A DNA stretch of 64,000 nt. Origin: Candidatus Omnitrophota bacterium. GTDB lineage: Bacteria > Omnitrophota > Gorgyraeia > Gygaellales > Profunditerraquicolaceae. Within the stretch, counting starts at the first letter, position 1, and each line of letters begins with the position of its first letter. The notes below the pieces were generated by a model. The model made no database searches and was not told the origin of the DNA. It was given only the letters and a program-made list of their open reading frames with translations. Positions 1 through 64,000 of the stretch are shown piece by piece. The DNA lies in contig JAKLGJ010000001.1 in assembly GCA_022710715.1 (NCBI GenBank), positions 298,041 to 362,040 of the forward strand. The letters run 5' to 3'. The translations under genes were made by a program, and so were the position numbers.

Positions 1-71
1 CCGGCAACGACGGCGGAGAGCAGAAGACAACCGCGCTTTCCACGCAGCAGATCAAACAGGCTACCGCGCAG

Positions 72-2981
72 ATGGTCAGGGCGTATTATTACCGGCTCTT
101 CGGCAGGTTCAACGGTATCGGCCTGATCATCGACGATGATACTGCGGTGGAGCTGGCCAGGTCCATTGTCATTTCCCAGCGCCAGCAGGAGGCGAAAGAT
201 GGTTACGTGGAACCTCCGGCGCAGCAGACCGGATGGTCGCGGGCGTCGAAGGTTGCGCTGGCGCTCGGCGTGCTGGCCGGCGCTGTGGCCGTGGGCAATC
301 TTTTCGAGCACAGCCAGGACGACGGGGTGACCGCGCAGGACCTGGAAGAAGCGCTGTACCTGTTTGGCGAATCGCCCTTTGCCGTATCGGCGCAGCCGAT
401 GGATGACGGCGCCCTGGCATTTGCGCCAGCGGATACCGCGATCCAGGAAGAAGGCAAGCTGCCCATCATCGGCGATATCATCGCATTTTTCGGTTCGTTG
501 ATTGACCCGACCACTTCCATCGAGGCGGTGGGTTCCAACGGCCTGCCCATAACCGTGAGCATGAACAGCACGGTTATTACGGTCGGCGATGTGGGTATGC
601 TGTTTCTTGACCGGGAAACCGGGGTGATCCGTTATACCCGTTATGGTACTATTGCAGGGACCGGCAGCGTTAGGCCCGGAGAGCCGTATTATCAGCAGTA
701 TTACAACGAGATGAGCAAGATGCTGATCTCTTTGAAGACGGGCAATCTGAAGTCCGGAGAATTATCGGTCGGTCAGGAAGAAGACCTGGCCGAGATTATC
801 GGGGAATTCCAGAAATACCACCCGGATTATGCAGGGACCGAATCGTTCACCATCCACTTGTATCATCATGATGACTACATAATGGATGCGCGCAGCATTT
901 CTGTTCACAACGGTGCATATGTTTTGGACAGGCAGACCGGCGAGCTGCACTATATGGATTTTATAACGCGTAAGTCGCTGCAGCCGGAGGATAAAGATTA
1001 CCGCAATAAGATTCAAGAGATGCGCGAGAAACTGTCTGATCTTCGTCTGGGAACACCGGTAAATAAGCATCTCCTGGCGAAAATGGAAGCCGAATTGCAA
1101 GAATATCTGGATTTGGGAGCGGTCAGGGTTACTTCTCCGGGAGGTTTGACTGTCGGAGTGAGCATGAACGTGACCACGATCACCATCGAAGAGGTCAGCC
1201 CGATCTCTCTGGACCGCCGGAACGGAACGATCAGCTACGGGGTGTACTGGACCGGCGAAACGCGCCGGGTAGAGCCGACGGACCAGGATTATCCGCGCTG
1301 GCTGGGCGAAATGACCGGCAGTATCGACAGTATGCTCAAGGCGAACCTGGAGACCATGATCTTGAGTTTCGACGACCAGGCCTTCATGTACAATGTGCTC
1401 GACGAGCTGCGCGGGTACGAGAATAACACTGCACTGTCCGGGGACGGCGGGAGCGAGAAGACGCCGGAGATGCGGGATGTTTACGCCGTGGATATTCCGG
1501 GAAGAGTCAAGGAAGACGCGGATAAGAAGCAGCACAGCGGCAGTTCCGGCGGATCGAGTTCGAGCTCCGGCGAATCGAGCTCCAGCCTGGGCGGCAAGGT
1601 GAATACCGGGGTCGAAGATTTCGACGGCGGGCAGACCAGAGAAGAAGTTCAGGCGCAGAAGCTGGCCGGCGCCGTAAAAGAATACCTGGAAAGCCGGTTC
1701 GCGGCGCTTGCTGCTGATTTTGCCCATCTCGACTGGACGAGCACTCAAGAAGAATTTTTCAGCCGGGTGAAAGATGAATTGAAAGAAAACCTGGGAATTA
1801 TTTCCATCGAGAAAGAAGGCTTTGCGAAATGGCTGCTCTATTCGCGTTACGGCGACAGGATCATCGTGATCATGACTATCGGGGGGATCAGCGTGGAAGT
1901 CGATAAGCTGTATTTGTTCTCCCGGCTGCTGCAAAGAGGTAACGATAAAGATCGTATGACTGCAGTAGAACAGGTGAGAAGTTTCCGGGATGCCCGGGCA
2001 GTGGAACCGTTGATCCAGGCGCTGGGTGATTCGTACGGAATCCGTATGGAAGCGAAGAATGCTTTGTCGGAAATAGGCGCACCGGCTATCACGGGATTGA
2101 TGCGCGCTGTAAACGACGAGAATGAGTATGTGCGCGAATATGCCGCGGTTTTGCTGGGAGCGCTGGATGCCCGGCAGGCGGTGTATCTTCTGTATGAGTT
2201 GCTGAAGGATCAGGATTATAAGGTCAGAGATGCGGCGCTTTCAACCCTGGTTCTTTTCAACGCGTCCTTGTCCGGAGAACAGCTGTCGGATCTGCTTATT
2301 CGTGAAAAACATCCCAATGATAGGATCAAGTATCTTCTCTACCAGTTGCTGGAAGAAAGTCAGCTCGATGTCTGGATCGCCGGTCTGCAAGGGCCGTCTT
2401 ACGAACTGATGGAGTTGTCGGCGAAAGCTCTGGGTGCTTTGAAGAATGCCCGGGCCATACCGGCTTTGCTCAAGGCGTATGATAAGAACGTCGGCTGGCC
2501 ACAGAAATGGATCGAAGACGCCATAAGCGTCATTGCGAAAGCCAATCCGGATTTCGACCTGGCTAAAGCCAAAGAAGAATACCAAGCCGGCCGCGGGCAG
2601 GACGGAGGAAAGTCGCCGCAAGGGAGCATTCAAACCGCAGCTCCGGAAGATCTCGGAGGTATCGATCTGCGCGCTCTGCCCTTGAACGCTCAACCTGTGC
2701 CTGCAGCGGCAGCGATTGCCGGTTCCCTGATCGCGCCCGCGCAGGTTTCTTTGCAGGACCTGGATAAACAATGGCTTAACATTCAGCGGAAGCTGGCGCA
2801 GGGCCCGATGCCGTATCAGGAGATCAAAGCCTATGTCGCCGCCTGCTGTTCGCAGCAGGAATGCCGCGTGCAGAAGGAAGCGGTGTGCCAGTGGCTGGCG
2901 GATATCCTCAAGCTGGAAGAAGAGGCCGCTGTTTCTACGTCTGTTGAACTGAAAGAGATCCTGGCGCTGGCAGTTTCATAA
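72..2981 (+). CDS. Large (969 aa or more) protein of unknown function. It has two paralogous ~170-aa N-terminal modules, a Ser/Gly-rich linker, an acidic coiled region and C-terminal PBS-lyase-type HEAT repeats. The frame is open back to nt 3, so the gene may be 5'-truncated by the window edge.
   Basis: Long ORF. Repeated motif GLPITVSMNSTVITVGDV...RYTRYGT versus GGLTVGVSMNVTTITIEEV...SYGVYWTG. Low-complexity SGSSGGSSSSSGESSSS segment. HEAT-like repeats (VEPLIQALGDS..., VREYAAVLLGALD..., KVRDAALSTL...). No in-frame stop between nt 3 and the ATG at 72. Confidence 0.5.
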   Translation: MVRAYYYRLFGRFNGIGLIIDDDTAVELARSIVISQRQQEAKDGYVEPPAQQTGWSRASKVALALGVLAGAVAVGNLFEHSQDDGVTAQDLEEALYLFGESPFAVSAQPMDDGALAFAPADTAIQEEGKLPIIGDIIAFFGSLIDPTTSIEAVGSNGLPITVSMNSTVITVGDVGMLFLDRETGVIRYTRYGTIAGTGSVRPGEPYYQQYYNEMSKMLISLKTGNLKSGELSVGQEEDLAEIIGEFQKYHPDYAGTESFTIHLYHHDDYIMDARSISVHNGAYVLDRQTGELHYMDFITRKSLQPEDKDYRNKIQEMREKLSDLRLGTPVNKHLLAKMEAELQEYLDLGAVRVTSPGGLTVGVSMNVTTITIEEVSPISLDRRNGTISYGVYWTGETRRVEPTDQDYPRWLGEMTGSIDSMLKANLETMILSFDDQAFMYNVLDELRGYENNTALSGDGGSEKTPEMRDVYAVDIPGRVKEDADKKQHSGSSGGSSSSSGESSSSLGGKVNTGVEDFDGGQTREEVQAQKLAGAVKEYLESRFAALAADFAHLDWTSTQEEFFSRVKDELKENLGIISIEKEGFAKWLLYSRYGDRIIVIMTIGGISVEVDKLYLFSRLLQRGNDKDRMTAVEQVRSFRDARAVEPLIQALGDSYGIRMEAKNALSEIGAPAITGLMRAVNDENEYVREYAAVLLGALDARQAVYLLYELLKDQDYKVRDAALSTLVLFNASLSGEQLSDLLIREKHPNDRIKYLLYQLLEESQLDVWIAGLQGPSYELMELSAKALGALKNARAIPALLKAYDKNVGWPQKWIEDAISVIAKANPDFDLAKAKEEYQAGRGQDGGKSPQGSIQTAAPEDLGGIDLRALPLNAQPVPAAAAIAGSLIAPAQVSLQDLDKQWLNIQRKLAQGPMPYQEIKAYVAACCSQQECRVQKEAVCQWLADILKLEEEAAVSTSVELKEILALAVS

Positions 2982-2982
2982 A

Positions 2983-3062
2983 GGGGACACAGCATTTTGC
3001 AAAGGGGACAGATCTGCCCGATTTTCTCGACGGAGGGTTTTGGGTGGACCTGTCCCCTTTTA
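2983..3062 (-). repeat. GGGGACA-family ~80-nt intergenic repeat, copy A (reverse orientation), immediately after the stop of the 969-aa ORF
   Basis: The reverse complement matches the consensus AGGGGACAGGTCCACCCAAAAC..CTCCGTCGA.AAAATCG.CAGATGTGTCCCCTTTG.AAA.TGCTGTGTCCCCTT seen at five other sites in this window. Confidence 0.7.
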
Positions 3063-3075
3063 GCTCCCTTTTAGC

Positions 3076-3104
3076 TTGAAAAGCGTTGCCCGGCGGTTTA
3101 TAAT
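3076..3104 (+). promoter_or_regulatory. Sigma-70-type promoter (TTGAAA-N17-TATAAT) whose -10 ends 6 nt before the ATG at 3111, which suggests a leaderless mRNA
   Basis: TTGAAA at 3076-3081, a 17-nt spacer, TATAAT at 3099-3104. No Shine-Dalgarno sequence fits between the -10 and the start codon. Confidence 0.45.
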
Positions 3105-3110
3105 AGAAGG

Positions 3111-4202
3111 ATGAAGAAACTGCCGGGTTTGCTTTTTTTATGCGCTCTGTGCCTTGCTTCTGTGATCGTACCGGTTGCCGCAGCGGAGAATCCTGCCCGG
3201 GAAGCCTCCTTCTACGAGAAACTCTCCAATAACCAGGTGCAGTGCCATCTCTGTCCGTGGGAGTGCGTACTTTCTTCCGGAAAGCGCGGGATCTGCGGGG
3301 TGCGCGAGAACCGCACGGGTACCCTGTACAGCCTTTCTTACGGCCAGCCGGTGTCCCTGCATATCGATCCCATCGAGAAAAAACCCCTGTTCCATTTCCT
3401 GCCCGGCGCAAACGCTTTTTCCATCGCTACTGCCGGCTGTAACCTTAAATGCGGATTCTGTCAGAACTGGGAGATTTCCCAGGCCAGGCCCGAGGAGATC
3501 GTCAGCCAGACCATTCTGCCGTCGGAGCTGGTGGATAAAGTCCAGGCTTCCGGCGCGTATGTCCTGGCGTATACGTATACCGAGCCGACCGTATTCTATG
3601 AATATATGCTGGAGATCGCCGCTCTGGCCAAAGGCCGGGGGATCAGGAATGTGATGCATTCCAACGGCTTTATCCAGGTCTCACCCCTGGAGCAGTTAAC
3701 CCGGTATCTGGATGCCGCGAATATCGATCTTAAAGGTTTCTCCGAGGATTATTACAAGCGCACCTGCCAGGGGCGGCTGGCCCCGGTGCTGGAAAGTTTA
3801 AAAGTTCTAAGGCGTAAGGGAGTGCATCTGGAGATCACCAATCTGGTCTTGCCCGGGTATAACGACGATCCGGCGCAGATTACCCGGATGTGTTTATGGA
3901 TCAAAGAGAACCTGGGCGCGGAGACGCCGGTGCACTTCTCCCGTTTCCATCCCATGTATAAACTTATCGCATTGCAGCCCACGCCGGTGCAAACCCTGGA
4001 GAGAGCCCGGCAGATCGCCATGGATTGCGGTCTGAAGTATGTTTATATCGGCAATGTGCCGGGGCATCCCGCGGAAAATACCTATTGCCCGCGTTGCAGG
4101 AAAAAAGTGATCGAGCGCGCCGGTTATATTGTTTCGGCCGTGCATCTGAAGGCGGGAGCGTGCTCTTTCTGCAATGAACCGATCGAGGGGGTGTGGGAAT
4201 GA
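3111..4202 (+). CDS. AmmeMemoRadiSam-system radical SAM enzyme (PFL-activase-like). It carries an unusual N-terminal Sec-signal-like hydrophobic extension.
   Basis: N-terminal Cys motif CHLCPWEC...GKRGICGVREN. Radical SAM CxxxCxxC motif (AGCNLKCGFCQNWEIS). Family-typical FYEKL start region, preceded by MKKLPGLLFLCALCLASVIVPVAAA. Confidence 0.75.
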   Translation: MKKLPGLLFLCALCLASVIVPVAAAENPAREASFYEKLSNNQVQCHLCPWECVLSSGKRGICGVRENRTGTLYSLSYGQPVSLHIDPIEKKPLFHFLPGANAFSIATAGCNLKCGFCQNWEISQARPEEIVSQTILPSELVDKVQASGAYVLAYTYTEPTVFYEYMLEIAALAKGRGIRNVMHSNGFIQVSPLEQLTRYLDAANIDLKGFSEDYYKRTCQGRLAPVLESLKVLRRKGVHLEITNLVLPGYNDDPAQITRMCLWIKENLGAETPVHFSRFHPMYKLIALQPTPVQTLERARQIAMDCGLKYVYIGNVPGHPAENTYCPRCRKKVIERAGYIVSAVHLKAGACSFCNEPIEGVWE

Positions 4203-5668
4203 AGATCTGGAGAGCGGTGGCCGCGCTGATGCTGGTTGCGCAGGCGCCCGCGTTCGCCGCAGGCACGCAGGAGCATGTTAAATTTCCGGACGCCGCCGGG
4301 ACTTTTTATGCGTCCGATCCGGTGGAGTTGTCCGCAAGTATCGAGACGTATCTGACTAAAGCCGAAACAGTGTCTTTGCCGGGGCCGATCTTTGCCGTCA
4401 TCGTTCCGCACGCCGGGTATCCGTTCTCCGGGCAGGTAGCCGCGCAGGCCTACAAGCAGCTTCTTTCCCGGTCGTATAAAACCGTGGTGATCCTGGCCTC
4501 AACCCATACCGAGGGGTTCCAGGGGATAGCGGTGTATCCGCGGGGTCTTTTCCGCACTCCGCTGGGGGATATTCCCGTGGATCAGGAATTCGCGCTGCAG
4601 TTGATGTCCAGGCATAAAGAGATCTTCGCCGATGAGCGACTGTTCGACCGGCAGCATCCGATCGAGGTACAGCTGCCTTTCTTGCAGAAGACATTGAACG
4701 ATTTCCGGATCGTGCCACTGGTCATGGGGGATGTCAGCCGGGCTTCCTGCACGTACCTGGCGGAATCTCTGGCGGAGGTTATCGGCAAACGCAACGACGT
4801 GTTGCTTGTCGCCTCCTCCGATATGTATCACGGTTATTCCATTCCCGACGCGCAGCGTATCGACCGGGTAACGTTGTCTTATCTCGAGAAGATGGACGCG
4901 GCGGGCGTATTTCAGGCTTTGTCCGAAGGAAAAGCGCAGTTGTGCGGCGGGTTACCGGTGTATGTGACGCTGTTAACCGCGAAGAATGCGGGGCATAACC
5001 TGCTGCGGGTCCTGGATCATACGAATTCCGCGCAGGTAACCGGCCGTACTGCCGACGGAGAGTGGACTGTCGGGTACAGCAGCTCGGTTATCGATCAGCC
5101 AAAACAAGAGGGAGCCATGTTCAACCGAACACAGAGAAAGAGATTGCTGCAGATCGCCCGGACTTCCATCGAAGCGTATTTGAAAAACGGCAAGCCGATG
5201 GAGGTAAGCGAGAAAGATGCGTTATTGAATCAGACTATGGGTGCGTTCGTCACCTTGCATGAACACGGAGAGCTGCGCGGATGCATCGGCACGATGGTCG
5301 GCAGGCAGCCGTTGTATCTGACCGTCAGAGATATGGCTATCGAAGCGGCTGTAGGCGATCCGCGTTTTTCTCCTCTAAGGCCGGCGGAACTTAAAAATGT
5401 GGAGATCGAGATCTCCGCGTTATCGCCTCTGGAGAAAGTTAAATCCGCCGACGATATCGTCATGGGTAAACACGGGGTGATCCTGAAGAGAGGATTCAGC
5501 AGCGGGGTATTCCTTCCCCAGGTTGCCACGGAGACCGGCTGGACCAGGGAACAATTCCTCTCGCAATTGTGCGCCCAGAAGGCCGGATTGGCCGCGGACG
5601 CTTGGAAGGACCCGGCTACCGAACTGTATGTTTTTACCGCCGAAGTCTTCTCGGAGAAGGAAGAGTAA
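4199..5668 (+). CDS. Fusion of a MEMO1-family protein (AmmeMemoRadiSam protein B) and an AMMECR1 domain (protein A), with an N-terminal signal-peptide-like segment. The start overlaps the upstream stop as ATGA.
   Basis: N-half: GTFYASDP...VIVPHAGYPFSGQVAAQAYK (MEMO1 hallmark). C-half: LHEHGELRGCIGTMVG...PRFSPL (AMMECR1 hallmark). N-terminus MKIWRAVAALMLVAQAPAFAAG looks like a Sec signal. The ATG at 4199-4201 overlaps the TGA at 4200-4202. Confidence 0.75.
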   Translation: MKIWRAVAALMLVAQAPAFAAGTQEHVKFPDAAGTFYASDPVELSASIETYLTKAETVSLPGPIFAVIVPHAGYPFSGQVAAQAYKQLLSRSYKTVVILASTHTEGFQGIAVYPRGLFRTPLGDIPVDQEFALQLMSRHKEIFADERLFDRQHPIEVQLPFLQKTLNDFRIVPLVMGDVSRASCTYLAESLAEVIGKRNDVLLVASSDMYHGYSIPDAQRIDRVTLSYLEKMDAAGVFQALSEGKAQLCGGLPVYVTLLTAKNAGHNLLRVLDHTNSAQVTGRTADGEWTVGYSSSVIDQPKQEGAMFNRTQRKRLLQIARTSIEAYLKNGKPMEVSEKDALLNQTMGAFVTLHEHGELRGCIGTMVGRQPLYLTVRDMAIEAAVGDPRFSPLRPAELKNVEIEISALSPLEKVKSADDIVMGKHGVILKRGFSSGVFLPQVATETGWTREQFLSQLCAQKAGLAADAWKDPATELYVFTAEVFSEKEE

Positions 5669-5674
5669 GCCGGT

Positions 5675-6319
5675 ATGATCAGGACACTGGCGGGAATGTT
5701 CGTTACGGGGGTGCTTTTCTCCAGCGGGCCGTGTCTGTTGAGTTGCGGCCCGGCGGTAGTTTGTTATTGCGCGGGAGCGCGCACCACCACGCGTTCCGGG
5801 ATTATCGGGTATGTTCTGTTTTGCCTGGCCCGCAGCGGGGTGTATTGTCTTTTGAGCCTGGCAGTGTTCTTTTTAGGCGAACTGGCCGCGCGAAATTCGC
5901 TATCGGCCGTCAGCCGGTATGTTTATCCCGTTGCCGGGGCCGGATTGATCGTCCTGGGCGCGCTGATGGCAGTGCAGCGTTTTAAAGCGCGCGGCGCGGC
6001 GAAAGAGCCGATCCGCGCTCGAGACGCGACGAATCTGTTCCTGCTGGGCTGTGTCTACGCGGCGGTTCCCTGTGCTCCTTTCTGGGCGCTGCTTTCGTAT
6101 ATCGGGTTGTATTCCCGCACCTGGGTGGATACGCTGGGTTATACGCTGGCTTTTGCCGCGGGCACATTTATCTCGCCTTTGCTGCTGGCGGTGATACTTT
6201 CCGCGCGCGCTAACGCCCTGTGGCAGGATAAGCGCCGCAAACTGCAGATGGTAATGAGCGCGGCCAGCGGGCTGGTGATGATCATTCTGGGTATCGATTT
6301 CATACGGAGGGCATTCTGA
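5675..6319 (+). CDS. Polytopic membrane protein with Cys-rich TM1 (GPCLLSCGP), possibly a CcdA/DsbD-like thiol-disulfide transporter
   Basis: About 6 predicted hydrophobic helices. Paired Cys in the first helix and conserved Cys later (VPCAPFW). Placed 7 nt after the AmmeMemo fusion gene. Confidence 0.3.
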   Translation: MIRTLAGMFVTGVLFSSGPCLLSCGPAVVCYCAGARTTTRSGIIGYVLFCLARSGVYCLLSLAVFFLGELAARNSLSAVSRYVYPVAGAGLIVLGALMAVQRFKARGAAKEPIRARDATNLFLLGCVYAAVPCAPFWALLSYIGLYSRTWVDTLGYTLAFAAGTFISPLLLAVILSARANALWQDKRRKLQMVMSAASGLVMIILGIDFIRRAF

Positions 6320-7074
6320 TGCACAGATTTTTTTGCGCGGACAGCGATATCGGCGAGGGTTTGATCCATATCCGGGATCGTCAGCAATTGCACCATATTA
6401 AAGACGTGTTGCGGCTCAAAGAAGGCAAATCCGTGACGGTGTGCGATACCGCGGGGAATGAATATGCTGCGACGATCAAAAGCGTGTCCGCGCAGGAGAT
6501 CGTATGCGCGATTAAAAGTAAACGCGCGCGCAGCGCACAGGATCAGGCGTTGATCGCGGTAGCCTGCGCTATCCCCAAACAGTCGCGCATGGACGATATG
6601 ATCGATAAGCTTACCCAGCTGGGCGTTGACAGTATCATGCCCTTGATCACGCACCGGGTGATCGTTAAACTTGACGCTGCCAAGAAACTTGAGCGCCAGG
6701 CTCGCTGGCAGAAGATCGCCGCCAGCGCCAGCAAGCAGAGCCAGAGGACTATTGTCCCGGTGGTGGAAGAAATAATGTCGTTCGACGAAATGCTGGCTGC
6801 CAGCGCCGGGTTCGAGCTCAAGCTTATCCCGACGCTCGACGGAAGTCGGGTGCTTTTGCAGGAAGCGCTGCGCCAGGGGGGCGTCTGTTCGCGCAGCGTG
6901 ATCGTCGCTATCGGCCCGGAAGGGGATTTCACTCCTGAAGAGGTCGAACGCGCTTTACAGGCGGGGTTCCAGCCGGTAAGTTTCGGCACGCAGGTGCTGC
7001 GGGTGGAGACCGCCGCGGTCTATGCGGCCAGCGTGCTGGGGTATGTGTTTCGCGGCCAGGGCAGGGGCGTGTAA
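6319..7074 (+). CDS. rsmE: 16S rRNA (uracil1498-N3)-methyltransferase RsmE
   Basis: The overall sequence pattern is typical of the RsmE family (PUA-like N-terminus, SPOUT C-terminus with GPEGDFTPEE). Confidence 0.75.
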   Translation: MHRFFCADSDIGEGLIHIRDRQQLHHIKDVLRLKEGKSVTVCDTAGNEYAATIKSVSAQEIVCAIKSKRARSAQDQALIAVACAIPKQSRMDDMIDKLTQLGVDSIMPLITHRVIVKLDAAKKLERQARWQKIAASASKQSQRTIVPVVEEIMSFDEMLAASAGFELKLIPTLDGSRVLLQEALRQGGVCSRSVIVAIGPEGDFTPEEVERALQAGFQPVSFGTQVLRVETAAVYAASVLGYVFRGQGRGV

Positions 7075-7077
7075 ACG

Positions 7078-8346
7078 ATGAAAGTCAAATTCCACACCCT
7101 CGGCTGCAAGGTGAACCAGTACGAAACCCAGCGCATCCGGGAAGCGTTCCTCGCCCGGGGACTGACCGAAGCTTCCGCCGCGGATAAAGCGGATATCTAT
7201 ATCGTCAATACCTGCACGGTTACCCATAAAGCCGATCGCGAATCGTTATACTGGATCCATCGCAGTCACCGGGAGAATCCCGGAGCTCCGATCATCGTGA
7301 CCGGATGCATGGCCGCTTTCGATCTGAAGCTGCTCAAGGCGCAGGCCGGGGTGCGCTGCGTGGTGGGAAATGAGCGCAAGCTTGAGTTGCCGGATATCTG
7401 CCGCCGGTTTTTGCCGGCATCGCGCCGTAAGCGGGCTGCCGCGATTGGGCCGCCGCCTGCCGGGATCAGCTTTTTCGAAGGGCACACCCGGGCTTTTCTC
7501 AAGATCCAGGACGGTTGCAATAATCGCTGCAGCTACTGCAAGGTGGCTTTGGTCCGGGGAGCCTCGCGCAGCCGGTCGCAGGACGAGATCGTCGACGAAG
7601 CGCGGCAATTGGTCGCGCATGGTTTCCGGGAGATCGTGCTCACCGGGATATGTCTGGGCGCGTACGGCCGGGATGTACAGCCGAAGCAGGATCTCGCCAG
7701 TTTGATCGGCGCGCTGGAAACGCTTCCCGGCCTGGAACGCGTCAGGTTGAGCTCTATCGAAGCCGGGGATGTCACTCCGGGCTTGATCGCGGCGCTGGCG
7801 GGTTCGCGCGTTATGTGCCGGCACCTGCATATTCCTATCCAGAGCGGAGACGATCAGATCCTCAAAGCGATGCGGCGCAGATATACTGCCGCCGATTACG
7901 CCCGGTTGATCCGCAGGATCAGAAAGGCTGTTCCCGGTGTCGCCATCACCACCGATGTGCTGGTGGGATTTCCCGGGGAAGAAGAACGGCATTTTCAGAA
8001 TACCCTTAAACTGGTTCGCGCGATCAAACCTTCCGGCGTGCATATTTTTCCTTACAGCCCGCGTCCGGGCACCGCGGCGTTCGGCTTGAAAGAGCCTTGG
8101 GCCGGCGCGCAGACGGTAAAAGAAAGAATGCGCCGGCTGGAAGCAGCGGCTGAAAAGCTGCGCGTAGCTTACCGGAAGAAATTCCTCGGTCGCACAGTTG
8201 CGGTTTTGTTCGAATCCCGCCTTAAAGAAGACCCGCAATGCTGGGAGGGTCATACCGACACGTACCTGAAGGTGCGCCTGCGCAGCCGCAGGAACCTGGA
8301 GAACCGCACCCTGCAGGTCAGATTGACCCGGGATTGCATTGGTTAA
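7078..8346 (+). CDS. mtaB: tRNA methylthiotransferase of the MiaB/MtaB family (MtaB-like, no obvious TRAM extension)
   Basis: N-terminal MTTase domain (FHTLGCKVNQYET). Radical SAM motif CNNRCSYC. Confidence 0.7.
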   Translation: MKVKFHTLGCKVNQYETQRIREAFLARGLTEASAADKADIYIVNTCTVTHKADRESLYWIHRSHRENPGAPIIVTGCMAAFDLKLLKAQAGVRCVVGNERKLELPDICRRFLPASRRKRAAAIGPPPAGISFFEGHTRAFLKIQDGCNNRCSYCKVALVRGASRSRSQDEIVDEARQLVAHGFREIVLTGICLGAYGRDVQPKQDLASLIGALETLPGLERVRLSSIEAGDVTPGLIAALAGSRVMCRHLHIPIQSGDDQILKAMRRRYTAADYARLIRRIRKAVPGVAITTDVLVGFPGEEERHFQNTLKLVRAIKPSGVHIFPYSPRPGTAAFGLKEPWAGAQTVKERMRRLEAAAEKLRVAYRKKFLGRTVAVLFESRLKEDPQCWEGHTDTYLKVRLRSRRNLENRTLQVRLTRDCIG

Positions 8347-8347
8347 A

Positions 8348-8407
8348 GGGGACGTTCCCCAAGGTACCACCCCTGTGACCAGGGGTGGTACCTTGGGGAA
8401 CGTCCCC
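8348..8407 (+). repeat. REP palindrome pair (BIME-like): GGGGACGTTCCCCAAGGTACCACCCCTG, a 5-nt loop, and its reverse complement
   Basis: A perfect ~28-nt inverted repeat immediately after the mtaB stop. The same unit occurs at 29009, 29736 and 32589. Confidence 0.8.
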
Positions 8408-8564
8408 ATAAGAGACTTGACACCGGGTAGAAAGAGTGTTAGACTAAACTGTTGCAAAATCCGTTATTTCCATTTATGCGCGGCTGGGGAATGTTCATAG
8501 CCGCCGCTTTATCTTTATGCCCTGCCATAAACGGCAGGTTACAGGCCCGAAGGGAGTGATTAAT

Positions 8565-8726
8565 TTGCCTAAAGTTGAAATCAGAGAAGGAGACTCGTTT
8601 GAATCGGCTATGCGCAGGTTCAAAAAGCAGATCGAACAGGAAGGAATTCTGCGGGAAGTAAGAGACCGCAAGCATTATCAGAAGCCCAGCGAGAAGAAGC
8701 GAAAGAAGATGCGTGAAAGAAGATAA
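8565..8726 (+). CDS. rpsU: 30S ribosomal protein S21
   Basis: The TTG start is preceded by GGGAGTGA. The product is [48 protein letters not shown]. The ORF track begins at an upstream in-frame ATG (8517), which would add a non-conserved N-terminus. Confidence 0.8.
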
Positions 8727-8728
8727 CC

Positions 8729-9655
8729 ATGCCTTGTGCGATTTCCACCTCCTGGAATGCGTTCCGGCATACCGACGGCGAACAACTCATCCGCGAACTG
8801 CAAGAGCTGGGATTCACCGCTGTAGAGTTGAGCTTCAATCTGACATCCGAGATGGTTGCCGCGATAGAGCGGCTGGTCGCCCGACAGGTTATTTCCGTTT
8901 GCAGTCTGCATAATTTCTGCCCGATTCCGGAAGGGGTCCCGCGCCACGAAGCGCTGCCCGATTATTATTCTCTTGCGTCACTCGATACCGAAGAACGCTT
9001 ACGCGCCGTTAAACAAACCAAGCTGACTATCGATGCTGCCTGTCGCATAGGCGCTCGCGCGGTGGTCATTCACAGCGGACGCGTGGAGATACAGGATCGG
9101 ACCAGGGCGTTATGCGAGCTCTATACCCGGGGAGGAACGCAGACCCGGCAATTCCAGGATTTAAGGGATGAAATGCGCCGCGAGCGCGCGCAACTCAAGC
9201 AGTCGTTCCTGGACAGCGCTTTGCGCAGCCTGGATGAGCTCAATGCCTATGCCTGTCAGCGTAGAATGAACCTGGGTATCGAAACCCGGTTCTATTACCG
9301 GGAGATCCCTTTTCTGGATGAAGTGGGGATGATCCTGGATGCGTTCAAGGATTCGCGGGTGTTTTACTGGCATGATACCGGCCATGCGCAATTGATGGAG
9401 CATCTCGGGTTGATTGACCGCCAGGAAACGTATCTTGACCGCTACGCTCAAAGGCTCCTGGGCATGCATCTGCACGATATTCGCGGTTGTGCCGATCATC
9501 AGCCGCCGCCCGGCGGAGATATTGATTTTAAACGCTTTCGCCCGTATCTGAACCACCAAACGTTGAAGGTCATCGAAGTGCATCATCCTGCTACAGCCGT
9601 TCAGGTCCAGCAAAGCAAACGGTATGTGGAGGAGGTATTCGATGGAACGGTTTAA
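8729..9655 (+). CDS. Sugar phosphate isomerase/epimerase (xylose-isomerase-like TIM barrel, AP endonuclease family 2 fold)
   Basis: General TIM-barrel family pattern (ELSFNLT, VVIHSG, WHDTGHAQL, LHLHD). The 3' end overlaps the downstream MEMO1 gene. Confidence 0.55.
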   Translation: MPCAISTSWNAFRHTDGEQLIRELQELGFTAVELSFNLTSEMVAAIERLVARQVISVCSLHNFCPIPEGVPRHEALPDYYSLASLDTEERLRAVKQTKLTIDAACRIGARAVVIHSGRVEIQDRTRALCELYTRGGTQTRQFQDLRDEMRRERAQLKQSFLDSALRSLDELNAYACQRRMNLGIETRFYYREIPFLDEVGMILDAFKDSRVFYWHDTGHAQLMEHLGLIDRQETYLDRYAQRLLGMHLHDIRGCADHQPPPGGDIDFKRFRPYLNHQTLKVIEVHHPATAVQVQQSKRYVEEVFDGTV

Positions 9656-10469
9656 TATCAGAAAAGCCGCCGTCGCCGGACAGTTTTATCCCGCAAGCGC
9701 CGAGAGCATTCGCAAGCAGATCGAAGAGTGGAGAATCCTTCCCGGCAAAAAAAGCCCGGTTATCGGTTGCATGTTGCCGCATGCCGGTTACATGTATTCC
9801 GGCAAGGTGGCGGCGCAGACCCTGGCCCATATCGATCTCGATCAGGTCAAGACCGTGGTGTTGATGGGGCCTAACCATACCGGTTACGGAGTGCCGTTCA
9901 GCATCATGGCGGAAGGCATCTGGACGACACCTCTGGGGCAGGTTGAGATCGATAACGCTCTGGCGCTGGAGATACTCAAGGGAAGCGAATATTTCGAAAC
10001 AGACAGTATGGCCCACGCCTATGAGCATTCCCTGGAAGTCGAGCTGCCGCTGCTGCAGTTCTTCAAAAACGCATTCCAGATCGTGCCGATCGTGTTCGGA
10101 TCGGATGATCTCAAAGCCTTGCAATCGACCGGCCAGGCGATCGCCGCGGCGATCGAGCGGCTGAAATTGCGGGGAACGGTTCTGTTGGCAGCGAGTTCGG
10201 ATATGACGCATTATGAACCGGCCCAGCAGGCAAAGCGGAAAGACCAGCTGGCTTTACAGCAGATCATGCAGCTTGACGAGCAGGGATTATTGGAAAAAGT
10301 CCGCAGTTTCGATATTTCCATGTGCGGGTACGCTCCGGTGATCTCCATGCTTGCGGCGGCTAAGGCCTTAGGCGCGCATAAGGCACAAGTGATAACCTAT
10401 TCAACCAGCGGTGACGTCACCGGCGATGACTCCAGTGTGGTGGGGTATGCCGGCGTGCTCATCTATTAG
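9642..10469 (+). CDS. MEMO1-family protein (second AmmeMemoRadiSam protein-B-like paralog, with no signal peptide)
   Basis: AGQFYPASAESIRKQI...GCMLPHAGYMYSGKVAAQTL, colinear with the N-half of the fusion at 4199..5668. An in-frame ATG 18 nt upstream (9624) is an alternative start. Confidence 0.7.
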   Translation: MERFNIRKAAVAGQFYPASAESIRKQIEEWRILPGKKSPVIGCMLPHAGYMYSGKVAAQTLAHIDLDQVKTVVLMGPNHTGYGVPFSIMAEGIWTTPLGQVEIDNALALEILKGSEYFETDSMAHAYEHSLEVELPLLQFFKNAFQIVPIVFGSDDLKALQSTGQAIAAAIERLKLRGTVLLAASSDMTHYEPAQQAKRKDQLALQQIMQLDEQGLLEKVRSFDISMCGYAPVISMLAAAKALGAHKAQVITYSTSGDVTGDDSSVVGYAGVLIY

Positions 10470-10474
10470 ACGAC

Positions 10475-10840
10475 ATGGACGAAAAAGACAAGAAGGTCGA
10501 TAACGACTGGAAAGAAAAAGTAGCGAAAGAAAAAACAGCCGAACCGCAGTCCGACGTTACGCCGGATCAGGAAGGCGGCCTGCCGGAACAGCCTGATTTC
10601 AGTTTTTTTGTCAGTTCTCTGGCTTTGCAGGCGTCCATAGCCATGGGAGTGATGCCCAATCCTATGACCAACAAGAAAGAGGAGAATATCCCGCAGGCCC
10701 GGTTACTGGTCGATACCCTGGCGATGCTCAAGGAAAAGACCCACGGCAATTTGAGCAGCGAAGAAGACAGCCTGCTGGAGAATCTGCTCTATGAATTGCG
10801 CATGCAGTATGTAGCCAAGACCAAAGGAGGCAGTTCATGA
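10475..10840 (+). CDS. DUF1844-family small acidic protein
   Basis: Composition and motifs (FFVSSLALQASIAMG...NKKEENI...LRMQYV) resemble DUF1844. Confidence 0.45.
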   Translation: MDEKDKKVDNDWKEKVAKEKTAEPQSDVTPDQEGGLPEQPDFSFFVSSLALQASIAMGVMPNPMTNKKEENIPQARLLVDTLAMLKEKTHGNLSSEEDSLLENLLYELRMQYVAKTKGGSS

Positions 10841-10988
10841 TCGATAAGGAACTCCTTGATATTCTGGCCTGTCCCGCCTGCAAGGGGGGGGTTGAGCTCA
10901 AAGACGAAAAGATCGTCTGCAAGAAGTGCGGCAAGAAATATCCGGTGCGTGACGGTATCCCGGTCATGCTTATCGATGAAGCCGAATA
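10837..10988 (+). CDS. Trm112-family small zinc-ribbon protein (DUF343). This ORF is absent from the supplied ORF track because it is only 50 aa.
   Basis: [50 protein letters not shown]. Its ATG overlaps the upstream stop as ATGA. Confidence 0.65.
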
Positions 10989-11002
10989 ATCCCGCAAAGC
11001 GT

Positions 11003-11437
11003 ATGAAGAAAATACTGGTTATTCATGGGCCGAACCTGCAGCTTCTGGGTCAGCGCGAACCCGGGGTGTACGGCACGGTAACGCTGGCGCAGATCAACGC
11101 GCAGCTCAAGAAGCTGGCCGCGAAGAAGAAAGTCCGGTTAACCATCCTGCAATCGAATATCGAGGGCGCGCTGGTGGACGCTCTTGGCAAGAGCAAAGGC
11201 AGGTTCGACGGTATTTTGATCAATCCCGCAGCGTATACCCATACCAGCGTAGCCATCAGGGACGCCATAGCCGCATGCGGCGTTCCTGCAATAGAAGTCC
11301 ATCTTTCCAATACCCACGCCAGGGAGCAGTTCCGTCATATCTCTTTGATCAGTCCGGTAGCGAGAGGCACGATTATGGGATTCGGCCCGCAGAGCTACTA
11401 TCTTGGCCTGGAAGCGCTCATAGGCATTCTTTCTTAA
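11003..11437 (+). CDS. aroQ: Type II 3-dehydroquinate dehydratase
   Basis: [24 protein letters not shown]...[13 protein letters not shown]. The ORF track's 5' extension (10856) crosses the Trm112 gene in another frame and is unlikely to be real. Confidence 0.8.
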
Positions 11438-11449
11438 TCTTTTTTCTTC

Positions 11450-12505
11450 ATGAATAAACGCATTCAACAGGTTCTGGCGAGCTTAAAGAAACAAAAGATC
11501 GACGCCGCATTTTTTTCGTCCGCACCCGCTGTTTCTTATCTGACCGGTTACAAGAGCCGGGATTCGTATTTGCTGGTTTCCCGGCAGCAGCAGCTGTATA
11601 TGACCGACAGCCGGTATACTGCGGAAGCCCGGCAGCATCTCAAAGGTTTTACCGTGGAGCAGGTCCGGGAATCCGGACTGTCCAGTCTGGCGCTGACCTG
11701 CGCCAGGTTGAAATTCAAGACCCTGGGGTTTGAAAACCGCTCTTTGAGTTACGCGGATTACCAGAGAATGAAGGAAAAGCTTCCCCCGGATCTGGTAGTA
11801 ACCGGCATATCCGGGGTGGTAGAGCAGTTGCGTCAGATCAAAAGCCCGGCAGAATTGAGAATAATACGTCAGGCCACCCGGATCACCCTGGAAGCCTATT
11901 CCTATATAAAGCAATTCATCCGGCCGGGAATACGGGAGATTGAGCTGGCCGGGGAGCTGGAGCGTTTTATCCGTTATCATGGGGCAGCCTGCGCTTCTTT
12001 CGATATTATTGTGGCTTCCGGCCCCAATTCCAGCTTTCCGCACCACCTGACTTCCGCGCGCAGGGTGGAGGCGGATGAACCGGTAATGATCGATATGGGC
12101 GTTGAGGTGGATGGCTATAAATCTGACTTGACAAGGGTTTTCTTCTCCGGTAAAATAAAAACTCTTGCTAACCGGTTGTATTCTGTGGTGCTTACAGCCC
12201 AGCAAAAAGCCATTGCCCGGGTTAAACCGGGTGTCGCGCTTCAGGATATCGACCAGGCTGCCCGTCACTATCTGGATAGCCGGGGAGTGGGAAAATATTT
12301 TCTACATAGCCTGGGGCACGGGGTGGGGTTGGAAGTACATGAGCAGCCTTATGTGAACTGCCGGGCCCGGGGAGTGTTGAAGCCGGGAATGGTGTTCACC
12401 GTGGAGCCGGCAGTGTACCTGCCGGGCAAGTTCGGGATTCGTATCGAAGATATGGTTGTGGTAACCAGGAAAGGATGTGAGGTGATCAGTGGCTCTGTCA
12501 ATTAA
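11450..12505 (+). CDS. Xaa-Pro aminopeptidase (M24 family)
   Basis: Creatinase-like N-terminal domain plus the M24 pita-bread metal-binding motifs ([13 protein letters not shown]). Confidence 0.75.
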
Positions 12506-13052
12506 CGATTTAAAGAACGGATTAACTATTCTTGTTGAAGGTGAAGCGTGGATGGTCATCGATTCACAGTTCGTCAAACCCGGCAAGGGGGCGGCGTTTA
12601 CCCGTTGCCGTTTGCGCAATATGAAGACCGGCAATGTGCTCGACCGCACTTTCCGCGGCGATGAGCGTATTGACGAAGCATACATAGAGGAATCCAAGCT
12701 GCAGTATCTGTATAAATCCGGGGAAATGTATTATTTCATGGATCAGGAGAACTACGAAGAAAAACCTATCCCCGCAAGCGTTTTGGGAGATAAAGTGAAA
12801 TTCCTCAAGGATAACATGGACGCGGTAGCATTGTCTTACAAGGATGAGGTTTTGACCGTCAATCTTCCCAATTTCGTGGTGTATACCATTACCCACACCG
12901 AACCCGGGATCAAAGGCGATACCGCTAAGAGCGGGACCAAGCCGGCGACCATTGAATCGGGCGCGACCATTCAGGTTCCCCTGTTTGTCGATGAGGGCGA
13001 GAAGATCAAGGTTGATACCCGCACCGGCAGTTACGTAGAACGCGCCAATTAA
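12489..13052 (+). CDS. efp: Elongation factor P
   Basis: [23 protein letters not shown]...[21 protein letters not shown]. Confidence 0.85.
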
Positions 13053-13093
13053 GCATTAAGCGCCGACGCTTTGTCAACAGGAGGTTATGAAGA

Positions 13094-13552
13094 GTGAATA
13101 TCAAAGAAATCAAAGAAATGCTCGCGTTGATGAACGAGAACAGCCTGGTGGAGCTGGAGATCGAGAAAGACGGCATGCGTATCCGGCTCAAGAAAGGCAC
13201 TTCCGCCGGCGAGCAGCAATATAATACTCCGATCGTGATCGAGCGGTCGAATGTTTCCGCTCCGGCGCAGAGAGAGAGCGCTTCGGTCGCTGCGGAGAAG
13301 CCCGTTTCCAGGACCGTCGAGATCAAAGCGCCTATGGTCGGTACTTTCTACCGCGCGCCCGCGCCCGAAGCTCCTCCGTACGTGGAAGTCGGCCAGACCA
13401 TTGAACCCGGACAGGTCGTCTGTATCATCGAAGCCATGAAGTTAATGAACGAGATCAAATCTGAAATCCGCGGCAAGGTGGTGGAAATCCTCGTTGACAA
13501 CGCGGAGCCGGTAGAATTCGGCCAGTCCATGTTTATCATAGAGCCTCTCTAA
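13094..13552 (+). CDS. accB: Acetyl-CoA carboxylase biotin carboxyl carrier protein
   Basis: Biotinyl-lysine motif [12 protein letters not shown] start. Confidence 0.8.
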
Positions 13553-13554
13553 CT

Positions 13555-14922
<1,368 letters not shown>

Positions 14923-14947
14923 CAAAGCGTGAAAGGAGCCAGAGATC

Positions 14948-15310
14948 GTGATGACGAGAGACGAATCACGCACTGAATTAGGCGCAGTCAAGATTTACAA
15001 GAGCGCCATTGCTTCGGTGGTCGATATTGCGGCCAACGAGATCGCCGGAGTCAAAGGAGTCGGAACCACGTTTTTTTCCCGCCTGATGCTCTTCTTCGGC
15101 AAAGAACACACCGAAATCAAGGTCACCATCGATCCCCGTTTTGAAATTTCGATCGATGTGCCGCTGGTTATTAAATACGGCTATAACGTGCCGGAAGTCT
15201 GCATCCGGGTCCAGGAAAATATCCGGGTCGCTTTAGAGAAAACCACCAATCTTTCGGTCAAAACCATTGATGTCCATGTTCAGGGAATCGCAAAGGAGGC
15301 GGACAAATGA
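14948..15310 (+). CDS. Asp23/Gls24-family alkaline shock protein
   Basis: Family-typical N-terminus (KIYKSAIASVVDIAANEIAGVKGV). Confidence 0.65.
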   Translation: MMTRDESRTELGAVKIYKSAIASVVDIAANEIAGVKGVGTTFFSRLMLFFGKEHTEIKVTIDPRFEISIDVPLVIKYGYNVPEVCIRVQENIRVALEKTTNLSVKTIDVHVQGIAKEADK

Positions 15311-15912
15311 GGATTTTCAATGTTCTGGGGATATTATTTTATGCGGGCATTCTGATCCTGATCGGGATCGGTATGATCGTTTTCGCTTTTAATCTCCTGC
15401 ATCCTCAAGACATTTTCTCGTTCCTGGAATATCTCCAGTCCACGATGAGCACGCGGGCCATACTCGGTCTGTCGGGGTTACTGCTGATCCTGATCAGCTA
15501 TTCGTTTGCCCAGCTTATCCTGGGAAGGATGGAGCGCGAGAAGACCATCGCTTTCAAGAATCCGTCCGGGGTGGTCACCATTTCCCTGTCCGCCATCGAA
15601 GGCTTGATCCAGCAATTCGTCAACTTCATGCCGGAGCTCAAGGAATTGCGTCCCGACGTGATCGCCAGCAAGAAAGGCATCATCGTCAATGTCAAGGTTT
15701 CTCTGCGCATGGAAGCCAATCTGCCGGAATTGACCGCACGCCTGCAGGAATTGATCAAGACCAAAGTGCAGGAAGTCCTGGGTACCGAAGAGCAGATTAT
15801 CATCCGCATTCATATTTCCAAGATCATTTCGCAGGAAGAGCGCGATAGACGCAAGAAAGAATCGATCAAAGAAGAACACACCATTCCGTATGGGGGATTC
15901 GGGAGGGTATAA
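15307..15912 (+). CDS. Membrane anchor protein for alkaline shock protein (AmaP-like)
   Basis: Two N-terminal TM helices followed by a soluble tail, translationally coupled to the Asp23 gene, as in asp23-amaP operons. Confidence 0.4.
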   Translation: MRIFNVLGILFYAGILILIGIGMIVFAFNLLHPQDIFSFLEYLQSTMSTRAILGLSGLLLILISYSFAQLILGRMEREKTIAFKNPSGVVTISLSAIEGLIQQFVNFMPELKELRPDVIASKKGIIVNVKVSLRMEANLPELTARLQELIKTKVQEVLGTEEQIIIRIHISKIISQEERDRRKKESIKEEHTIPYGGFGRV

Positions 15913-16020
15913 CCACACGAAAGCATCCCCGACAGATTTGACCGGTTACATCATCCGGATCAAATCAAACGTCGGAGTTTCGTCCTCGGCCTCCGGCCGA
16001 GAACTCAAGGAGAGACAGCT

Positions 16021-17064
16021 ATGGCAGCGCAAAAAGGAATGACGATAGGGATTCTGACCGGCGGCGGGGATTGTCCGGGATTGAACCCGGTGATCCGGGC
16101 AGTAGTCCGCAAAGCCGAAAAAGAAGGGATCAAAGTCCTGGGCATTCGTAACGGCTGGAAAGGCATGATCGAGAACGATACGTTCGAGTTGAATCTCGAT
16201 TCGGTTTCCGGCATCCTGCCCAAGGGCGGCACGATCCTGGGCACCAGCCGCACCAATCCGTACAAGAAAGAAGGCGCAGTGGATAAGGTCAGGGAGAATT
16301 ATAAGAAGATGGGTCTCTACGCCTTGGTGGCCACCGGCGGGGAAGATACGCTTGGCGTGGCCTCGAAGCTGGTCAAGGACGGAGTGGGGAATTTTGTGGG
16401 GGTACCCAAGACCATCGACAACGATCTCGCCTGCACGGATTATACGTTCGGTTTCGATACCGCGGTGAATATCGCGATGGAATGCATCGACAGACTGCAT
16501 ACCACCGCGGAGAGTCATCATCGTATTCTGGTCGCGGAGGTTATGGGCCGGCATGCCGGATGGATCGCCGTGGAAGCGGGGATCGCCGGCGGAGCGGATT
16601 ACATCCTCATGCCCGAAGAGGCGACAGACCTGGATGAAGTGTGCGAGAGCATCAAGCATCGCCACGCGCGCGGCAAGACCTTCAGCATCATCGTGGTCGC
16701 CGAAGGCGCCCAGTTAAAGAACCAGGATATCACCAAGGACAAGTCGCTGGATGAATTCGGCCACGTCAAACTCGGCGGCATCGGCGATTACGTCGCCAAG
16801 GAGATCGAGAAGCGCACCGGATTCGAAACCCGGGTGAGCGTGTTCGGTCATATTCAACGGGGCGGTTCTCCCACGGCCTTCGACCGCATTCTGGGCACCC
16901 GTTTCGGCGTCAAGGCGGTGGAATTGATCATGCAGAAGAAGTTCGGCCGTATGGTCGCGCTTTCCGGAAATGCCATCATCGACGTGCCGCTGGAAGACGC
17001 GGTCAAGGCTTTGAAAACCGTGGATAAAGAATGGTTCGATCTGGCCAGAGTTTTCTTCGGATAA
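16021..17064 (+). CDS. pfkA: 6-phosphofructokinase
   Basis: IGILTGGGDCPGLNPVIRAVV...TGGEDT...PKTIDNDL. Confidence 0.8.
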   Translation: MAAQKGMTIGILTGGGDCPGLNPVIRAVVRKAEKEGIKVLGIRNGWKGMIENDTFELNLDSVSGILPKGGTILGTSRTNPYKKEGAVDKVRENYKKMGLYALVATGGEDTLGVASKLVKDGVGNFVGVPKTIDNDLACTDYTFGFDTAVNIAMECIDRLHTTAESHHRILVAEVMGRHAGWIAVEAGIAGGADYILMPEEATDLDEVCESIKHRHARGKTFSIIVVAEGAQLKNQDITKDKSLDEFGHVKLGGIGDYVAKEIEKRTGFETRVSVFGHIQRGGSPTAFDRILGTRFGVKAVELIMQKKFGRMVALSGNAIIDVPLEDAVKALKTVDKEWFDLARVFFG

Positions 17065-17076
17065 GAGGATATCCCC

Positions 17077-17643
17077 ATGAGAGACAGGATAAAAGATATT
17101 TTGCTTGAGAACATCCGCATCAAAGAAGACATTATGCGCGACGGGATCGAGCGGATCATCGACATCACCGAGCTGATCCTGGCCGCGGAGCGCAAAGGCG
17201 GTAAAGTCATCCTCTTCGGCAACGGCGGGTCGGCCAGCGACAGCCAGCACATCGCCGCGGAATTGGTGGGTCGTTTCAAGAAAGACCGCAACGCCCTGGC
17301 CGCGATCGCTTTGACGGTGAATACTTCGATCATCACTTCTCTGGCCAATGATTACGGCTATGAAGTGATATTCGCCCGACAGATCGAGGCGCTGGGCCAG
17401 AAGAACGATATCGCCATCGGGATCTCCACCAGCGGCAAAGCCAGGAACGTTGCCGCCGGTATCAAACAGGCCAAAAAAATGGGCATCAGAACCGTGGCGC
17501 TGACCGGAGGCGACGGCGGCGAAGCGGCTAAACTCGCCGATATCGCGCTGATCGTTCCTTCGCTGGTGACCGCGCGGATACAGGAAGCGCATATTGCCAT
17601 CGGCCATATCATCTGCGAACTGGTGGAGCAGGAACTTTGTTAG
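17077..17643 (+). CDS. gmhA: Phosphoheptose isomerase (SIS domain)
   Basis: KVILFGNGGSASDSQHIAAEL. SIS fold. Confidence 0.7.
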   Translation: MRDRIKDILLENIRIKEDIMRDGIERIIDITELILAAERKGGKVILFGNGGSASDSQHIAAELVGRFKKDRNALAAIALTVNTSIITSLANDYGYEVIFARQIEALGQKNDIAIGISTSGKARNVAAGIKQAKKMGIRTVALTGGDGGEAAKLADIALIVPSLVTARIQEAHIAIGHIICELVEQELC

Positions 17644-18116
17644 CGTCCAAGATCAAGACTTTAGCGCAGCTGCGCGCGATCCGCGCCCGGTTGCAGCGAC
17701 AGGGCAAACGGGTCGTCTTTACCAACGGTTGTTTCGACCTGTTGCATTACGGTCACGTGCAGTACCTGGAAAAGGCACGGGCCAGGGGCGACGCCCTGAT
17801 CGTGGCGATCAACAGCGACGCTTCGGTGAGACGGTTAAAAGGGCCCGCACGTCCGGTAGTAACGCAGCGGTTTCGCGCTCGGGTTCTGGCGGCGCTGGAG
17901 GCGGTCGATTTCGTGGTGATCTTCAGTGAAGCGACCCCGTTCAAGGTCATACAGGCGTTGACACCGGACGTCCTGGTCAAAGGCGGGGACTGGAAGAAGA
18001 AAGATATCGTGGGATCCGATGTGGTGGAGGCTGCGGGCGGTAAAGTGTTTTCGATTCCTTTTGCCGCCGGGTTCTCGACCTCTGGTCTGATAAAAAAGAT
18101 TGCGCACGCACGTTAA
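17637..18116 (+). CDS. D-glycero-beta-D-manno-heptose 1-phosphate adenylyltransferase (RfaE domain II / HldE C-terminal-like cytidylyltransferase)
   Basis: VFTNGCFDLLHYGHVQYLEKAR...VAINSDASVRRLKG. Confidence 0.7.
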   Translation: MLASKIKTLAQLRAIRARLQRQGKRVVFTNGCFDLLHYGHVQYLEKARARGDALIVAINSDASVRRLKGPARPVVTQRFRARVLAALEAVDFVVIFSEATPFKVIQALTPDVLVKGGDWKKKDIVGSDVVEAAGGKVFSIPFAAGFSTSGLIKKIAHAR

Positions 18117-18528
18117 TACCAAAGCAGTTTACCGGATAATCGACGCCAACGTCAATCGCGCCAAAGAAGGTTTGCGCGTGTGCGAAGAGATCGCCAGGTT
18201 CATTCTGGCGGACCGCAGCCTGACCGCCGGTTTTAAGAACGTCAGGCACGGTATCGACGGGATCGTCGCCGGAATGCATCCCTACGCGGGGCTGGTGCTG
18301 TCCCGCAACAGCGCCGGGGATGTCGGTCGGCGTGTGCATACGGCGCGGGAGTTTTCCCGGAAGGATTTTAAGGATATTTTGTTCGCCAACATGCAGCGGG
18401 TCAAGGAATCCGTTCGGGTTCTGGAAGAATTTTCCAAACTGCAGGATGTTTCGGCAGCCGGCGCGTTTAAACAGTTGCGCTACCGGATGTACGAGGTGGA
18501 AAAGAAGGCCGCTGCCCGGCTGCTCTAA
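18100..18528 (+). CDS. Hypothetical 142-aa protein. It may be a thiamine-pathway accessory domain of the kind sometimes fused N-terminal to ThiE, but the assignment is tentative.
   Basis: ORF with the motif YRIIDANVNRAKEGLRVCEE. It lies directly upstream of thiC and overlaps the preceding gene by 17 nt. Confidence 0.3.
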   Translation: MRTHVNTKAVYRIIDANVNRAKEGLRVCEEIARFILADRSLTAGFKNVRHGIDGIVAGMHPYAGLVLSRNSAGDVGRRVHTAREFSRKDFKDILFANMQRVKESVRVLEEFSKLQDVSAAGAFKQLRYRMYEVEKKAAARLL

Positions 18529-18547
18529 AAGAAAGTCACTCATTGCG

Positions 18548-19837
18548 ATGACGCAATTTGAATACGCTCAAAAAGGGACTGTGACGTCATTGATGCGCGC
18601 AGTCGCCAAAAGGGAAGGTATCAGCGCCCGCACGCTTTGCCGTCTGCTCAAAGCGGGTACGGCAGTTATCCCGCACAACAATCGCCGCTCCATCAGTCAT
18701 CCCTGCGCCATCGGCGCCGGGCTTTCCGTAAAGATCAATGCCAATATCGGCACTTCCACCGATGAAACCGACCTTAAAGACGAATTGAAGAAGCTGGCAG
18801 TCGCCGTCAAATATGGCGCCGACGCGGTGATGGATTTAAGCGTGGGGGGAGACCTGCGCGCGATCAGGAGCAGGATACTGGCTGCTTCGCCTGTTCCGCT
18901 GGGGACGGTGCCGGTTTACGAAGTTGCGGTCAACGCCGATAAACGCGGCGGCGATTCTCTCGCGTTCGACTACCGGGACGTTCTGGCGGTGCTGGAAGCG
19001 CAGGCGCAGGCGGGTGTCGATTTTTTCACTATCCATGCCGGAGTGACCCGGGCCAGCGTGGCGACGTTGCGCAAACAGAAGCGCCTGCTGGGTATCGTGT
19101 CGCGCGGCGGGGCGATACTGGCCAGCTGGATGGCGCGCAACAAAAAAGAGAATCCTTTCTACGAATATTTCGACCGGGTGCTGGATATCGCTCAAGCCTA
19201 CGATGTCACTTTAAGCCTGGGCGACGGGCTGCGGCCGGGATCGATCTTTGACGCGACGGACAAGGGGCAACTGGCGGAGTTGAAGCTTCTGGGAGCGCTT
19301 ACCCTGCGCTGCCGTAAACGCGGGGTACAGGTAATGATCGAAGGTCCCGGGCACGTGCCGCTGGATCAGGTGGTCCGCAACATGGAACTGGAAAAGAAAT
19401 TCTGTCACGGCGCGCCGTTTTACGTGCTGGGCCCCCTGGTGACCGACGTTGCCGCCGGCTACGATCATATCGCCGGAGCGATCGGCGGCGCGCTGGCAGC
19501 CTGTCACGGCGCGGATTTCCTGTGTTACCTGACGCCGTCGGAGCATCTGCGCCATCCTTCGGTCGAAGATGTGCGCGAAGGAGTGATCGCTTCCCGCATT
19601 GCCGCGCACGCCGGGGATATCGTCAACAGGATTCCTGCTGCGCTGGCTTGGGACAGGAAGATGTCGATCGCCCGCAGTAAACGCGACTGGAAAACGCAGC
19701 TGCGTTTGTCCATCGACCCGGATAAGGCGCGGGCATACCGGGCGTCGTCACAGCCGCAGCAGTCCGATGTCTGCACGATGTGCGGTAAATATTGTTCGAT
19801 TAAATTAATGGAATGTGCGGGCGTAGTTCATCGGTAG
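18548..19837 (+). CDS. thiC: Phosphomethylpyrimidine synthase ThiC
   Basis: MTQFEYAQKGTVT... with C-terminal CTMCGKYCSIKLMEC. The 5' extension to 18320 in the ORF track overlaps the previous gene and is unlikely. Confidence 0.85.
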   Translation: MTQFEYAQKGTVTSLMRAVAKREGISARTLCRLLKAGTAVIPHNNRRSISHPCAIGAGLSVKINANIGTSTDETDLKDELKKLAVAVKYGADAVMDLSVGGDLRAIRSRILAASPVPLGTVPVYEVAVNADKRGGDSLAFDYRDVLAVLEAQAQAGVDFFTIHAGVTRASVATLRKQKRLLGIVSRGGAILASWMARNKKENPFYEYFDRVLDIAQAYDVTLSLGDGLRPGSIFDATDKGQLAELKLLGALTLRCRKRGVQVMIEGPGHVPLDQVVRNMELEKKFCHGAPFYVLGPLVTDVAAGYDHIAGAIGGALAACHGADFLCYLTPSEHLRHPSVEDVREGVIASRIAAHAGDIVNRIPAALAWDRKMSIARSKRDWKTQLRLSIDPDKARAYRASSQPQQSDVCTMCGKYCSIKLMECAGVVHR

Positions 19838-19887
19838 AACACCAGCTTCCCAAGCTGGATAGGCGGGTTCAATTCCCGCCGCCCGCT
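19817..19887 (+). tRNA. tRNA-Gly (anticodon CCC)
   Basis: Hand-folded cloverleaf. Acceptor GCGGGCG/CGCCCGC, D stem GTTC/GAAC, anticodon stem CCAGC/GCTGG with loop TTCCCAA, T stem GCGGG/CCCGC, T loop TTCAATT, discriminator T. Confidence 0.85.
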
Positions 19888-19930
19888 TTTTGATTGGAAC
19901 GGAGAGAATACGAAACCTTCAGTTCAGGCA

Positions 19931-20596
19931 GTGGTGACGGCGGTAGTCGGAGTTGCGGCGCTGTTCTCCAGCGGCTGCGTTACCGTGCCTCAACCGGTCG
20001 GTTCTTCGGCGTCGGTCGTTCCCGCAGCGGCAGCGGTGCCGGGCGTCTACCATGTGATCGCCAGAGGACAGACCCTGTGGCGGGTTTCCCGGATTTACGG
20101 GGTGGATATCGACGAGCTGGCCCGGGTCAACAGGATCTCCGACGCCAGGTCGCTCGAGGTGGGCCAGAAACTGCTTATTCCCGGCAAGTCCGCCGACTCG
20201 ATCTGCCGGATCGTTACCGACGAGGAATTTGCCTGGCCGGTGCAGGGAACGGTGATCGGCCGTTTCGGTCAGCCCTATGAAGCGATCCGTCTGAAAGGGA
20301 TACATATTGCACCCGGACGATCCGATCAGGTTGTAGCCAGCCGCAGCGGGAAAGTCGTTTTCGCGCATCCGGACTTCCTGGACCTGGGCACAACCTTGAT
20401 CCTTGATCACGGAGACGGTTTCCTGACCGTGTACGGACGCACCACCGATGTCCTGGTCAAGCCGGGAGACGTCATTGCCCGCGGGACGCCCATCGCGTCA
20501 GTCGGGCATGCGGGCAGAAACGCGCGCAGCTTTTTATATTTTGAGATACGCAAAGGCCACATCCCGCGGGATCCGTTCTTTTACCTGTCCCGTTAG
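19931..20596 (+). CDS. LysM plus M23 peptidase lipoprotein (NlpD-like)
   Basis: Lipobox FSSGC. LysM (YHVIARGQTLWRVSRIYGV). M23 (HGDGFLTVYG...GHAG). Confidence 0.7.
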   Translation: MVTAVVGVAALFSSGCVTVPQPVGSSASVVPAAAAVPGVYHVIARGQTLWRVSRIYGVDIDELARVNRISDARSLEVGQKLLIPGKSADSICRIVTDEEFAWPVQGTVIGRFGQPYEAIRLKGIHIAPGRSDQVVASRSGKVVFAHPDFLDLGTTLILDHGDGFLTVYGRTTDVLVKPGDVIARGTPIASVGHAGRNARSFLYFEIRKGHIPRDPFFYLSR

Positions 20597-20618
20597 CCTA
20601 AAGAAAAGCGTGAAGGAT

Positions 20619-22214
20619 ATGAAAGAGATAGTTGTGTGCCGCAGTGAATATCTGGATATCCTGGAAAAAAGAGTGCGGGGTCTGAAAGAGGGCTACCGGC
20701 AGAATATCGCTTTTATCGGCGATGAGATGGTCGGCAAGACCTCGCTGGTGCATCAATTCTTAAGCCGCTTCTGCGACAATCATTTTCTGATGCTGTACGT
20801 GGAATGTCATCCGGAATCGCTGCCCGCATTCTGCCGGCGTTTTATCGGCGTGCTGCTCTACGCGTTCCTGCTGCCCAGCGGCATCCCGCTTAAAGAAGAT
20901 ATCGCTTTCCTGATCGAGAAATCCGCCCCGCACATCCCCAGGACCGCAGAAAAGATACGCGCTTTGCTTGCGGACCTGGAGAAGAAGAAAAAGGAATCCG
21001 TTTTTACCCAGTTGTCGTCTTTGTGCGACAGCGCATACCAGGAGACCGGGAAATTCTGCGTGGTTCTCCTGGATGAATTCCAGAACCTGGAAAGCCTCGG
21101 CGTAAAGAATCTCTATAAGGAATGGGCGCAGCAGCTCATCCTGCAGAAAACCACCATGTACGTGGTCATCAGTTCGCAGCGTTTCAAGGCCCAGAATATC
21201 CTGGCCAAGAATTTGAGCCTTCTCTTCGGCAACTTCGAGATCATCGACGTCGAACCGTTCGACAGCAGGACCAGCGAGGCGTATCTCGAACAGCGGCTTG
21301 CCGGGGTCAGCCTGCCCGCGGGGCATCTGAATTTCCTGGTGCATTTTACCGGCGGCAATCCGTTCTACCTTAAAGTCATCTGCGACGCTCTGGGCGGCTG
21401 CGCGTCTCCGGATCTGGTCGACGTGCTGGAATCGCTGCTGTTCTCTTCTTCGGGCGTGATGAATCTGCGTTTTCAAACCACCCTCAAGCGTTTTCAGGAC
21501 ACTCCCTGCGCGAAGGATTATGTCCAGCTGCTGCATCTGGTCTCCGGCGGTCACAACAAGCTTAAGGATATCGCGCATATGCTGCATAAGAGCCAGAAAG
21601 AAATTACCGGCCGCATCGGTTTCCTGCTGGAAACCGACGTGATCAGCCGCAGCGGCGATTTTCTGACCATCAATGACCGGGTATTCAGTTACTGGCTGCG
21701 TTTCGTCTATCAGGGAAAAACCACCGCTTTCACTTTCGACGCGCAGAGCCAGCACGCTTCTTTCCGCAAGAGCATAGAGGCGATGATCCAGGATTTCTTT
21801 GTCTGTCTGCAGAAGCCGGTATCCGAGCGTATTTCGGAAGTGCTCAAACTTTTCGGCGACGACCGGATACAGGTGGAAAAGAAGAAACTGCGCCTGACGC
21901 ATTTCCGCGAGATCAAACCGGTCGAGTTCAACGCCCGCGGCCTTAAAGACGGGTTGATCTGCCGCTCGCAGGATAGCCTCTGGGTGATCGCGTTCAAGAA
22001 CGAGCAGATGACCGAAGAGGATATCACCGAATTTTCCCGCGAGTGCAAGAAATACCGGCACAAACTTGAGCGCAAGATCATTGTTTCCCTGGAAGACCTG
22101 GACGTGAACAGCCGGCTGCGCGCGCTGGAAGAGAAGATCTGGACCTGGGACGTGGACGATCTCAACCGTTTATTCGATTTGTTCTCAAAACCGAGGATAG
22201 TACAGCCGGTATGA
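20619..22214 (+). CDS. P-loop ATPase (archaeal-type ATPase/DUF234-like architecture)
   Basis: Walker A FIGDEMVGKTSL, Walker B VVLLDEFQNL, long C-terminal helical/wHTH-like region. Confidence 0.5.
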   Translation: MKEIVVCRSEYLDILEKRVRGLKEGYRQNIAFIGDEMVGKTSLVHQFLSRFCDNHFLMLYVECHPESLPAFCRRFIGVLLYAFLLPSGIPLKEDIAFLIEKSAPHIPRTAEKIRALLADLEKKKKESVFTQLSSLCDSAYQETGKFCVVLLDEFQNLESLGVKNLYKEWAQQLILQKTTMYVVISSQRFKAQNILAKNLSLLFGNFEIIDVEPFDSRTSEAYLEQRLAGVSLPAGHLNFLVHFTGGNPFYLKVICDALGGCASPDLVDVLESLLFSSSGVMNLRFQTTLKRFQDTPCAKDYVQLLHLVSGGHNKLKDIAHMLHKSQKEITGRIGFLLETDVISRSGDFLTINDRVFSYWLRFVYQGKTTAFTFDAQSQHASFRKSIEAMIQDFFVCLQKPVSERISEVLKLFGDDRIQVEKKKLRLTHFREIKPVEFNARGLKDGLICRSQDSLWVIAFKNEQMTEEDITEFSRECKKYRHKLERKIIVSLEDLDVNSRLRALEEKIWTWDVDDLNRLFDLFSKPRIVQPV

Positions 22215-22699
22215 AAATTGGCGTCCTTTCCGACACGCATATTCCCGATCGCGGCAAAGACCTTCCCCGGAAGGTGATCGAGGCATTTAAAGGCGTGGAC
22301 ATGATTATTCACGCCGGAGATCTGGTGGATCTGTCGGTGGTCGACGCGTTGAGTAAACTCTGCGCGAATGTCAAAGCGGTATCCGGGAATATGGACCCGG
22401 GGGAGATCCGGCAGCGTTTCCCGGCGAAGCTGGTGATCCCGGTGGGTAAATTCAAGATCGGCGTGATGCACGGTTGGGGGCCGCCGAACAAGCTCGAAGA
22501 TGTGATCGAAGAGGCGTTCAGGCATGATCCTGTGGACGTGATCATATTCGGTCATTCGCACCAGGCCATCCAGAAACAAAAAGGGAAGGTGCTTTTTTTC
22601 AATCCCGGCAGTCCCACGGATACGGTATTCGCGCCGTTCAATTCGTGCGGCATACTGGAAATCAACGAAACAATCGAAGCCCGGCTGATCAAGCTGTAG
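22211..22699 (+). CDS. YfcE/MJ0936-family metallophosphoesterase
   Basis: GVLSDTHIP...IHAGDL...GHSH. Confidence 0.7.
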   Translation: MKIGVLSDTHIPDRGKDLPRKVIEAFKGVDMIIHAGDLVDLSVVDALSKLCANVKAVSGNMDPGEIRQRFPAKLVIPVGKFKIGVMHGWGPPNKLEDVIEEAFRHDPVDVIIFGHSHQAIQKQKGKVLFFNPGSPTDTVFAPFNSCGILEINETIEARLIKL

Positions 22700-22725
22700 C
22701 CGCGGCTGTGCGAGGGAGAGACGAT

Positions 22726-23223
22726 ATGGACAGGCTCTGGGCGCCCTGGAGGGTACAATATGTGCAGGGCAAGCGCGCCAAAAAGTGCATTTTCTGCGCG
22801 GCCGCCAAAGCGAAGCAGATTCGCAATCAGGTGCTTTTTAAAACCGATCACTCTATCGCGTTGTTGAACATTTATCCCTACAATAACGGTCATCTCATGG
22901 TGGCTCCGAAACGCCATGTGCGCGTTTTTTCGCGCTTGAGCGACGTTGAATTGCTCGATCTGATGCGTTGCGTCGAGACGGTTAAATCGCTCCTGGAGCG
23001 GGTGCTGCGGCCCGACGGGTTCAATATCGGGATCAATCTATCGGAAGTCGCCGGCGCGGGGATTCCCGGGCATCTGCATATTCACATCGTTCCGCGCTGG
23101 AACGGCGACACGAATTTCATGCCCGTGCTCAACGGGACCAAGATCATTTCGCAGTCTTTGGAAGAATTATACAAACGGTTACGCCATGCTTACGCAAAAA
23201 CAAATTCAGGAATACGAAGATAG
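22726..23223 (+). CDS. HIT-family protein (Ap4A phosphorylase / nucleotidyltransferase-like)
   Basis: MDRLWAPWR...CIFC...NNGHLMVAPKRH...HLHIHIVPRW. Confidence 0.6.
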   Translation: MDRLWAPWRVQYVQGKRAKKCIFCAAAKAKQIRNQVLFKTDHSIALLNIYPYNNGHLMVAPKRHVRVFSRLSDVELLDLMRCVETVKSLLERVLRPDGFNIGINLSEVAGAGIPGHLHIHIVPRWNGDTNFMPVLNGTKIISQSLEELYKRLRHAYAKTNSGIRR

Positions 23224-24340
23224 GACCCTGGCGCCGTACGCCAGCAGGAGTTCGGAAAGCCGGGGCCGGGTGCATAAGGAAGCCGAGCACCCGTACCGGT
23301 CGGTTTACCAGCGCGATCGCGACCGCATCATTCATTCCGCGGCTTTCCGCCGGCTGGAGTACAAGACCCAGGTATTCGTCAACCATGAGGGCGATTATTA
23401 TCGCACCCGGCTGACGCATACGCTGGAAGTGGCCCAGATCGCCCGCACTATCGCTCTGGCATTGCGGCTGAATGTCGACCTGACCGAAGCCATTGCTCTC
23501 GCTCACGATCTGGGGCATACTCCGTTCGGCCATTCCGGAGAGGACGCATTGAACGAACTCATGGCCAGGCAGGGCGGGTTCAATCATAATCTGCACGGCT
23601 TGCGCGTGGTGGATGTGCTGGAAGAGCGGTATCCGGAGTTCCCCGGCTTGAACTTGAGCTGGGAGGTCCGGGAGGGGATCGTCAAGCATTCGTCCGCGTA
23701 TGATAAATGCAGCAGGATAAAAGGGCTGGCGCCGTCAGAGATGCCTACCCTGGAGACGCAGATCGCGGATATCGCCGATGAGATCGCGTACGATAACCAC
23801 GATCTGGATGACGGCCTGACGTCCGGGTTGCTCAAGGATTCCGACCTGGAACAGCTCGAATTGTGGAATAAAATCTTGAAAGACATTTCCCGAAAGTATG
23901 CTACAATATCTGCTGAACATAAAAAATACCTGATCATCCGGTCATTGATCGACGTTCAGGTGACCGATCTGATCCGCACCACCGAGGAAAAGATAGCCCG
24001 GTTGAAGCTGCGTTCGGTGCGTCAGGTCAAAAAACTCGACGCGAAAGTCGTATCGTTCAGCCCCTTGATACAGCGACTCCGCCGGCCCTTGCGCGAACTG
24101 CTGATGCGCAAATTGTACCATCATTACCGCGTCATCCGCATGTCCGATAAAGCCAAACGGTTTATCAAAGAACTGTTCGAGGTGTACATCGACCGTCCGG
24201 AGGCGCTGCCGCCGCATATTCAGAAACGGATTCCTGAAGACGGGGTGCGCCGGGTGGTGTGCGATTATATCGCCGGTATGACAGACAGGTACGCATTGGA
24301 TGAATACAAAAAGTTATTTGACCCCTACGAAAAAGTATAA
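23186..24340 (+). CDS. dGTP triphosphohydrolase-like HD-domain protein
   Basis: Dgt-family signature: RSSESRGRVH...YQRDRDRIIHS..FRRL..KTQV plus an HD motif. Confidence 0.75.
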   Translation: MLTQKQIQEYEDRTLAPYASRSSESRGRVHKEAEHPYRSVYQRDRDRIIHSAAFRRLEYKTQVFVNHEGDYYRTRLTHTLEVAQIARTIALALRLNVDLTEAIALAHDLGHTPFGHSGEDALNELMARQGGFNHNLHGLRVVDVLEERYPEFPGLNLSWEVREGIVKHSSAYDKCSRIKGLAPSEMPTLETQIADIADEIAYDNHDLDDGLTSGLLKDSDLEQLELWNKILKDISRKYATISAEHKKYLIIRSLIDVQVTDLIRTTEEKIARLKLRSVRQVKKLDAKVVSFSPLIQRLRRPLRELLMRKLYHHYRVIRMSDKAKRFIKELFEVYIDRPEALPPHIQKRIPEDGVRRVVCDYIAGMTDRYALDEYKKLFDPYEKV

Positions 24341-24341
24341 G

Positions 24342-25391
24342 ATGCTCATCTCGGCGGTGCATGGGATTTACCGCCTGGTGAACTCGACCTTTGAATTCAG
24401 AGATATGGTTTGCCGGCTTTCCCGGTTGATCTGTCAGATCTTCAACGGCCGGTATTGCCTGATCCTGATCCTCGACTCCACCAAAAAATACTCGATCATG
24501 AAATGCATGGTCAGCGGCAAAAAGCGTTACGTGATCGTGGACAAGAAGAAAAAGATCACCAGCCGCATCGAGAAAAAGATCATCCGCACGTTCTCCGCGC
24601 TGCGCAGCAGCCATCTGCTGGGGATACCGCTGGTTTCCGAAGATATCATGGGCGTGATCATCCTCAAGCGTCAGCAGCGGGAGCATCCGTTTGACAGCAC
24701 CGATCAGGAAATCCTGATGACCATGGCCGAGCAGGCGATGATCGGGATCAAGAATCTTCAGCTTTACGAAGAACAGCAGAAGATCGTCATGGGCAGCATG
24801 CGTTCGCTGGTGACGCTCCTGGATTCGCGCATCCCGCAGGAATATACGCATTCGCCGTATTTTTCCCGGCTGGTGACCGCGCTGGCGGAAGAAATGCATT
24901 GCGACGCGCGCCAGATAGAATCGCTTAAGTACGCCAGTCTTCTGCACGATGCCGGCAAGATCGACGTGCCGCTGCAGATCCTGACCAAGAATACCGAGCT
25001 CACTCCCGAAGAATACCAGATCATCAAGAATCACCCGGTGCGCGGGGCGCAGCTGTTGAAGCATTTTGAGGTGCTTAAACCGGCGATCCCGATCATCATG
25101 CATCATCATGAAAAATATAACGGCACCGGTTATCCTTCCCGGTTGAAGAAAGGACAGATCCCGATGGGCGCGCGGATCATGGCGGTAGCGGACGCTTTCG
25201 AAGCGATGGTCTACGGCCGGCCGTACCGTGAGCGGGTGAATATCGACAACGCGGTAAAGGAAATCAAGCTCAAAAGCGGCTCCCAGTTCGATCCCAAAGT
25301 GGTCGAGGCCTTCCTGCGCATAGCCAAAAAACATTATAAAAAATACTTGCAACTGGCGAAGCAGAAGGTATATAATACCGTATCATCATAA
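24342..25391 (+). CDS. GAF-domain plus HD-GYP-domain protein (putative c-di-GMP phosphodiesterase or signalling protein)
   Basis: HD-GYP signature LHDAGKI...HHHEKYNGTGYP preceded by a GAF-like region. Confidence 0.7.
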   Translation: MLISAVHGIYRLVNSTFEFRDMVCRLSRLICQIFNGRYCLILILDSTKKYSIMKCMVSGKKRYVIVDKKKKITSRIEKKIIRTFSALRSSHLLGIPLVSEDIMGVIILKRQQREHPFDSTDQEILMTMAEQAMIGIKNLQLYEEQQKIVMGSMRSLVTLLDSRIPQEYTHSPYFSRLVTALAEEMHCDARQIESLKYASLLHDAGKIDVPLQILTKNTELTPEEYQIIKNHPVRGAQLLKHFEVLKPAIPIIMHHHEKYNGTGYPSRLKKGQIPMGARIMAVADAFEAMVYGRPYRERVNIDNAVKEIKLKSGSQFDPKVVEAFLRIAKKHYKKYLQLAKQKVYNTVSS

Positions 25392-25412
25392 TAGCCCCAG
25401 GCGGCGAGAGTA

Positions 25413-26039
25413 ATGACGGGCAAAGAAGACTACTCACAATTAGAGCTTTTTTCGCAGACACAGGAGTCCGGTCAGCAGGCAGGCGCTCGTGTGTCGCGTT
25501 CTTTTTTACAGTATCTCGGTTCGTATGAGAAGGTTATCATGCTTGCGGTCGGTTTTATCGTGACCGGGATCATCGCTTACTGCGTGGGCGTGGAAAAAGG
25601 CAAAGTTCTGTCTTTGCCCCGGACCAATGCCCAGCTGGACATCGCCATCAACAAGCCGGCGGTTGCGGTAAATCCGGTGATCAAAGAGACCCGCGTCAAA
25701 CCGGTAGCGCCGCGGACGCCGATCAACTTGAGCCGGAGAACTCCGGTTCCTCAAGCTGCGGTCCGGCGGGTGGCGCTGGCGGATCAGGTCGCTCCGATTC
25801 CCGCGCAACGTCCCGCGCAGGCAGGCGGCTGGACCATACAGATCGCGTCTTACGAAACCAGGTCGCTGGCCGATCAGGAACGCAGCGCTTTGCAGAAACG
25901 GGGCTTATCGGTACTGGCGTTTTCAAAGGGTAAATATACGGTTCTCTGCGTGGGAACGTTTTCCGACAAACAAACGGCACAATCCGTACTGACTGATTTA
26001 AAAAGAAAGTATAGAGACTGCTACATCAGGAGGTTGTAA
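25413..26039 (+). CDS. SPOR-domain membrane protein
   Basis: A TM helix plus a C-terminal SPOR-like segment (GWTIQIASYE...AQSVLTDLKRKY). Confidence 0.55.
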   Translation: MTGKEDYSQLELFSQTQESGQQAGARVSRSFLQYLGSYEKVIMLAVGFIVTGIIAYCVGVEKGKVLSLPRTNAQLDIAINKPAVAVNPVIKETRVKPVAPRTPINLSRRTPVPQAAVRRVALADQVAPIPAQRPAQAGGWTIQIASYETRSLADQERSALQKRGLSVLAFSKGKYTVLCVGTFSDKQTAQSVLTDLKRKYRDCYIRRL

Positions 26040-26043
26040 ACAC

Positions 26044-26304
26044 ATGTCTATGCATCCGTCTTTAAGCGCATCTGAAAAAGGGAAAAAACAGCGCGCTGTC
26101 CTCAAACGCATCGAGCGCATTAAATACCTTCAGGAAAAAGGAACGTGGAAGGAAGGCGATAAGGTATACGGGTTGCCGAAGATCAAGACCGTGCGTATCA
26201 AGATCAAGAAGGAAAAGGTCGAGAAGGCCGCGGAAACCACCGCAGCGGCAGCAACGGGTGCATCCGGTAAAGAAGCGGCGCCGGCAGCGGGAGCCAAGAA
26301 ATAA
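26044..26304 (+). CDS. Small lysine-rich hypothetical protein with an Ala-rich tail
   Basis: ORF only. No recognised family. Confidence 0.3.
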   Translation: MSMHPSLSASEKGKKQRAVLKRIERIKYLQEKGTWKEGDKVYGLPKIKTVRIKIKKEKVEKAAETTAAAATGASGKEAAPAAGAKK

Positions 26305-26391
26305 TTTTTTCACACGTATCGCGAGACCCGATCTCAAGGCCCGCTCTCAAGAACGGGTTTTGAAATCGGGTCTTGAAATTTTCAGGCGCGT

Positions 26392-27018
26392 ATGGCGATC
26401 AATTTTATCGGGTTAGTCGTTTCTTTTGCGCTGTTGATGCTGGCGATCACCGTGCACGAGTTTGCCCACGGCTATGTCGCTTTCAAACTGGGAGATCAGA
26501 CCGCCAGATTATCCGGCCGGCTGACGTTGAATCCCCTGGCGCATATCGATCCGTTCTGGACGGTCATCCTGCCGGTGATGCTCTTTATCACTACCGGGGG
26601 AAGGTTCGTGTTCGGTTCGGCGAAGCCGGTGCCGGTGAACTACGCTGCGTTGCGTAATCCCAAACGCGACATGATCTGGATCGGGATAGCCGGGCCGCTG
26701 GCGAATTTCCTATTAGCTTTCGTGATCAGCCTGGCCTGGAAATTCATCCCCGGCGCCGACGCGGTTTCTTTTCTGCTGGCGAACCTGATACATTTGAACG
26801 TTGTCCTGGGTGTGTTCAACCTGATACCGGTTCCGCCGCTCGACGGTTCCCGGGTGCTCATGGGGCTGTTGCCGTATGAAGCCATGAAAAGTTACGCCGC
26901 GGCCGAGCCGTACGGTTTTATCATCGTTTCGGTGCTGATGTTTACCGGCGTTCTGTATACGATCATCGATCCGTTGATCATCTTTATCCAGAACCTGATC
27001 ATGTGGGTCCATTTCTGA
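26392..27018 (+). CDS. Site-2 protease family (M50) zinc metalloprotease
   Basis: HEFAHG in TM1. Polytopic. Confidence 0.7.
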   Translation: MAINFIGLVVSFALLMLAITVHEFAHGYVAFKLGDQTARLSGRLTLNPLAHIDPFWTVILPVMLFITTGGRFVFGSAKPVPVNYAALRNPKRDMIWIGIAGPLANFLLAFVISLAWKFIPGADAVSFLLANLIHLNVVLGVFNLIPVPPLDGSRVLMGLLPYEAMKSYAAAEPYGFIIVSVLMFTGVLYTIIDPLIIFIQNLIMWVHF

Positions 27019-27020
27019 TT

Positions 27021-28118
27021 ATGAAAAAAATACCCGTACAACTCGCGCATCGTTCCTACCAGATACTGGTGGGAGAAGGTCTGATCGACCGTCTGGGAGC
27101 GGTGCTTCCGCCGGCTGCGGTTTCAGGCCGGCGTGCCGCGTATTGTTTGAGCTTTCCCGTCATATGGAAGCGTTTCGGGCCGAAGGTAAAGCGCGCGCTG
27201 GCGCAGCAGGGCTATACCGTGCGCAGCCGGCTTGTTCCGGATACCGAACGCAGCAAGTCGTTATCCGTGGCGACGGCAGTGTTCAAGGATCTGGCGGCGT
27301 ATGACAGCAAACAGGCGGCGTTCATCATCGCTCTGGGCGGGGGAGTGATCGGCGATCTGGCCGGATTCGTGGCTTCTACGTATCGCCGGGGCATTCCGTA
27401 CGTGCAGGTGCCCACAACGCTGCTGGCCCAGGTGGATTCGAGCATCGGCGGTAAGACCGGCGTCGACCTGCCGGAAGGGAAGAATCTGGTCGGGACTTTT
27501 TACCAGCCGCGGCTGGTGGTCAGCGATGTCGCTGCGCTTTCCAGTTTGCCGGCGCGGCAGATGCGCAGCGGGCTGGCGGAAGTGATCAAATACGCGGTTC
27601 TGGCGGGCGGCGGATTATTCGCGTTCCTGGAAAAACATTTGCAGGATGTGCTCCGGTATGACCGGGCCAGTCTGGAAGCGGTGGTCGGCGCCTGCGCCCG
27701 GATAAAAGCCGGTATTGTCAGCCGTGACGAACAGGAGGAAAAGTCTTTACGCACGCATCTGAACTTCGGTCATACTATCGGTCACGCCATAGAATCGGCG
27801 GCGGGTTACCGCCGCTATACCCACGGTGAGGCAGTGGCTCTGGGAATGCTCTGTGCCTGCGATATCAGCCGGGCGCTGGGGCTGACCGGAGCGGATGCCG
27901 GATTGAAGATCGAGGGGTTGATCCGGCAGTCCGGTTTGCCGGTTGTCATCAAAGGTTTGAACGCCGCGCAGATCATCGCCGCGCATTACCACGATAAGAA
28001 GTTCAGCGGCGCGGAGAATCGCTTTGTGCTGGTCAGGGATATCGGGCGGACCGCGATCGTCAAGAACGTGCCGCTGCCGGTCATCGCCGCCGCAGTCAAG
28101 AACCGCCTCTCCACGTAA
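27021..28118 (+). CDS. aroB: 3-dehydroquinate synthase
   Basis: Dehydroquinate-synthase fold motifs (GGGVIGDLAGFVA, NFGHTIGHAIE). Confidence 0.8.
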   Translation: MKKIPVQLAHRSYQILVGEGLIDRLGAVLPPAAVSGRRAAYCLSFPVIWKRFGPKVKRALAQQGYTVRSRLVPDTERSKSLSVATAVFKDLAAYDSKQAAFIIALGGGVIGDLAGFVASTYRRGIPYVQVPTTLLAQVDSSIGGKTGVDLPEGKNLVGTFYQPRLVVSDVAALSSLPARQMRSGLAEVIKYAVLAGGGLFAFLEKHLQDVLRYDRASLEAVVGACARIKAGIVSRDEQEEKSLRTHLNFGHTIGHAIESAAGYRRYTHGEAVALGMLCACDISRALGLTGADAGLKIEGLIRQSGLPVVIKGLNAAQIIAAHYHDKKFSGAENRFVLVRDIGRTAIVKNVPLPVIAAAVKNRLST

Positions 28119-28173
28119 TTCCCTTCCCGCAACTCCTCCCAGCTTTTTTTCAATCGGCATAATTGCTTCGCAG

Positions 28174-28327
28174 GTCCCGGCAAGGAGTATTCCGCAGCAC
28201 CGTTCGGTTTTCCCCGCCGAGGAAAACCTCTCTTGGAGAATCTGCTCGCTCGTCCCTGAATGAAGCGCGGGGACACCCTGGCCGCTCGCATATCCTTACA
28301 TGCTGCTCCATACTCCTTGCCGGGACC
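28174..28327 (+). ncRNA. Candidate structured RNA or element, copy 1. A 17-bp outer stem and an 8-bp inner hairpin, then a conserved ~75-nt core shared with 43807..43955.
   Basis: Outer inverted repeat GTCCCGGCAAGGAGTAT/ATACTCCTTGCCGGGAC. Inner hairpin GGTTTTCC/GGAAAACC. Core CTTGGAGAA.CTGCTCGCTCGTCCCTGAA...GGGACACCCTGGCCGCTCGCAT..T.CATGCTGCT. Confidence 0.35.
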
Positions 28328-28407
28328 GACAAAGCAGCTGTGCAGATTAAAAAATTTCAGGAATGATTTGAAATTGATTGTGTATCGAGAAGAGTGGAGT
28401 GAGGGGG

Positions 28408-28971
28408 TTACCGGTTAACGAGGCGGATGGTTTTGCCGTTGTAGTCCAGCTCTACGCCTTCCATGGTGATCGCGATCACTACGGCGCCTTCGATGTTGTC
28501 GCCTACCTGTACGATGCGGTCATTGATCAAAGCAGTGCCATGGTCGGTGTTATCCGCGAAGAAAATGCCGTTGAGCATGAAATCGGGAACGCCTTGCTTG
28601 GTTTTGGCGATGGGAGTCTTTACCTCATGTTCACCGGAAGGAGTCAAGGTAACGGCATTTTTCAGATCGATAGGTTCGGCCTTGACCGCGGCTTTCCCGG
28701 ATTTAGAGGATTTCCTGGCGGCCGGTTTGCCGGATTTCTTCTCGGTACTTTTAGCGCCGGTCTTGGTCGTTTTGGTATTTTTTGAGGCCGCGAACTGTTT
28801 GCTTACCATGGGAAGCAGATAATCGAAGGCCAATTTCCCTACCACAAAACCGACCAGCACGAATAAAGCGATGACAACGTACGATTTTGAATCTTTCTGG
28901 GGTGATGTCGATTTCTGCTGCGGCGCTGCTGGTTGTTGCGTAGTTTGTGGAGAGACCGGTTTTTGTTCCAT
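28408..28971 (-). CDS. Membrane-anchored protein with a Lys/Pro/Gln-rich linker and a C-terminal GspB/PilP-like beta domain. This is the only clear minus-strand gene in the window.
   Basis: A TM helix (YVVIALFVLVGFVVG). C-terminal GIFFADNTDHGTALINDRIVQVGDNIEGAVVIAITMEGVELDYNGKTIRL. Start set at MEQKP because the longer ORF would read through the REP. Confidence 0.35.
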   Translation of the reverse strand: MEQKPVSPQTTQQPAAPQQKSTSPQKDSKSYVVIALFVLVGFVVGKLAFDYLLPMVSKQFAASKNTKTTKTGAKSTEKKSGKPAARKSSKSGKAAVKAEPIDLKNAVTLTPSGEHEVKTPIAKTKQGVPDFMLNGIFFADNTDHGTALINDRIVQVGDNIEGAVVIAITMEGVELDYNGKTIRLVNR

Positions 28972-29008
28972 AGGAAGTATTGTAACAAAAAACCGCATTT
29001 TGTCAAGT

Positions 29009-29761
29009 GGGGACGTTCCCCAAGGTACCACCCTTGAGCAAAGCGACAAAAATGTATGTTAGATTCCCGCTCTTCAAGCGTCTATTAAGTTAAAAAGGAG
29101 GGCGGTATGCCTAGAGGTCCCAGATTTCTGATGGATGACGGGTATTATCACATTGTAACGCGAGGAAATAACAAAAAGTTGCTGTTTATCGATGAATTCG
29201 ATTATGAAATGATGAAAAAAACTATCGCCAGATATTTAGAAAAGTTTAACATTGGCCTCGTGCATTACTGTTTGATGCCTAATCATCTTCATTGGGTGGT
29301 GCAAACATGGACAGCCCGAGATCTGCCGAAATTCATGCAGGGCGTATTGCAGGTGTATGCCGCATATTTCAAAGATAAATACAGCGCAGTCGGTTATTTG
29401 TTCCAGAATCGCTATAAAAGTTTGTTTATTGATAAAGAAAGTTACCTTTTGGAATGTGCGCGGTACATCGAAAGGAATCCTCTAAGGGCGAAATTGGTAA
29501 ATGACCTTCGCGAATATAAATACAGCAGTTTTCATTATTATGCCCTGGCGCAACCGGACGAATTGCTTAATAAAATCAATCCTTTATACAAGGATTTCGG
29601 GAGTAATCCGGTTGCACGTCAAGCTGCGTATTTGAAGTATGTGCTTCAAGAACGGCCGTACGATCAGATTGTTGATGATGTGTTCAGGATCAGGTGAATG
29701 TATAGTGCAGTTGCGATGAATATTGAAAAATTTCAGGGGTGGTACCTCGGGGAACGTCCCC
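29009..29761 (+). mobile_element. REP/RAYT unit: two inverted REP copies flanking a REP-associated tyrosine transposase gene (low GC)
   Basis: REP at 29009..29033 (+) and 29736..29761 (inverted) bracket the Y1-transposase-like gene at 29107..29697. The internal DNA is markedly AT-rich relative to its surroundings. Confidence 0.75.
29107..29697 (+). CDS. REP-associated tyrosine transposase (RAYT; IS200/IS605 TnpA-like Y1 HUH enzyme)
   Basis: HUH motif HLHWVV. Catalytic Tyr region YIERNPLRAKLV. Size about 196 aa. Flanked by inverted REPs. Confidence 0.75.
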   Translation: MPRGPRFLMDDGYYHIVTRGNNKKLLFIDEFDYEMMKKTIARYLEKFNIGLVHYCLMPNHLHWVVQTWTARDLPKFMQGVLQVYAAYFKDKYSAVGYLFQNRYKSLFIDKESYLLECARYIERNPLRAKLVNDLREYKYSSFHYYALAQPDELLNKINPLYKDFGSNPVARQAAYLKYVLQERPYDQIVDDVFRIR

Positions 29762-29884
29762 GATTTTTTTCTTGACAAAAAAATCTATTTAGGTTAAAAT
29801 GTGCCTCTATATTAGTAGTTAACCACAAGCATAACCTTCTGTAAATTATTCCGTTACAACAACTTGTAGAAAAGGAGCTTTTTT

Positions 29885-31045
29885 ATGGCAGAGTGGATAG
29901 GAATTGCACGACGCGCACGTAGATGTTATGGATTCGATGAAATTGCCCTTGTGCCCGGCTCGCAGACGGTCAATCCCCAGGAAGTGGATATGTCTTTTGA
30001 GTTCAACGGCAAGTCATTCAAGATCCCTATCATGGCAGCGGCTATGGACGGCGTGGTAGACGTGAAATTCGCGGTGGAGATGTCCAAACTTGGCGGTATC
30101 GCGGTTTTGAACCTGGACGGCATCCAGACCCGTTATGAGAATCCTGATGTGGTTCTGGAGAAGATCTCTAAGGCGTCCCCGCAGGAGTCCACCGAGCTGC
30201 TGCAGAAAATTTATGCTCAACCGATCAAAGAAAAGCTGGTGGGGAAGCGGATAAAGGAGATCAAACAGCAAAAGGGTACTGCGGTGGTCAGCTGTATCCC
30301 GGCGTCTGCCGAGCGTTTTGCCAAACTGGCAGTGCAGGCCGGTGTGGATATTTTTGTCGTGCAGTCTACGGTCACCAGCCTTAAGCATGTAACTACGCAG
30401 TATAAAGCCCTGGATCTGACCAAATTCGTGAAATCCGTGAAGGTCCCGGTGATTATAGGTAATTGCGTTACGTATGAAACTACCCTGGAATTGATGGATA
30501 CCGGGGCTGCCGGGCTGCTTGTCGGCGTAGGGCCGGGAGCTGCCTGTACTACCCGCGGCGTACTCGGGATCGGCGTGCCGCAGGTAACGACGACCGTGGA
30601 TGCGGCTGCAGCCCGCGATTTCTATCTCAAACGTACCGGCAGGTATGTTTCTATTATAACTGACGGTGGCATGAACCGCGGAGGCGATATCTGCAAGGCT
30701 TTTGCCTGCGGCGCGGACGCGGTGATGATCGGCTCCAGTTTTGCCCGGGCCATCGAAGCTCCCGGCAGAGGCTATCATTGGGGTATGGCTACTTCCAACG
30801 TTAATTTGCCGCGCGGAACGCGCATCTATGTCGGCACAACCGGTACGGTTAAAGAGATACTGTACGGGCCGGCCAAGGTGGATGACGGTTCGCAGAATCT
30901 CATGGGCGCGTTAATGACCTCGATGGGTTCATTAGGTGTGTCCAATTTAAGAGAAATGCATGACGTGGAGATCATTATCGCTCCGTCTATCCAGACCGAA
31001 GGCAAGGTTTTCCAGGTCGGGCAGCGGGTAGGAATGGGTAAATAA
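29885..31045 (+). CDS. IMP dehydrogenase/GMP reductase-family protein lacking a CBS pair (GuaB-related)
   Basis: IMPDH TIM-barrel motifs (IMAAAMDGV, GVGPGAACTTR, catalytic Cys region). Adjacent to guaA. Confidence 0.6.
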   Translation: MAEWIGIARRARRCYGFDEIALVPGSQTVNPQEVDMSFEFNGKSFKIPIMAAAMDGVVDVKFAVEMSKLGGIAVLNLDGIQTRYENPDVVLEKISKASPQESTELLQKIYAQPIKEKLVGKRIKEIKQQKGTAVVSCIPASAERFAKLAVQAGVDIFVVQSTVTSLKHVTTQYKALDLTKFVKSVKVPVIIGNCVTYETTLELMDTGAAGLLVGVGPGAACTTRGVLGIGVPQVTTTVDAAAARDFYLKRTGRYVSIITDGGMNRGGDICKAFACGADAVMIGSSFARAIEAPGRGYHWGMATSNVNLPRGTRIYVGTTGTVKEILYGPAKVDDGSQNLMGALMTSMGSLGVSNLREMHDVEIIIAPSIQTEGKVFQVGQRVGMGK

Positions 31046-32587
31046 ATGGGTAAAGAGATAGTTCTGATTCTTGATTTCGGTTCACAATATACGCAGTTGA
31101 TCGCCCGAAGAGTCAGGGAGAACAAGGTTTTCTCCCGGATCCTTCCCTATACTACTTCGGCTAAAGAGATCGCTGCCTACGCTCCCAAAGGGCTGATTCT
31201 TTCCGGTGGCCCGGCTTCTGTTGCCGAAAAGAAAGCTCCGCATCCGGATCCGGCGATCTTCAAGCTGGGTATCCCGGTGCTGGGCATCTGTTACGGCATG
31301 CAGTTAATGGCCCAGATGCTTGGCGGAAAGACCAAGCCCAGCAAAGGCCGCGAATACGGCAAGACCGAACTTTTTATAGACGATAACCGGGATCTTTTCA
31401 GCAATATCCCGGGTAATTTTACCTGCTGGTCCAGCCACGGCGATTATGTGACCAAGCTGCCGCAGGGATTCATCGTCAGCGCGCATACTTTGAGCAGTCC
31501 GATCTGCGCCATTTCGAACAAGAAAAGAAGAATGTACGGCGTGCAGTTCCATCCGGAAGTCACCCACACCGAAAAGGGCAATCAGATCATCAGCAACTTC
31601 CTGTTCCGCATCTGCGGGTGCACCGGCAGATGGAACATGCAGTCGTTCATCAAGGAAAGCATCGAGACCATCCGCAAGACCGTCGGCCCAAGCAAAGTGG
31701 TTCTGGGTTTGAGCGGCGGCGTCGATTCTTCGGTAGCCGCGCTTTTGATCCACAAGGCCATCGGCAGGAACCTGCGCTCCATTTTCGTGGATAACGGCGT
31801 CATGCGCAAGGATGAGCCGGAGCAGATCAAGAAGGTTTTTCGCGCGATGTACCATCTCAACCTGGATTACGTCGACGCTTCGAAAAAGTTTTTGACCAAG
31901 CTGAAAGGGATCACCGATCCCGAAGAGAAACGCAAGATTATCGGCAAAGTGTTCGTTGAGGTTTTCGAAGAGGAAGCCAAAGCGTTCAAAGGAGTCAAAT
32001 TCCTGGCGCAGGGAACGCTCTATCCGGATGTGATCGAATCGATTTCGCCCACCGGCGCGCCGTCAGCCAAGATCAAGAGCCATCACAATGTCGGCGGGTT
32101 GCCCGCGCAGATGAACCTGAAGCTGGTTGAGCCGTTGCGCGACCTGTTCAAGGATGAAGTGCGCGCCATCGGCAAGGAACTGAATCTGCCGGAAAGCATT
32201 ATTTACCGCCAGCCGTTCCCGGGGCCGGGTCTGGCCATCCGCATCATCGGCGAAGTCACCGAAGCGCGGCTGAAGATCCTGCGCGAAGTGGACAGCCGGG
32301 TGATCGAAGAGATCGTCAGGGCCGGTTTCTATAATCAGGTCTGGCAGTCCTTCGCGGTGCTGTTGCCGATCAAGACAGTCGGCGTCATGGGCGACGAGCG
32401 CACCTACGAGAACGTGGTGGCGTTGCGCTGCGTGACCAGCCTGGACGGAATGACTGCGGACTGGGTCAAGCTGCCTTACGAAGTCCTGGAAAAGATTTCC
32501 AATCGTATCATCAACGAGGTTAAAGGCGTTAACCGCGTGGTATACGATATTTCTTCCAAGCCTCCTGCAACCATCGAATGGGAATAA
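31046..32587 (+). CDS. guaA: GMP synthase (glutamine-hydrolysing)
   Basis: GATase1 (GICYGMQ) plus ATP-PPase (SGGVDSSV) plus the C-terminal dimerisation domain. Confidence 0.9.
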
Positions 32588-32588
32588 A

Positions 32589-32648
32589 GGGGACGTTCCC
32601 CAAGGTACCACCCCTGGGTTCAGGGGTGGTACCTTGGGGAACGTCCCC
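32589..32648 (+). repeat. REP palindrome pair (BIME-like), same family as 8348..8407
   Basis: GGGGACGTTCCCCAAGGTACCACCCCTG, the loop GGTTC, and the reverse complement, immediately after the guaA stop. Confidence 0.8.
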
Positions 32649-32704
32649 ATCTATCAGGGAAAAAGCGCTATCATAGCGATACCGCCGGTATCCCCACTGT
32701 TTCT

Positions 32705-35700
32705 ATGCCTCACGCCGATTTCGTACATCTGCATCTGCACACCCAGTACAGCCTTCTTGACGGCGCCTGCCGCATTTCCGATCTCTTAGAAACCGCCAAA
32801 AAATACAATATGGATGCGCTGGCCATTACCGACCATGGCAACATGTTCGGGGCGTTGGAATTTTACCTCGCGGCCCAGAAAGCCGGGATCAAGCCGATCA
32901 TCGGCTGCGAAGTCTATGTCGCCCCGCGCAGTCGCACTGATCGCGAAGGCGGCATGGATGACGTCGCGCATTTGATCCTTCTGGCCAGGAATGAGACGGG
33001 TTACCAGAATCTGATGAAGCTGGTGTCCGTCGGTTACCTGGAAGGCTTCTATTACAAGCCGCGCATCGACAAAGAGATCCTGGCCCAGTATAAAGACGGA
33101 TTGATCGGCCTGTCCGCCTGTCTTAAGGGCGAGATCCCCCAGATGCTGCAGCAATTGCGCTACAACGATGCGCTCAAGGCCGCGGATACCTATCTGTCCA
33201 TATTCGGCAAAGATAACTTTTATCTGGAAGTTCAGGAGAATAATCTTCCCGAACAGAAAACGGTCAATGAGGGATTGATCAATCTCTCCAGGCAACTGGG
33301 TATTCCTCTGGTGGCTACCAACGACGTGCATTATCTGGCAAAACAGCATGCCCGGGCGCACGAAGCGTTGTTATGTATCCAGACCCAGAATACGCTGCTC
33401 GATGAGAACCGGTTCCGTTTCAAGACCCAGGAATTCTATTTCAAATCTCCGGACGAGATGAAGGCGCTCTTCAAGGAGCTTCCGGACGCTTTGCGCGCTT
33501 CGGTGGATATCGCCGCCCGTTGTAATCTGGAGCTGGAATTTTCCCGCGTTCACCTTCCCAAATACGAAGTCCCCGCCGGCAAAACCAAAGAGGAATTCAT
33601 CCGCCAGCTGTGCGAAGAAGGGTTGAAACGGCGTTACCCGGAAGCCGGATCGCTGATCAAAAAACGCCTCGATCACGAGCTCAAGACCATCCAGGACATG
33701 GGATTCGTCAATTATTTTCTCATCGTCTGGGATTTCATCCATTACGCCAAGGGGCAGCACATTCCGGTCGGCCCGGGCCGCGGATCTGCCGCGGGCAGTC
33801 TGGTTAGCTATCTTCTGGGGATCACCGACATTGATCCGCTCAAATACAATCTGCTCTTTGAACGGTTCCTTAATCCCGAGCGCATCAGCATGCCCGATAT
33901 CGATATCGATTTCTGTTACGAGCGCCGGCCGGAGGTCATCGAATACGTGACCAGGAAATACGGCAAGGAGAATGTCGCGCAGATCATCACGTTCGGGACC
34001 ATGCAGGCCCGCGCGGTAGTCCGCGATGTCGGCCGCGTCATGGGGCTGCCGTACGCGGACGTGGACCGCATCGCGAAGCTTATTCCGCCGATGGATCCGA
34101 CCAATCCCGATTACGGGCTCAAGGACGCTTTGCAGTCCGAGCCGGAATTGAGCGGCCTGTATAAGAACGATCCCCAGATTACCCAGCTGGTCGATATCGC
34201 TCTGTCTCTGGAGGGCTTGAACCGTCACGCTTCGACTCACGCCGCGGGCGTGGTCATCGCCGACAAGCCGCTGACCAATTATATGCCTTTGTTCATGACG
34301 CCGGAAGACCAGATCACGTCCGGCTACGGGATGAAGGATCTGGAGAAGATCGGCCTGCTTAAAGTTGATTTCCTGGGATTGCGCACTTTGACGGTCATCG
34401 ACCAGGCGGTAAAGCTGATCAAAGTGAACCGGGGCAAAGATATAGTGATCAACAGCCTTCCTCTGGACGATCCGGCGACCTACGACCTGCTGCGCTGCGC
34501 GCATTCCTTCGGAGTATTCCAGCTGGAATCTTCGGGTATGCGCGATCTCCTGCGTAAACTCGACGCCGAGCGTTTTGAGGATCTTATCGCGCTTCTGGCG
34601 TTGTACCGGCCGGGTCCCATGGGTTCGGGTATGCTTGACGATTTCATCAAGCGCAAGAAAGGGCTGGTGCCGATCAAATACGACCATCAACTGCTCGAGC
34701 CGATCCTCAAGGATACGTACGGAATTATGCTTTACCAGGAGCAGATCATGTTCATCGCGTCGCTCCTGGCGGGTTTCAGCCTGGCACAGGCGGATCTGTT
34801 GCGTCGGGCGATGAGCAAGAAAATCCCGGAAGTCATGGAACAGCAGCGCAAGACGTTTGTCTCCGGCTGCCAGAAGAACGGGGTTAAGGAGAGTATCGCC
34901 AATAAAATATTCGATCAGATCGTTTACTTCTCCGGTTACGGTTTTAACCGCAGCCATAGCGCGGCGTACGCGCTGGTTTCTTACCAGACCGCTTATCTGA
35001 AGGCCAATTTCCCGGTTGAATTCATGACCGCGCTGTTGACTTCCGAACGCGACAATACCGATAAGATCGTCGAATATGTTAACGAAGCGGAACGGATGAA
35101 AATCCGGGTTTTGCCTCCCGATATCAACGAGTCCGACGCGTATTTCAAGATCGAGAACACCGGAGATATCCGTTTCGGGTTGCTGGCTATCAAGAATGTG
35201 GGAAGGGGAGCGGTGGAATCGATAGTCAGGTCCCGCACCGAGGTCGGCAGGTTCGCGTCCCTGGAAGATTTATGCTCCCGGATCGACTTGCGGCTGGTGA
35301 ACCGTAAAGTGCTTGAGTCTCTGGTTAAATGCGGGGCGATGGATTCGTTCAAACAGCACCGTTCGCAGATGTTCTCTTCGCTGGAAGCGGTTCTGGAAAG
35401 CGCTTCACGCACGCAGAAAGAGAAAGCTACGGGCCAATTGTCTTTTTTCGACCAGGTCAGCGAGTTGAATGGTTTTCAGACCAGAACGACGCCGTTAGAG
35501 GAGATCAAGGAATGGCCGGAACCGCAGTTACTGGCGTTTGAGAAAGATCTCCTGGGTTTTTATATCTCCGGTCATCCGCTGGCCAGGTACGCCCGGCAAT
35601 TGAAACGTTTTTCCTCTTCCGAAATCAATCTGTTGCCTACGCATAAAGACGAGGATATGGTTAAGATCGTGGCCATGATCACCACGGTTAAGAATACCGT

Positions 35701-36148
35701 GACCCGGAAGAAACAGGAAAAAATGGCGATTTTGAAAGTGGAAGATCTGGAGGGCGTGGTGGAAGTGCTGGTTTTTCCCTCGGCATATCAGAAAATCTCC
35801 CGGTACATCCAGGTTAATAACGTGGTTTTGATCCGGGGCAAGCTGGATCTCAAGGAAAATACCCCGAAAATCATCGCCAACGATCTTTTTCCCATCGATG
35901 AAGTATCGAAATTAATCACTTCCGTGGGGGTAGAACTAGCCGGGATCCGCGAGCACGTCTTTGGCAGCCTTAAAGAACTGCTCGCTAAATCTCCGGGTTC
36001 GGTCCCGGTATATCTCCATCTGGATACTCCCGCTCGTTCAAAAGTCCAAGTGCTTGTCGGGCAGGAACTTTTCGTAACTCCCACCGATGAATTGATCACT
36101 GACATCGAAAATCTGCTCGGTTCCGAGCGCGTCTCCCTCAAACTCTAG
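32705..36148 (+). CDS. dnaE: DNA polymerase III alpha subunit
   Basis: PHP N-terminus (FVHLHLHTQYSLLDG) and colinear DnaE motifs across 1147 aa. Confidence 0.9.
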   Translation: MPHADFVHLHLHTQYSLLDGACRISDLLETAKKYNMDALAITDHGNMFGALEFYLAAQKAGIKPIIGCEVYVAPRSRTDREGGMDDVAHLILLARNETGYQNLMKLVSVGYLEGFYYKPRIDKEILAQYKDGLIGLSACLKGEIPQMLQQLRYNDALKAADTYLSIFGKDNFYLEVQENNLPEQKTVNEGLINLSRQLGIPLVATNDVHYLAKQHARAHEALLCIQTQNTLLDENRFRFKTQEFYFKSPDEMKALFKELPDALRASVDIAARCNLELEFSRVHLPKYEVPAGKTKEEFIRQLCEEGLKRRYPEAGSLIKKRLDHELKTIQDMGFVNYFLIVWDFIHYAKGQHIPVGPGRGSAAGSLVSYLLGITDIDPLKYNLLFERFLNPERISMPDIDIDFCYERRPEVIEYVTRKYGKENVAQIITFGTMQARAVVRDVGRVMGLPYADVDRIAKLIPPMDPTNPDYGLKDALQSEPELSGLYKNDPQITQLVDIALSLEGLNRHASTHAAGVVIADKPLTNYMPLFMTPEDQITSGYGMKDLEKIGLLKVDFLGLRTLTVIDQAVKLIKVNRGKDIVINSLPLDDPATYDLLRCAHSFGVFQLESSGMRDLLRKLDAERFEDLIALLALYRPGPMGSGMLDDFIKRKKGLVPIKYDHQLLEPILKDTYGIMLYQEQIMFIASLLAGFSLAQADLLRRAMSKKIPEVMEQQRKTFVSGCQKNGVKESIANKIFDQIVYFSGYGFNRSHSAAYALVSYQTAYLKANFPVEFMTALLTSERDNTDKIVEYVNEAERMKIRVLPPDINESDAYFKIENTGDIRFGLLAIKNVGRGAVESIVRSRTEVGRFASLEDLCSRIDLRLVNRKVLESLVKCGAMDSFKQHRSQMFSSLEAVLESASRTQKEKATGQLSFFDQVSELNGFQTRTTPLEEIKEWPEPQLLAFEKDLLGFYISGHPLARYARQLKRFSSSEINLLPTHKDEDMVKIVAMITTVKNTVTRKKQEKMAILKVEDLEGVVEVLVFPSAYQKISRYIQVNNVVLIRGKLDLKENTPKIIANDLFPIDEVSKLITSVGVELAGIREHVFGSLKELLAKSPGSVPVYLHLDTPARSKVQVLVGQELFVTPTDELITDIENLLGSERVSLKL

Positions 36149-36473
36149 GGGACAACTTTAGGGGACAGGTCCACCCAAAACACCTCGACGGAGAAAATCG
36201 ACAGATGTGTCCCCTTTGCAAAATGCTGTGTCCCCTTTTTACCTTAATCCTGCATATGAGCGCACCCGGCAGCTTTGTTCGCTCAGTAGAATTTTTCCCT
36301 TCGGGTCGTCCTTGCGTTTGTATAAACGCCAGGACAAAATTCTAAATTCGCTCACCAAGCCGCCGGATACGCTCATATGCACAATAAATACTAAAGGGGA
36401 CACAGGAAATTCTGAAGGGGACACATCTGTCCGTTTTTATCGACGGAGGCTTTTGGGTGGACCTGTCCCCTTT
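36148..36473 (+). repeat. Composite palindromic element made of GGGGACA-family copy B, a 12-nt IR (TGCATATGAGCG), a ~110-nt core, the matching IR, and an inverted GGGGACA-family copy C
   Basis: Copies at 36148..36240 (+) and 36397..36473 (inverted). IR at 36251-36262 and 36370-36381. The core carries a CCCTTCGGG hairpin. Confidence 0.6.
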
Positions 36474-36638
36474 GACTTTAAGTGCTTAGAAAATCGCGGG
36501 ATACGAATTTTAGTTGACCGCGCGGCAGTTTTATGCTATTATTAGAATAATTACGTAACTTCCTATTTGTGTTATACTTGCAACGAAATTTCAACTCGGA
36601 AGAAATTTATTCACAACTTTTTAGCTGGAGGTGCCTCA

Positions 36639-36911
36639 ATGACAAAGAAGGATATCATCCTCAAAGTCGCTGACGAGACCGGCCTCAAGCAGACCGACGT
36701 CAAACAGGTGGTGCAGAAAACGTTTGATTATATGGTCGAAGCTTTGGTCCGCGGCGAAAAAATCGAATTACGCAACTTTGGCGTGTTCAAGATCAAAGAG
36801 CGTAAAAGCCGCACCGGACGCAACCCTCGTACCGGCCAGGTGGTTCCTGTCCCGCCGAGAAAAGTCGTCATCTTCAAGCCCGGACTTGAGATGAAGCATC
36901 AGGTAAAATAG
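36639..36911 (+). CDS. hup: HU/IHF-family DNA-binding protein
   Basis: MTKKDIILKVADETGL...RNFGVFKIKERKSRTGRNPRTGQVV. Confidence 0.8.
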   Translation: MTKKDIILKVADETGLKQTDVKQVVQKTFDYMVEALVRGEKIELRNFGVFKIKERKSRTGRNPRTGQVVPVPPRKVVIFKPGLEMKHQVK

Positions 36912-36917
36912 AACCCT

Positions 36918-38198
36918 ATGTTCAAAAGAGTTCCTGGGACTAAAGATATCCTGCCCGGAGAAGTCGAAGCCTGGCAGAAACTGGAAACTCTAAGCCGAAA
37001 CATCTTCTCAACGCATAATTACCGCGAGATACGCCCGCCGTTAATCGAAGACGCAAGCCTGTTTAACCGTTCCCTAGGCGAATCGACCGAGATTGTTCAA
37101 AAACAGATGTTTTTGATCAAAAAAGAAGAAGATGTATATGCTCTGCGGCCGGAGGGCACGGCTTCTATTGTGCGCGCCTATATCGAAAACAACCTGGATA
37201 AGACCCATGGTTTCGTCAAATTATTTTATATGGGGCCGATGTTCAGGATGGAACGGCCGCAAAAGGGGCGTCTGCGCCAGTTTCATCATATCGGCTGTGA
37301 AGCGCTGGGTTCGGTAGAGCCGGATCTGGATATAGAAATGATCTCTCTGGCGGATAGCCTGCTTAAAGCTTATGCCATCGGCGGTTATACCATAGTGATC
37401 AACAGTCTGGGCTGCGCTGAAGACAAACTCGCGCTTAATCGGATGCTGCAGGAAAAATTAAGCAGCCGGACCGGAGAGCTCTGCGAAGATTGCAAGGTCC
37501 GTTTCCAGCGCAATATCTTACGTATTCTTGATTGCAAGCACGAACAGTGCCGCGCCATCGTCAATTCCCTGGATATCCGGGATAAATACCTCTGTGAAGC
37601 ATGTAAAGCGCATTTCACCTATGTGCGGGAAGGCCTTGATCTGTTGGGAGTGGCCTGCGAAGTATCTCCGCATCTGGTGCGCGGGCTGGATTATTACACG
37701 CGCACGGTCTTTGAGATCAAACACGGCCAATTAGGTCCGCAGCAGGACGCTTTAGGCGCCGGCGGCAGATATGATACTTTGGTAAAACAGCTGGGAGGAC
37801 CGGATACCGGCGCCATCGGTTTCGCTTTCGGAGTGGAACGGCTGCTCCTGGCGGCGCAGGCCGCAGATGGGGCTGAAAGCCGGCAACCTGCGGGCGGGAA
37901 CCTGGTCTATCTGATTGCGCTTGGGGCAGTAGCCCGCAAGCAAGGGATGAATATCCTGGCCAATCTGCGTTCTTCAGGCATCGCCGCGGATACCGACTAC
38001 GAAGCCAAATCGCTTAAAGCCGCGATGCGCAAGGCCAATGATTTAAACGCCCGCTGGGTAGTGCTCCTGGGCGACAACGAATTGCAGGAAAAGGTGGCTG
38101 CGGTCAAGGATATGCGCAACAGCACGCAGGAGAAAGTCAACCTATCCGGACTTTCCGGCTATTTCAAAGGGAAAATAAACGAAGCCGGGACCGTTTAA
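36918..38198 (+). CDS. hisS: Histidine--tRNA ligase
   Basis: Class II motifs plus an anticodon-binding C-terminus. Confidence 0.85.
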   Translation: MFKRVPGTKDILPGEVEAWQKLETLSRNIFSTHNYREIRPPLIEDASLFNRSLGESTEIVQKQMFLIKKEEDVYALRPEGTASIVRAYIENNLDKTHGFVKLFYMGPMFRMERPQKGRLRQFHHIGCEALGSVEPDLDIEMISLADSLLKAYAIGGYTIVINSLGCAEDKLALNRMLQEKLSSRTGELCEDCKVRFQRNILRILDCKHEQCRAIVNSLDIRDKYLCEACKAHFTYVREGLDLLGVACEVSPHLVRGLDYYTRTVFEIKHGQLGPQQDALGAGGRYDTLVKQLGGPDTGAIGFAFGVERLLLAAQAADGAESRQPAGGNLVYLIALGAVARKQGMNILANLRSSGIAADTDYEAKSLKAAMRKANDLNARWVVLLGDNELQEKVAAVKDMRNSTQEKVNLSGLSGYFKGKINEAGTV

Positions 38199-38238
38199 CA
38201 AACTCATCGAACTTTTCCAGAAACCAAGAAGGAGAATT

Positions 38239-39627
38239 ATGTTACGGACGCATACATGCGGGCAGCTTACCGCTGCCGACGTGGGTAAGGAGGTTGTGCT
38301 CTGCGGTTGGGTGCACAGCCGCAGGGATCACGGCAAACTCATTTTCATCGATCTGCGCGACCGCTACGGTCTGACGCAGGTAACGTTCATTCCCCGCGAC
38401 CTGGGGGAGGATTACCAGAAAGCCAAGGAGATCCGCAGCGAATTCGTGCTCAAAGTGACGGGTAAAGTCAATCCCCGGCCGCAAGGCACGGTTAATCCCA
38501 AACTGCCCACGGGCGCGGTTGAATTGATCGCAACCTCGCTGGAGATCCTCAATACCAGCTTGACCCCGCCGTTCGAAGTTTCCGCGGATAACCTGGATGT
38601 CACCGAAGAGATGCGTTTGAAATACCGCTACCTTGACCTGCGCCGCAGGAGCGTGTTCGAGAATTTCGTCCTGCGCCATAAACTGTATTCGGTGATCCGG
38701 AATTTTCTTAACGGGCGCGATTTTATCGAATGCGAAACGCCGATCCTGACCAAGTCCACGCCCGAGGGCGCGCGGGATTATCTGGTTCCGTCGCGGCTTA
38801 ACCCCGGCGAGTTCTATGCGCTGCCGCAATCACCGCAGCTGTTTAAGCAGATATTGATGGTGTCGGGGATCGAAAAATACTACCAGATCGCCAAATGCTT
38901 CCGCGACGAGGACCTGCGCGCCGACCGTCAGCCGGAGTTCACCCAGCTCGACCTGGAGATGTCTTTCATCAACGAAGAAGATATCTACGCGGTTTTCGAA
39001 CAGATGATGCAGCTCATTTTCAAGGAACTCAAAGGCATTGAGCTGAAGATCCCCTTTCCGCGCGTGACCTATGCCGAAGCGATGGCTAAACATAACAGCG
39101 ATAAGCCGGATATGCGCAAGGAATGGAATACCGAATTCGCATTTTTGTGGGTTGTGGATTTCCCGTTATTCAAGTATAATAATGAGGAGAAGCGCTGGGA
39201 GAGCGAACATCATCCGTTCACCAACGTGCATCCTGACGATATCGCGCTTATGGATACCGACCTGGGCAAAGTCAGGTCGCGTTCCTACGACCTGGTGCTC
39301 AACGGCACCGAGATCGGCTCCGGTTCGATCAGAATTCACGATCAGAAACTGCAGCGGCGCATCTTCGAGATCATCGGAATTCAGCCTGAAGAGGCGCAGA
39401 AGCGTTTCGGATTTTTGCTGGAAGCGTTTCAGTTCGGCGCTCCGCCGCACGGCGGTTTTGCTTTCGGCATCGACCGGCTGCTGGCGATCATCGCCGGGCA
39501 GGCCAGTATCCGCGAGGTGATCGGTTTTCCCAAGACGCAGAAAGCATTTTGTCCGATGACCAGCGCTCCGTCGGAAGTCGACGCGAAACAGCTGGCTGAA
39601 CTGCATATTGCCGTCAAAAAGAAATAA
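38239..39627 (+). CDS. aspS: Aspartate--tRNA ligase, short form (462 aa, lacking the bacterial GAD insertion), possibly non-discriminating
   Basis: OB-fold N-terminus (LRTHTCGQL...GWVHSRRDHGKLIFIDLRD) plus the class II core. Confidence 0.8.
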   Translation: MLRTHTCGQLTAADVGKEVVLCGWVHSRRDHGKLIFIDLRDRYGLTQVTFIPRDLGEDYQKAKEIRSEFVLKVTGKVNPRPQGTVNPKLPTGAVELIATSLEILNTSLTPPFEVSADNLDVTEEMRLKYRYLDLRRRSVFENFVLRHKLYSVIRNFLNGRDFIECETPILTKSTPEGARDYLVPSRLNPGEFYALPQSPQLFKQILMVSGIEKYYQIAKCFRDEDLRADRQPEFTQLDLEMSFINEEDIYAVFEQMMQLIFKELKGIELKIPFPRVTYAEAMAKHNSDKPDMRKEWNTEFAFLWVVDFPLFKYNNEEKRWESEHHPFTNVHPDDIALMDTDLGKVRSRSYDLVLNGTEIGSGSIRIHDQKLQRRIFEIIGIQPEEAQKRFGFLLEAFQFGAPPHGGFAFGIDRLLAIIAGQASIREVIGFPKTQKAFCPMTSAPSEVDAKQLAELHIAVKKK

Positions 39628-39658
39628 CGCCTAGAATACCTTTAACAGGAGGATCGCG

Positions 39659-40225
39659 ATGCAAAACACACGCAGTTTGTCGTTGGTGGTAAGTTTGTCG
39701 GTGGTAAGCTTGATCCTGGGAGGCTGCGCTTTCCATACGTATAGCGTGACCAAAGAGCGCGCGGATCAGGATTTAAGTTCGGGAAACCGCGGTTTTAACC
39801 AGGGTACGGCGGCCCAGGACGCCACGCGCAAGACTACCCGCACCTACCGTGTCCTGGAAGTTGAGATGTTGCCGTTGAAAAAATCCGTGCAGCGGGAAAA
39901 GCGAGCAAAGTCCTCCGCCGCGGTGGAAGCGCCGGCGGCAGTCGAGCAGGCGTCGATGGAATCGGTAGAGGAGACGGCTGCCGCGTCCGCGGTGACCATG
40001 GAGCAGTATACCGTGCTATCCAACGATACGCTGCAGAAGATCGCCAAGAAATTTTACGGCTCCTCTTCCCGATGGAAGAAGATATTTGACGCTAACAAAG
40101 CCGTGCTTAAAGCCCCGGACCGGATCTATCCCGGACAGGTTCTGCAGATTCCCGTGGAATCCGCAGCGTCTCCAGCACCGGCCCAACCGGTATCAGAGGA
40201 GAAGCAGGCACCGTATTTGAAATAA
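39659..40225 (+). CDS. LysM-domain lipoprotein
   Basis: Lipobox LGGC. C-terminal LysM ([18 protein letters not shown]...GQVLQIP). Confidence 0.6.
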
Positions 40226-40236
40226 ACCCAAAAAGT

Positions 40237-41205
40237 ATGGAAGAAAAGATCCGCATCAAGAGCCACGCGCAGGCCCAGGCGCTTTTCGGGCCGCGAGACG
40301 AAAACATCAAGGATATTGGGAAAAAGTTCAAGGTCAGGCTTTCTCTGCGCGGCGGTGACCTCAAGATATCCGGAACGGCTGCGCATATCGCCAAAGCCAG
40401 GGTATTCATCACGCAGCTGCTGGAAACGATCAGCCGGCAGGACGACGCGATCAGTTCGTCCGATCTGCACTTTGCCATGCGTGACCAGCCGCATGACCAG
40501 CCGCAGGGCGAAGGGCCGTTCATCCGTCAGCCGATCGATTCCCAGGTACGTCTTTCCCGCCATACCGCCAAGACTCCCGTCGGCCCAAAAACCAAAGGGC
40601 AGCGCGATTATTTCGAAGCCATCAAAAAGTACGATATCGTTTTCGGCATCGGGCCCGCGGGCACGGGTAAGACATATCTGGCTATGGCCTGCGCCGTGGA
40701 CGCGCTTAAGAACGCGGAGGTGCGCCGTATCATCCTGACGCGTCCGGCGATCGAAGCCGGGGAATCCCTGGGGTATCTGCCCGGGGACATGTTCGAGAAG
40801 ATTTCGCCCTATCTGCGGCCGCTCTATGACGCGCTCTACGATATGATGGACGCCGAACGCATCGAAAAGTACCTGGAAACCGGTATCATCGAAGTCGCGC
40901 CGCTGGCGTATATGCGCGGCAGGACGTTGAACGACGCTTTTATCATTCTTGACGAAGCCCAGAATTCCACCCCGGAACAGATGAAGATGTTCCTTACCCG
41001 CCTGGGATTCGATTCCAAGGCGGTAATCACCGGCGATATTACCCAGAGCGACCTTCCCGACGGAAAACCCGTGGGGCTGCTGCAGGCGATGGATATTCTC
41101 AAGGATATCAAGGGGATCAAATTTACTTTTTTCAGCGGCTCGGACGTCGTGCGTCATGAGCTGGTGCAGGAGATCATCAAGGCCTATGAAGAAACTACTC
41201 GCTAA
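40237..41205 (+). CDS. PhoH-like ATPase (YbeZ)
   Basis: P-loop GPAGTGKTYLA plus a PhoH core. Confidence 0.8.
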   Translation: MEEKIRIKSHAQAQALFGPRDENIKDIGKKFKVRLSLRGGDLKISGTAAHIAKARVFITQLLETISRQDDAISSSDLHFAMRDQPHDQPQGEGPFIRQPIDSQVRLSRHTAKTPVGPKTKGQRDYFEAIKKYDIVFGIGPAGTGKTYLAMACAVDALKNAEVRRIILTRPAIEAGESLGYLPGDMFEKISPYLRPLYDALYDMMDAERIEKYLETGIIEVAPLAYMRGRTLNDAFIILDEAQNSTPEQMKMFLTRLGFDSKAVITGDITQSDLPDGKPVGLLQAMDILKDIKGIKFTFFSGSDVVRHELVQEIIKAYEETTR

Positions 41206-42568
41206 GAAACCGACACCGGATACAAAATTCAAAAGGTTTTTGCTCACGATCCAGCCGTTTATAGGCGTTAGCATCGGCGCGGTGGCTACCTGTCTGGTCT
41301 GCGTTATCATGGGAATAAACCTGCTGGTGGGGCTGTGCCTGGTCTGTATCGCGCTATACGCGCGATTCCTGTATCCGAAACCCGACGCGTATGGCGTACG
41401 CATGCTGCACCTGCTTTTTTTGTTCGTCCTGGTCATCGCTACAAGTTATTTTATCTGCCAGGAACGTCTGCCGGCAACCGCGTTACCGTTAAGCGCGGCG
41501 TCGCTGCTGGCGGCGATACTTTTTAACGACCTGGTGGCGACTTTCCTGGTGACGCTGGCGGTAGCGGTCGCAATGACGGCTGTCTGCGGGAATAATTGTA
41601 ATCTGGGCCTGATGACTTTGATCAGCGGTATGGTCGGCGGGCTGCTGGTCAAGGGCGTGCGCAGGAGGCATACGGTTATCCGCGCCGGTTTTATCGCGGG
41701 CTGCGTGCAGGCGGGGTTGTTGTGGATACTCAACGGCTTTACCGTACTGAACCCCCGGGAGTACGCGCTGATGGTGGTCAACGGTCTGTTCTACAGCGTT
41801 ATCGTGCTGGGGACGTTGCCGATGTTCGAATACCTTTTCAAGACGGCCACCAACATCAGCCTGCTGGAGCTGGCGGATTTCAATCACCCGTTATTGCACC
41901 GCTTGATGCTCGAAGCCCCGGGTACCTATCATCACAGCCTTATCGTGGGTAACCTTTCCGAAGCCGCCTGCAGCGTGGTCGGCGCCAATTCGCTTCTGGC
42001 GCGTATCGGCGCGTACTACCATGACGTGGGCAAACTGGAGAAAGCGGAGTATTTCAGCGAGAATCAGGTGATCGATTCCAACAAGCACGACGATCTCTCT
42101 CCGACCATGAGCAAGATGGTGATCATGAACCATATCAAAGACGGAGTCGATCTGGCCAGAAAGAACAAGCTGAATCCGCGCATCGTCGATTTCATCCAGC
42201 AGCATCACGGTACGTCCCTGGTGTATTATTTCTATCGCCGGGCGCTCGAGAAGCTCGAGGATGACAAACAGGTGCAGGAAGAAGGCTTCCGTTACCCCGG
42301 GCCAAAACCGGCCACCAAGGAGATCGCGGTGGTGATGCTGGCGGATTCGGTGGAAGCGGCTACCCGCACGTTGAAGTCTCCCAATTCCGACAGCATTAAA
42401 GAGCTGGTGCACAAACTGATCAATAATAAATTCATCGACGGCCAGCTGGATAATTGCGATCTGACACTCAAGGATCTCGAGAGGATCGCCACTGTTTTCG
42501 TGCATATCTTATCCGGTATCTATCACAGCCGCATTTCCTATCCCGAACAAAAAAGCGGCTCATCGTGA
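41186..42568 (+). CDS. 7TM-receptor-linked HD/HDIG phosphohydrolase (YqfF/PgpH-like)
   Basis: About 7 N-terminal TM helices plus an HD domain (HSLIVGNLSE...YHDVGK). Confidence 0.7.
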   Translation: MKKLLAKKPTPDTKFKRFLLTIQPFIGVSIGAVATCLVCVIMGINLLVGLCLVCIALYARFLYPKPDAYGVRMLHLLFLFVLVIATSYFICQERLPATALPLSAASLLAAILFNDLVATFLVTLAVAVAMTAVCGNNCNLGLMTLISGMVGGLLVKGVRRRHTVIRAGFIAGCVQAGLLWILNGFTVLNPREYALMVVNGLFYSVIVLGTLPMFEYLFKTATNISLLELADFNHPLLHRLMLEAPGTYHHSLIVGNLSEAACSVVGANSLLARIGAYYHDVGKLEKAEYFSENQVIDSNKHDDLSPTMSKMVIMNHIKDGVDLARKNKLNPRIVDFIQQHHGTSLVYYFYRRALEKLEDDKQVQEEGFRYPGPKPATKEIAVVMLADSVEAATRTLKSPNSDSIKELVHKLINNKFIDGQLDNCDLTLKDLERIATVFVHILSGIYHSRISYPEQKSGSS

Positions 42569-42588
42569 AACGCTGCCGGCAGTCACGC

Positions 42589-43008
42589 ATGCCCGGACAA
42601 CCGACTGTACATATAACCAACAAGCAAAAGAAGATTCCCATTGATCGTGCGGCATTCAGAGCGCTGGTGCGGCGCGTCCTGGAAGCGGAGAAAGGTCCGC
42701 AACCCGGCCAGATCGGCGTCTGTTTCGTCGACGACCGGGCCATACGGCGACTCAACGCTCAATTCCATCACCGTGACGAGCCGACGGACGTTTTGTCTTT
42801 CCCGTTGAGCGGAACGGACAGAACGCTGGTCGCGGATATCGTCGTTTCCACCGAGACCGCCTGCCGGCAGGCCCGGGCGTATCGCAGTTCTCCCCGCCGG
42901 GAAACCGCTCTGTATGTGGTGCACGGACTGCTGCATCTGCTGGGGTACGACGATCATTCCCGTAAAGACCGGCTGCGCATGCAGCGCAGACAACGAAAGT
43001 ATCTCTAG
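42589..43008 (+). CDS. ybeY: rRNA maturation endoribonuclease YbeY
   Basis: HGLLHLLGYDDH zinc-binding motif. Confidence 0.8.
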   Translation: MPGQPTVHITNKQKKIPIDRAAFRALVRRVLEAEKGPQPGQIGVCFVDDRAIRRLNAQFHHRDEPTDVLSFPLSGTDRTLVADIVVSTETACRQARAYRSSPRRETALYVVHGLLHLLGYDDHSRKDRLRMQRRQRKYL

Positions 43009-43010
43009 CC

Positions 43011-43775
43011 ATGGCTATCCTTAAAACCCAGGCATTTGTGCTCAAACGCTATGATCTGCGGGAAACCTCGCTGCTGGTCAATTTTTATACCCGCGATTTC
43101 GGCAAGCTCACCGGCGAAATGAAAGGGATCCGCAAAGACCCCCGGAAATTCGCCAGTACCGTGGACAGCTTCTCCCTGAACGAGATCGTTTTCTACCAGC
43201 GCCGTAATTCTTCGGTGCATCTGATCAGCCAGTGCGACAGCTGCGAGCATTTCGGGCCGCTGCGGGAAAGTATACCCAAGATCGCCGCCGCGACGGTGAT
43301 GATGGACCTGCTCGATGCGGTCATGCCGCCTGAAGACAAGAATCCCGAGATCTTCGATCTGACCAGGGATGTGCTGACCGCTTTATGCACGGCCAGGGAT
43401 TTCGATAAATTACTGACTATTTTCAAAATCCGGGTGCTTTCCCTGTCGGGTTTTAAACCGCATCTTGATTCCTGCGTCATCTGCGGCAGGAAAGTATTCA
43501 TGCAGTGTAAGTTCAGCCTGAAGCTGGGAGGTTTGCTCTGCCCGCACTGCCTGGCCAGGGACGTGCAGGGTCGTACCATTTTCAGGGGCACGGTGGCGAC
43601 GATCATGCATATCGAAAAGAATACCGTCGGGGCAAATCTTACTCTGGGGATGAATCCGCAGATCAAACGCGAGCTGGAGGCGGTACTCAACGCTTTCCTG
43701 CATTTTCACGTGGGCAAAGAGCTTAAGTCGCAGCGGGTGATGCAGAGCCTGGAGCAGGCCGGCGCATTCACCTGA
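43011..43775 (+). CDS. recO: DNA repair protein RecO
   Basis: N-terminal OB fold (QAFVLKRYDLRETS) and a C-terminal Cys4 zinc motif (CVICG...CPHC). Confidence 0.8.
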   Translation: MAILKTQAFVLKRYDLRETSLLVNFYTRDFGKLTGEMKGIRKDPRKFASTVDSFSLNEIVFYQRRNSSVHLISQCDSCEHFGPLRESIPKIAAATVMMDLLDAVMPPEDKNPEIFDLTRDVLTALCTARDFDKLLTIFKIRVLSLSGFKPHLDSCVICGRKVFMQCKFSLKLGGLLCPHCLARDVQGRTIFRGTVATIMHIEKNTVGANLTLGMNPQIKRELEAVLNAFLHFHVGKELKSQRVMQSLEQAGAFT

Positions 43776-43806
43776 AGCTGTCAGAGCGCCTGGTTAGCGG
43801 CGAGTA

Positions 43807-43955
43807 TGTTCTAAAGCATCACCGCTCGTCCTGCCCACCGTGCAGGACTCGCTTGGAGAAGCTGCTCGCTCGTCCCTGAAGCAATAGCGGGACACCCTGG
43901 CCGCTCGCATCTTCTACATGCTGCTTTAGAACACACTCGCCGCCAATCGAGTATT
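43807..43955 (+). ncRNA. Candidate structured RNA or element, copy 2. A ~20-bp outer stem and a 7-bp inner hairpin (GTCCTGC/GCAGGAC), then the same conserved core as 28174..28327.
   Basis: Outer IR GGCGAGTATGTTCTAAAGCA / TGCTTTAGAACACACTCGCC. The core is about 85% identical to copy 1. Confidence 0.35.
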
Positions 43956-44000
43956 CTGGCAGCTTACTATGCGGTCGAGGAGAATGGAGGGATCGAATAT

Positions 44001-44936
44001 ATGAAAATCGCGATCATCGGGCCGGGAGCGCTGGGCAGTCTTTTCGCCGCGCTGTTGACCAAGCACAAATCCAAAGATAACGAGATCTGGCTGCTGGATA
44101 AGGATGAGAAACGCGCGGTCCGTCTGAACCGTCAGGGGATCGCAGTGGAGGGAGTAGCCGGCAACTGGCAGGCGGCGGTCAAGGTGACCGCGGATCCGGC
44201 AGGTATCGGCACGTCCGATCTGGTCATCCTCTGCGTCAAGTCCTATGATACCAAGGCGGCGATGACGCGGGCGCAGGCATTGATCGGCGACGCGACTGCG
44301 GTGTTGACCGTGCAGAACGGCATCGGCAATGTCGAGCTGATCGGGGAGGTCGCCGGTCCCGAGAAAGTCATCGGCGGGGTGACCAATCTGGGAGTGACGC
44401 TGCTGGAAGCCGGTAAGATCCGGTATTGCGGCAAAGGGGATACGGTCATCGGAAAGATAGACGGTAAAACTTCGGTTCAGATGCGGGCAATCCGCGAATT
44501 GTTTAACGGCGCGGGGCTCGATACCAGGATATCCCAGGATATCAAAGGTTTCCTCTGGTCGAAGCTGGTGATCAACGCGGGGATCAATCCGCTGACCGCA
44601 CTGACCCGTTTGTCCAACGGCAAACTGCTGGATTATCCCGGAGCCAGGAAACTCCTGCGCGAGGCGGTAACCGAAGCGGTAAAGATCGCCAAGCGCAAAC
44701 GCATCAAACTGCTCTACGATGATCCGCTCGCCAAGGTTGAAGCGGTATGCGAGGCGACCGCGGATAATATGTCTTCCATGCTGCAGGATGTTTTGCACGC
44801 CAAGCGTACCGAGATCGACGCCATCAACGGAGTGGTGGTGCGTTTCGGCCAGGAATTGGGGGTTACCGTGCCGGTTAATTCGACGCTGGTGGATCTGATC
44901 AAAACCATCGAATCCAGCTACTCCGCGCAGGAGTAG
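44001..44936 (+). CDS. panE: 2-dehydropantoate 2-reductase
   Basis: MKIAIIGPGALGSLFAALL Rossmann N-terminus. ApbA family. Confidence 0.75.
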   Translation: MKIAIIGPGALGSLFAALLTKHKSKDNEIWLLDKDEKRAVRLNRQGIAVEGVAGNWQAAVKVTADPAGIGTSDLVILCVKSYDTKAAMTRAQALIGDATAVLTVQNGIGNVELIGEVAGPEKVIGGVTNLGVTLLEAGKIRYCGKGDTVIGKIDGKTSVQMRAIRELFNGAGLDTRISQDIKGFLWSKLVINAGINPLTALTRLSNGKLLDYPGARKLLREAVTEAVKIAKRKRIKLLYDDPLAKVEAVCEATADNMSSMLQDVLHAKRTEIDAINGVVVRFGQELGVTVPVNSTLVDLIKTIESSYSAQE

Positions 44937-44961
44937 CGGGCGGGTTCGTTCTCATATAGTC

Positions 44962-46668
44962 ATGAAAAACGCTCTTGTCGCTGAAATTTTTCGCAGTATC
45001 GCGCAGATTCTGCAGATTCGCGGGGATAATCGCTTTCGCATCCGGGCCTATGAGCGCGCCGCGGCAAATGTCGAAGGGTATGCCGAAGACATCGAATCCG
45101 TGGCCCGGCAGGGGCGGCTGCAGGAGATCCCGGGTATAGGCGAGGATTTGTCCGAAAAGATCGAAGAGATCGTGCGCTCCGGGAAATTGAAGTTCCTGGA
45201 TGAGCTTAAACGGGAAATTCCTTCCGGCGTTCTCGACTTGTTGTCCGTTCCCACCGTTGGTCCCAAAACCGCCCAGATACTTTACCGGCAACTGCATATC
45301 GACAGCATCGCCGCGCTGCGCCACGCCATCGAAGCGCATCAACTGCAGGCGCTCGCCGGGTTCAAAGAAAAAACCATAGAGAATATCCGCAAAGGCGTCG
45401 CTCTGGTGGAAAAAAGCCGGGAACGCATGACCTTGCATCAGGCGATCCAGGTATCCGAAAAATTCGTCAGCGCCCTCAAAAAGCTTCCCCGGGTGGAGGA
45501 GATCGTCTGCGGCGGGAGCCTGCGCCGCTGTAAGGAGAGCGTGCGCGATATCGATATCCTGATCGTTTCGGGCAATCCGCAGGCAGTGATGGACGCTTTT
45601 TGCGCTCTGCCGATGGCCAAAGAGATCCTGGCGCACGGGCAGACCAAAGCTTCGGTACGCACGCCGGCCGGAGTGCAGGTGGATTGCCGGGTAGTGGAGA
45701 AAAAAGCTTTCGGCGCGGCGCTGGTGTATTTTACCGGTTCCAAAAATTTCAATATCAAATTGCGGATGCTCGCCCAGAAGAAGAAGGCCAAGATCAACGA
45801 GTACGGCCTTTTCAAAGGCGAGCGTTTCATCGCCGGAAGGACAGAAGAAGAGCTGTTTAAAGCCCTGGGCATGCAGTTCGTCGATCCCGAGATCCGCGAA
45901 GATACCGGCGAGATCGAGCTGGCCCTGCAGGGGCGTCTGCCTCGGTTGGTCGAGCACAAAGACCTCAAAGGCGATCTGCATATGCATTCGGCCTGGTCCG
46001 ACGGGATCAGCAGCATCGAAGAGATGGCCCGGTCCGCCCGCAGCCTCGGCTACAGCTATATCGCGGTCACCGATCACTCCCAGGGGTTGAAAGTAGCCAA
46101 CGGGTTAAGCCCGGCGTCCCTGCTTAAAAAACGCAAAGAGATCGACGCGCTCAACCGGCGCCTGCGCGGTGTGCGCGTTTTATTCGGCGCGGAAGTGGAT
46201 ATCGATGCCGAAGGCCGGCTGGATTATCCGGACGCGATTCTCAAGGAATTCGAGATCGTGGTCGGGGCCATACACTCCGGGTTTAAACAACCGGCCGGGC
46301 AGATCACCCGCCGTCTTATCCGGGCCTGCGAAAATAAGTATGTGCATATCATCGCGCATCCGACGGGAAGGTTGATCGGGTCGAGGGAAGCCTATGCGTT
46401 CGACATGGAAGCGGTGCTGCGCAGCGCCGCCAGAACCCGCACCGCGCTGGAGATCAATTCTTTTCCCGACCGCATGGATCTCAACGATACGCATTGCCGC
46501 ATGGCCAAAGAAGCGGGGGTGCGCATCAGCATCAATACCGATTCGCACGCCGCGGATCAATTGACCAACATCCGTTACGGCCTGGCCATGGCCCGGCGGG
46601 GCTGGCTGGAAGCCGCAGATGTTCTCAACACGCTGCCCCTGGACCAGCTTCTCCAGGAGCTGAAATGA
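44962..46668 (+). CDS. polX: Family X DNA polymerase with a C-terminal PHP domain
   Basis: Pol-beta-like N-terminus (GIGEDLSEKIEEIV, RRCKESVRDIDIL) plus a PHP C-terminus (DLHMHSAWSDG). Confidence 0.8.
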   Translation: MKNALVAEIFRSIAQILQIRGDNRFRIRAYERAAANVEGYAEDIESVARQGRLQEIPGIGEDLSEKIEEIVRSGKLKFLDELKREIPSGVLDLLSVPTVGPKTAQILYRQLHIDSIAALRHAIEAHQLQALAGFKEKTIENIRKGVALVEKSRERMTLHQAIQVSEKFVSALKKLPRVEEIVCGGSLRRCKESVRDIDILIVSGNPQAVMDAFCALPMAKEILAHGQTKASVRTPAGVQVDCRVVEKKAFGAALVYFTGSKNFNIKLRMLAQKKKAKINEYGLFKGERFIAGRTEEELFKALGMQFVDPEIREDTGEIELALQGRLPRLVEHKDLKGDLHMHSAWSDGISSIEEMARSARSLGYSYIAVTDHSQGLKVANGLSPASLLKKRKEIDALNRRLRGVRVLFGAEVDIDAEGRLDYPDAILKEFEIVVGAIHSGFKQPAGQITRRLIRACENKYVHIIAHPTGRLIGSREAYAFDMEAVLRSAARTRTALEINSFPDRMDLNDTHCRMAKEAGVRISINTDSHAADQLTNIRYGLAMARRGWLEAADVLNTLPLDQLLQELK

Positions 46669-46766
46669 GGGGACAGGAGCTGAAATGAGGGGACAGGTCC
46701 ACCCAAAACAGCTCGTCGAGAAAATCGGACAGATGTGTCCCCTTCGTAAATTGCTGTGTCCCCTTC
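46669..46766 (+). repeat. GGGGACA-family repeat copy D, with a 20-nt tandem duplication spanning the polX stop (46655-46674 equals 46675-46694)
   Basis: AGGAGCTGAAATGAGGGGAC occurs twice in tandem, then GGTCCACCCAAAACAGCTCGTCGAGAAAATCGGACAGATGTGTCCCCTTCGTAAATTGCTGTGTCCCCTT. Confidence 0.7.
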
Positions 46767-46783
46767 GCAAAACGCAAGCCGCA

Positions 46784-47731
46784 ATGCCAGGTTATCCACA
46801 GGCCTTCCGGGACTGCCTGTGGATAACTTTTGCGCTGCTGGTTTTCATCGGTTGCCGGCCGCAGGAGCCGGTGATGCACCGTCAGACCCGGGTGATGATG
46901 GGCACGTTCGTAGAAGTGGTTTCCCCTGACCCGCGCGCCGGAGATATCGCTTTTAAAGAAATCGGACGCGTTGAAAATCTGTTGAGCAAATACAAACCCG
47001 ACAGCGAGATCGCGCAGCTCAACAAACTCGGACGGCTCAAGGTTTCCCCGGCCACCTGGTTCATTCTGACCAAGGCCAAAGAATTCTGGTACGCTACCGA
47101 CGGAGCTTTTGATATTACCGTCGGGCCACTCATGGATATCTGGGGTTTCACCGGGAAGCAATTCCGCATCCCTTCCGACGGAGAAATTACCGCGGCGCGG
47201 CAGTCGATCGGCGCGAATAAAATTATTTTTCACGAAGCTAATAGTGTGGTAGAATTGGGTATTCCAGGGATGAAAATCGATCTGGGCGCCGTGGCTAAAG
47301 GATACGCGGTTGATTGCGCAGTGCAGGCTTTGCGCGCCGCCGGTATCTCCAGCGCGTTAATTAACGCCGGAGGCCAGATCTATTGCCTGGGCGTCCGAAG
47401 CAGCACGCCCTGGCGCGTGGCTATCCGCGATCCCCGTGGTAAGGGAACGTCGAAGTCCGTCGATATGACGGACAAAGCCATCGCTACATCCGGCGATTAC
47501 GAGCAGTATTTCATCGTCGGCGGCAGGCGCTATGCGCATATCATGGACCCGAAAACCGGCTATCCGTCCGAGTCCGGGGTGGTTGCGGTGACCGTGATCG
47601 CCGATGACGGATTAACCGCGGATTTTCTGTCCACCGCTATATTTGTACTGGGTAAAACAAAGGGCCTGGCGTTAGTGAAACGTTTCCCCGGCGCCAGGGT
47701 TACCATAGAAGGTCCGCATGAACCAGATTAA
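46784..47731 (+). CDS. apbE: FAD:protein FMN transferase (ApbE family) lipoprotein
   Basis: Lipobox (LLVFIGC) plus ApbE motifs (MGTFVEVV, DLGAVAKGYAVD). Confidence 0.75.
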   Translation: MPGYPQAFRDCLWITFALLVFIGCRPQEPVMHRQTRVMMGTFVEVVSPDPRAGDIAFKEIGRVENLLSKYKPDSEIAQLNKLGRLKVSPATWFILTKAKEFWYATDGAFDITVGPLMDIWGFTGKQFRIPSDGEITAARQSIGANKIIFHEANSVVELGIPGMKIDLGAVAKGYAVDCAVQALRAAGISSALINAGGQIYCLGVRSSTPWRVAIRDPRGKGTSKSVDMTDKAIATSGDYEQYFIVGGRRYAHIMDPKTGYPSESGVVAVTVIADDGLTADFLSTAIFVLGKTKGLALVKRFPGARVTIEGPHEPD

Positions 47732-49061
47732 ACCTGATTACTCCAAACCGACTCCTAATCCCGTCTTCACTTATTTCTCCGCGTTCATGGACCAGGAAGT
47801 GCTGGATACGCGGGGAGAGCGGATCGGCCGGCTCTACGATATCATCGTCAAGGTCGCGCAGATCTATCCCCAGTCCACCAGCCTGATCGTGCGCAAAGGA
47901 TTCCCCAACCATAAATACGCGCTGGTCCCCTGGCAGAACGTTTCGCAGCTCAATCCCAGAGAGATCATTCTCAATATAGAAAAATCGAGCCTGGTTTTCG
48001 CCGAGAAGCACGACAATAAAGACGAATTGAGCCTGCGTCGGGATATCCTCGACCAGCAGGTGGTCGATACCTACAACCACAAAGTCATCCGGGTCAACGA
48101 TATCCATTTCCTGCGCGTGGAGAACAGCCTTACCGTGGCGCATGTGGATATAGGCGGCCGCGGACTGGTGCGCCGGCTGGGGTTCGAGAAATGGGTCGAC
48201 CTGATATGCAAGCTTATCCATCCCGGCGCGCGGTACCTGAAACTCGAGCGATTGATCCCCTGGAAATACATCCAGCCGCTTTCCATCAATCCCGCGAGCA
48301 TGACCATCAAGATCAACGTGCCCCAGAAACAGCTGACCAATATCCCCGCGGCCGATCTGGGCGAGATACTCCAGGACCTGCCTTTGACCGACCAGGTGGC
48401 TTTGTTCAAATCCCTCGATCTGAACACCCGGGCCAAGGTGTTCATGAACGTCGATTTCAAGACCCAGCATTTCCTCATCGAGGAGCTTGGTTTCGCCGAG
48501 ATCGCCACGATCATCAACGTCATTCCTTCGGACGAAGCCACGGATTTCCTGGAGAAACTTCCCAAAGAAGAGACCAAAGAATTCCTGAAGATCATGGAGA
48601 GCAAGCAGGCCAAGAAACTCTCGGAGCTGCTGGGGTATTCCAGCGATTCCGCCGGCGGTTTGATGACCACGGAATACCTTTCCTGCGGCAAAGGCCAGAC
48701 CGTCGGCCAGGTGATCCAGTATATCAAGGAAAAAAGTTTCAAGGTCGAGCCGGCGCAGTATGTCTATCTGGTGGATAACGAAAACAAACTTCTGGCTTCG
48801 GTGAATTTCAAACGTTTGATGCTCGCCGCCAACGAAGAACCGGTGGAGAAAGTGGCTTTTCCGAAAACATACTTCGTCAAGCTCGATTCCAGCGTCAAGG
48901 AAGTGGCGTATCTGATGGAAAAGTATAAATATTACGCCATTCCGGTCGTCGACGAGCACAATGTGCTTAAGGGCATCGTCACGGTGGACGATATTTTGAG
49001 CCAGGTCATCGCTATCGCCTGGCGCCGGCTCAAGAAGATCAACATAACGCCAAAACAGTAA
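47718..49061 (+). CDS. Soluble MgtE-N-domain plus tandem-CBS-domain protein with no transmembrane domain, preceded by a PRC-barrel-like N-terminus
   Basis: MgtE_N-like helical region (ILQDLPLTDQVALFKSLD...) and two CBS motifs. It ends directly after the CBS pair. The stop lies 2 nt before the Nramp start. Confidence 0.55.
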   Translation: MNQIKPDYSKPTPNPVFTYFSAFMDQEVLDTRGERIGRLYDIIVKVAQIYPQSTSLIVRKGFPNHKYALVPWQNVSQLNPREIILNIEKSSLVFAEKHDNKDELSLRRDILDQQVVDTYNHKVIRVNDIHFLRVENSLTVAHVDIGGRGLVRRLGFEKWVDLICKLIHPGARYLKLERLIPWKYIQPLSINPASMTIKINVPQKQLTNIPAADLGEILQDLPLTDQVALFKSLDLNTRAKVFMNVDFKTQHFLIEELGFAEIATIINVIPSDEATDFLEKLPKEETKEFLKIMESKQAKKLSELLGYSSDSAGGLMTTEYLSCGKGQTVGQVIQYIKEKSFKVEPAQYVYLVDNENKLLASVNFKRLMLAANEEPVEKVAFPKTYFVKLDSSVKEVAYLMEKYKYYAIPVVDEHNVLKGIVTVDDILSQVIAIAWRRLKKINITPKQ

Positions 49062-49063
49062 CA

Positions 49064-50308
49064 ATGGGCAAACTTAAGAATTTCTGGCGGGAAATCGTTA
49101 TTTTTTTATCCATACTCGGACCGGGGCTGATCACCGCCAACGTGGACAACGACGCCGGCGGCATCACCACGTATTCCGTAGCCGGAGCGCATTTCGGTTT
49201 TTCCATGCTCTGGGCGTTCGTCCCGATCATTATCGCTTTGATCGTGATCCAGGAGATGTCCAGCCGCATGGCCGTGGTTACCGGCAAAGGGCTGGCTGAC
49301 CTGATCCGGGAAGAGTTCGGGGTCAAGATCACTTTTTACGCCATGCTCGGGCTGGTGTATTCGAACGTATTCAACACCATCGCCGAATTCGCCGGCATCG
49401 CCGCCAGCGCGGACCTGCTGGGGATCAACAAGTACGCGATGGTTCTCGGCAGCGCGGTGTTTGTCTGGTTTCTGATCGTCAAGGGCACGTACAAGTCGAT
49501 CGAGAAAATATTCCTGATCTTCTGTTTCTTTTACGTGGCTTATGTGATCTCGGCTTTTTATACCAAGCCGGACTGGCATCAGGTGGCCCGGGATATCGTC
49601 CGGCCCCAGATCACCTGGAGCAGGGAGTATCTGCTTTTGCTCATCGCGGTGATCGGTACCACGATCACGCCCTGGATGCAGTTTTACCAGCAGTCATCCG
49701 TAGTGGAAAAAGGGATCAAGCTGGCTGATTATAAGTATAGCAAGCTCGACGTGATCTGCGGTGCGTTCGTGGTTAACATCGTGGCTTTTTTCATTGTGCT
49801 GGTCTGCGCGAACACGTTGTTCAAGAGCGGCATCAGGATCGAAACCGCGCGCGACGCGGCCCTGGCGCTGCGGCCGCTGGCGGACAACTGGAGTTATTAT
49901 CTTTTCGCTGTGGGGTTGTTCAACGCTTCTTTATTCGCCGCCTGCATCCTGCCGTTATCCACCGCTTACTGTGTCTGCGAAGGAATGGGCTGGGAGCAGG
50001 GTGTGAACAAAAAATTCCGGGAAGCCCCGCAATTTTACACGCTCTATACCATCACTATCGCTATCGCCGCGCTGGTAGTGCTTATGCCGAATATCAAGCT
50101 GGTGCCTTTGATGATCAGCGCGCAGACCAAGAACGGCATCCTTTTACCGTTCGTGCTCATCTTCATGCTCTTGCTGGTGAATAACAAACGGCTGATGGGC
50201 CAGTACACCAATTCCCGCATTTATAATATCATCGCGATCACGACTGTGGTGCTATTGATCGGCATGACCATAGTTCTGCTGGTTACCAGCCTGATGGGAA
50301 TAAGTTGA
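49064..50308 (+). CDS. mntH: NRAMP-family divalent metal transporter
   Basis: Nramp consensus motifs (GPGLITANVDNDAGGITTYS, MPH-region) and about 11 TM helices. Confidence 0.8.
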   Translation: MGKLKNFWREIVIFLSILGPGLITANVDNDAGGITTYSVAGAHFGFSMLWAFVPIIIALIVIQEMSSRMAVVTGKGLADLIREEFGVKITFYAMLGLVYSNVFNTIAEFAGIAASADLLGINKYAMVLGSAVFVWFLIVKGTYKSIEKIFLIFCFFYVAYVISAFYTKPDWHQVARDIVRPQITWSREYLLLLIAVIGTTITPWMQFYQQSSVVEKGIKLADYKYSKLDVICGAFVVNIVAFFIVLVCANTLFKSGIRIETARDAALALRPLADNWSYYLFAVGLFNASLFAACILPLSTAYCVCEGMGWEQGVNKKFREAPQFYTLYTITIAIAALVVLMPNIKLVPLMISAQTKNGILLPFVLIFMLLLVNNKRLMGQYTNSRIYNIIAITTVVLLIGMTIVLLVTSLMGIS

Positions 50309-50309
50309 T

Positions 50310-51149
50310 ATGGACGTTCAGAAAATAACCGTGCAAGATATCCGCTCGCTGAAAGGCAGGCGCAAGATCACCTGCCTGACCGCTTATGACTATCCTTTTG
50401 CCGTTTTAGTGGATAAAGCGGGCATAGATATCGTGCTGGTGGGTGATTCCCTGGCCAATGTGGTCCTGGGCCTGGAATCGACCACCCAGGTCGGGATGAC
50501 CGAAATGCTTTATCATTCCAAAGCGGTCAGCCGGGCAGTGAAGCGCGCTTTGATCGTAGGCGATATGCCTTTCGAGGCTTATCAGGTCAATCCGAAAGAC
50601 GGTTTGGCCAATGCCCGCCGTTTTATCGATGAGGCGGGATGCGATTGCGTGAAAGTGGAGTGGTTCGACCATTGTATCGATGTTGTGCGCGCTCTGGTGG
50701 GGGAGAATATCGGAGTCATGGGCCATATCGGGTTGACGCCCCAGACTGCCGATAAGCTCGGCGGGTTCAAAGTGCAGGGTAAGGATGCGCAAGCTGCGCA
50801 GCGCTTGATCGAGCAGGCGCTGGAACTGGAGAAAGCCGGTTGTTTTTCCCTGGTGCTGGAGTGCGTGCCGGACCGCATCTCCGGGTTGATCACTGCCCGG
50901 CTGAAAATTCCTACCATCGGTATCGGCGCCGGACCGGAGTGCGACGGCCAGGTGCTGGTGCTGCACGACGCGCTCGGGTTGTTTGACCGCTATATTCCCA
51001 AATTCGTGAAAAAGTTTATCGACCTGTCGCCGCTCATTCTCGGGGGGCTGGAGGATTTCAAAAACCAGGTCCAGACCGGCGTTTTCCCGGATAAGCCGCA
51101 TTCTTTCAGTATCAGCGAAGATGAGTGGAGCAAGCTTAAAAATATATAG
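50310..51149 (+). CDS. panB: 3-methyl-2-oxobutanoate hydroxymethyltransferase
   Basis: KITCLTAYDYPFA...VLVGDSLANVVLG. Confidence 0.85.
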   Translation: MDVQKITVQDIRSLKGRRKITCLTAYDYPFAVLVDKAGIDIVLVGDSLANVVLGLESTTQVGMTEMLYHSKAVSRAVKRALIVGDMPFEAYQVNPKDGLANARRFIDEAGCDCVKVEWFDHCIDVVRALVGENIGVMGHIGLTPQTADKLGGFKVQGKDAQAAQRLIEQALELEKAGCFSLVLECVPDRISGLITARLKIPTIGIGAGPECDGQVLVLHDALGLFDRYIPKFVKKFIDLSPLILGGLEDFKNQVQTGVFPDKPHSFSISEDEWSKLKNI

Positions 51150-51220
51150 CCAATTCCCCGATTTTATGCTACAATTACTTTTCCTGTAAAACCCGAATAC
51201 ACACTTCCTAATTAATATCT

Positions 51221-52534
51221 ATGGCAGACCTGATGGAAAAAATAGTTTCGCTGTGCAAGCGCCGGGGGTTCATTTTCCCGGGCAGCGATATTTACGGCGG
51301 GCTGGCGAATTCCTGGGATTACGGGCCGTACGGCGTGGAGTTGAAGAACAACATCAAGCGCGCCTGGTGGAAGGCCAACGTTTACCTGCGCAACGACATG
51401 CTGGGCATGGACGCGGCCATCCTGATGCATCCGAAGACCTGGGAAGCCTCCGGCCATGTGGAAAATTTTTTCGATCTCAAGGCGGACTGCAAAGGCTGTC
51501 ATAAACGTTTCAAGGTCGCGGATCTCAAGGATCGGAAAAAATGTCCGGAATGCGGCGGAGAGCTTACCGAGGCCCGGCAGTTCAACCTGATGTTCAAGAC
51601 GCATTCCGGCCCGGTTGAAGATGCGTCGACTGTGGTGTATTTGCGGCCGGAAACCGCCCAGGGCATGTTCGTGAACTTTCCGAATATCCTCGATTCCCGG
51701 CATCCCAAGCTGCCTTTCGGCCTGGCGCAGATCGGTAAATCATTCCGTAACGAGATCACGCCCGGCAATTTCACCTTCCGTACCCGCGAATTCGAACAGA
51801 TGGAGATAGAGTATTTCTGCCGGCCGGAAGAGTCGGAAAAGGTGTACGAAGAATGGGTGGCGGCGCGCAAGCAGTGGTATCTGGACCTGGGGATGCACCC
51901 GGAGCATATCCGTTTCCGCGCTCATGAGAAGGACGAGCTGGCGCATTACGCCAGAGCCTGCACCGACGTGGAATACGCGTTCCCCTGGGGCTGGTCGGAA
52001 CTTGAAGGCATCGCCAACCGCACGGATTTCGATTTAAAGCAGCACGCGCAGCACAGCGGCAAGGACCTGCGTTATTTCGACGAAGTCAAGAAAGAGCGTT
52101 TTTATCCTTACATCATCGAGCCTTCGGGCGGAGTGGACCGGTGTTTGCTGGCGTTTTTAGTCGACGCTTATACCGAGGAACCGGTCAAAGAAGAAGTTCG
52201 CGCGTTGTTGAAACTGCACAAAGACCTGGCCCCGATCAAAGCGGCGGTGCTGCCGCTGTTGAAGAACCGGCCGGAACTGGTCGAGACAGCAAAGAAGCTG
52301 GCCTGGGACCTGAAGAAATCTTTTGTCACCGTGTACGACGACACCGCGGCTATCGGAAAGCTCTACCGCCGGCAGGATGAAGTGGGCACGCTCTATTGCA
52401 TCACCGTGGACGTGCAGAGTCTTGAAGACAAGCAGGTGACTGTGCGCGACCGGGACAGCATGCAGCAGGAACGTATCAGTATCGATAAAGTCAAAGATTA
52501 TCTAACCGATAAGTTGAACGAGACCGCAGGTTAA
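51221..52534 (+). CDS. glyQS: Glycine--tRNA ligase (class II, dimeric alpha2 type)
   Basis: RRGFIFPGSDIYGGLANSWDYGPYG with an insertion Cys cluster. Confidence 0.85.
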   Translation: MADLMEKIVSLCKRRGFIFPGSDIYGGLANSWDYGPYGVELKNNIKRAWWKANVYLRNDMLGMDAAILMHPKTWEASGHVENFFDLKADCKGCHKRFKVADLKDRKKCPECGGELTEARQFNLMFKTHSGPVEDASTVVYLRPETAQGMFVNFPNILDSRHPKLPFGLAQIGKSFRNEITPGNFTFRTREFEQMEIEYFCRPEESEKVYEEWVAARKQWYLDLGMHPEHIRFRAHEKDELAHYARACTDVEYAFPWGWSELEGIANRTDFDLKQHAQHSGKDLRYFDEVKKERFYPYIIEPSGGVDRCLLAFLVDAYTEEPVKEEVRALLKLHKDLAPIKAAVLPLLKNRPELVETAKKLAWDLKKSFVTVYDDTAAIGKLYRRQDEVGTLYCITVDVQSLEDKQVTVRDRDSMQQERISIDKVKDYLTDKLNETAG

Positions 52535-52578
52535 GGGTTAGCCAGCGGCCTTCTTCACACTAAGGAGGTAACAAGGAA

Positions 52579-55341
52579 ATGGCAAAGAAGTATGTTTACT
52601 CGTTTGGAGGCGGGAAAGCTGACGGCAATGAATCGATGAAAAACCTGTTGGGCGGCAAAGGCGCGAACCTCGCGGAAATGGCCGGCCATCCGGAGCTCAA
52701 GCTGCCGGTTCCTCCCGGATTCACCCTTACTACCGAAGTATGCACCTACTATTATCAGCATAAGAAAACCTATCCCAAAGAGCTCAAAGGGCAGGTCGAG
52801 ATCGCCCTGGCCAAGGTCGAAAAGATCATGGGCCGTAAATTCGGCGATCCGTCGGATCCGCTTCTGGTTTCGGTCCGTTCCGGCGCGCGTAAATCCATGC
52901 CCGGAATGATGGAGACCGTCCTGAACGTCGGACTGACCGAGAAGACCATTCCCGGTTTGATCAAACAGTCCGGCGGCAACGAGCGGTTCGTTTATGACGC
53001 CTACCGTCGTCTGATCATGATGTATTCCGACGTAGTCATGGAAAAGGCCGCGGGCATCGAGCCGGCCGACGACATGGGCATCCGCAAGCAGCTGGAGCGG
53101 ATCATGGATAAGGTCAAAAAGGAGAAAGGCTACAAGTCCGACACCGATCTGACTACCGCGGACCTGAAGCTGCTCTGCACCCAGTTCAAGCTCAAGATCA
53201 AGGAAGTGCTCAAGAAAGAATTTCCCGACGAGCCCCTGGAGCAGATGTGGGGCGGCGTTGGCGCGGTGTTTTCCTCCTGGAACGGCAAACGCGCGATTTC
53301 CTACCGTCGTATCGAAGGTATCCCCGACGAGTGGGGAACCGCGGTCAACGTCCAGACCATGGTGTTCGGCAACATGGGCAATGATTCCGCTACCGGCGTG
53401 GCTTTTTCGCGCAACCCCGGCAACGGCGAGAATTATTTTTACGGCGAATACCTGATCAACGCTCAAGGGGAAGATGTGGTGGCCGGTATCCGTACGCCCG
53501 CTCCCATCAACAGCGTTTCCCAGTCCGAGCATAATAAAGACCTGACCACCCTGGAAGCGGCCATGCCCGCGTTATATAAGGAGCTGGCCTCGTACAAAAC
53601 CCGCCTGGAAAAGCATTACCGCGACATGCAGGACATCGAGTTCACCATCCAGAAGGGCAGATTGTTCATGCTGCAGTGCCGCGTGGGCAAACGTAACGGT
53701 CCGGCCGCGGTGCGTATGGCGGTGGACATGGTCAAAGAGAAATTCATCACCAAAGAAATGGCGGTGACCCGGGTGACTCCGGCGCAGCTGGATGAACTTT
53801 TGCATCCGATCATCAATCCCAAAGTGGAACTGACCCAGAAAGCCATCGCCAAAGGTTTGCCTGCCGGTCCCGGCGGCGCCTGCGGCCAGATCGTGTTTTC
53901 TTCGAACGACGCGGTGGAATGGTTTAAACAGGGCAAGAAAGTGATCCTGGTGCGCGAAGAGACCAATCCGGAAGACGTGGAAGGTATGCGCGCGGCCGAA
54001 GCGATCCTGACTGCCCGCGGCGGCATGACTTCGCACGCGGCTTTGGTCGCCCGCGGCTGGGGAAAATGCTGTATCGTGGGTTGCAGCGCCATGCACGTGG
54101 ATCTGGGAAAGAAAGAAGTGCATGTGGAAGGCGGCAAAGTGCTCAAAGAGGGGGATTGGATCACTCTTAACGGCACCAAAGGCAACGTCTACGAAGGCAA
54201 GCTGGAAATGATGGACGCTTCCGAAGAGAACAAGCTGCTCATGGAATTTCTGGCTATGTGCGGACAGATCAAGAAACTGGGTATCCGCACCAACGCCGAA
54301 TCTCCGGCAGACGCGGCTAAAGCGCGTTCGTTCGGAGCGGAAGGTATCGGTTTGTTCCGTACCGAGCATATGTTCTACGGCAAGGGTTCGGATGAGCCGT
54401 TATTCTTATTAAGGAAAATGATCGTTTCCAAGACCGAAGCGGAACGCCGCAAGGCTTTGGATGAACTCTACCCGTTTGTGAAGAAAGACGTCAAGGGCAC
54501 CCTGGAAGCCATGGACGGGTTCCCGGTGGTGATCCGCCTGCTCGATCCGCCGCTGCACGAATTCGTGCCCCGCGATCGCGCTAAACTGGAACAGCTGGCC
54601 AGGGAACTGAATATTTCCATGGAAGAGCTCTCCAAGCGGGCCGAAGGTCTGCATGAATCCAACCCGATGATGGGCCATCGCGGCGTGCGTTTAGGCGTGA
54701 CCTATCCGGAAGTGAGCGAAATGCAGATCCGGGCGATCCTGGAATCCGCGGCGGAATTGCTGCAAGCCGGCAAGAAACCGTATCCGGAGATAATGGTCCC
54801 GGTTGTATGTGACGTCAAGGAACTTCAGGATCAACAGGTCCTCGCCAAAAAAGTCTACGCTGAAGTCCTGGCGAAATACAATCTCAAGAAGATCAAGCAT
54901 ATGTTCGGCACCATGATCGAGATCCCGCGCGCGGCGTTTGTCGCGGATCAACTGGCTACCGTGGCGGAATTCTTCTCCTTCGGTACCAACGACATGACCC
55001 AGATGGGTTTTGGTTTCTCCAGAGACGATATCGGCGGATTCCTGCCGGAATATCTCAAAAAAGGCATCCTGCCCGAGGATCCGTTCCAGTCCATCGATCA
55101 GGTCGGGATCGGGGAGATCATCAAGCTGGGTATCCAGCGGGGGCGTTCCACCAATAAGGCCCTGGAAGTGGGTATCTGCGGCGAGCATGGCGGCGAACCC
55201 AAATCCGTGGAGTTCTGCCATAACGTGGGCATGGATTACGTGTCCTGCTCACCGTTCAGAGTGCCGATTGCGAAATTAGCTGCTGCGCAGGCTGCGCTGA
55301 AGGATCAGCCGGCTAAAAAGAAAGCGGCAAAGAAAAAATAA
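52579..55341 (+). CDS. ppdK: Pyruvate, phosphate dikinase
   Basis: GGKGANLAEM and the phospho-His region GGMTSHAALVARGWGKCC over 920 aa. Confidence 0.9.
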   Translation: MAKKYVYSFGGGKADGNESMKNLLGGKGANLAEMAGHPELKLPVPPGFTLTTEVCTYYYQHKKTYPKELKGQVEIALAKVEKIMGRKFGDPSDPLLVSVRSGARKSMPGMMETVLNVGLTEKTIPGLIKQSGGNERFVYDAYRRLIMMYSDVVMEKAAGIEPADDMGIRKQLERIMDKVKKEKGYKSDTDLTTADLKLLCTQFKLKIKEVLKKEFPDEPLEQMWGGVGAVFSSWNGKRAISYRRIEGIPDEWGTAVNVQTMVFGNMGNDSATGVAFSRNPGNGENYFYGEYLINAQGEDVVAGIRTPAPINSVSQSEHNKDLTTLEAAMPALYKELASYKTRLEKHYRDMQDIEFTIQKGRLFMLQCRVGKRNGPAAVRMAVDMVKEKFITKEMAVTRVTPAQLDELLHPIINPKVELTQKAIAKGLPAGPGGACGQIVFSSNDAVEWFKQGKKVILVREETNPEDVEGMRAAEAILTARGGMTSHAALVARGWGKCCIVGCSAMHVDLGKKEVHVEGGKVLKEGDWITLNGTKGNVYEGKLEMMDASEENKLLMEFLAMCGQIKKLGIRTNAESPADAAKARSFGAEGIGLFRTEHMFYGKGSDEPLFLLRKMIVSKTEAERRKALDELYPFVKKDVKGTLEAMDGFPVVIRLLDPPLHEFVPRDRAKLEQLARELNISMEELSKRAEGLHESNPMMGHRGVRLGVTYPEVSEMQIRAILESAAELLQAGKKPYPEIMVPVVCDVKELQDQQVLAKKVYAEVLAKYNLKKIKHMFGTMIEIPRAAFVADQLATVAEFFSFGTNDMTQMGFGFSRDDIGGFLPEYLKKGILPEDPFQSIDQVGIGEIIKLGIQRGRSTNKALEVGICGEHGGEPKSVEFCHNVGMDYVSCSPFRVPIAKLAAAQAALKDQPAKKKAAKKK

Positions 55342-55452
55342 GCTGCACCAGGCAATGCCTGGGCGCGTCCCGAAACCCGGGTGTGCAGGTTGTTGACCAG
55401 ACAGCCGGCGCCCCCGGATTTCGGAACAGTGCCCGCGGCGTTGAAAAATCCT

Positions 55453-56265
55453 ATGGAAGCGCTACGCGTATATCTTAAGGAAATCCGGACTATTCCGCTG
55501 TTGACCGCCGAACAGGAAGTCGATCTGTCCAAGAAATCCAAAAAGGGCGACGAGTATGCCCGCAAGGCGATGATCCGGGCGAACCTGCGTCTGGTGATCA
55601 ATATCGCCAAACGGTACATTCATCTGGGCATTCCTATACTCGATCTGATCGAGGAAGGGAATCTCGGTTTGATGAAAGCGGTGGACAAGTTCAATCCCCG
55701 CCGGGGATTCCGGTTCTCGACCTATGCCGCATGGTGGATACGCCAGGGGATCATCCGCGCCATCGCCCAGCAGGGGAAGATGGTCCGTCTGCCGGTCTAC
55801 GTCAACGAGATGCTTTCTAAATGGAAAAAAACCAAAGAGCAGTTGACCCAGAAATTGCACCGCACGCCTTCGGATGAGGAAGTCGCTAAAAAACTGAAAT
55901 TACCCCGGGAGAAGATCGAAGAGATCAACATGTGGCTGTCCACCAAGACATCGTCTCTGGAAGCGCCGGTTGGCGACGAGGACGAAAGCAGCGTGGGCGA
56001 TCTGGTCGAAGACAAGAACGCCGTTTCTCCCGACGCGGAAGTCGAGCAGTTTTTCGATAAAGAGCGGGTGGAGAACCTGCTGGAAAAAATGTCCGACCGC
56101 GAGCAGATGATCCTGGATCTGCGCTTCGGCCTGACCAGCGGCACTCCGGCGACGCTGGCCGTGGTTTCCAAGAAGGTCGGGGTATCCCGCGAGCGCATCC
56201 GCCAGATCGAAGAAGACGCGCTCAAGAAACTCAAGAAATTCGTCCAGGAGCAGGAAAAAGAATAA
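55453..56265 (+). CDS. RNA polymerase sigma-70 family factor (RpoD/RpoS-like group, compact, no region 1.1)
   Basis: Regions 1.2 to 4 are recognisable ([33 protein letters not shown], region 4 HTH). An alternative upstream start at 55381 is possible. Confidence 0.7.
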
Positions 56266-56353
56266 GGGGACAGGTGCCCGCAGGGCAACCCAAAACTCTC
56301 CGTCGACAAAAATCGACAGATGTGTCCCCTTCGGAATTTGCTGTGTCCCCTTT
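56266..56353 (+). repeat. GGGGACA-family repeat copy E (variant with GGTGCCCGCAGGGCAACCC in place of GGTCCACCC)
   Basis: Immediately after the stop of the sigma factor gene. Confidence 0.7.
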
Positions 56354-56371
56354 ATCCGAAAGAGCGAGCCG

Positions 56372-56908
56372 ATGAGAAACGTAACCGCATTCCTCGAGCA
56401 ATCCGTCCGGAGTATCCCGGACTTTCCCAAGCCAGGCATTCTCTTCCGCGACATTACCACGCTGATCAAAAGTAAGATGGCGTTCCGGTACGCCGTCGAC
56501 GCTCTGGCCCGGGAATTCAAACATAAAAAGATCGATAAGATCGTGGGGATCGAATCCCGGGGTTTTGTTTTCGGCGCGGCTTTGGCATATAAGCTGGGCG
56601 TAGGGGTGGTGCTGGTGCGCAAGAAAGGCAAGCTTCCGGCAGCCACGGTCAGCGCTTCGTACGAGCTGGAATATGGCAGCGATACCCTGGAAATGCATAA
56701 GGACGCTTTGCGCCCCAAAGAGCGGGTGCTGATCATAGACGATTTACTGGCTACCGGCGGCACGGTCAGCGCGGTGATCGATCTGGTGAAACAGCTCCGG
56801 GGCAATATCGTCGGCATCGGTTTTGTGATCGAGCTTTTCGACCTGCATGGCCGCGATAAACTCAAAGGCTATCCGGTTTCTTCGCTCATTAAATTCCCCG
56901 GTCATTGA
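56372..56908 (+). CDS. apt: Adenine phosphoribosyltransferase
   Basis: PRTase motif LIIDDLLATGGT. Confidence 0.85.
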   Translation: MRNVTAFLEQSVRSIPDFPKPGILFRDITTLIKSKMAFRYAVDALAREFKHKKIDKIVGIESRGFVFGAALAYKLGVGVVLVRKKGKLPAATVSASYELEYGSDTLEMHKDALRPKERVLIIDDLLATGGTVSAVIDLVKQLRGNIVGIGFVIELFDLHGRDKLKGYPVSSLIKFPGH

Positions 56909-56987
56909 GCTCATAAATCAACGCGCCTGTCCCTGCAGATGCCGGCGGCATCCAACGCAGGGATACGGCCGCGACGCATAAATCAAC

Positions 56988-57061
56988 GCGCCTGTAGCTC
57001 ATATGGATAGAGCAGCAGTTTCCTAAACTGCTTGTGGCTGGTTCGATCCCAGCCAGGCGCA
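56988..57061 (+). tRNA. tRNA-Arg (anticodon CCT)
   Basis: Hand-folded cloverleaf. Acceptor GCGCCTG/CAGGCGC, D stem GCTC/GAGC, anticodon stem GCAGT/ACTGC with loop TTCCTAA, T stem GCTGG/CCAGC, T loop TTCGATC. Confidence 0.85.
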
Positions 57062-57076
57062 TGAAATTCCACAGAA

Positions 57077-57739
57077 ATGTACAACTTCCATACGCATACC
57101 ATTCACAGTGACGGATGTCTTCTGCCTTCGGAGATCGCGGTGCGTTATGCTGCCGCCGGATACAGAGCTATCGCGATCACCGACCACGCCGATTACAGCA
57201 ATATAGAGCAGGTCATCCGCGCGGTGCGTGACTTTACCCAGCACTGGCCCCGGCGTTTCCCGCTGCAGGTGCTGCCCGGGGTGGAATTGACGCATCTGCC
57301 TCTGGAGCAATTCAAACCGCTCGCCGCGTATTCCCGCAAGAACAAACTCAAGATCATCGTCGCTCACGGCCAGACGCCGGTTGAGCCGGTCATTCCCGGG
57401 ACCAACCTCGCGGCTCTGGAAGCGGATATCGACATCCTGGCCCATCCCGGCCGGATCAGCGATGCGGAAGCCAGGCTGGCCGCGCGCAAGCGCATTTTTC
57501 TGGAGATAACCACGCGCCGCGGTCATTGCCTGACCAATGCCTGGGTAGCCAGGCAGGCTTTACGCTGGAAGGCGCCGATGCTGGTCAATCATGACAGCCA
57601 TCGTCCCGAGGACATCATCTCATTGCCGCAAACCCTGCGCGTAGCGCTCAAGGCCGGCCTGAACGAGTCTCAAGTGGAAGCCATTTACCGGGAGGGGGGA
57701 AAGCGGTTTCTTTCCCGTCTCCGGAAGCAGACTTTTTGA
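57077..57739 (+). CDS. PHP-domain phosphoesterase
   Basis: MYNFHTHTIHSDG...AITDHADY. Confidence 0.6.
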   Translation: MYNFHTHTIHSDGCLLPSEIAVRYAAAGYRAIAITDHADYSNIEQVIRAVRDFTQHWPRRFPLQVLPGVELTHLPLEQFKPLAAYSRKNKLKIIVAHGQTPVEPVIPGTNLAALEADIDILAHPGRISDAEARLAARKRIFLEITTRRGHCLTNAWVARQALRWKAPMLVNHDSHRPEDIISLPQTLRVALKAGLNESQVEAIYREGGKRFLSRLRKQTF

Positions 57740-57858
57740 AGTTTACCATTGCCGCTCCCGGAAGGTGAGTGTTTACAATTTTCATCACGATTTTAGCTTA
57801 AAATATCGCGTAACATCCTGCCGGGCAGCACATTATGCCAATAATTCCAAAAAAATAC

Positions 57859-57887
57859 TTGACAACTTCCTATATATATGTAAGAAT
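57859..57887 (+). promoter_or_regulatory. Putative sigma-70 promoter (TTGACA, a 16-17 nt spacer, TG-n-TAAGAAT) in a ~330-nt AT-rich region. It would give a ~180-nt 5' UTR for the downstream outer-membrane protein gene.
   Basis: TTGACA at 57859-57864. TGTAAGAAT at 57879-57887. Confidence 0.3.
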
Positions 57888-58066
57888 GACTAATCAGTTT
57901 ATACCACTGGAAATGACTTTAATCTCAAGCGTGAGAGGAGGTGAAGACAAATACAAGCCTAAAGTCAGCCAAAATCCAGTGATATAATATAAATGAGTAA
58001 ATATCTAGGAGCACAATCTTCAAACCTAGTTTAATATATTGTTATCCTAAAAGGAGGAAACACAAA

Positions 58067-59383
58067 ATGAGTAAACGCTTAATCTTAGTTTTGGCACTCG
58101 CGTTGGTCGTCGGCCTTACCGCTGGCGCTTACGCTGAAGTCCAGAATGTCAAAGTCGGCGGCGATATTACCATGGTCGGCGTGACCCGCAGCAACCTCGA
58201 TCTGAACAAAGAAATCATGGGCGACGATGTTCAGCAGGTTGTTAACGCCAAAGGCCTGGCCAGTATCACCAGAGTCAAGATTGATGCCGATCTGACCGAC
58301 AATGTTTCCACCACCGTCAGATTGATCAACGAAAGAGTCTGGGGAAGCGCTGATGAAACCGTCTCCAATTCCGATGTGGACCTGGATCTGGCTTTTGTCG
58401 CTTTCAAGGATTTCCTCAAGGACACCATTACCGTTCCTTTGACCTTGATCGCCGGCCGTCAGGAAATCAGAATCGGCAGCGGTTTGTTGGTTTCTCACCC
58501 GGGTGGAAACCAGGGTAATGTCGGCGCCACCGCGGTTGCTTTACCTCGCGGTATTGGTGATTTGAGCTCCCGTAGAGCGTTCGATGGTATCGCCGGCGTA
58601 TGGAAGTGGAGCGATCAGCTCACTACCACCACCGCTTATGTGAAAGCCGTCGAAGGCGTCATCACCGATGAACATGATACCGATGTGTATGTTGTGGACA
58701 GCACCTTTGATACCGGCAAAATGGGTATGGTTCCTGAACTGTATTATGTAGGTTCAGATGCCAAAAAAGGCCAGGTTAACAATTTCGGCGCCAGAATCAA
58801 CGTCGCTCCTGTTGAGAACCTGAACCTGTCAGCCGAATTCTGCTATCAGACGCAGAAGGGTGTGAACAGACTTACCGGCAAAACCAATCACGCTACCGAC
58901 AACGCAATTCTGCTCGGCGCTAATTTTGCCATGCCGGATGTGGTCTGGGCCCCGTCTTTCGGCCTCGACTATGCCCGTTTGTCCGAGAACTGGAATATTA
59001 TGCATGAAGGCTTGACTCCTGCCGACATCGCTAACTTCCTTTTCGCGAACACCAATTGCACCGTAGTCGGCATCACCGTCAGCGCCAAGCCCAAGGATGA
59101 CTTGAGCTTGAAACTGCGTTATGCCGATTTCACTCTCGTTGAGCCGTTGACCGCAGCCGGAACCATTGCGTATAATGGCGCCGCGTTGACCACCGGTCAG
59201 TCCTATACCATGACCACCAAGAAGCATCTTGGCGCTGAACTCGACCTGGCTCTGGCCTATGACTACACAGAAGATGTGCAGTTCGGCCTGAACTATGGTT
59301 ATTTCAGACCGGGAAAAGCGTTCGATAAGTCGAATCGCAATTCCGCTTCCCAGGTCATTGGTTCAATGAAGGTGTCCTTCTAA
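58067..59383 (+). CDS. Outer-membrane beta-barrel protein (porin-like) with a signal peptide and a C-terminal Phe
   Basis: Strong RBS AAAGGAGGA. Signal peptide LILVLALALVVGLTAGAYA. Alternating amphipathic beta-strand pattern. Ends ...MKVSF. Confidence 0.5.
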   Translation: MSKRLILVLALALVVGLTAGAYAEVQNVKVGGDITMVGVTRSNLDLNKEIMGDDVQQVVNAKGLASITRVKIDADLTDNVSTTVRLINERVWGSADETVSNSDVDLDLAFVAFKDFLKDTITVPLTLIAGRQEIRIGSGLLVSHPGGNQGNVGATAVALPRGIGDLSSRRAFDGIAGVWKWSDQLTTTTAYVKAVEGVITDEHDTDVYVVDSTFDTGKMGMVPELYYVGSDAKKGQVNNFGARINVAPVENLNLSAEFCYQTQKGVNRLTGKTNHATDNAILLGANFAMPDVVWAPSFGLDYARLSENWNIMHEGLTPADIANFLFANTNCTVVGITVSAKPKDDLSLKLRYADFTLVEPLTAAGTIAYNGAALTTGQSYTMTTKKHLGAELDLALAYDYTEDVQFGLNYGYFRPGKAFDKSNRNSASQVIGSMKVSF

Positions 59384-59404
59384 TCGGACCTATGCACTGA
59401 AAAA

Positions 59405-59438
59405 GCCCCTGGGAGAGAAATCTCCCGGGGGTTTTTTA
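59405..59438 (+). terminator. Rho-independent terminator
   Basis: CCCCTGGGAGA-GAAA-TCTCCCGGGGG followed by TTTTTT. Confidence 0.7.
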
Positions 59439-59549
59439 TTCCTGCGCGCGGATCTGCGCGCATTCCTCTCAAGCGCGAAAGCGTATGGTTGAGTTAATTA
59501 AGTTGAGGGGTCAAGTGCGCGCGCATTCAGCCGATAAATAATCTATCCT

Positions 59550-61106
59550 ATGGTCTACCTAGCCATCGTTTACCACATGCACCAGCCGTATTACAAGAAT
59601 CTGCTCAACAACCAGACAGACATGCCCTGGGTGCGTTTGCACGGGATCAAGGATTACCTGGACATGCTGCTGCTGGTGCAGCGGTTCCCCAAGGTGCACC
59701 TGACCATCAACATGGTGCCTTCGCTCATGGAGCAGATCGATGATTACGAGAAGGGGCTGGTCAAGGACCGTTTCCTGGATATTTCCGCCAAACCCGCAGC
59801 CGAACTGAACCAGCAGGAAAAAGATTTCGTGATCAATAATTTCTTCATGATCAACAAAGAGCGGGTGATCGCGCGCTATCCGCGTTACTATGAATTGTAT
59901 TTCATGAAAGAGACCCAGCAGCATTTCAGCGCCCAGGATGTGCTGGATCTGCAGGTTTGGTTCAACCTGGCCTGGTTCGACCCGATGTTCACCGAAGATA
60001 TGCCGGAGCTGCGCAAAGTCATGCGCAAGGCCCGCTTCTTCAATGAGCAGGATAAGAAGACCGTGCTTAAAGCGCAGCTGGATATATTGAAACAGATCCT
60101 GCCGGCTTACCGCAAAGCCATAGCCGAAAAGCAGGTGGAGATCACGGTTACGCCGTATTATCATCCCATCCTGCCGTTGTTGTATAACACGCGTTTGCAG
60201 CTGGAAGCCAATCTCAAGAGCACGCTGCCTCCGGTCACTTTTTCCTATCCCGAAGACGCCCGCCAGCAGATCAACATGGCGGTGGAGTATTTCAAGAATA
60301 AATTCGGGGTCCCTCCCGTAGGCATGTGGCCGTCCGAAGAATCGGTCTGCGAGCATATCGTGCCGTACCTGATGCAGGCCGGGATCAAATGGATCGTTAC
60401 CGATGAAGCCATTCTCTTCAAATCGTTGAAGCGCAAGCGCCGAGATACCAGGCTGCTCTATCAGCCGCATGTCCTGCACCGGGAAGAGGGGGATCTCAAT
60501 ATCATTTTCCGCGACCGCAACCTTTCGGATCTGATCGGATTTGTCTATCCCAACTGGCTGGCGCAGGACGCGGTGAACGATTTCATGGGGCACATCGAAA
60601 ATATCTCCAAGGCGTACAAGGGCAAGGATGTTTTCGTAGCTATCGCGTTGGACGGGGAGAACGCCTGGGAATATTACAAGAACGACGGCCACGATTTCCT
60701 GGAAACTCTGTATCAGCGTTTGTCCGACGCGCCGTTCGTGCAGGCGGTAACCCCGAGCGAATATTTCGAGAAGCATCCTCCGACTGCGCAGATCAAACGG
60801 CTTTCCGCCGGCTCCTGGATTTACGGGGAATTCTCGAAGTGGATCAATAACCCCTATAAGAACAAAGGATGGGAGTACCTGACGTATGCCCGCCAGGCTC
60901 TGCAGCGTCAGATCGATGAGAAGCAACCGGTTTCGGATCTGACCTGGAAACAGATGCACGTGGCAGAGGGCAGCGATTGGTACTGGTGGCTGGGGGAGGA
61001 CTACCCCGGTTACTTCGACAGCCTTTTCCGCATGCATCTGTCCAACTTCTACACCATGCTCGGCCGCGACGTCCCCGACTATCTGAAACGCCCCATCTCT
61101 CCCTAA
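59550..61106 (+). CDS. Glycoside hydrolase family 57 (alpha-glucan-active, branching-enzyme- or amylase-like)
   Basis: N-terminus HQPYY...HGIKDYLDM, typical of GH57. Confidence 0.8.
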   Translation: MVYLAIVYHMHQPYYKNLLNNQTDMPWVRLHGIKDYLDMLLLVQRFPKVHLTINMVPSLMEQIDDYEKGLVKDRFLDISAKPAAELNQQEKDFVINNFFMINKERVIARYPRYYELYFMKETQQHFSAQDVLDLQVWFNLAWFDPMFTEDMPELRKVMRKARFFNEQDKKTVLKAQLDILKQILPAYRKAIAEKQVEITVTPYYHPILPLLYNTRLQLEANLKSTLPPVTFSYPEDARQQINMAVEYFKNKFGVPPVGMWPSEESVCEHIVPYLMQAGIKWIVTDEAILFKSLKRKRRDTRLLYQPHVLHREEGDLNIIFRDRNLSDLIGFVYPNWLAQDAVNDFMGHIENISKAYKGKDVFVAIALDGENAWEYYKNDGHDFLETLYQRLSDAPFVQAVTPSEYFEKHPPTAQIKRLSAGSWIYGEFSKWINNPYKNKGWEYLTYARQALQRQIDEKQPVSDLTWKQMHVAEGSDWYWWLGEDYPGYFDSLFRMHLSNFYTMLGRDVPDYLKRPISP

Positions 61107-61185
61107 GGGGACAGGTCCACCCAAAACCCTCCGTCGATAAAATCGTACAGATGTGTCCCCTTTGAGAATTGCTGTGTCCCCTTTT
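61107..61185 (+). repeat. GGGGACA-family repeat copy F
   Basis: AGGGGACAGGTCCACCCAAAACCCTCCGTCGATAAAATCGTACAGATGTGTCCCCTTTGAGAATTGCTGTGTCCCCTTTT immediately after the GH57 stop. Confidence 0.7.
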
Positions 61186-61316
61186 GATCGGCTCGATCTT
61201 GCCCTGTCCGTCGCTTTCGTCTTGCGTTTTAACTGCTTGACAGCATTCGGCTTTTATGTTATAAAAGTATCAAGATATGCTAGTCTTCGTTCCAACCCCA
61301 CAATATTTAGTGTGTC

Positions 61317-61883
61317 ATGGATAAAAAAGATATTTACGAACACTTAGCAAAGATTTACCTCGACAACTCCTCAACCTCCACCGCCAAGAAGAAGCAGGAA
61401 ACCCTTGAAGACTACAGGCTTTTCATCTTTATCGGCATCGCCATCCTGGTGGTGCTGGGGCTGCTTTTCCTGATTCCGTTTTCCCGGCACAAACCCGTTC
61501 GCACAGAGAACCTTATCGTCCTGGCTCCGGACGCGATCCGGCTTTCCTACAATCTGCATCCAGCCAAAAAAGAGATCTATTCTTTCGACCTTCAGAAGGC
61601 CAATCTAAGCAAATTCAACGTGTTAGGGTTTGCCTTGAAAAAAGACCACTACGCTGATACAATATCCTTGCGTGTCGAATTGGTCAATGCTTTCAATGAG
61701 AAATCGGAGATCTATATCAGGGATATCCCTACGACCTGGAAAGAATACAAGATCCTTTTCACCGAGTTCAAGTCCATAAGCAACTGGTCTGAAATGTCTT
61801 CGCTTTCATTTGTGATCGAAGAGTGGAACACCAAGGAAAATTCCGGCGAGATACTGGTGGACAACGTCCGGTTCTTTAAGTAA
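61317..61883 (+). CDS. Hypothetical single-pass membrane protein with a ~120-aa beta-rich extracytoplasmic or cytoplasmic domain (low GC)
   Basis: ORF with one TM helix (LFIFIGIAILVVLGLLFLIPF). No family recognised. Confidence 0.4.
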   Translation: MDKKDIYEHLAKIYLDNSSTSTAKKKQETLEDYRLFIFIGIAILVVLGLLFLIPFSRHKPVRTENLIVLAPDAIRLSYNLHPAKKEIYSFDLQKANLSKFNVLGFALKKDHYADTISLRVELVNAFNEKSEIYIRDIPTTWKEYKILFTEFKSISNWSEMSSLSFVIEEWNTKENSGEILVDNVRFFK

Positions 61884-61916
61884 CACTTTTCCCACCCAAC
61901 ACAAGGAGGAGCCTGT

Positions 61917-63044
61917 ATGCGCATAATCGCCATCGCGAACCAAAAGGGAGGCTGCGGAAAAACCACTACCGCGGTGAATCTGGCTGCCGCACTGGCAGCT
62001 AATGACAAGAAGGTTTTAGTCATAGACCTCGACCCCCAGGCGCATGCTACAGCAGGTTTGAATATCAAGGCGGATCAGAGTATTTACAATGTGCTTTCCA
62101 AGCTCACCCATAAACATTCCACGCTGGCCGATATCATCAAGAACGTGGGACCTAATTTCGACATCGCTCCTTCAAGCATCGTTTTGAGCGCGCTGGAACA
62201 GGAACTTTCCGGTGAGATCGGAAGAGAGTCGCGCCTGTGGGATACGCTGCAGGAATTTAAGGGCACCTACGATTACGTGTTGATCGATTGCCCTCCGAAT
62301 TTAGGCTTGTTGACCATCAACGCCATCCGGGCCACGGATGAGATCCTTATTCCGGTGGAAGCCAGCCGGTTCGCCATTTCCGGTATCAGCCAGTTAACCG
62401 ATATCATCAATCTGGTGCGCGACCGTTTGAACCATCTGGTTACTTTCCGGGTGCTGGTGGTGAATTTCGATTCCCGGCTGCGTCATTCATTCACCATGCT
62501 GGATGTGATCAAGAACACCTTCAAGAACCGCATGTTCGGGACCATCGTGCACGTTAACGTCAAGCTCAAGGAAGCCCAGAACAACGGCACGCACATTTTC
62601 CTGTATGACAAATACTGCCGCGGCGCCAAAGATTATTACAGCCTTTCGCGCGAAATGATCACCATGGATAAGGGCGGCATGGTCGATGTCACTCCGGCAA
62701 CGCGCACGCGGGCCAAGCCGATCGTGACCATGGACACTCTGGAAAAGAAGATGGAAACGATCCTGAAGGAAGAGCTGCCCAAGATCAAGCTGAAAGAAGT
62801 GCTGCTTACGCTCAAGGCCCAGGACGCCAAAGACGTGTTTGTGGCCGGCGATTTCAACGGCTGGAAGACCGACGCCAGCTCGCGCATGGAATTAAAAGAC
62901 GGCACCTGGCGCAAGAAGATCAGCCTGGCCCAGGGCAAATACCATTATCGTTTTGTCAAGGACGGGGACTGGGTCGAAGATCCGGATAATCCGCAAAAAG
63001 AGATGAATCCTTACGGACAGATGGACTCGCTTATCGAGGTGTAA
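61917..63044 (+). CDS. ParA/MinD-family deviant Walker A ATPase fused to a C-terminal CBM48 / AMPK-beta-type glycogen-binding domain
   Basis: N-terminus IAIANQKGGCGKTTTAVNLAAALA (KGGxGKT deviant Walker A), a ParA-like core of about 250 aa, a linker, then VFVAGDFNGWKTDASSRMELKDGTWRKKISLAQGKYHYRFVKDGDWVEDPDNP (GBD/CBM48 hallmark). Confidence 0.75.
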   Translation: MRIIAIANQKGGCGKTTTAVNLAAALAANDKKVLVIDLDPQAHATAGLNIKADQSIYNVLSKLTHKHSTLADIIKNVGPNFDIAPSSIVLSALEQELSGEIGRESRLWDTLQEFKGTYDYVLIDCPPNLGLLTINAIRATDEILIPVEASRFAISGISQLTDIINLVRDRLNHLVTFRVLVVNFDSRLRHSFTMLDVIKNTFKNRMFGTIVHVNVKLKEAQNNGTHIFLYDKYCRGAKDYYSLSREMITMDKGGMVDVTPATRTRAKPIVTMDTLEKKMETILKEELPKIKLKEVLLTLKAQDAKDVFVAGDFNGWKTDASSRMELKDGTWRKKISLAQGKYHYRFVKDGDWVEDPDNPQKEMNPYGQMDSLIEV

Positions 63045-63045
63045 G

Positions 63046-63510
63046 ATGGTGAAGAAAAAAGCCAAGAAACCAGCGAAGAAATCGATCAAGAAAAAAGTGG
63101 TGAAGAAGAAACCTGCAGCGAAGAAAAAACCGGTAGCGAAGAAGAAACTTGCACGCAAGCCGGTAAAGAAACTTACGGTAAAGAAGAAACCGGCGGTGAA
63201 GAAGAAGCTGCTGGCGGCCAGGAAAAAGCCGACAGCCCAGAAGCGGCCCGCGCTCAAGAAATACGAGGGCATTCTGGTCGGCGAGATCACTCATTATTTC
63301 CCGCATGTCAACGCGGCAGTGGTGAAACTGAAAGTGCCTCTGTCGGTGGGGGAGATGATCAAAGTTAAAGGCCACACCACGGACTTCACCCAGAAAGTTA
63401 CTTCCATACAGATCGATCGCACCGCATTGCCGCAGGCCAAACCCGGCGATGAGATCGGCTTACAGGTCGGCTCGCGGGTGCGTCGCGGCGACGTGGTCAC
63501 CAAGCTATAA
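63046..63510 (+). CDS. Lysine-rich, histone-H1-like KKP/AKK-repeat protein with a C-terminal ~80-aa beta-barrel-like domain. Its start overlaps the ParA-CBM48 stop.
   Basis: N-terminal 80 aa are about 50% Lys with a K-K-K-P-A/V periodicity. C-terminus YEGILVGEITHYFPHVNAAVVKLKVPLSVGEMIKVKGHTTDF...GDEIGLQVGSRVRRGDVV. Confidence 0.55.
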   Translation: MVKKKAKKPAKKSIKKKVVKKKPAAKKKPVAKKKLARKPVKKLTVKKKPAVKKKLLAARKKPTAQKRPALKKYEGILVGEITHYFPHVNAAVVKLKVPLSVGEMIKVKGHTTDFTQKVTSIQIDRTALPQAKPGDEIGLQVGSRVRRGDVVTKL

Positions 63511-63557
63511 GTTATACACAGGCAGTCCCGGACGCCCTGTGCATAACTCGCATTGTG

Positions 63558-63594
63558 GAAACCCGGTTTATTACACAAACCGGGTTTCTTCTTT
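63558..63594 (+). terminator. Rho-independent terminator
   Basis: GAAACCCGGTTT-ATTACAC-AAACCGGGTTTC followed by TTCTTT. Confidence 0.6.
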
Positions 63595-63921
63595 AATCCG
63601 CGATTATCCGCGAAACATTGTTTACAATCAAAAACACCGTATTTTAAACTTATTATTCGCAATAAGTTGCAACAGCGTTCTCGTTTCTTCTTACGAGAAA
63701 GCGTTTTCAGCAAAGTTGCGCAATCGCAACAAGCCATCAAATTCCCATCCTAATTATCCTCTTCGTCCGTCAGGCCGCGCGTGCTCTAAATATCTGTAGT
63801 ATAGTAATTTACATTTATGTTTTAAAATACTTCTGCTCGTCCATATTGTTGGCATGCTTCCTGCTACATATACCACTGTCCCGGAACAAATATGACACAC
63901 TAGGACATAATAGGACAAATA

Positions 63922-63949
63922 TAGACAAAATCGGTCAAGCTGGTATAAT
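63922..63949 (+). promoter_or_regulatory. Putative promoter (TAGACA-N16-TATAAT) ahead of an RBS (AGGAGAGAGA) and a gene start that runs off the window end
   Basis: TATAAT at 63944-63949. Downstream GTG/ATG at 63981-63990. Confidence 0.3.
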
Positions 63950-64000
63950 AAAGAGACGTACTTTAACAGGAGAGAGAAAAGTGTCTAATGGCAGAATGAC

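Follow-up and report, generated by a model that had tools for sequence, protein, structure and literature searches.

Among the importers of Mg2+ in bacteria, NRMTs make up the fourth class, and they seem to be uncoupled. The closest described arrangement to the one considered here was reported by Shin et al., 2014 (PMC4072509), who found that most NrmT genes adjoin a homologue of MgtE's N-terminal cytoplasmic domain and speculated that this partner serves in 'cytoplasmic feedback regulation of transport' or as a chaperone. NRMTs are functional without the partner in B. subtilis (Ca_c0685, Ca_c3329, and Acp2977 all complement without it), rescue was no better when A. capsulatum Acp2976 was expressed together with Acp2977 (the only co-expression test in print), the A. 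capsulatum NrmT transports mainly Mn2+, and the M-box riboswitch is frequent in the NrmT family without being universal, with none in A. capsulatum (PMC4072509). Purified EleNRMT, alone in liposomes, transports both Mg2+ and Mn2+, reportedly without proton coupling (PMC8806188). We found no treatment of the partner in Nramp or MgtE papers from 2022 to 2026, and no interaction with an NRMT or regulatory effect on one is demonstrated in the literature we found. The original prediction regarded the pairing at the locus described here as undescribed; the observation is correct, but the gene pair has been known since 2014 and the arrangement is not new.

The window (the whole stretch of 64,000 nucleotides that was analysed) carries on its forward strand (+) a gene for a pore-less MgtE-like protein, here called the partner (47718..49061, 447 aa; ORF list, Pfam, NCBIfam), followed by an NRMT gene (49064..50308, 414 aa; ORF list, PF01566), and the predicted coordinates of both reading frames and their 2-nt spacing are exact in the ORF list and the sequence. 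Upstream on the same strand lies apbE, of the flavin transferase family (46685..47731; ORF list, Pfam), whose 3' end overlaps the start of the partner gene by 14 nt and contains, 5 nt before the partner ATG, a Shine-Dalgarno-like AGAAGG read from the sequence (47707..47712, +). Downstream, panB (50310..51149, +; ORF list, Pfam) begins 1 nt past the NRMT stop codon. In this clade, apbE probably forms one transcription unit with the partner gene, as panB probably does with the NRMT gene. The junction between partner and NRMT (49059..49066, +) consists of the partner stop codon TAA (49059-49061), a spacer of 'CA', and the NRMT ATG at 49064; no Shine-Dalgarno-like sequence precedes that ATG in the junction sequence, which suggests that translation of the NRMT is coupled to that of the partner. 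A promoter and terminator scan of 43500-52700 was uninformative, since its counts did not exceed those for shuffled sequence and no prediction fell between the genes. No M-box or other riboswitch was matched by Rfam in 43000-52000 at E <= 1, nor was a riboswitch found in 14 related loci, where the sole Rfam match was a tRNA (in L081).

The transporter was originally read as Nramp/MntH, and of this the Nramp family assignment stands: PF01566 spans the gene product (E 9.8e-101, profile positions 1-357 of 357), which has about 11 hydrophobic TM-grade segments. The generic MntH label does not fit. The best solved relative is EleNRMT (7qia, E 1.1e-115), the best MntH reaches ~1e-18, and the NCBIfam MntH model, whose cutoff is 430 bits, gives a score of 131. 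The classical MntH motifs DPGN (alpha1) and A-x-x-M-P-H (alpha6) are absent, with DAGG and TTITPW in their place. The published NRMT signature is DxxG and not DxxN, and TxxA/T and not AxxM, without the soft methionine ligand (PMC8806188); here alpha1 reads D30-A-G-G33 (DxxG, aligned to D55...G58 of EleNRMT) and alpha6 reads T199-T-I-T202-P-W204 (the TxxT variant, aligned to T224...A227). Both proton-pathway histidines of alpha6b are gone (W204 and Q209, at W229 and N234 of EleNRMT), and alpha10 carries Q354. DAGG is present in all 78 of the 78 paired transporters from related loci, and the TxxT variant is rare (2 of 72 paired loci). Judged by these motifs and matches, the transporter is a member of the NRMT clade, and by analogy with that clade it would carry Mg2+ without proton coupling. 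It is therefore not an 'unrelated' transporter, as had been supposed: characterised members of the clade move Mg2+, which makes the pairing functionally coherent and not a mixture of unrelated parts.

The predicted anatomy of the partner, a pore-less protein with a PRC domain, MgtE_N, and a CBS pair, is borne out by Pfam, TIGR00400, and hydropathy. Because the AF2 model of the whole partner has a pTM of 0.34, only per-domain features are taken from it. The PRC-barrel domain occupies residues 20-87 (47775..47978, +; PF05239, 31.1 bits against a gathering cutoff of 21.2), and its pLDDT is mostly 76-88, with 58 at residues 41-50. A second conserved N-terminal block at residues ~100-195 (48015..48302, +), recognised from invariant columns in alignment A1, is beta-rich and contains the invariant motif LRRDILDQQVVD..N.KV.RVNDIH. 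This block is possibly a second, degenerate PRC-like unit, as hhalign pairs it with the first PRC domain at 64% probability over 41 columns only; no Pfam match lies above threshold (bPH_6 is sub-threshold, E 0.039), and AF2 models it poorly (pLDDT 34-67). The MgtE_N domain follows at residues 210-310 (48345..48647, +; PF03448, E 9e-23), and then the CBS pair at residues ~316-430 (48663..49007, +; Pfam and alignment to MgtE structures). The Pfam CBS match covers residues 383-429 only and leaves the first repeat uncalled, but that repeat is spanned by the alignment to the CBS pair of solved MgtE structures and has the beta-alpha-beta-beta-alpha pattern in the AF2 model. A C-terminal helix (residues 423-440, 48984..49037, +; AF2 and alignment to 2yvy) sits where MgtE has its plug helix. 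The best fold matches in Foldseek, whose alignment covers the MgtE-like half only, are MgtE cytoplasmic domains.

The membrane half of MgtE is absent from the partner, given that the TIGR00400 mgtE profile matches at positions 23-254 of 450 only and below its cutoff (158.5 bits against 232.75). Pfam finds no match to the MgtE membrane domain (PF01769) in the partner, and the protein has no TM-grade segment, its maximum 19-residue Kyte-Doolittle hydropathy being 1.56. A pore is not encoded elsewhere in the 64-kb window either, where tblastn with four MgtE membrane domains returned only matches with E > 1. Relatives of ~445 aa that align with the partner end to end form at least 2388 clusters; the partner is not an artefact of truncation. 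Neither the frameshift nor the detached pore that the original prediction had raised against itself was found. The N-terminal module of ~200 aa is present as well on full-length MgtE channels of ~600 aa.

As anticipated, the two genes form a conserved functional unit. The NRMT lies directly downstream of the partner in 78 of 79 genome loci with room for it, and the pair persists in relatives from several phyla, down to 24-29% partner identity. The synteny with apbE and panB is kept in most loci with a partner identity >=58% and lost in loci with more distant partners, and there too the pair is kept. At 74 related loci the partner/NRMT junction has a median spacing of -4 nt; the genes overlap in 50 of these and are separated by 0-10 nt in another 15 (65 of 74 overlapping or <=10 nt apart). 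In Eggerthellaceae, the family from which the solved EleNRMT comes, a 450-aa PRC+MgtE_N+CBS gene lies 4 nt upstream of an NRMT that is 91% identical to EleNRMT. The pair, with NRMT-type motifs and in either gene order, is also present on plasmids of Alicyclobacillus, Cellulomonas, and Citrobacter, where some copies lie in islands for metal homeostasis that include ArsR/SmtB and a heavy-metal P-type ATPase. One member of the partner family, L076, has no adjacent NRMT.

Comparison with the metal ligands of MgtE (sites Mg2 to Mg6; assignments Mg4 D91/D247 and Mg6 D95 from PMC5882242), for which the N-domain alignment to the T. thermophilus protein (2yvy) is weak, too weak to place a counterpart of E59 (Mg7), shows selective retention. 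D272 aligns with D91 and D425, in the CBS pair, with D247 (both Mg4), and D276 aligns with D95 (Mg6); D272 and D276 are invariant in alignments A1 and A2, and the Mg4 and Mg6 ligands as a set (D272/D425 and D276) are invariant among partners. The Mg5 ligands are lost (D226 to K404, D250 to S428), as are those of Mg2 (E258 to R436) and Mg3 (D259 to R437), with an A434-W435-R436-R437 segment, invariant in A1, in place of the acidic plug ligands. At the ATP site (residues from PMC5529423), the equivalents in the partner are Y348, K365, R366, F381, and Y405, a partial retention in which R187 is replaced by K365, D188 by R366, N203 by F381, and F227 by Y405. Where full-length PRC-MgtE channels have an acidic plug, pore-less partners have W/R/K tails, and a TM-grade helix (KD19 2.59) forms the C-terminus of the Eggerthellaceae partner. 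The PRC-containing N-terminal extension and the remodelled plug helix appear to be family-wide and not special to this locus. The loss of the Mg2, Mg3, and Mg5 ligands, the partial ATP site, and the orphan L076 count against the feedback role considered next.

The locus is a typical case of a module that is already known, that of NrmT/NRMT and MgtE-like cytoplasmic protein. We consider it probable that the partner restrains the NRMT by feedback, a regulatory role that we infer here and whose first proposal was that of Shin et al., 2014. Like MgtE, the partner would form dimers by way of its CBS pair, and it would bind cytosolic Mg2+ both at the site that bridges the N domain and the CBS pair, D272/D425 (the equivalent of Mg4), and at D276 (the equivalent of Mg6). 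It would be held at the membrane by its basic and aromatic tail, or in Eggerthellaceae by the tail-anchor helix, and in its compact, Mg2+-bound form would restrain the NRMT from the cytoplasmic side, with negative feedback on an otherwise ungated, uncoupled Mg2+ uptake as the outcome. Because EleNRMT is reported to be proton-uncoupled, post-translational control would be useful, and without an M-box riboswitch here or in the 14 related loci, the obvious layer left for control is that of the protein. The MgtE-like partner is then the obvious candidate regulator against Mg2+ overload through NRMTs, although the ion that it senses need not be Mg2+, since the A. capsulatum member transports mainly Mn2+. 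A more specific proposal, which we put forward tentatively, is that the partner may be a trans-acting, Mg2+-dependent gate, in which the regulatory half of MgtE has become a subunit of a LeuT-fold NRMT, the plug helix an element for docking to the membrane or transporter, and the PRC module a further input. This trans-gate hypothesis dates from 2014. The 'Mg2+/nucleotide-sensing gate' of the original prediction is no more than a candidate reading, given that the partner keeps only part of the Mg2+ and ATP ligands of MgtE, that NRMTs are active without it, and that co-expression had no effect. The candidate residues for the hypothesis are the retained Mg2+ ligands D272, D276, and D425, the AWRR tail, and the N-terminal PRC module.

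The feedback reading has to be weighed against several others. CBS pairs commonly bind adenosine ligands, and the partner could regulate the NRMT in response not to Mg2+ but to an adenine nucleotide, as a readout of energy state, or to some other ligand of the CBS pair, or it could act on another target altogether as a co-transcribed CBS/PRC protein. The aromatic stacking position (F227 to Y405) and a basic residue (R187 to K365) are kept in the ATP site, the PRC domain and second block make up ~200 aa of no assigned purpose, found on MgtE channels too, and L076 lacks an NRMT altogether. Nevertheless, R366 and F381 have taken the place of D188 and N203, which contact ribose and adenine, and near-universal adjacency with overlapping stop and start codons across phyla argues that the partner and the NRMT function together; we regard this explanation as unlikely. 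Free Mg2+ in cells is millimolar, which leaves little rationale for a Mg2+ chaperone, and it is more doubtful still that the partner acts as a chaperone or buffer for metal, receiving Mg2+ or Mn2+ where it leaves the NRMT on the cytoplasmic side and passing it on without gating. Such a role, an alternative raised by Shin et al., 2014 (PMC4072509), would suit the acidic metal-binding residues that are kept and the plasmid copies in metal-homeostasis islands, but what is kept are the sites that in MgtE bridge the domains and drive a change of conformation, not high-affinity ones, and known chaperone motifs were not found in the partner. Equally improbable in our view is a structural subunit that assists the folding, oligomerisation, localisation, assembly, or stability of the NRMT without sensing: NRMTs fold and work alone in B. 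subtilis and when purified, and this role would not explain why the Mg4 and Mg6 ligands are conserved, even though tight translational coupling suggests stoichiometric co-production and the tail of the partner looks membrane-directed. A truncated or frameshifted MgtE, whether pseudogene or assembly error, with its pore elsewhere, has a superficial likeness to the N-terminal half of MgtE in its favour and nothing more, and is rejected by the thousands of end-to-end relatives of ~445 aa, the lack of any tblastn match to an MgtE TM domain in the 64-kb window, the start of the next gene 2 nt on, and a tail that is specifically remodelled and conserved.

The module that emerges is widespread, very tightly coupled, and riboswitch-free in Omnitrophota. 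The retention of Mg4 and Mg6 with loss of Mg2, Mg3, and Mg5, the charge reversal of the plug, and the PRC-extended MgtE sister group are absent from the literature we found.

Compared with the operons of NrmT and an 'MgtE-like fragment' described in 2014 (PLoS Genet 10:e1004429), of which the named loci are C. acetobutylicum Ca_c0685 and A. capsulatum Acp2976/Acp2977, the locus contains the same two-gene module with the MgtE-like gene upstream and, like the A. capsulatum locus, lacks an M-box riboswitch. It differs from the 2014 loci in its host, an Omnitrophota bacterium, and in the position of the pair between apbE and panB, with the genes overlapping or abutting; Shin et al., 2014 described the partner as a 'small protein', with no mention of the PRC-containing extension of ~200 aa or the remodelled plug helix. 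The transporter is 46% identical, without gaps, to EleNRMT of Eggerthella lenta (PDB 7qia, 7qic; Ramanadane et al., 2022, eLife 11:e74589), which was characterised alone in that work with the partner undiscussed. D30/G33/T199/W204/Q354 match D55/G58/T224/W229/Q379, and the differences include Ala227 to Thr202, inside the published TxxA/T signature, and N234 to Q209. With the cytoplasmic domain of MgtE (T. thermophilus 2yvy/2zy9; 8gps, 8gpv), its best match in both sequence and fold, the partner has in common MgtE_N, the CBS pair, a helix at the plug position, and the Mg4 and Mg6 ligands; unlike MgtE, it has no PF01769, replaced Mg2, Mg3, and Mg5 ligands, a plug helix of reversed charge, an ATP site only partly kept, and an extra N-terminal PRC module. 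The PRC-extended MgtE channels (~600 aa; P0304, P0373, and P0342, sequences of a representative library) have this N-terminal module of ~180-200 aa in common with the partner at 30-37% identity, followed as in the partner by MgtE_N and the CBS pair, but unlike the partner they retain a plug helix that is acidic, together with the membrane domain of MgtE.

The pairing of a pore-less MgtE-like protein with an Nramp-related Mg2+ transporter (NRMT) is real, conserved, and functionally coherent, and the original reading of it holds in part. The two ORFs, at 47718..49061 (+, 447 aa) for the MgtE-like partner and 49064..50308 (+, 414 aa) for the transporter, lie exactly where the original prediction put them, with the partner's TAA stop at 49059-49061 and the NRMT ATG starting 2 bases on. 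The predicted MgtE regulatory half and PRC-type N-terminus are likewise borne out: Pfam places a PRC barrel at residues 20-87 (31.1 bits, cutoff 21.2), MgtE_N at residues 210-310 (E 9e-23), and CBS at residues 383-429. Pfam misses the first CBS repeat, which has diverged too far, but gapless alignments to the paired CBS domains of MgtE cytoplasmic structures (8gps, matching the partner at E 1e-30, 8gpv, 2yvy, and 2oux) extend over it, and the AF2 secondary structure accounts for it as well. The membrane half of MgtE is absent from the partner, since only positions 23-254 of the 450 in the NCBIfam mgtE equivalog profile are matched, for 158 bits where the cutoff is 233. As predicted for a protein without a pore, the partner has no transmembrane segment (19-residue hydropathy peak 1.56, under the usual threshold), and a tblastn search of the whole window with four MgtE channel membrane domains found no such domain. 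A truncated-MgtE artefact is excluded because ~445-aa relatives align full length and the window holds no MgtE membrane domain. A stop-free antisense ORF of 454 aa (47700-49064, - strand) spans the entire partner gene and is most likely a shadow ORF, because the + strand is strongly backed by homology.

The downstream gene had been taken for an unrelated Nramp/MntH transporter. Its place in the Nramp family stands (full-length PF01566, E 1e-100, with ~11 transmembrane-grade segments in a hydropathy scan), but its best solved relative is Eggerthella lenta EleNRMT (7qia; E 1e-115, gapless, 46% identical), with classical MntH structures at ~1e-18. NRMTs are marked by DxxG in alpha1 and TxxA/T in alpha6, in place of the DxxN and AxxM of classical Nramps, and by replacement of both alpha6b histidines (Ramanadane et al., 2022, PMC8806188). 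In the window protein, D30-A-G-G33 sets D30 and G33 at the positions of EleNRMT D55 and G58, T199-T-I-T202 sets T199 and T202 at those of T224 and A227, and W204, Q209, and Q354 fall at W229, N234, and Q379. The transporter carries every defining sequence feature of the NRMT clade.

The partner family comprises at least 2388 clusters at E < 1e-10, ~445 aa long and aligned end to end. Our locus survey took one genome per species and covered 80 loci, nearly all from Omnitrophota; NRMT lies directly downstream of the partner in 78 of the 79 with downstream room. The sole orphan is a divergent 429-aa family member (L076 4995-6284, 40% identity), followed by unrelated genes, one ATP-grasp-like and one KamA-like radical SAM gene. 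The order panE-(polX)-apbE-partner-NRMT-panB-glyS is kept in most loci with partner identity of at least 58%; at 40-51% identity this wider synteny is lost, yet the pair persists, as would be expected if it works as a unit. Junctions between the two genes (n=74) overlap in 50 cases and leave a gap of 0-10 nt in 15 (median -4). The conservation expected of the pair extends beyond Omnitrophota to Eggerthellaceae, where a 450-aa PRC+MgtE_N+CBS gene ends 4 nt upstream of a Paraeggerthella NRMT 91% identical to EleNRMT, and to an Alicyclobacillus plasmid, in the window's gene order with a 10-nt gap. Plasmids of Cellulomonas (L085 1290-4236) and Citrobacter freundii (IncHI1B; L086 1467-4179) carry it in reversed order. 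Across these lineages partner identity falls to 24-29%, with the transporters holding at 30-49%; all of these transporters have NRMT-type motifs (alpha1 DAGG or DAGA, alpha6 TT[IV]APW). The Cellulomonas and Citrobacter pairs adjoin genes for a heavy-metal P-type ATPase and an ArsR/SmtB regulator, and the Citrobacter pair also a Tn3 transposase, so the module is mobile and sometimes sits in metal-resistance islands.

In the window, the pair belongs to a packed same-strand run at 44001-52534 of panE, polX (Pol beta-like plus PHP), apbE, partner, NRMT, panB, and glyS, in which apbE overlaps the partner start by 14 nt and panB begins 1 nt past the NRMT stop. The partner start has AGAAGG 5 nt upstream, and the NRMT ATG, 2 nt past the partner stop, has no Shine-Dalgarno-like sequence, an arrangement that fits coupled, roughly stoichiometric synthesis. 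Neither the window nor any of 14 related loci has an M-box. Elsewhere in the window, 28001-30000 has a GC content of 0.468 against a background of ~0.55, which could mark an island or a stretch with RNA genes.

The arrangement had been put forward as possibly undescribed, which it is not: both it and the regulatory idea were already published in 2014 by Shin et al. (PLoS Genet 10:e1004429, PMC4072509), who named the NrmT clade, and the window locus is a typical member. No partner is needed for NrmT transporters to complement Mg2+ uptake, and co-expression of A. capsulatum Acp2976 and Acp2977 gave no extra rescue (Shin et al., 2014, PMC4072509). In the later literature searched, the partner goes untreated in the EleNRMT structure paper, Cellier's 2022 Slc11 phylogeny, a 2026 Mg2+-transporter review, and a 2025 classification of MgtE architectures. 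The regulatory idea thus coincides with a hypothesis already in print.

Functional residues of MgtE were transferred to the partner through an ungapped alignment to T. thermophilus MgtE, with site assignments from Maruyama et al. (2018) and Tomita et al. (2017), and by this alignment they are retained only in part. Mg4 (D91 and D247; partner D272 and D425) and Mg6 (D95; D276) are kept, the aspartates D272, D276, and D425 being invariant in both alignments examined; Mg5 (D226 and D250; K404 and S428) is lost, and charge is reversed at Mg2 (E258; R436) and Mg3 (D259; R437). At the ATP site, the aromatic ring of Y170 is kept (Y348, family consensus Phe, so that most members lose the hydroxyl), as are a basic residue at R187 (K365) and an aromatic one at F227 (Y405); D188 (R366) and N203 (F381) are lost. 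The pore-less partners end in short non-acidic tails, often A-W-[RK]-[RK], and the Eggerthellaceae partner (L081 3644-4996, Paraeggerthella-type contig) ends in a transmembrane-grade hydrophobic helix, IVGGIIGAVLFLVLYTMVLFQIIG (KD19 2.59), so here the protein is probably not soluble but tail-anchored. Together, the tails and this helix suggest that the partner acts at the membrane surface. A tRNA lies ~600 nt upstream on the same contig.

The best-supported reading makes the partner a regulatory subunit of NRMT. It would likely dimerise through CBS, like MgtE; cytosolic Mg2+ at the retained bridging sites would close its N domain onto the CBS pair, the tail may hold it at the membrane, and the Mg2+-bound form would restrain NRMT. 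Context that favours this reading is that EleNRMT is reported to be proton-uncoupled (Ramanadane et al., 2022, PMC8806188), that no M-box is present, and that the gene junction fits coupled synthesis. Mg2+ sensing or gating by the partner is a proposal; counted against the regulatory reading are the negative co-expression result, the ability of NRMTs to work alone in vitro, and the fact that several MgtE ligands are gone. Three rival readings are each unlikely: that the partner senses another CBS ligand or acts on another target, that it serves as a chaperone or buffer, and that it is a purely structural subunit. For the regulatory subunit, D272, D276, D425, and the tail are the residue-level leads.

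As a lone query, the partner's ~200-aa N-terminal module matched 1171 representative clusters, mostly 415-450 aa proteins built like the partner, so on sequence grounds it is general to the family and no peculiarity of the window. A second block under strong conservation spans residues 100-195 (motif LRRDILDQQVVD..N.KV.RVNDIH); it has no Pfam match, is poorly modelled by AF2, and gives a weak hhalign match (64% over 41 columns) to the PRC barrel's first half. A subset of matches, ~600 aa long, are complete MgtE channels with PRC, MgtE_N, two CBS, and the PF01769 membrane domain (among them P0303, P0304, P0319, P0342, and P0373 in the representative library), a subclass absent from the 2025 MgtE classification preprint, in whose text 'PRC' occurs nowhere. 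Because both share the module, the pore-less partners are siblings of this PRC-extended MgtE lineage. The PRC-extended channels retain an acidic plug ("EEATEDIS"), as does T. thermophilus MgtE, and it is in this region that the pore-less partners differ from both.

Follow-up and report, generated by a model that had tools for sequence, protein, structure and literature searches.

Within the window, by which we mean the whole 64-kb stretch of DNA that was analysed, the genuine gene for a lysine-tailed barrel protein (hereafter K-barrel) is the last of a compact three-gene operon. This operon lies behind a porin gene and a GH57 gene, in a block that is conserved across Omnitrophota (Table 1). 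The other two members of the operon encode a membrane protein, TM188, and a ParA/MinD-family ATPase fused to a CBM48-type domain, ParA::CBM48. In the window, a promoter-like site precedes the three genes and a terminator-like hairpin follows them; the spacers between the genes measure 33 nt and 1 nt. The promoter scan did not report the promoter-like site, since the scan accepts only -10 hexamers with T as their sixth base; the hairpin, by its consensus match, likely marks the end of the operon. Further upstream, the GH57 enzyme falls in the size class of the GH57 branching enzymes and of AmyC.

Table 1. Features of the K-barrel locus, with positions in the window
Feature	Position	Strand	Evidence and remarks
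Outer-membrane porin-like protein with signal peptide	58067..59383	+	Pfam Alginate_exp E=7.7e-13; first gene of the conserved block
Cytoplasmic GH57 alpha-glucan enzyme	59550..61106	+	Pfam Glyco_hydro_57 E=6e-65; second gene of the block
Promoter-like site, TTGACA - 17 nt - TATAAA	61237..61265	+	52 nt 5' of the TM188 gene; consensus match only
TM188, membrane protein of 188 aa	61317..61883	+	Directly 5' of ParA::CBM48 in every locus covering the region
ParA::CBM48 fusion	61917..63044	+	Pfam; ParA/MinD-family ATPase 1-~255, linker of ~40 residues, CBM48/AMPK-beta-type domain ~297-375
GAGG, Shine-Dalgarno-like site	63036..63039	+	In the 3'-terminal part of the ParA gene, 6 nt 5' of the K-barrel ATG; sequence reading
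K-barrel gene (ORF)	63046..63510	+	154 aa; sequence of the 64-kb window
Polylysine tail, residues 1-72	63046..63261	+	33 K, 3 R, 0 D/E; rich in A/V/P; predicted disordered
Six-stranded beta-barrel, residues 73-154 and stop codon	63262..63510	+	AF2 model and Foldseek; of the U32-peptidase C-terminal / EF-Tu domain 2 kind
Terminator-like hairpin, 13-bp stem then T-rich tract	63557..63589	+	47 nt past the K-barrel stop; consensus match only

According to the preliminary description, the start codon of the K-barrel gene overlaps the stop codon of the ATPase gene, an arrangement taken to imply stoichiometric co-expression. The overlap is not there, and the implied coupling is weakened. The ParA stop codon TAA (63042-63044) is followed by a single G (63045) and then by the K-barrel ATG (63046-63048), so that the pair is tightly spaced but not of the ATGA or ATGGTGA type. 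Moreover, about half of the related loci carry one or two extra small genes (330-880 nt) between the ParA and K-barrel genes, which means that translational coupling at a fixed stoichiometry is not conserved. One of these intervening genes, an ORF of 107 aa in loci L004 and L005, was weighed as a possible true partner of the ATPase. It was set aside, since its product is a multi-pass membrane protein and neither the window nor about 31 other loci contain it.

The association of the K-barrel gene with the ATPase gene itself is strict. In each of the 81 loci that could be assessed, a fused ParA::CBM48 gene precedes the K-barrel orthologue; these loci come almost exclusively from Omnitrophota MAGs, and their barrels are 60-79% identical. 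The linkage pointed out earlier is thus no one-off, and the orthologues are not confined to unrelated gene contexts. It persists over considerable divergence of the neighbouring genes, with identities of 59-84% for ParA, 29-55% for TM188 and 29-51% for the porin. The porin gene is present upstream in most related loci, as is the GH57 gene (48-66% identity) in nearly all of those that extend far enough. Beyond the 3' end of the block, the genes vary between loci, which indicates that conservation applies to the block as such. When species-representative genomes were scanned, 539 stretches proved to encode a K-barrel relative. In these searches, both the K-tailed orthologues and the ParA::CBM48 fusion were found only in Omnitrophota-type MAGs, and a search with the CBM48 half of the fusion returned only Omnitrophota fragments, too limited a set to bring out fusions that lack K-barrel. 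Since a single phylum accounts for all the linked loci, the synteny may in part be plain inheritance.

The K-barrel protein consists of two very different parts. The tail carries a net charge of +36, and its K+R fraction is 0.50 as compared to 0.13 in residues 73-154. Given a lysine background of 5.4% in the long ORFs of the window, the probability of finding at least 33 lysines in 72 residues is about 5e-23, and a scan of all six frames of the window revealed no second stretch of 72 aa with 33 lysines. On the minus strand, two phenylalanine-rich ORFs (62892..63290 and 63031..63375) mirror the lysine codons. The tail is built from loose units of the form KKKP(A/V)(A/V)KKK; Tandem Repeats Finder detects units of 18 nt and 12 nt at 63052..63206 (2.3-2.9 copies, 79-83% match) and the lysine autocorrelation has its maxima at lags 5-6. 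The periodicity is real but weak. AlphaFold2 assigns no secondary structure to residues 1-72 (pLDDT 53-63). The preliminary description of an N-terminal part that is about half lysine with a KKP-type repeat, disordered and highly charged is therefore accurate.

Among 82 orthologues the tail varies from 38 to 109 aa, with 42% K, 6% R, 11% A, 7% V and 6% P, while D/E is nearly absent. Its extreme N-terminus follows a semi-conserved consensus, M-A-L-K-K-K, but the mean frequency of the top residue is only 0.37 over residues 9-72 compared to 0.78 in the barrel. The tail thus keeps its composition and not its sequence, which fits non-specific binding of a polyanion better than a specific docking motif for an ATPase. 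The likeness to eukaryotic-type histone H1, Hc1 and BpH1 proposed at first stands as regards the Lys/Ala/Pro-rich composition but does not extend to family membership. Assignment to the known histone-like families (Hc1, BpH1) was rejected, the score against NF038053 (hist_H1_lk_Burk) being 14.9 bits with a cut-off of 80, and no Pfam histone-like family is reported for the protein. Judged from the sequence, the resemblance to bacterial histone-H1-like proteins is compositional only.

The C-terminal part had been likened to EF-Tu domain 2, and structure prediction agrees. AlphaFold2 models residues 76-153 as six strands with pLDDT >90, for which Foldseek finds as best matches the C-terminal domain of a Geobacillus U32 peptidase (4he5/4he6, target TM-score 0.81-0.88), followed by domain 2 of EF-Tu, EF1A and IF2. 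Superposition on 4he5 gives an rmsd of 1.1 A over 80 columns at a target TM-score of 0.88. Sequence profiles support the assignment weakly: PF03144 scores 17.6 bits, under the Pfam gathering score of 30.3, and Pfam reports no match of K-barrel to PF16325. A profile of the Omnitrophota barrel matches standalone members of 83-84 aa at about 1e-25, with P0245 and P0250 at 5e-25 to 7e-25, and P0250 itself passes PF16325 with 29.2 against a cut-off of 28.2. Invariant motifs of the barrel are THYFP, KGHTTD, S.Q and SRVR..D.

The gene upstream is, as originally stated, a ParA-CBM48 fusion. Its ATPase half matches AAA_31 (E=1.6e-57, 194.7 bits) and CbiA (3e-22) and contains a deviant Walker A motif with the signature lysine (KGGCGKTT), while its C-terminal domain matches AMPK1_CBM (E=3.1e-12, 47 bits vs a cut-off of 26.8); the two are fused in frame in 79 related loci. 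The best solved relative is ParA of M. xanthus (8RAY, E=2.2e-53), whose DNA-binding residue R238 aligns with K216, a position occupied by K or R in 70 of 73 orthologues. Together with K218, K232, R235 and K238, K216 makes up a set of retained candidate DNA-binding residues, and the Soj-type PRNVRL motif is replaced by an invariant HVNVKLKEAQ. The idea that the ATPase has lost DNA binding and that K-barrel supplies it instead found no support, given that the lysine aligned with R238 is conserved and is followed by four more invariant basic residues. As ParA::CBM48 keeps candidate DNA-binding residues of its own, there is no obvious need for a second protein to act as nucleoid adaptor.

TM188, the first product of the operon, has an N-terminal peptide that is nearly invariant (MDKKDIYEHLAKIYLD); its other parts are a lysine run, a single TM helix and, at the C-terminus, a beta-sandwich. 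Conservation across 62 orthologues reaches 0.90 in residues 1-16 as compared to 0.64 in the sandwich. The latter gives sub-threshold matches to CBM_11, CBM_17_28 and SGBP_B_XBD; a low-confidence single-sequence AF2 model (pLDDT 61) shows a helix, the TM helix and then eight strands, and a profile search of the PDB with TM188 returned no match. Known ParA-binding motifs are short and sequence-specific, with hydrophobic residues around a central basic residue (PMC12462528), and a motif of the kind described for ParA binding is seen at residues 1-16 of TM188. Its near invariance makes this peptide a rival for the part of ParA-docking partner and, on sequence grounds, a better candidate for specific docking than the K-barrel tail.

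Taken together, K-barrel is most likely a polyanion-binding accessory subunit, with nucleoid DNA as the polyanion, of a ParA-based glycogen system. We regard the full proposal, i.e., a genuine gene closing a three-gene operon whose product is an accessory subunit of a ParA-type alpha-glucan (glycogen) system, as evenly balanced between right and wrong. The ATPase would hold its cargo, cytoplasmic alpha-glucan or glycogen, directly via its own CBM48 domain, as its domain family suggests, and would bind the nucleoid as an ATP dimer by means of the retained basic residues. The K-barrel tail would act as a long, non-specific polycationic arm on a polyanion, most plausibly nucleoid DNA, in keeping with its composition and by analogy with PhaF, PhaM and AlgP. 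The specific contact would fall to the conserved barrel, which could recognise ParA::CBM48, a further copy of itself or some component of the granule. More speculatively, the N-terminal lysine run (M-A-L-K-K-K) may also stimulate the ATPase, like the basic N-termini of ParB, ParG, MinE and McdB. The analysis thus demonstrates the gene, the two-part make-up of its product, the fold and the strict linkage, while binding to DNA, an interaction with ParA and an influence on ATP hydrolysis are inferred.

An alternative, which we consider rather improbable, is that K-barrel is an autonomous nucleic-acid-binding protein, either a histone-like chromatin protein or a factor associated with RNA or the ribosome through an RNA-binding barrel of the translation type. 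Its gene would then adjoin ParA::CBM48 because the gene order was inherited, with no direct coupling in function. The family of the barrel is very large: a search with its profile at E<=0.001 yields 2944 representative clusters. Standalone barrels are found, in unrelated gene contexts, among CPR bacteria, DPANN archaea and Thermodesulfobacteriota, and the relatives of P0250 bear NCBI names such as 'translation elongation factor-like protein' and 'U32 family peptidase C-terminal domain-containing protein'. Several other branches also have K/R-rich tails. Neither beside these nor beside the standalone barrels was ParA, CBM48 or GH57 found within 5 kb, which argues that the module has a ParA-independent function and that a tail joined to a barrel is not intrinsically a ParA adaptor. 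In addition, the HYF, G.TTD, S.Q and VR..D motifs of the Omnitrophota barrel are largely family-wide and hence point to a common ligand of these barrels. The fold class to which EF-Tu D2, IF2 C2 and U32-C belong is typically associated with RNA; to our knowledge, a function has been assigned neither to the standalone barrels nor to the U32 C-terminal domain. The insertions tolerated between the ParA and K-barrel genes fit the same picture. Against this reading stand the linkage to the ATPase gene in every assessable locus, which persists across deep divergence and despite variable flanks of the block, the promoter-to-terminator unit that the two genes share at a spacing of 1 nt in the window, and the restriction of both partners, in these searches, to the same phylum.

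Still less probable in our view is that K-barrel acts as a McdB/ParB-like partner, with its basic N-terminus docking on the ParA::CBM48 dimer and stimulating hydrolysis at a stoichiometry fixed by translational coupling. ParA/MinD partner proteins do act via a positively charged, disordered N-terminus (PMC10241942), as had been asserted for adaptors of this type, and K-barrel has this hallmark. It is also encoded beside its putative cognate ATPase at every orthologous locus (directly, after the 1-nt spacer, in the window; with intervening genes in about half of the 81 loci), the M-A-L-K-K-K sequence is semi-conserved at the very N-terminus, and a small folded C-terminal domain with a flexible basic tail, encoded 3' of the ATPase, resembles the layout of type Ib partners such as ParG. 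Several observations weigh against it. The stop and start codons do not overlap and the intervening genes speak against coupling; the remainder of the tail is as poorly conserved as given above, at odds with the short, specific motifs known to bind ParA (PMC12462528); similar tails occur on relatives without a nearby ParA; and the N-terminal peptide of TM188 is the stronger docking candidate. Furthermore, because the ATPase already carries a cargo-binding domain, the usual cargo-linking role of a partner would be redundant. Of the initial proposal of a ParA partner or nucleoid adaptor, the two-part architecture, the linkage and the basic disordered N-terminus have thus been confirmed, while the codon overlap and the coupling have not.

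Finally, one could suppose that the ORF is no gene at all but a chance open frame, low-complexity AAG/AAA DNA being apt to give long ORFs on both strands, and this we consider refuted: the barrel half is 60-79% identical among hundreds of homologues and has 19 invariant columns in an alignment of 48 sequences, a degree of conservation that places the protein under selection, it folds confidently in AF2 and has solved structural relatives, and the length class and composition of the tail are kept in 82 orthologues.

Bacteria rely on ParA/MinD ATPases as their general positioning engines, and the partners of these ATPases are very diverse and often unidentified. The cargoes named in the research and review texts examined on these ATPases and on bacterial organelle positioning (PMC13052382 and PMC10241942 among them) comprise chromosomes, plasmids, carboxysomes, flagella, chemotaxis arrays, divisomes, PHB and polyphosphate; glycogen is nowhere mentioned in these texts. 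Our literature searches returned no relevant report linking ParA to glycogen or to CBM48. It is conceivable, and we put it forward tentatively, that Omnitrophota own a dedicated ParA-type system for positioning or partitioning glycogen, in which the ATPase grips the granule via CBM48, K-barrel provides nucleoid contact and/or ATPase activation and TM188, with its invariant N-terminal peptide and a CBM-like ectodomain, offers a second docking site. If so, K-barrel would be a new kind of ParA partner with a translation-type fold. The operon, which joins a putative glycogen-binding ParA to a barrel with an H1-like tail, is a testable candidate for tying a neutral storage polysaccharide to the nucleoid and sharing it between daughters. 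It would also provide a first functional context for a very large, unannotated family of 'translation elongation factor-like' barrels. Although the Omnitrophota hosts are nanobacteria that have not been cultured, the small size and solubility of the proteins make their study in vitro or in E. coli feasible.

How does this preferred arrangement, with K-barrel as accessory subunit, compare with known systems? Like McdB, the partner of the carboxysome-positioning ATPase McdA, K-barrel is small, has a basic disordered N-terminus and is encoded beside an orphan ParA-type ATPase with a presumptive non-DNA cargo (PMC13052382). However, the two are unrelated in sequence and fold, and the K-barrel tail is far longer and more highly charged (+36). 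McdB possesses an invariant C-terminal Trp and a central coiled-coil or oligomerisation region (PMC13052382); K-barrel contains no W at all (it ends in ...GDVVTKL), and neither helices nor a coiled coil are predicted, so it was rejected as a McdB. A further difference from McdA/McdB is that the Omnitrophota ATPase itself bears the cargo-binding domain, CBM48. K-barrel was likewise rejected as a ParB, as Pfam and NCBIfam give no match to a ParB/Srx CTPase or HTH domain at E<=0.1.

ParG-type proteins combine a flexible basic N-terminal tail with a small folded C-terminal domain. With ParG, omega and the type Ib ParB-like partners, the K-barrel locus shares the order of an ATPase gene followed by that of a small partner, but its folded domain is a beta-barrel instead of a ribbon-helix-helix. 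Moreover, no specific Arg-containing motif is conserved in the K-barrel tail; the ParG tail and its arginine finger are discussed elsewhere (PMC12462528). Histone-H1-like tails are also used to tether PHB and polyphosphate granules to the nucleoid, as in PhaF, PhaM and AlgP (PMC13052382, PMC9239181). There, as in K-barrel, a Lys/Ala/Pro-rich H1-like segment is joined to a second module, an arrangement that in their case attaches a storage granule to DNA. These proteins are not homologous to K-barrel, however; their basic segment is C-terminal and operates without ParA, whereas the K-barrel tail is N-terminal, and the cargo would be glycogen, bound by the ATPase and not by K-barrel.

With domain 2 of EF-Tu, EF1A and IF2 (PF03144), K-barrel has the topology in common, together with weak but consistent profile matches to that domain only; it lacks a GTPase domain, and nothing points to a role in translation. 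With the U32 C-terminal domain (PF16325; 4he5/4he6) and the standalone barrels it shares both the fold and demonstrable sequence homology. Compared to these, the Omnitrophota branch has added a polylysine tail and is the only branch found to be linked to ParA::CBM48.

A search with the barrel alone against 5.8 billion proteins yields 263 relatives, nearly all from Omnitrophota MAGs, all 103-147 aa long and all with K-rich N-terminal tails. When species were each represented by a single genome, 539 stretches encoding a relative came up; the window proteins were mapped onto the best 80 loci of these 539 and also onto four obtained by exact look-up. The order TM188 (a 188-aa membrane protein), in-frame ParA::CBM48 (a ParA/MinD ATPase fused to CBM48) and K-tailed barrel is found in 81 of 81 assessable loci, two others being too short to judge and a third, L076, breaking off within the block behind an inserted gene. 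The orthologues are thus not confined to unrelated contexts. Since this order is kept despite substantial divergence (identity is 59-84 % for ParA, 29-55 % for TM188 and 29-51 % for the porin) and with genes 3' of the block that vary from locus to locus, the linkage is a conserved property and not an accident of the window. Very probably, the lysine-tailed barrel functions as part of a ParA::CBM48 operon specific to Omnitrophota.

The upstream gene had been correctly recognized as a ParA-CBM48 fusion: besides its AAA_31 match, its C-terminal module, of the CBM48/AMPK-beta glycogen-binding type, scores 47 bits with AMPK1_CBM (cut-off 26.8). Its best solved relative is the chromosome-segregation ParA of M. 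xanthus (8RAY, E=2.2e-53). Judged from the promoter-like site before TM188 and the terminator-like hairpin after the barrel gene, the three genes look like one transcription unit. In most related loci, as in the window (58067..61106), a porin and a GH57 gene precede this unit, an outer-membrane channel in the company of cytoplasmic alpha-glucan genes. Farther 5' of the porin lie unrelated housekeeping genes.

Features of the operon and its 5' neighbours (window coordinates)
Feature	Position	Strand	Remarks
Alginate_exp-type outer-membrane porin	58067..59383	+	upstream of GH57
GH57 alpha-glucan enzyme, cytoplasmic	59550..61106	+	upstream of TM188
Promoter-like site TTGACA-17-TATAAA	61237..61265	+	sequence match, upstream of TM188
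TM188, single-pass membrane protein	61317..61883	+	188 aa, directly 5' of ParA::CBM48
TM188 N-terminal peptide MDKKDIYEHLAKIYLD	61317..61364	+	residues 1-16
ParA::CBM48 ATPase	61917..63044	+	deviant Walker A KGGCGKTT; AAA_31 E=1.6e-57
HVNVKLKEAQ	62550..62580	+	ParA residues 212-221; 73 orthologues
ATPase-CBM48 linker segment	62730..62800	+	residues ~272-295; moderately conserved, charged, helix-like LEKKMETILKEELPKI...
Ribosome-binding-like site GAGG	63036-63039	+	upstream of the barrel ATG
Lysine-tailed barrel gene	63046..63510	+	ORF, 154 residues
Terminator-like hairpin, 13-bp	63557..63589	+	downstream of the barrel gene

The preliminary description had the ParA stop overlapping the barrel start, which is wrong: the TAA (63042-63044) is followed by a single G and then by the ATG (63046-63048), so that the spacing is tight but without overlap. 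Nor would the stoichiometric co-expression deduced from this arrangement be general among the relatives. The two genes are 10-80 nt apart in about 31 loci and 330-880 nt apart, with one or two small genes inside, in about 46, so that translational coupling is not conserved across the loci. The usual insert, absent from the window but present in about half of the related loci, encodes a multi-pass membrane protein of about 107 aa with a conserved start ...EGKFFA.ISY..FLC... (L004 4665..4988; L005 4603..4929; L076 55..390), and L076 carries a nitroreductase-like gene as well. Directly 3' of the barrel stop, or overlapping it, ORFs of 59-61 aa occur in several loci (L076 1341..1526; L004 5354..5539; L006 5410..5771), one with a zinc-ribbon-like CxxC...CxxC spacing; the window has the terminator-like hairpin there instead. 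Complete blocks of the Omnitrophota type are also present in MAGs labelled Babeliales, Planctomycetales, Margulisiibacteriota or Deltaproteobacteria (L007, L008, L011, L035, L055), probably through binning or labelling errors rather than as occurrences outside the phylum.

The protein has two distinct halves. Of residues 1-72, 33 are Lys and 3 Arg, whereas Asp and Glu are absent (net charge +36); the remainder is of ordinary composition. With lysine at 5.4 % in the long ORFs of the window, 33 K in 72 residues has a probability of about 5e-23, and none of the window's reading frames has a second stretch of this length with as many. On the opposite strand the lysine codons show up mirrored as two F-rich ORFs. 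The KKP repeats ascribed to this N-terminus are loose ones: Tandem Repeats Finder detects units of 18 and 12 nt in 2.3-2.9 copies at about 80 % match, reading KKKP(A/V)(A/V)KKK-like in protein. In an AlphaFold2 model built with 48 homologues the tail lacks secondary structure (pLDDT 53-63), in line with the disorder expected of it, and residues 76-153 form six strands (pLDDT >90). By Foldseek, the PDB structure closest to this barrel is the C-terminal domain of a U32 peptidase from Geobacillus (4he5/4he6; target TM-score 0.81-0.88, with an rmsd of 1.1 A over 80 columns), followed by domain 2 of EF-Tu, EF1A and IF2. Sequence profiles are weak (PF03144, E=0.005; NF008969, the NCBIfam model for an elongation factor 1-alpha subfamily, E=2e-4) but consistent with this placement, those to PDB elongation factors covering domain 2 only. 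Since model, Foldseek and profiles agree, the barrel was rightly described as EF-Tu-domain-2-like.

The tails of 82 orthologues measure 38-109 residues. K accounts for 42 % of them, A for 11 %, V for 7 % and R and P for 6 % each, and acidic and aromatic residues are almost absent. Their sequence drifts: the top-residue frequency averages 0.37 over residues 9-72 versus 0.78 over the barrel, a semi-conserved M-A-L-K-K-K start being the exception. Composition kept without sequence is the signature expected of selection for charge and disorder, and would suit non-specific polyanion binding.

The barrel itself belongs to a much wider family. Against 1.84 billion representative proteins its profile finds 2944 clusters (E<=0.001), among them tandem barrels, TIR-barrel-barrel fusions and standalone barrels of 80-90 aa. 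The standalone ones occur in CPR bacteria, DPANN archaea and Thermodesulfobacteriota and go by the names 'translation elongation factor-like protein' or 'U32 family peptidase C-terminal domain-containing protein'. The conserved motifs of the Omnitrophota barrel recur for the most part throughout the family, which suggests a common ligand. Tandem barrels fused to an N-terminal TIR domain (P0124, P0140, P0165, P0220; TIR_2 E=3e-31 in P0124) suggest that in proteins of the TIR type, possibly defence proteins, the barrel can serve for sensing or binding. Two standalone barrels of 85 aa and of separate origin, one of them on an Altiarchaeales-type contig, have a DUF763 gene immediately or nearly immediately 3' (L089 4942..6033; L091 3761..4837), possibly a conserved pairing for the standalone family.

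Several further branches have K- or R-rich N-terminal tails. One, K-tailed, whose Pro-rich extension at the C-terminus closes with an invariant KF[LFMI]xF (L093, L097-L101, L114, L127), has varying neighbours (radical-SAM-like, alpha/beta-hydrolase-like and prolyl-tRNA synthetase-like genes) and no ParA nearby; L097 has an additional standalone barrel 2.4 kb downstream (7838..8098). In 80 metagenome loci and five exact look-ups, the distant branches have no ParA, CBM48 or GH57 within 5 kb. The tail-plus-barrel module therefore exists apart from ParA, and among the branches examined only that of Omnitrophota is tied to ParA::CBM48. The protein could also be an autonomous nucleic-acid-binding factor whose place beside ParA::CBM48 was simply inherited; set beside the unbroken linkage within the phylum, this seems to us the less likely reading.

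A role as ParA partner or nucleoid adaptor, as first proposed, is supported in part: the linkage and the basic, disordered N-terminus favour it, and the lack of conserved sequence in the tail speaks against it. In 73 full-length orthologues of ParA::CBM48, the Soj-type PRNVRL (PRNVRLSEA in Soj/ParA) is replaced by an invariant HVNVKLKEAQ, whose His212 and Gln221 are absolutely conserved and specific to the subfamily. When the M. xanthus construct 8RAY is numbered as residues 21-274, its DNA-binding residue R238 (PMC12462528) aligns with K216 of the window protein, a position that is K or R in 70 of the 73. With this basic residue and the invariant K218, K232, R235 and K238, the ATPase has probably kept a surface of its own for non-specific DNA binding. 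The barrel protein as a required replacement for a lost surface is not supported, the basic residues being retained. Outside its charged segment the linker to CBM48 varies in length and sequence.

TM188 competes for the role of partner. Its N-terminal peptide has a mean top-residue frequency of 0.90 in 62 orthologues, by far the best conserved part (beta-sandwich 0.64, TM helix 0.35) of a protein otherwise so divergent. As a lysine run and then the TM helix follow, the peptide should face the cytoplasm; its hydrophobic residues around a central Lys resemble a ParA-binding motif. The C-terminal domain, with sub-threshold CBM-like matches only and a single-sequence structure model too weak to use, may face the periplasm. 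On these patterns the TM188 peptide is the better candidate for specific ParA docking and the lysine tail for non-specific DNA binding.

The most defensible mechanism has four parts: CBM48 would hold an alpha-glucan cargo, the ATP-bound ATPase dimer would bind the nucleoid, the polylysine tail would add non-specific contact with DNA or another polyanion, and the barrel would make the specific contact.

According to PMC10241942, the partners of ParA/MinD ATPases use a positively charged, disordered N-terminus both to contact their ATPase and to stimulate it; McdB combines such a region with an invariant C-terminal Trp (PMC13052382). By this analogy the lysine-tailed barrel resembles ParA partners in a generic way, and stimulation of the ATPase by its tail is possible, with TM188 as a competitor for that role. 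Glycogen as a ParA/MinD cargo finds no mention in a 2023 research paper, a 2024 review or a 2025 review, and targeted literature searches yielded nothing that links ParA to glycogen or CBM48. Without the help of a ParA, PhaF, PhaM and AlgP attach granules of PHB and polyphosphate to the nucleoid by histone-H1-like tails (PMC13052382, PMC9239181). By comparison with known systems, ParA::CBM48 would represent a kind of ParA/MinD positioning with a small basic partner.
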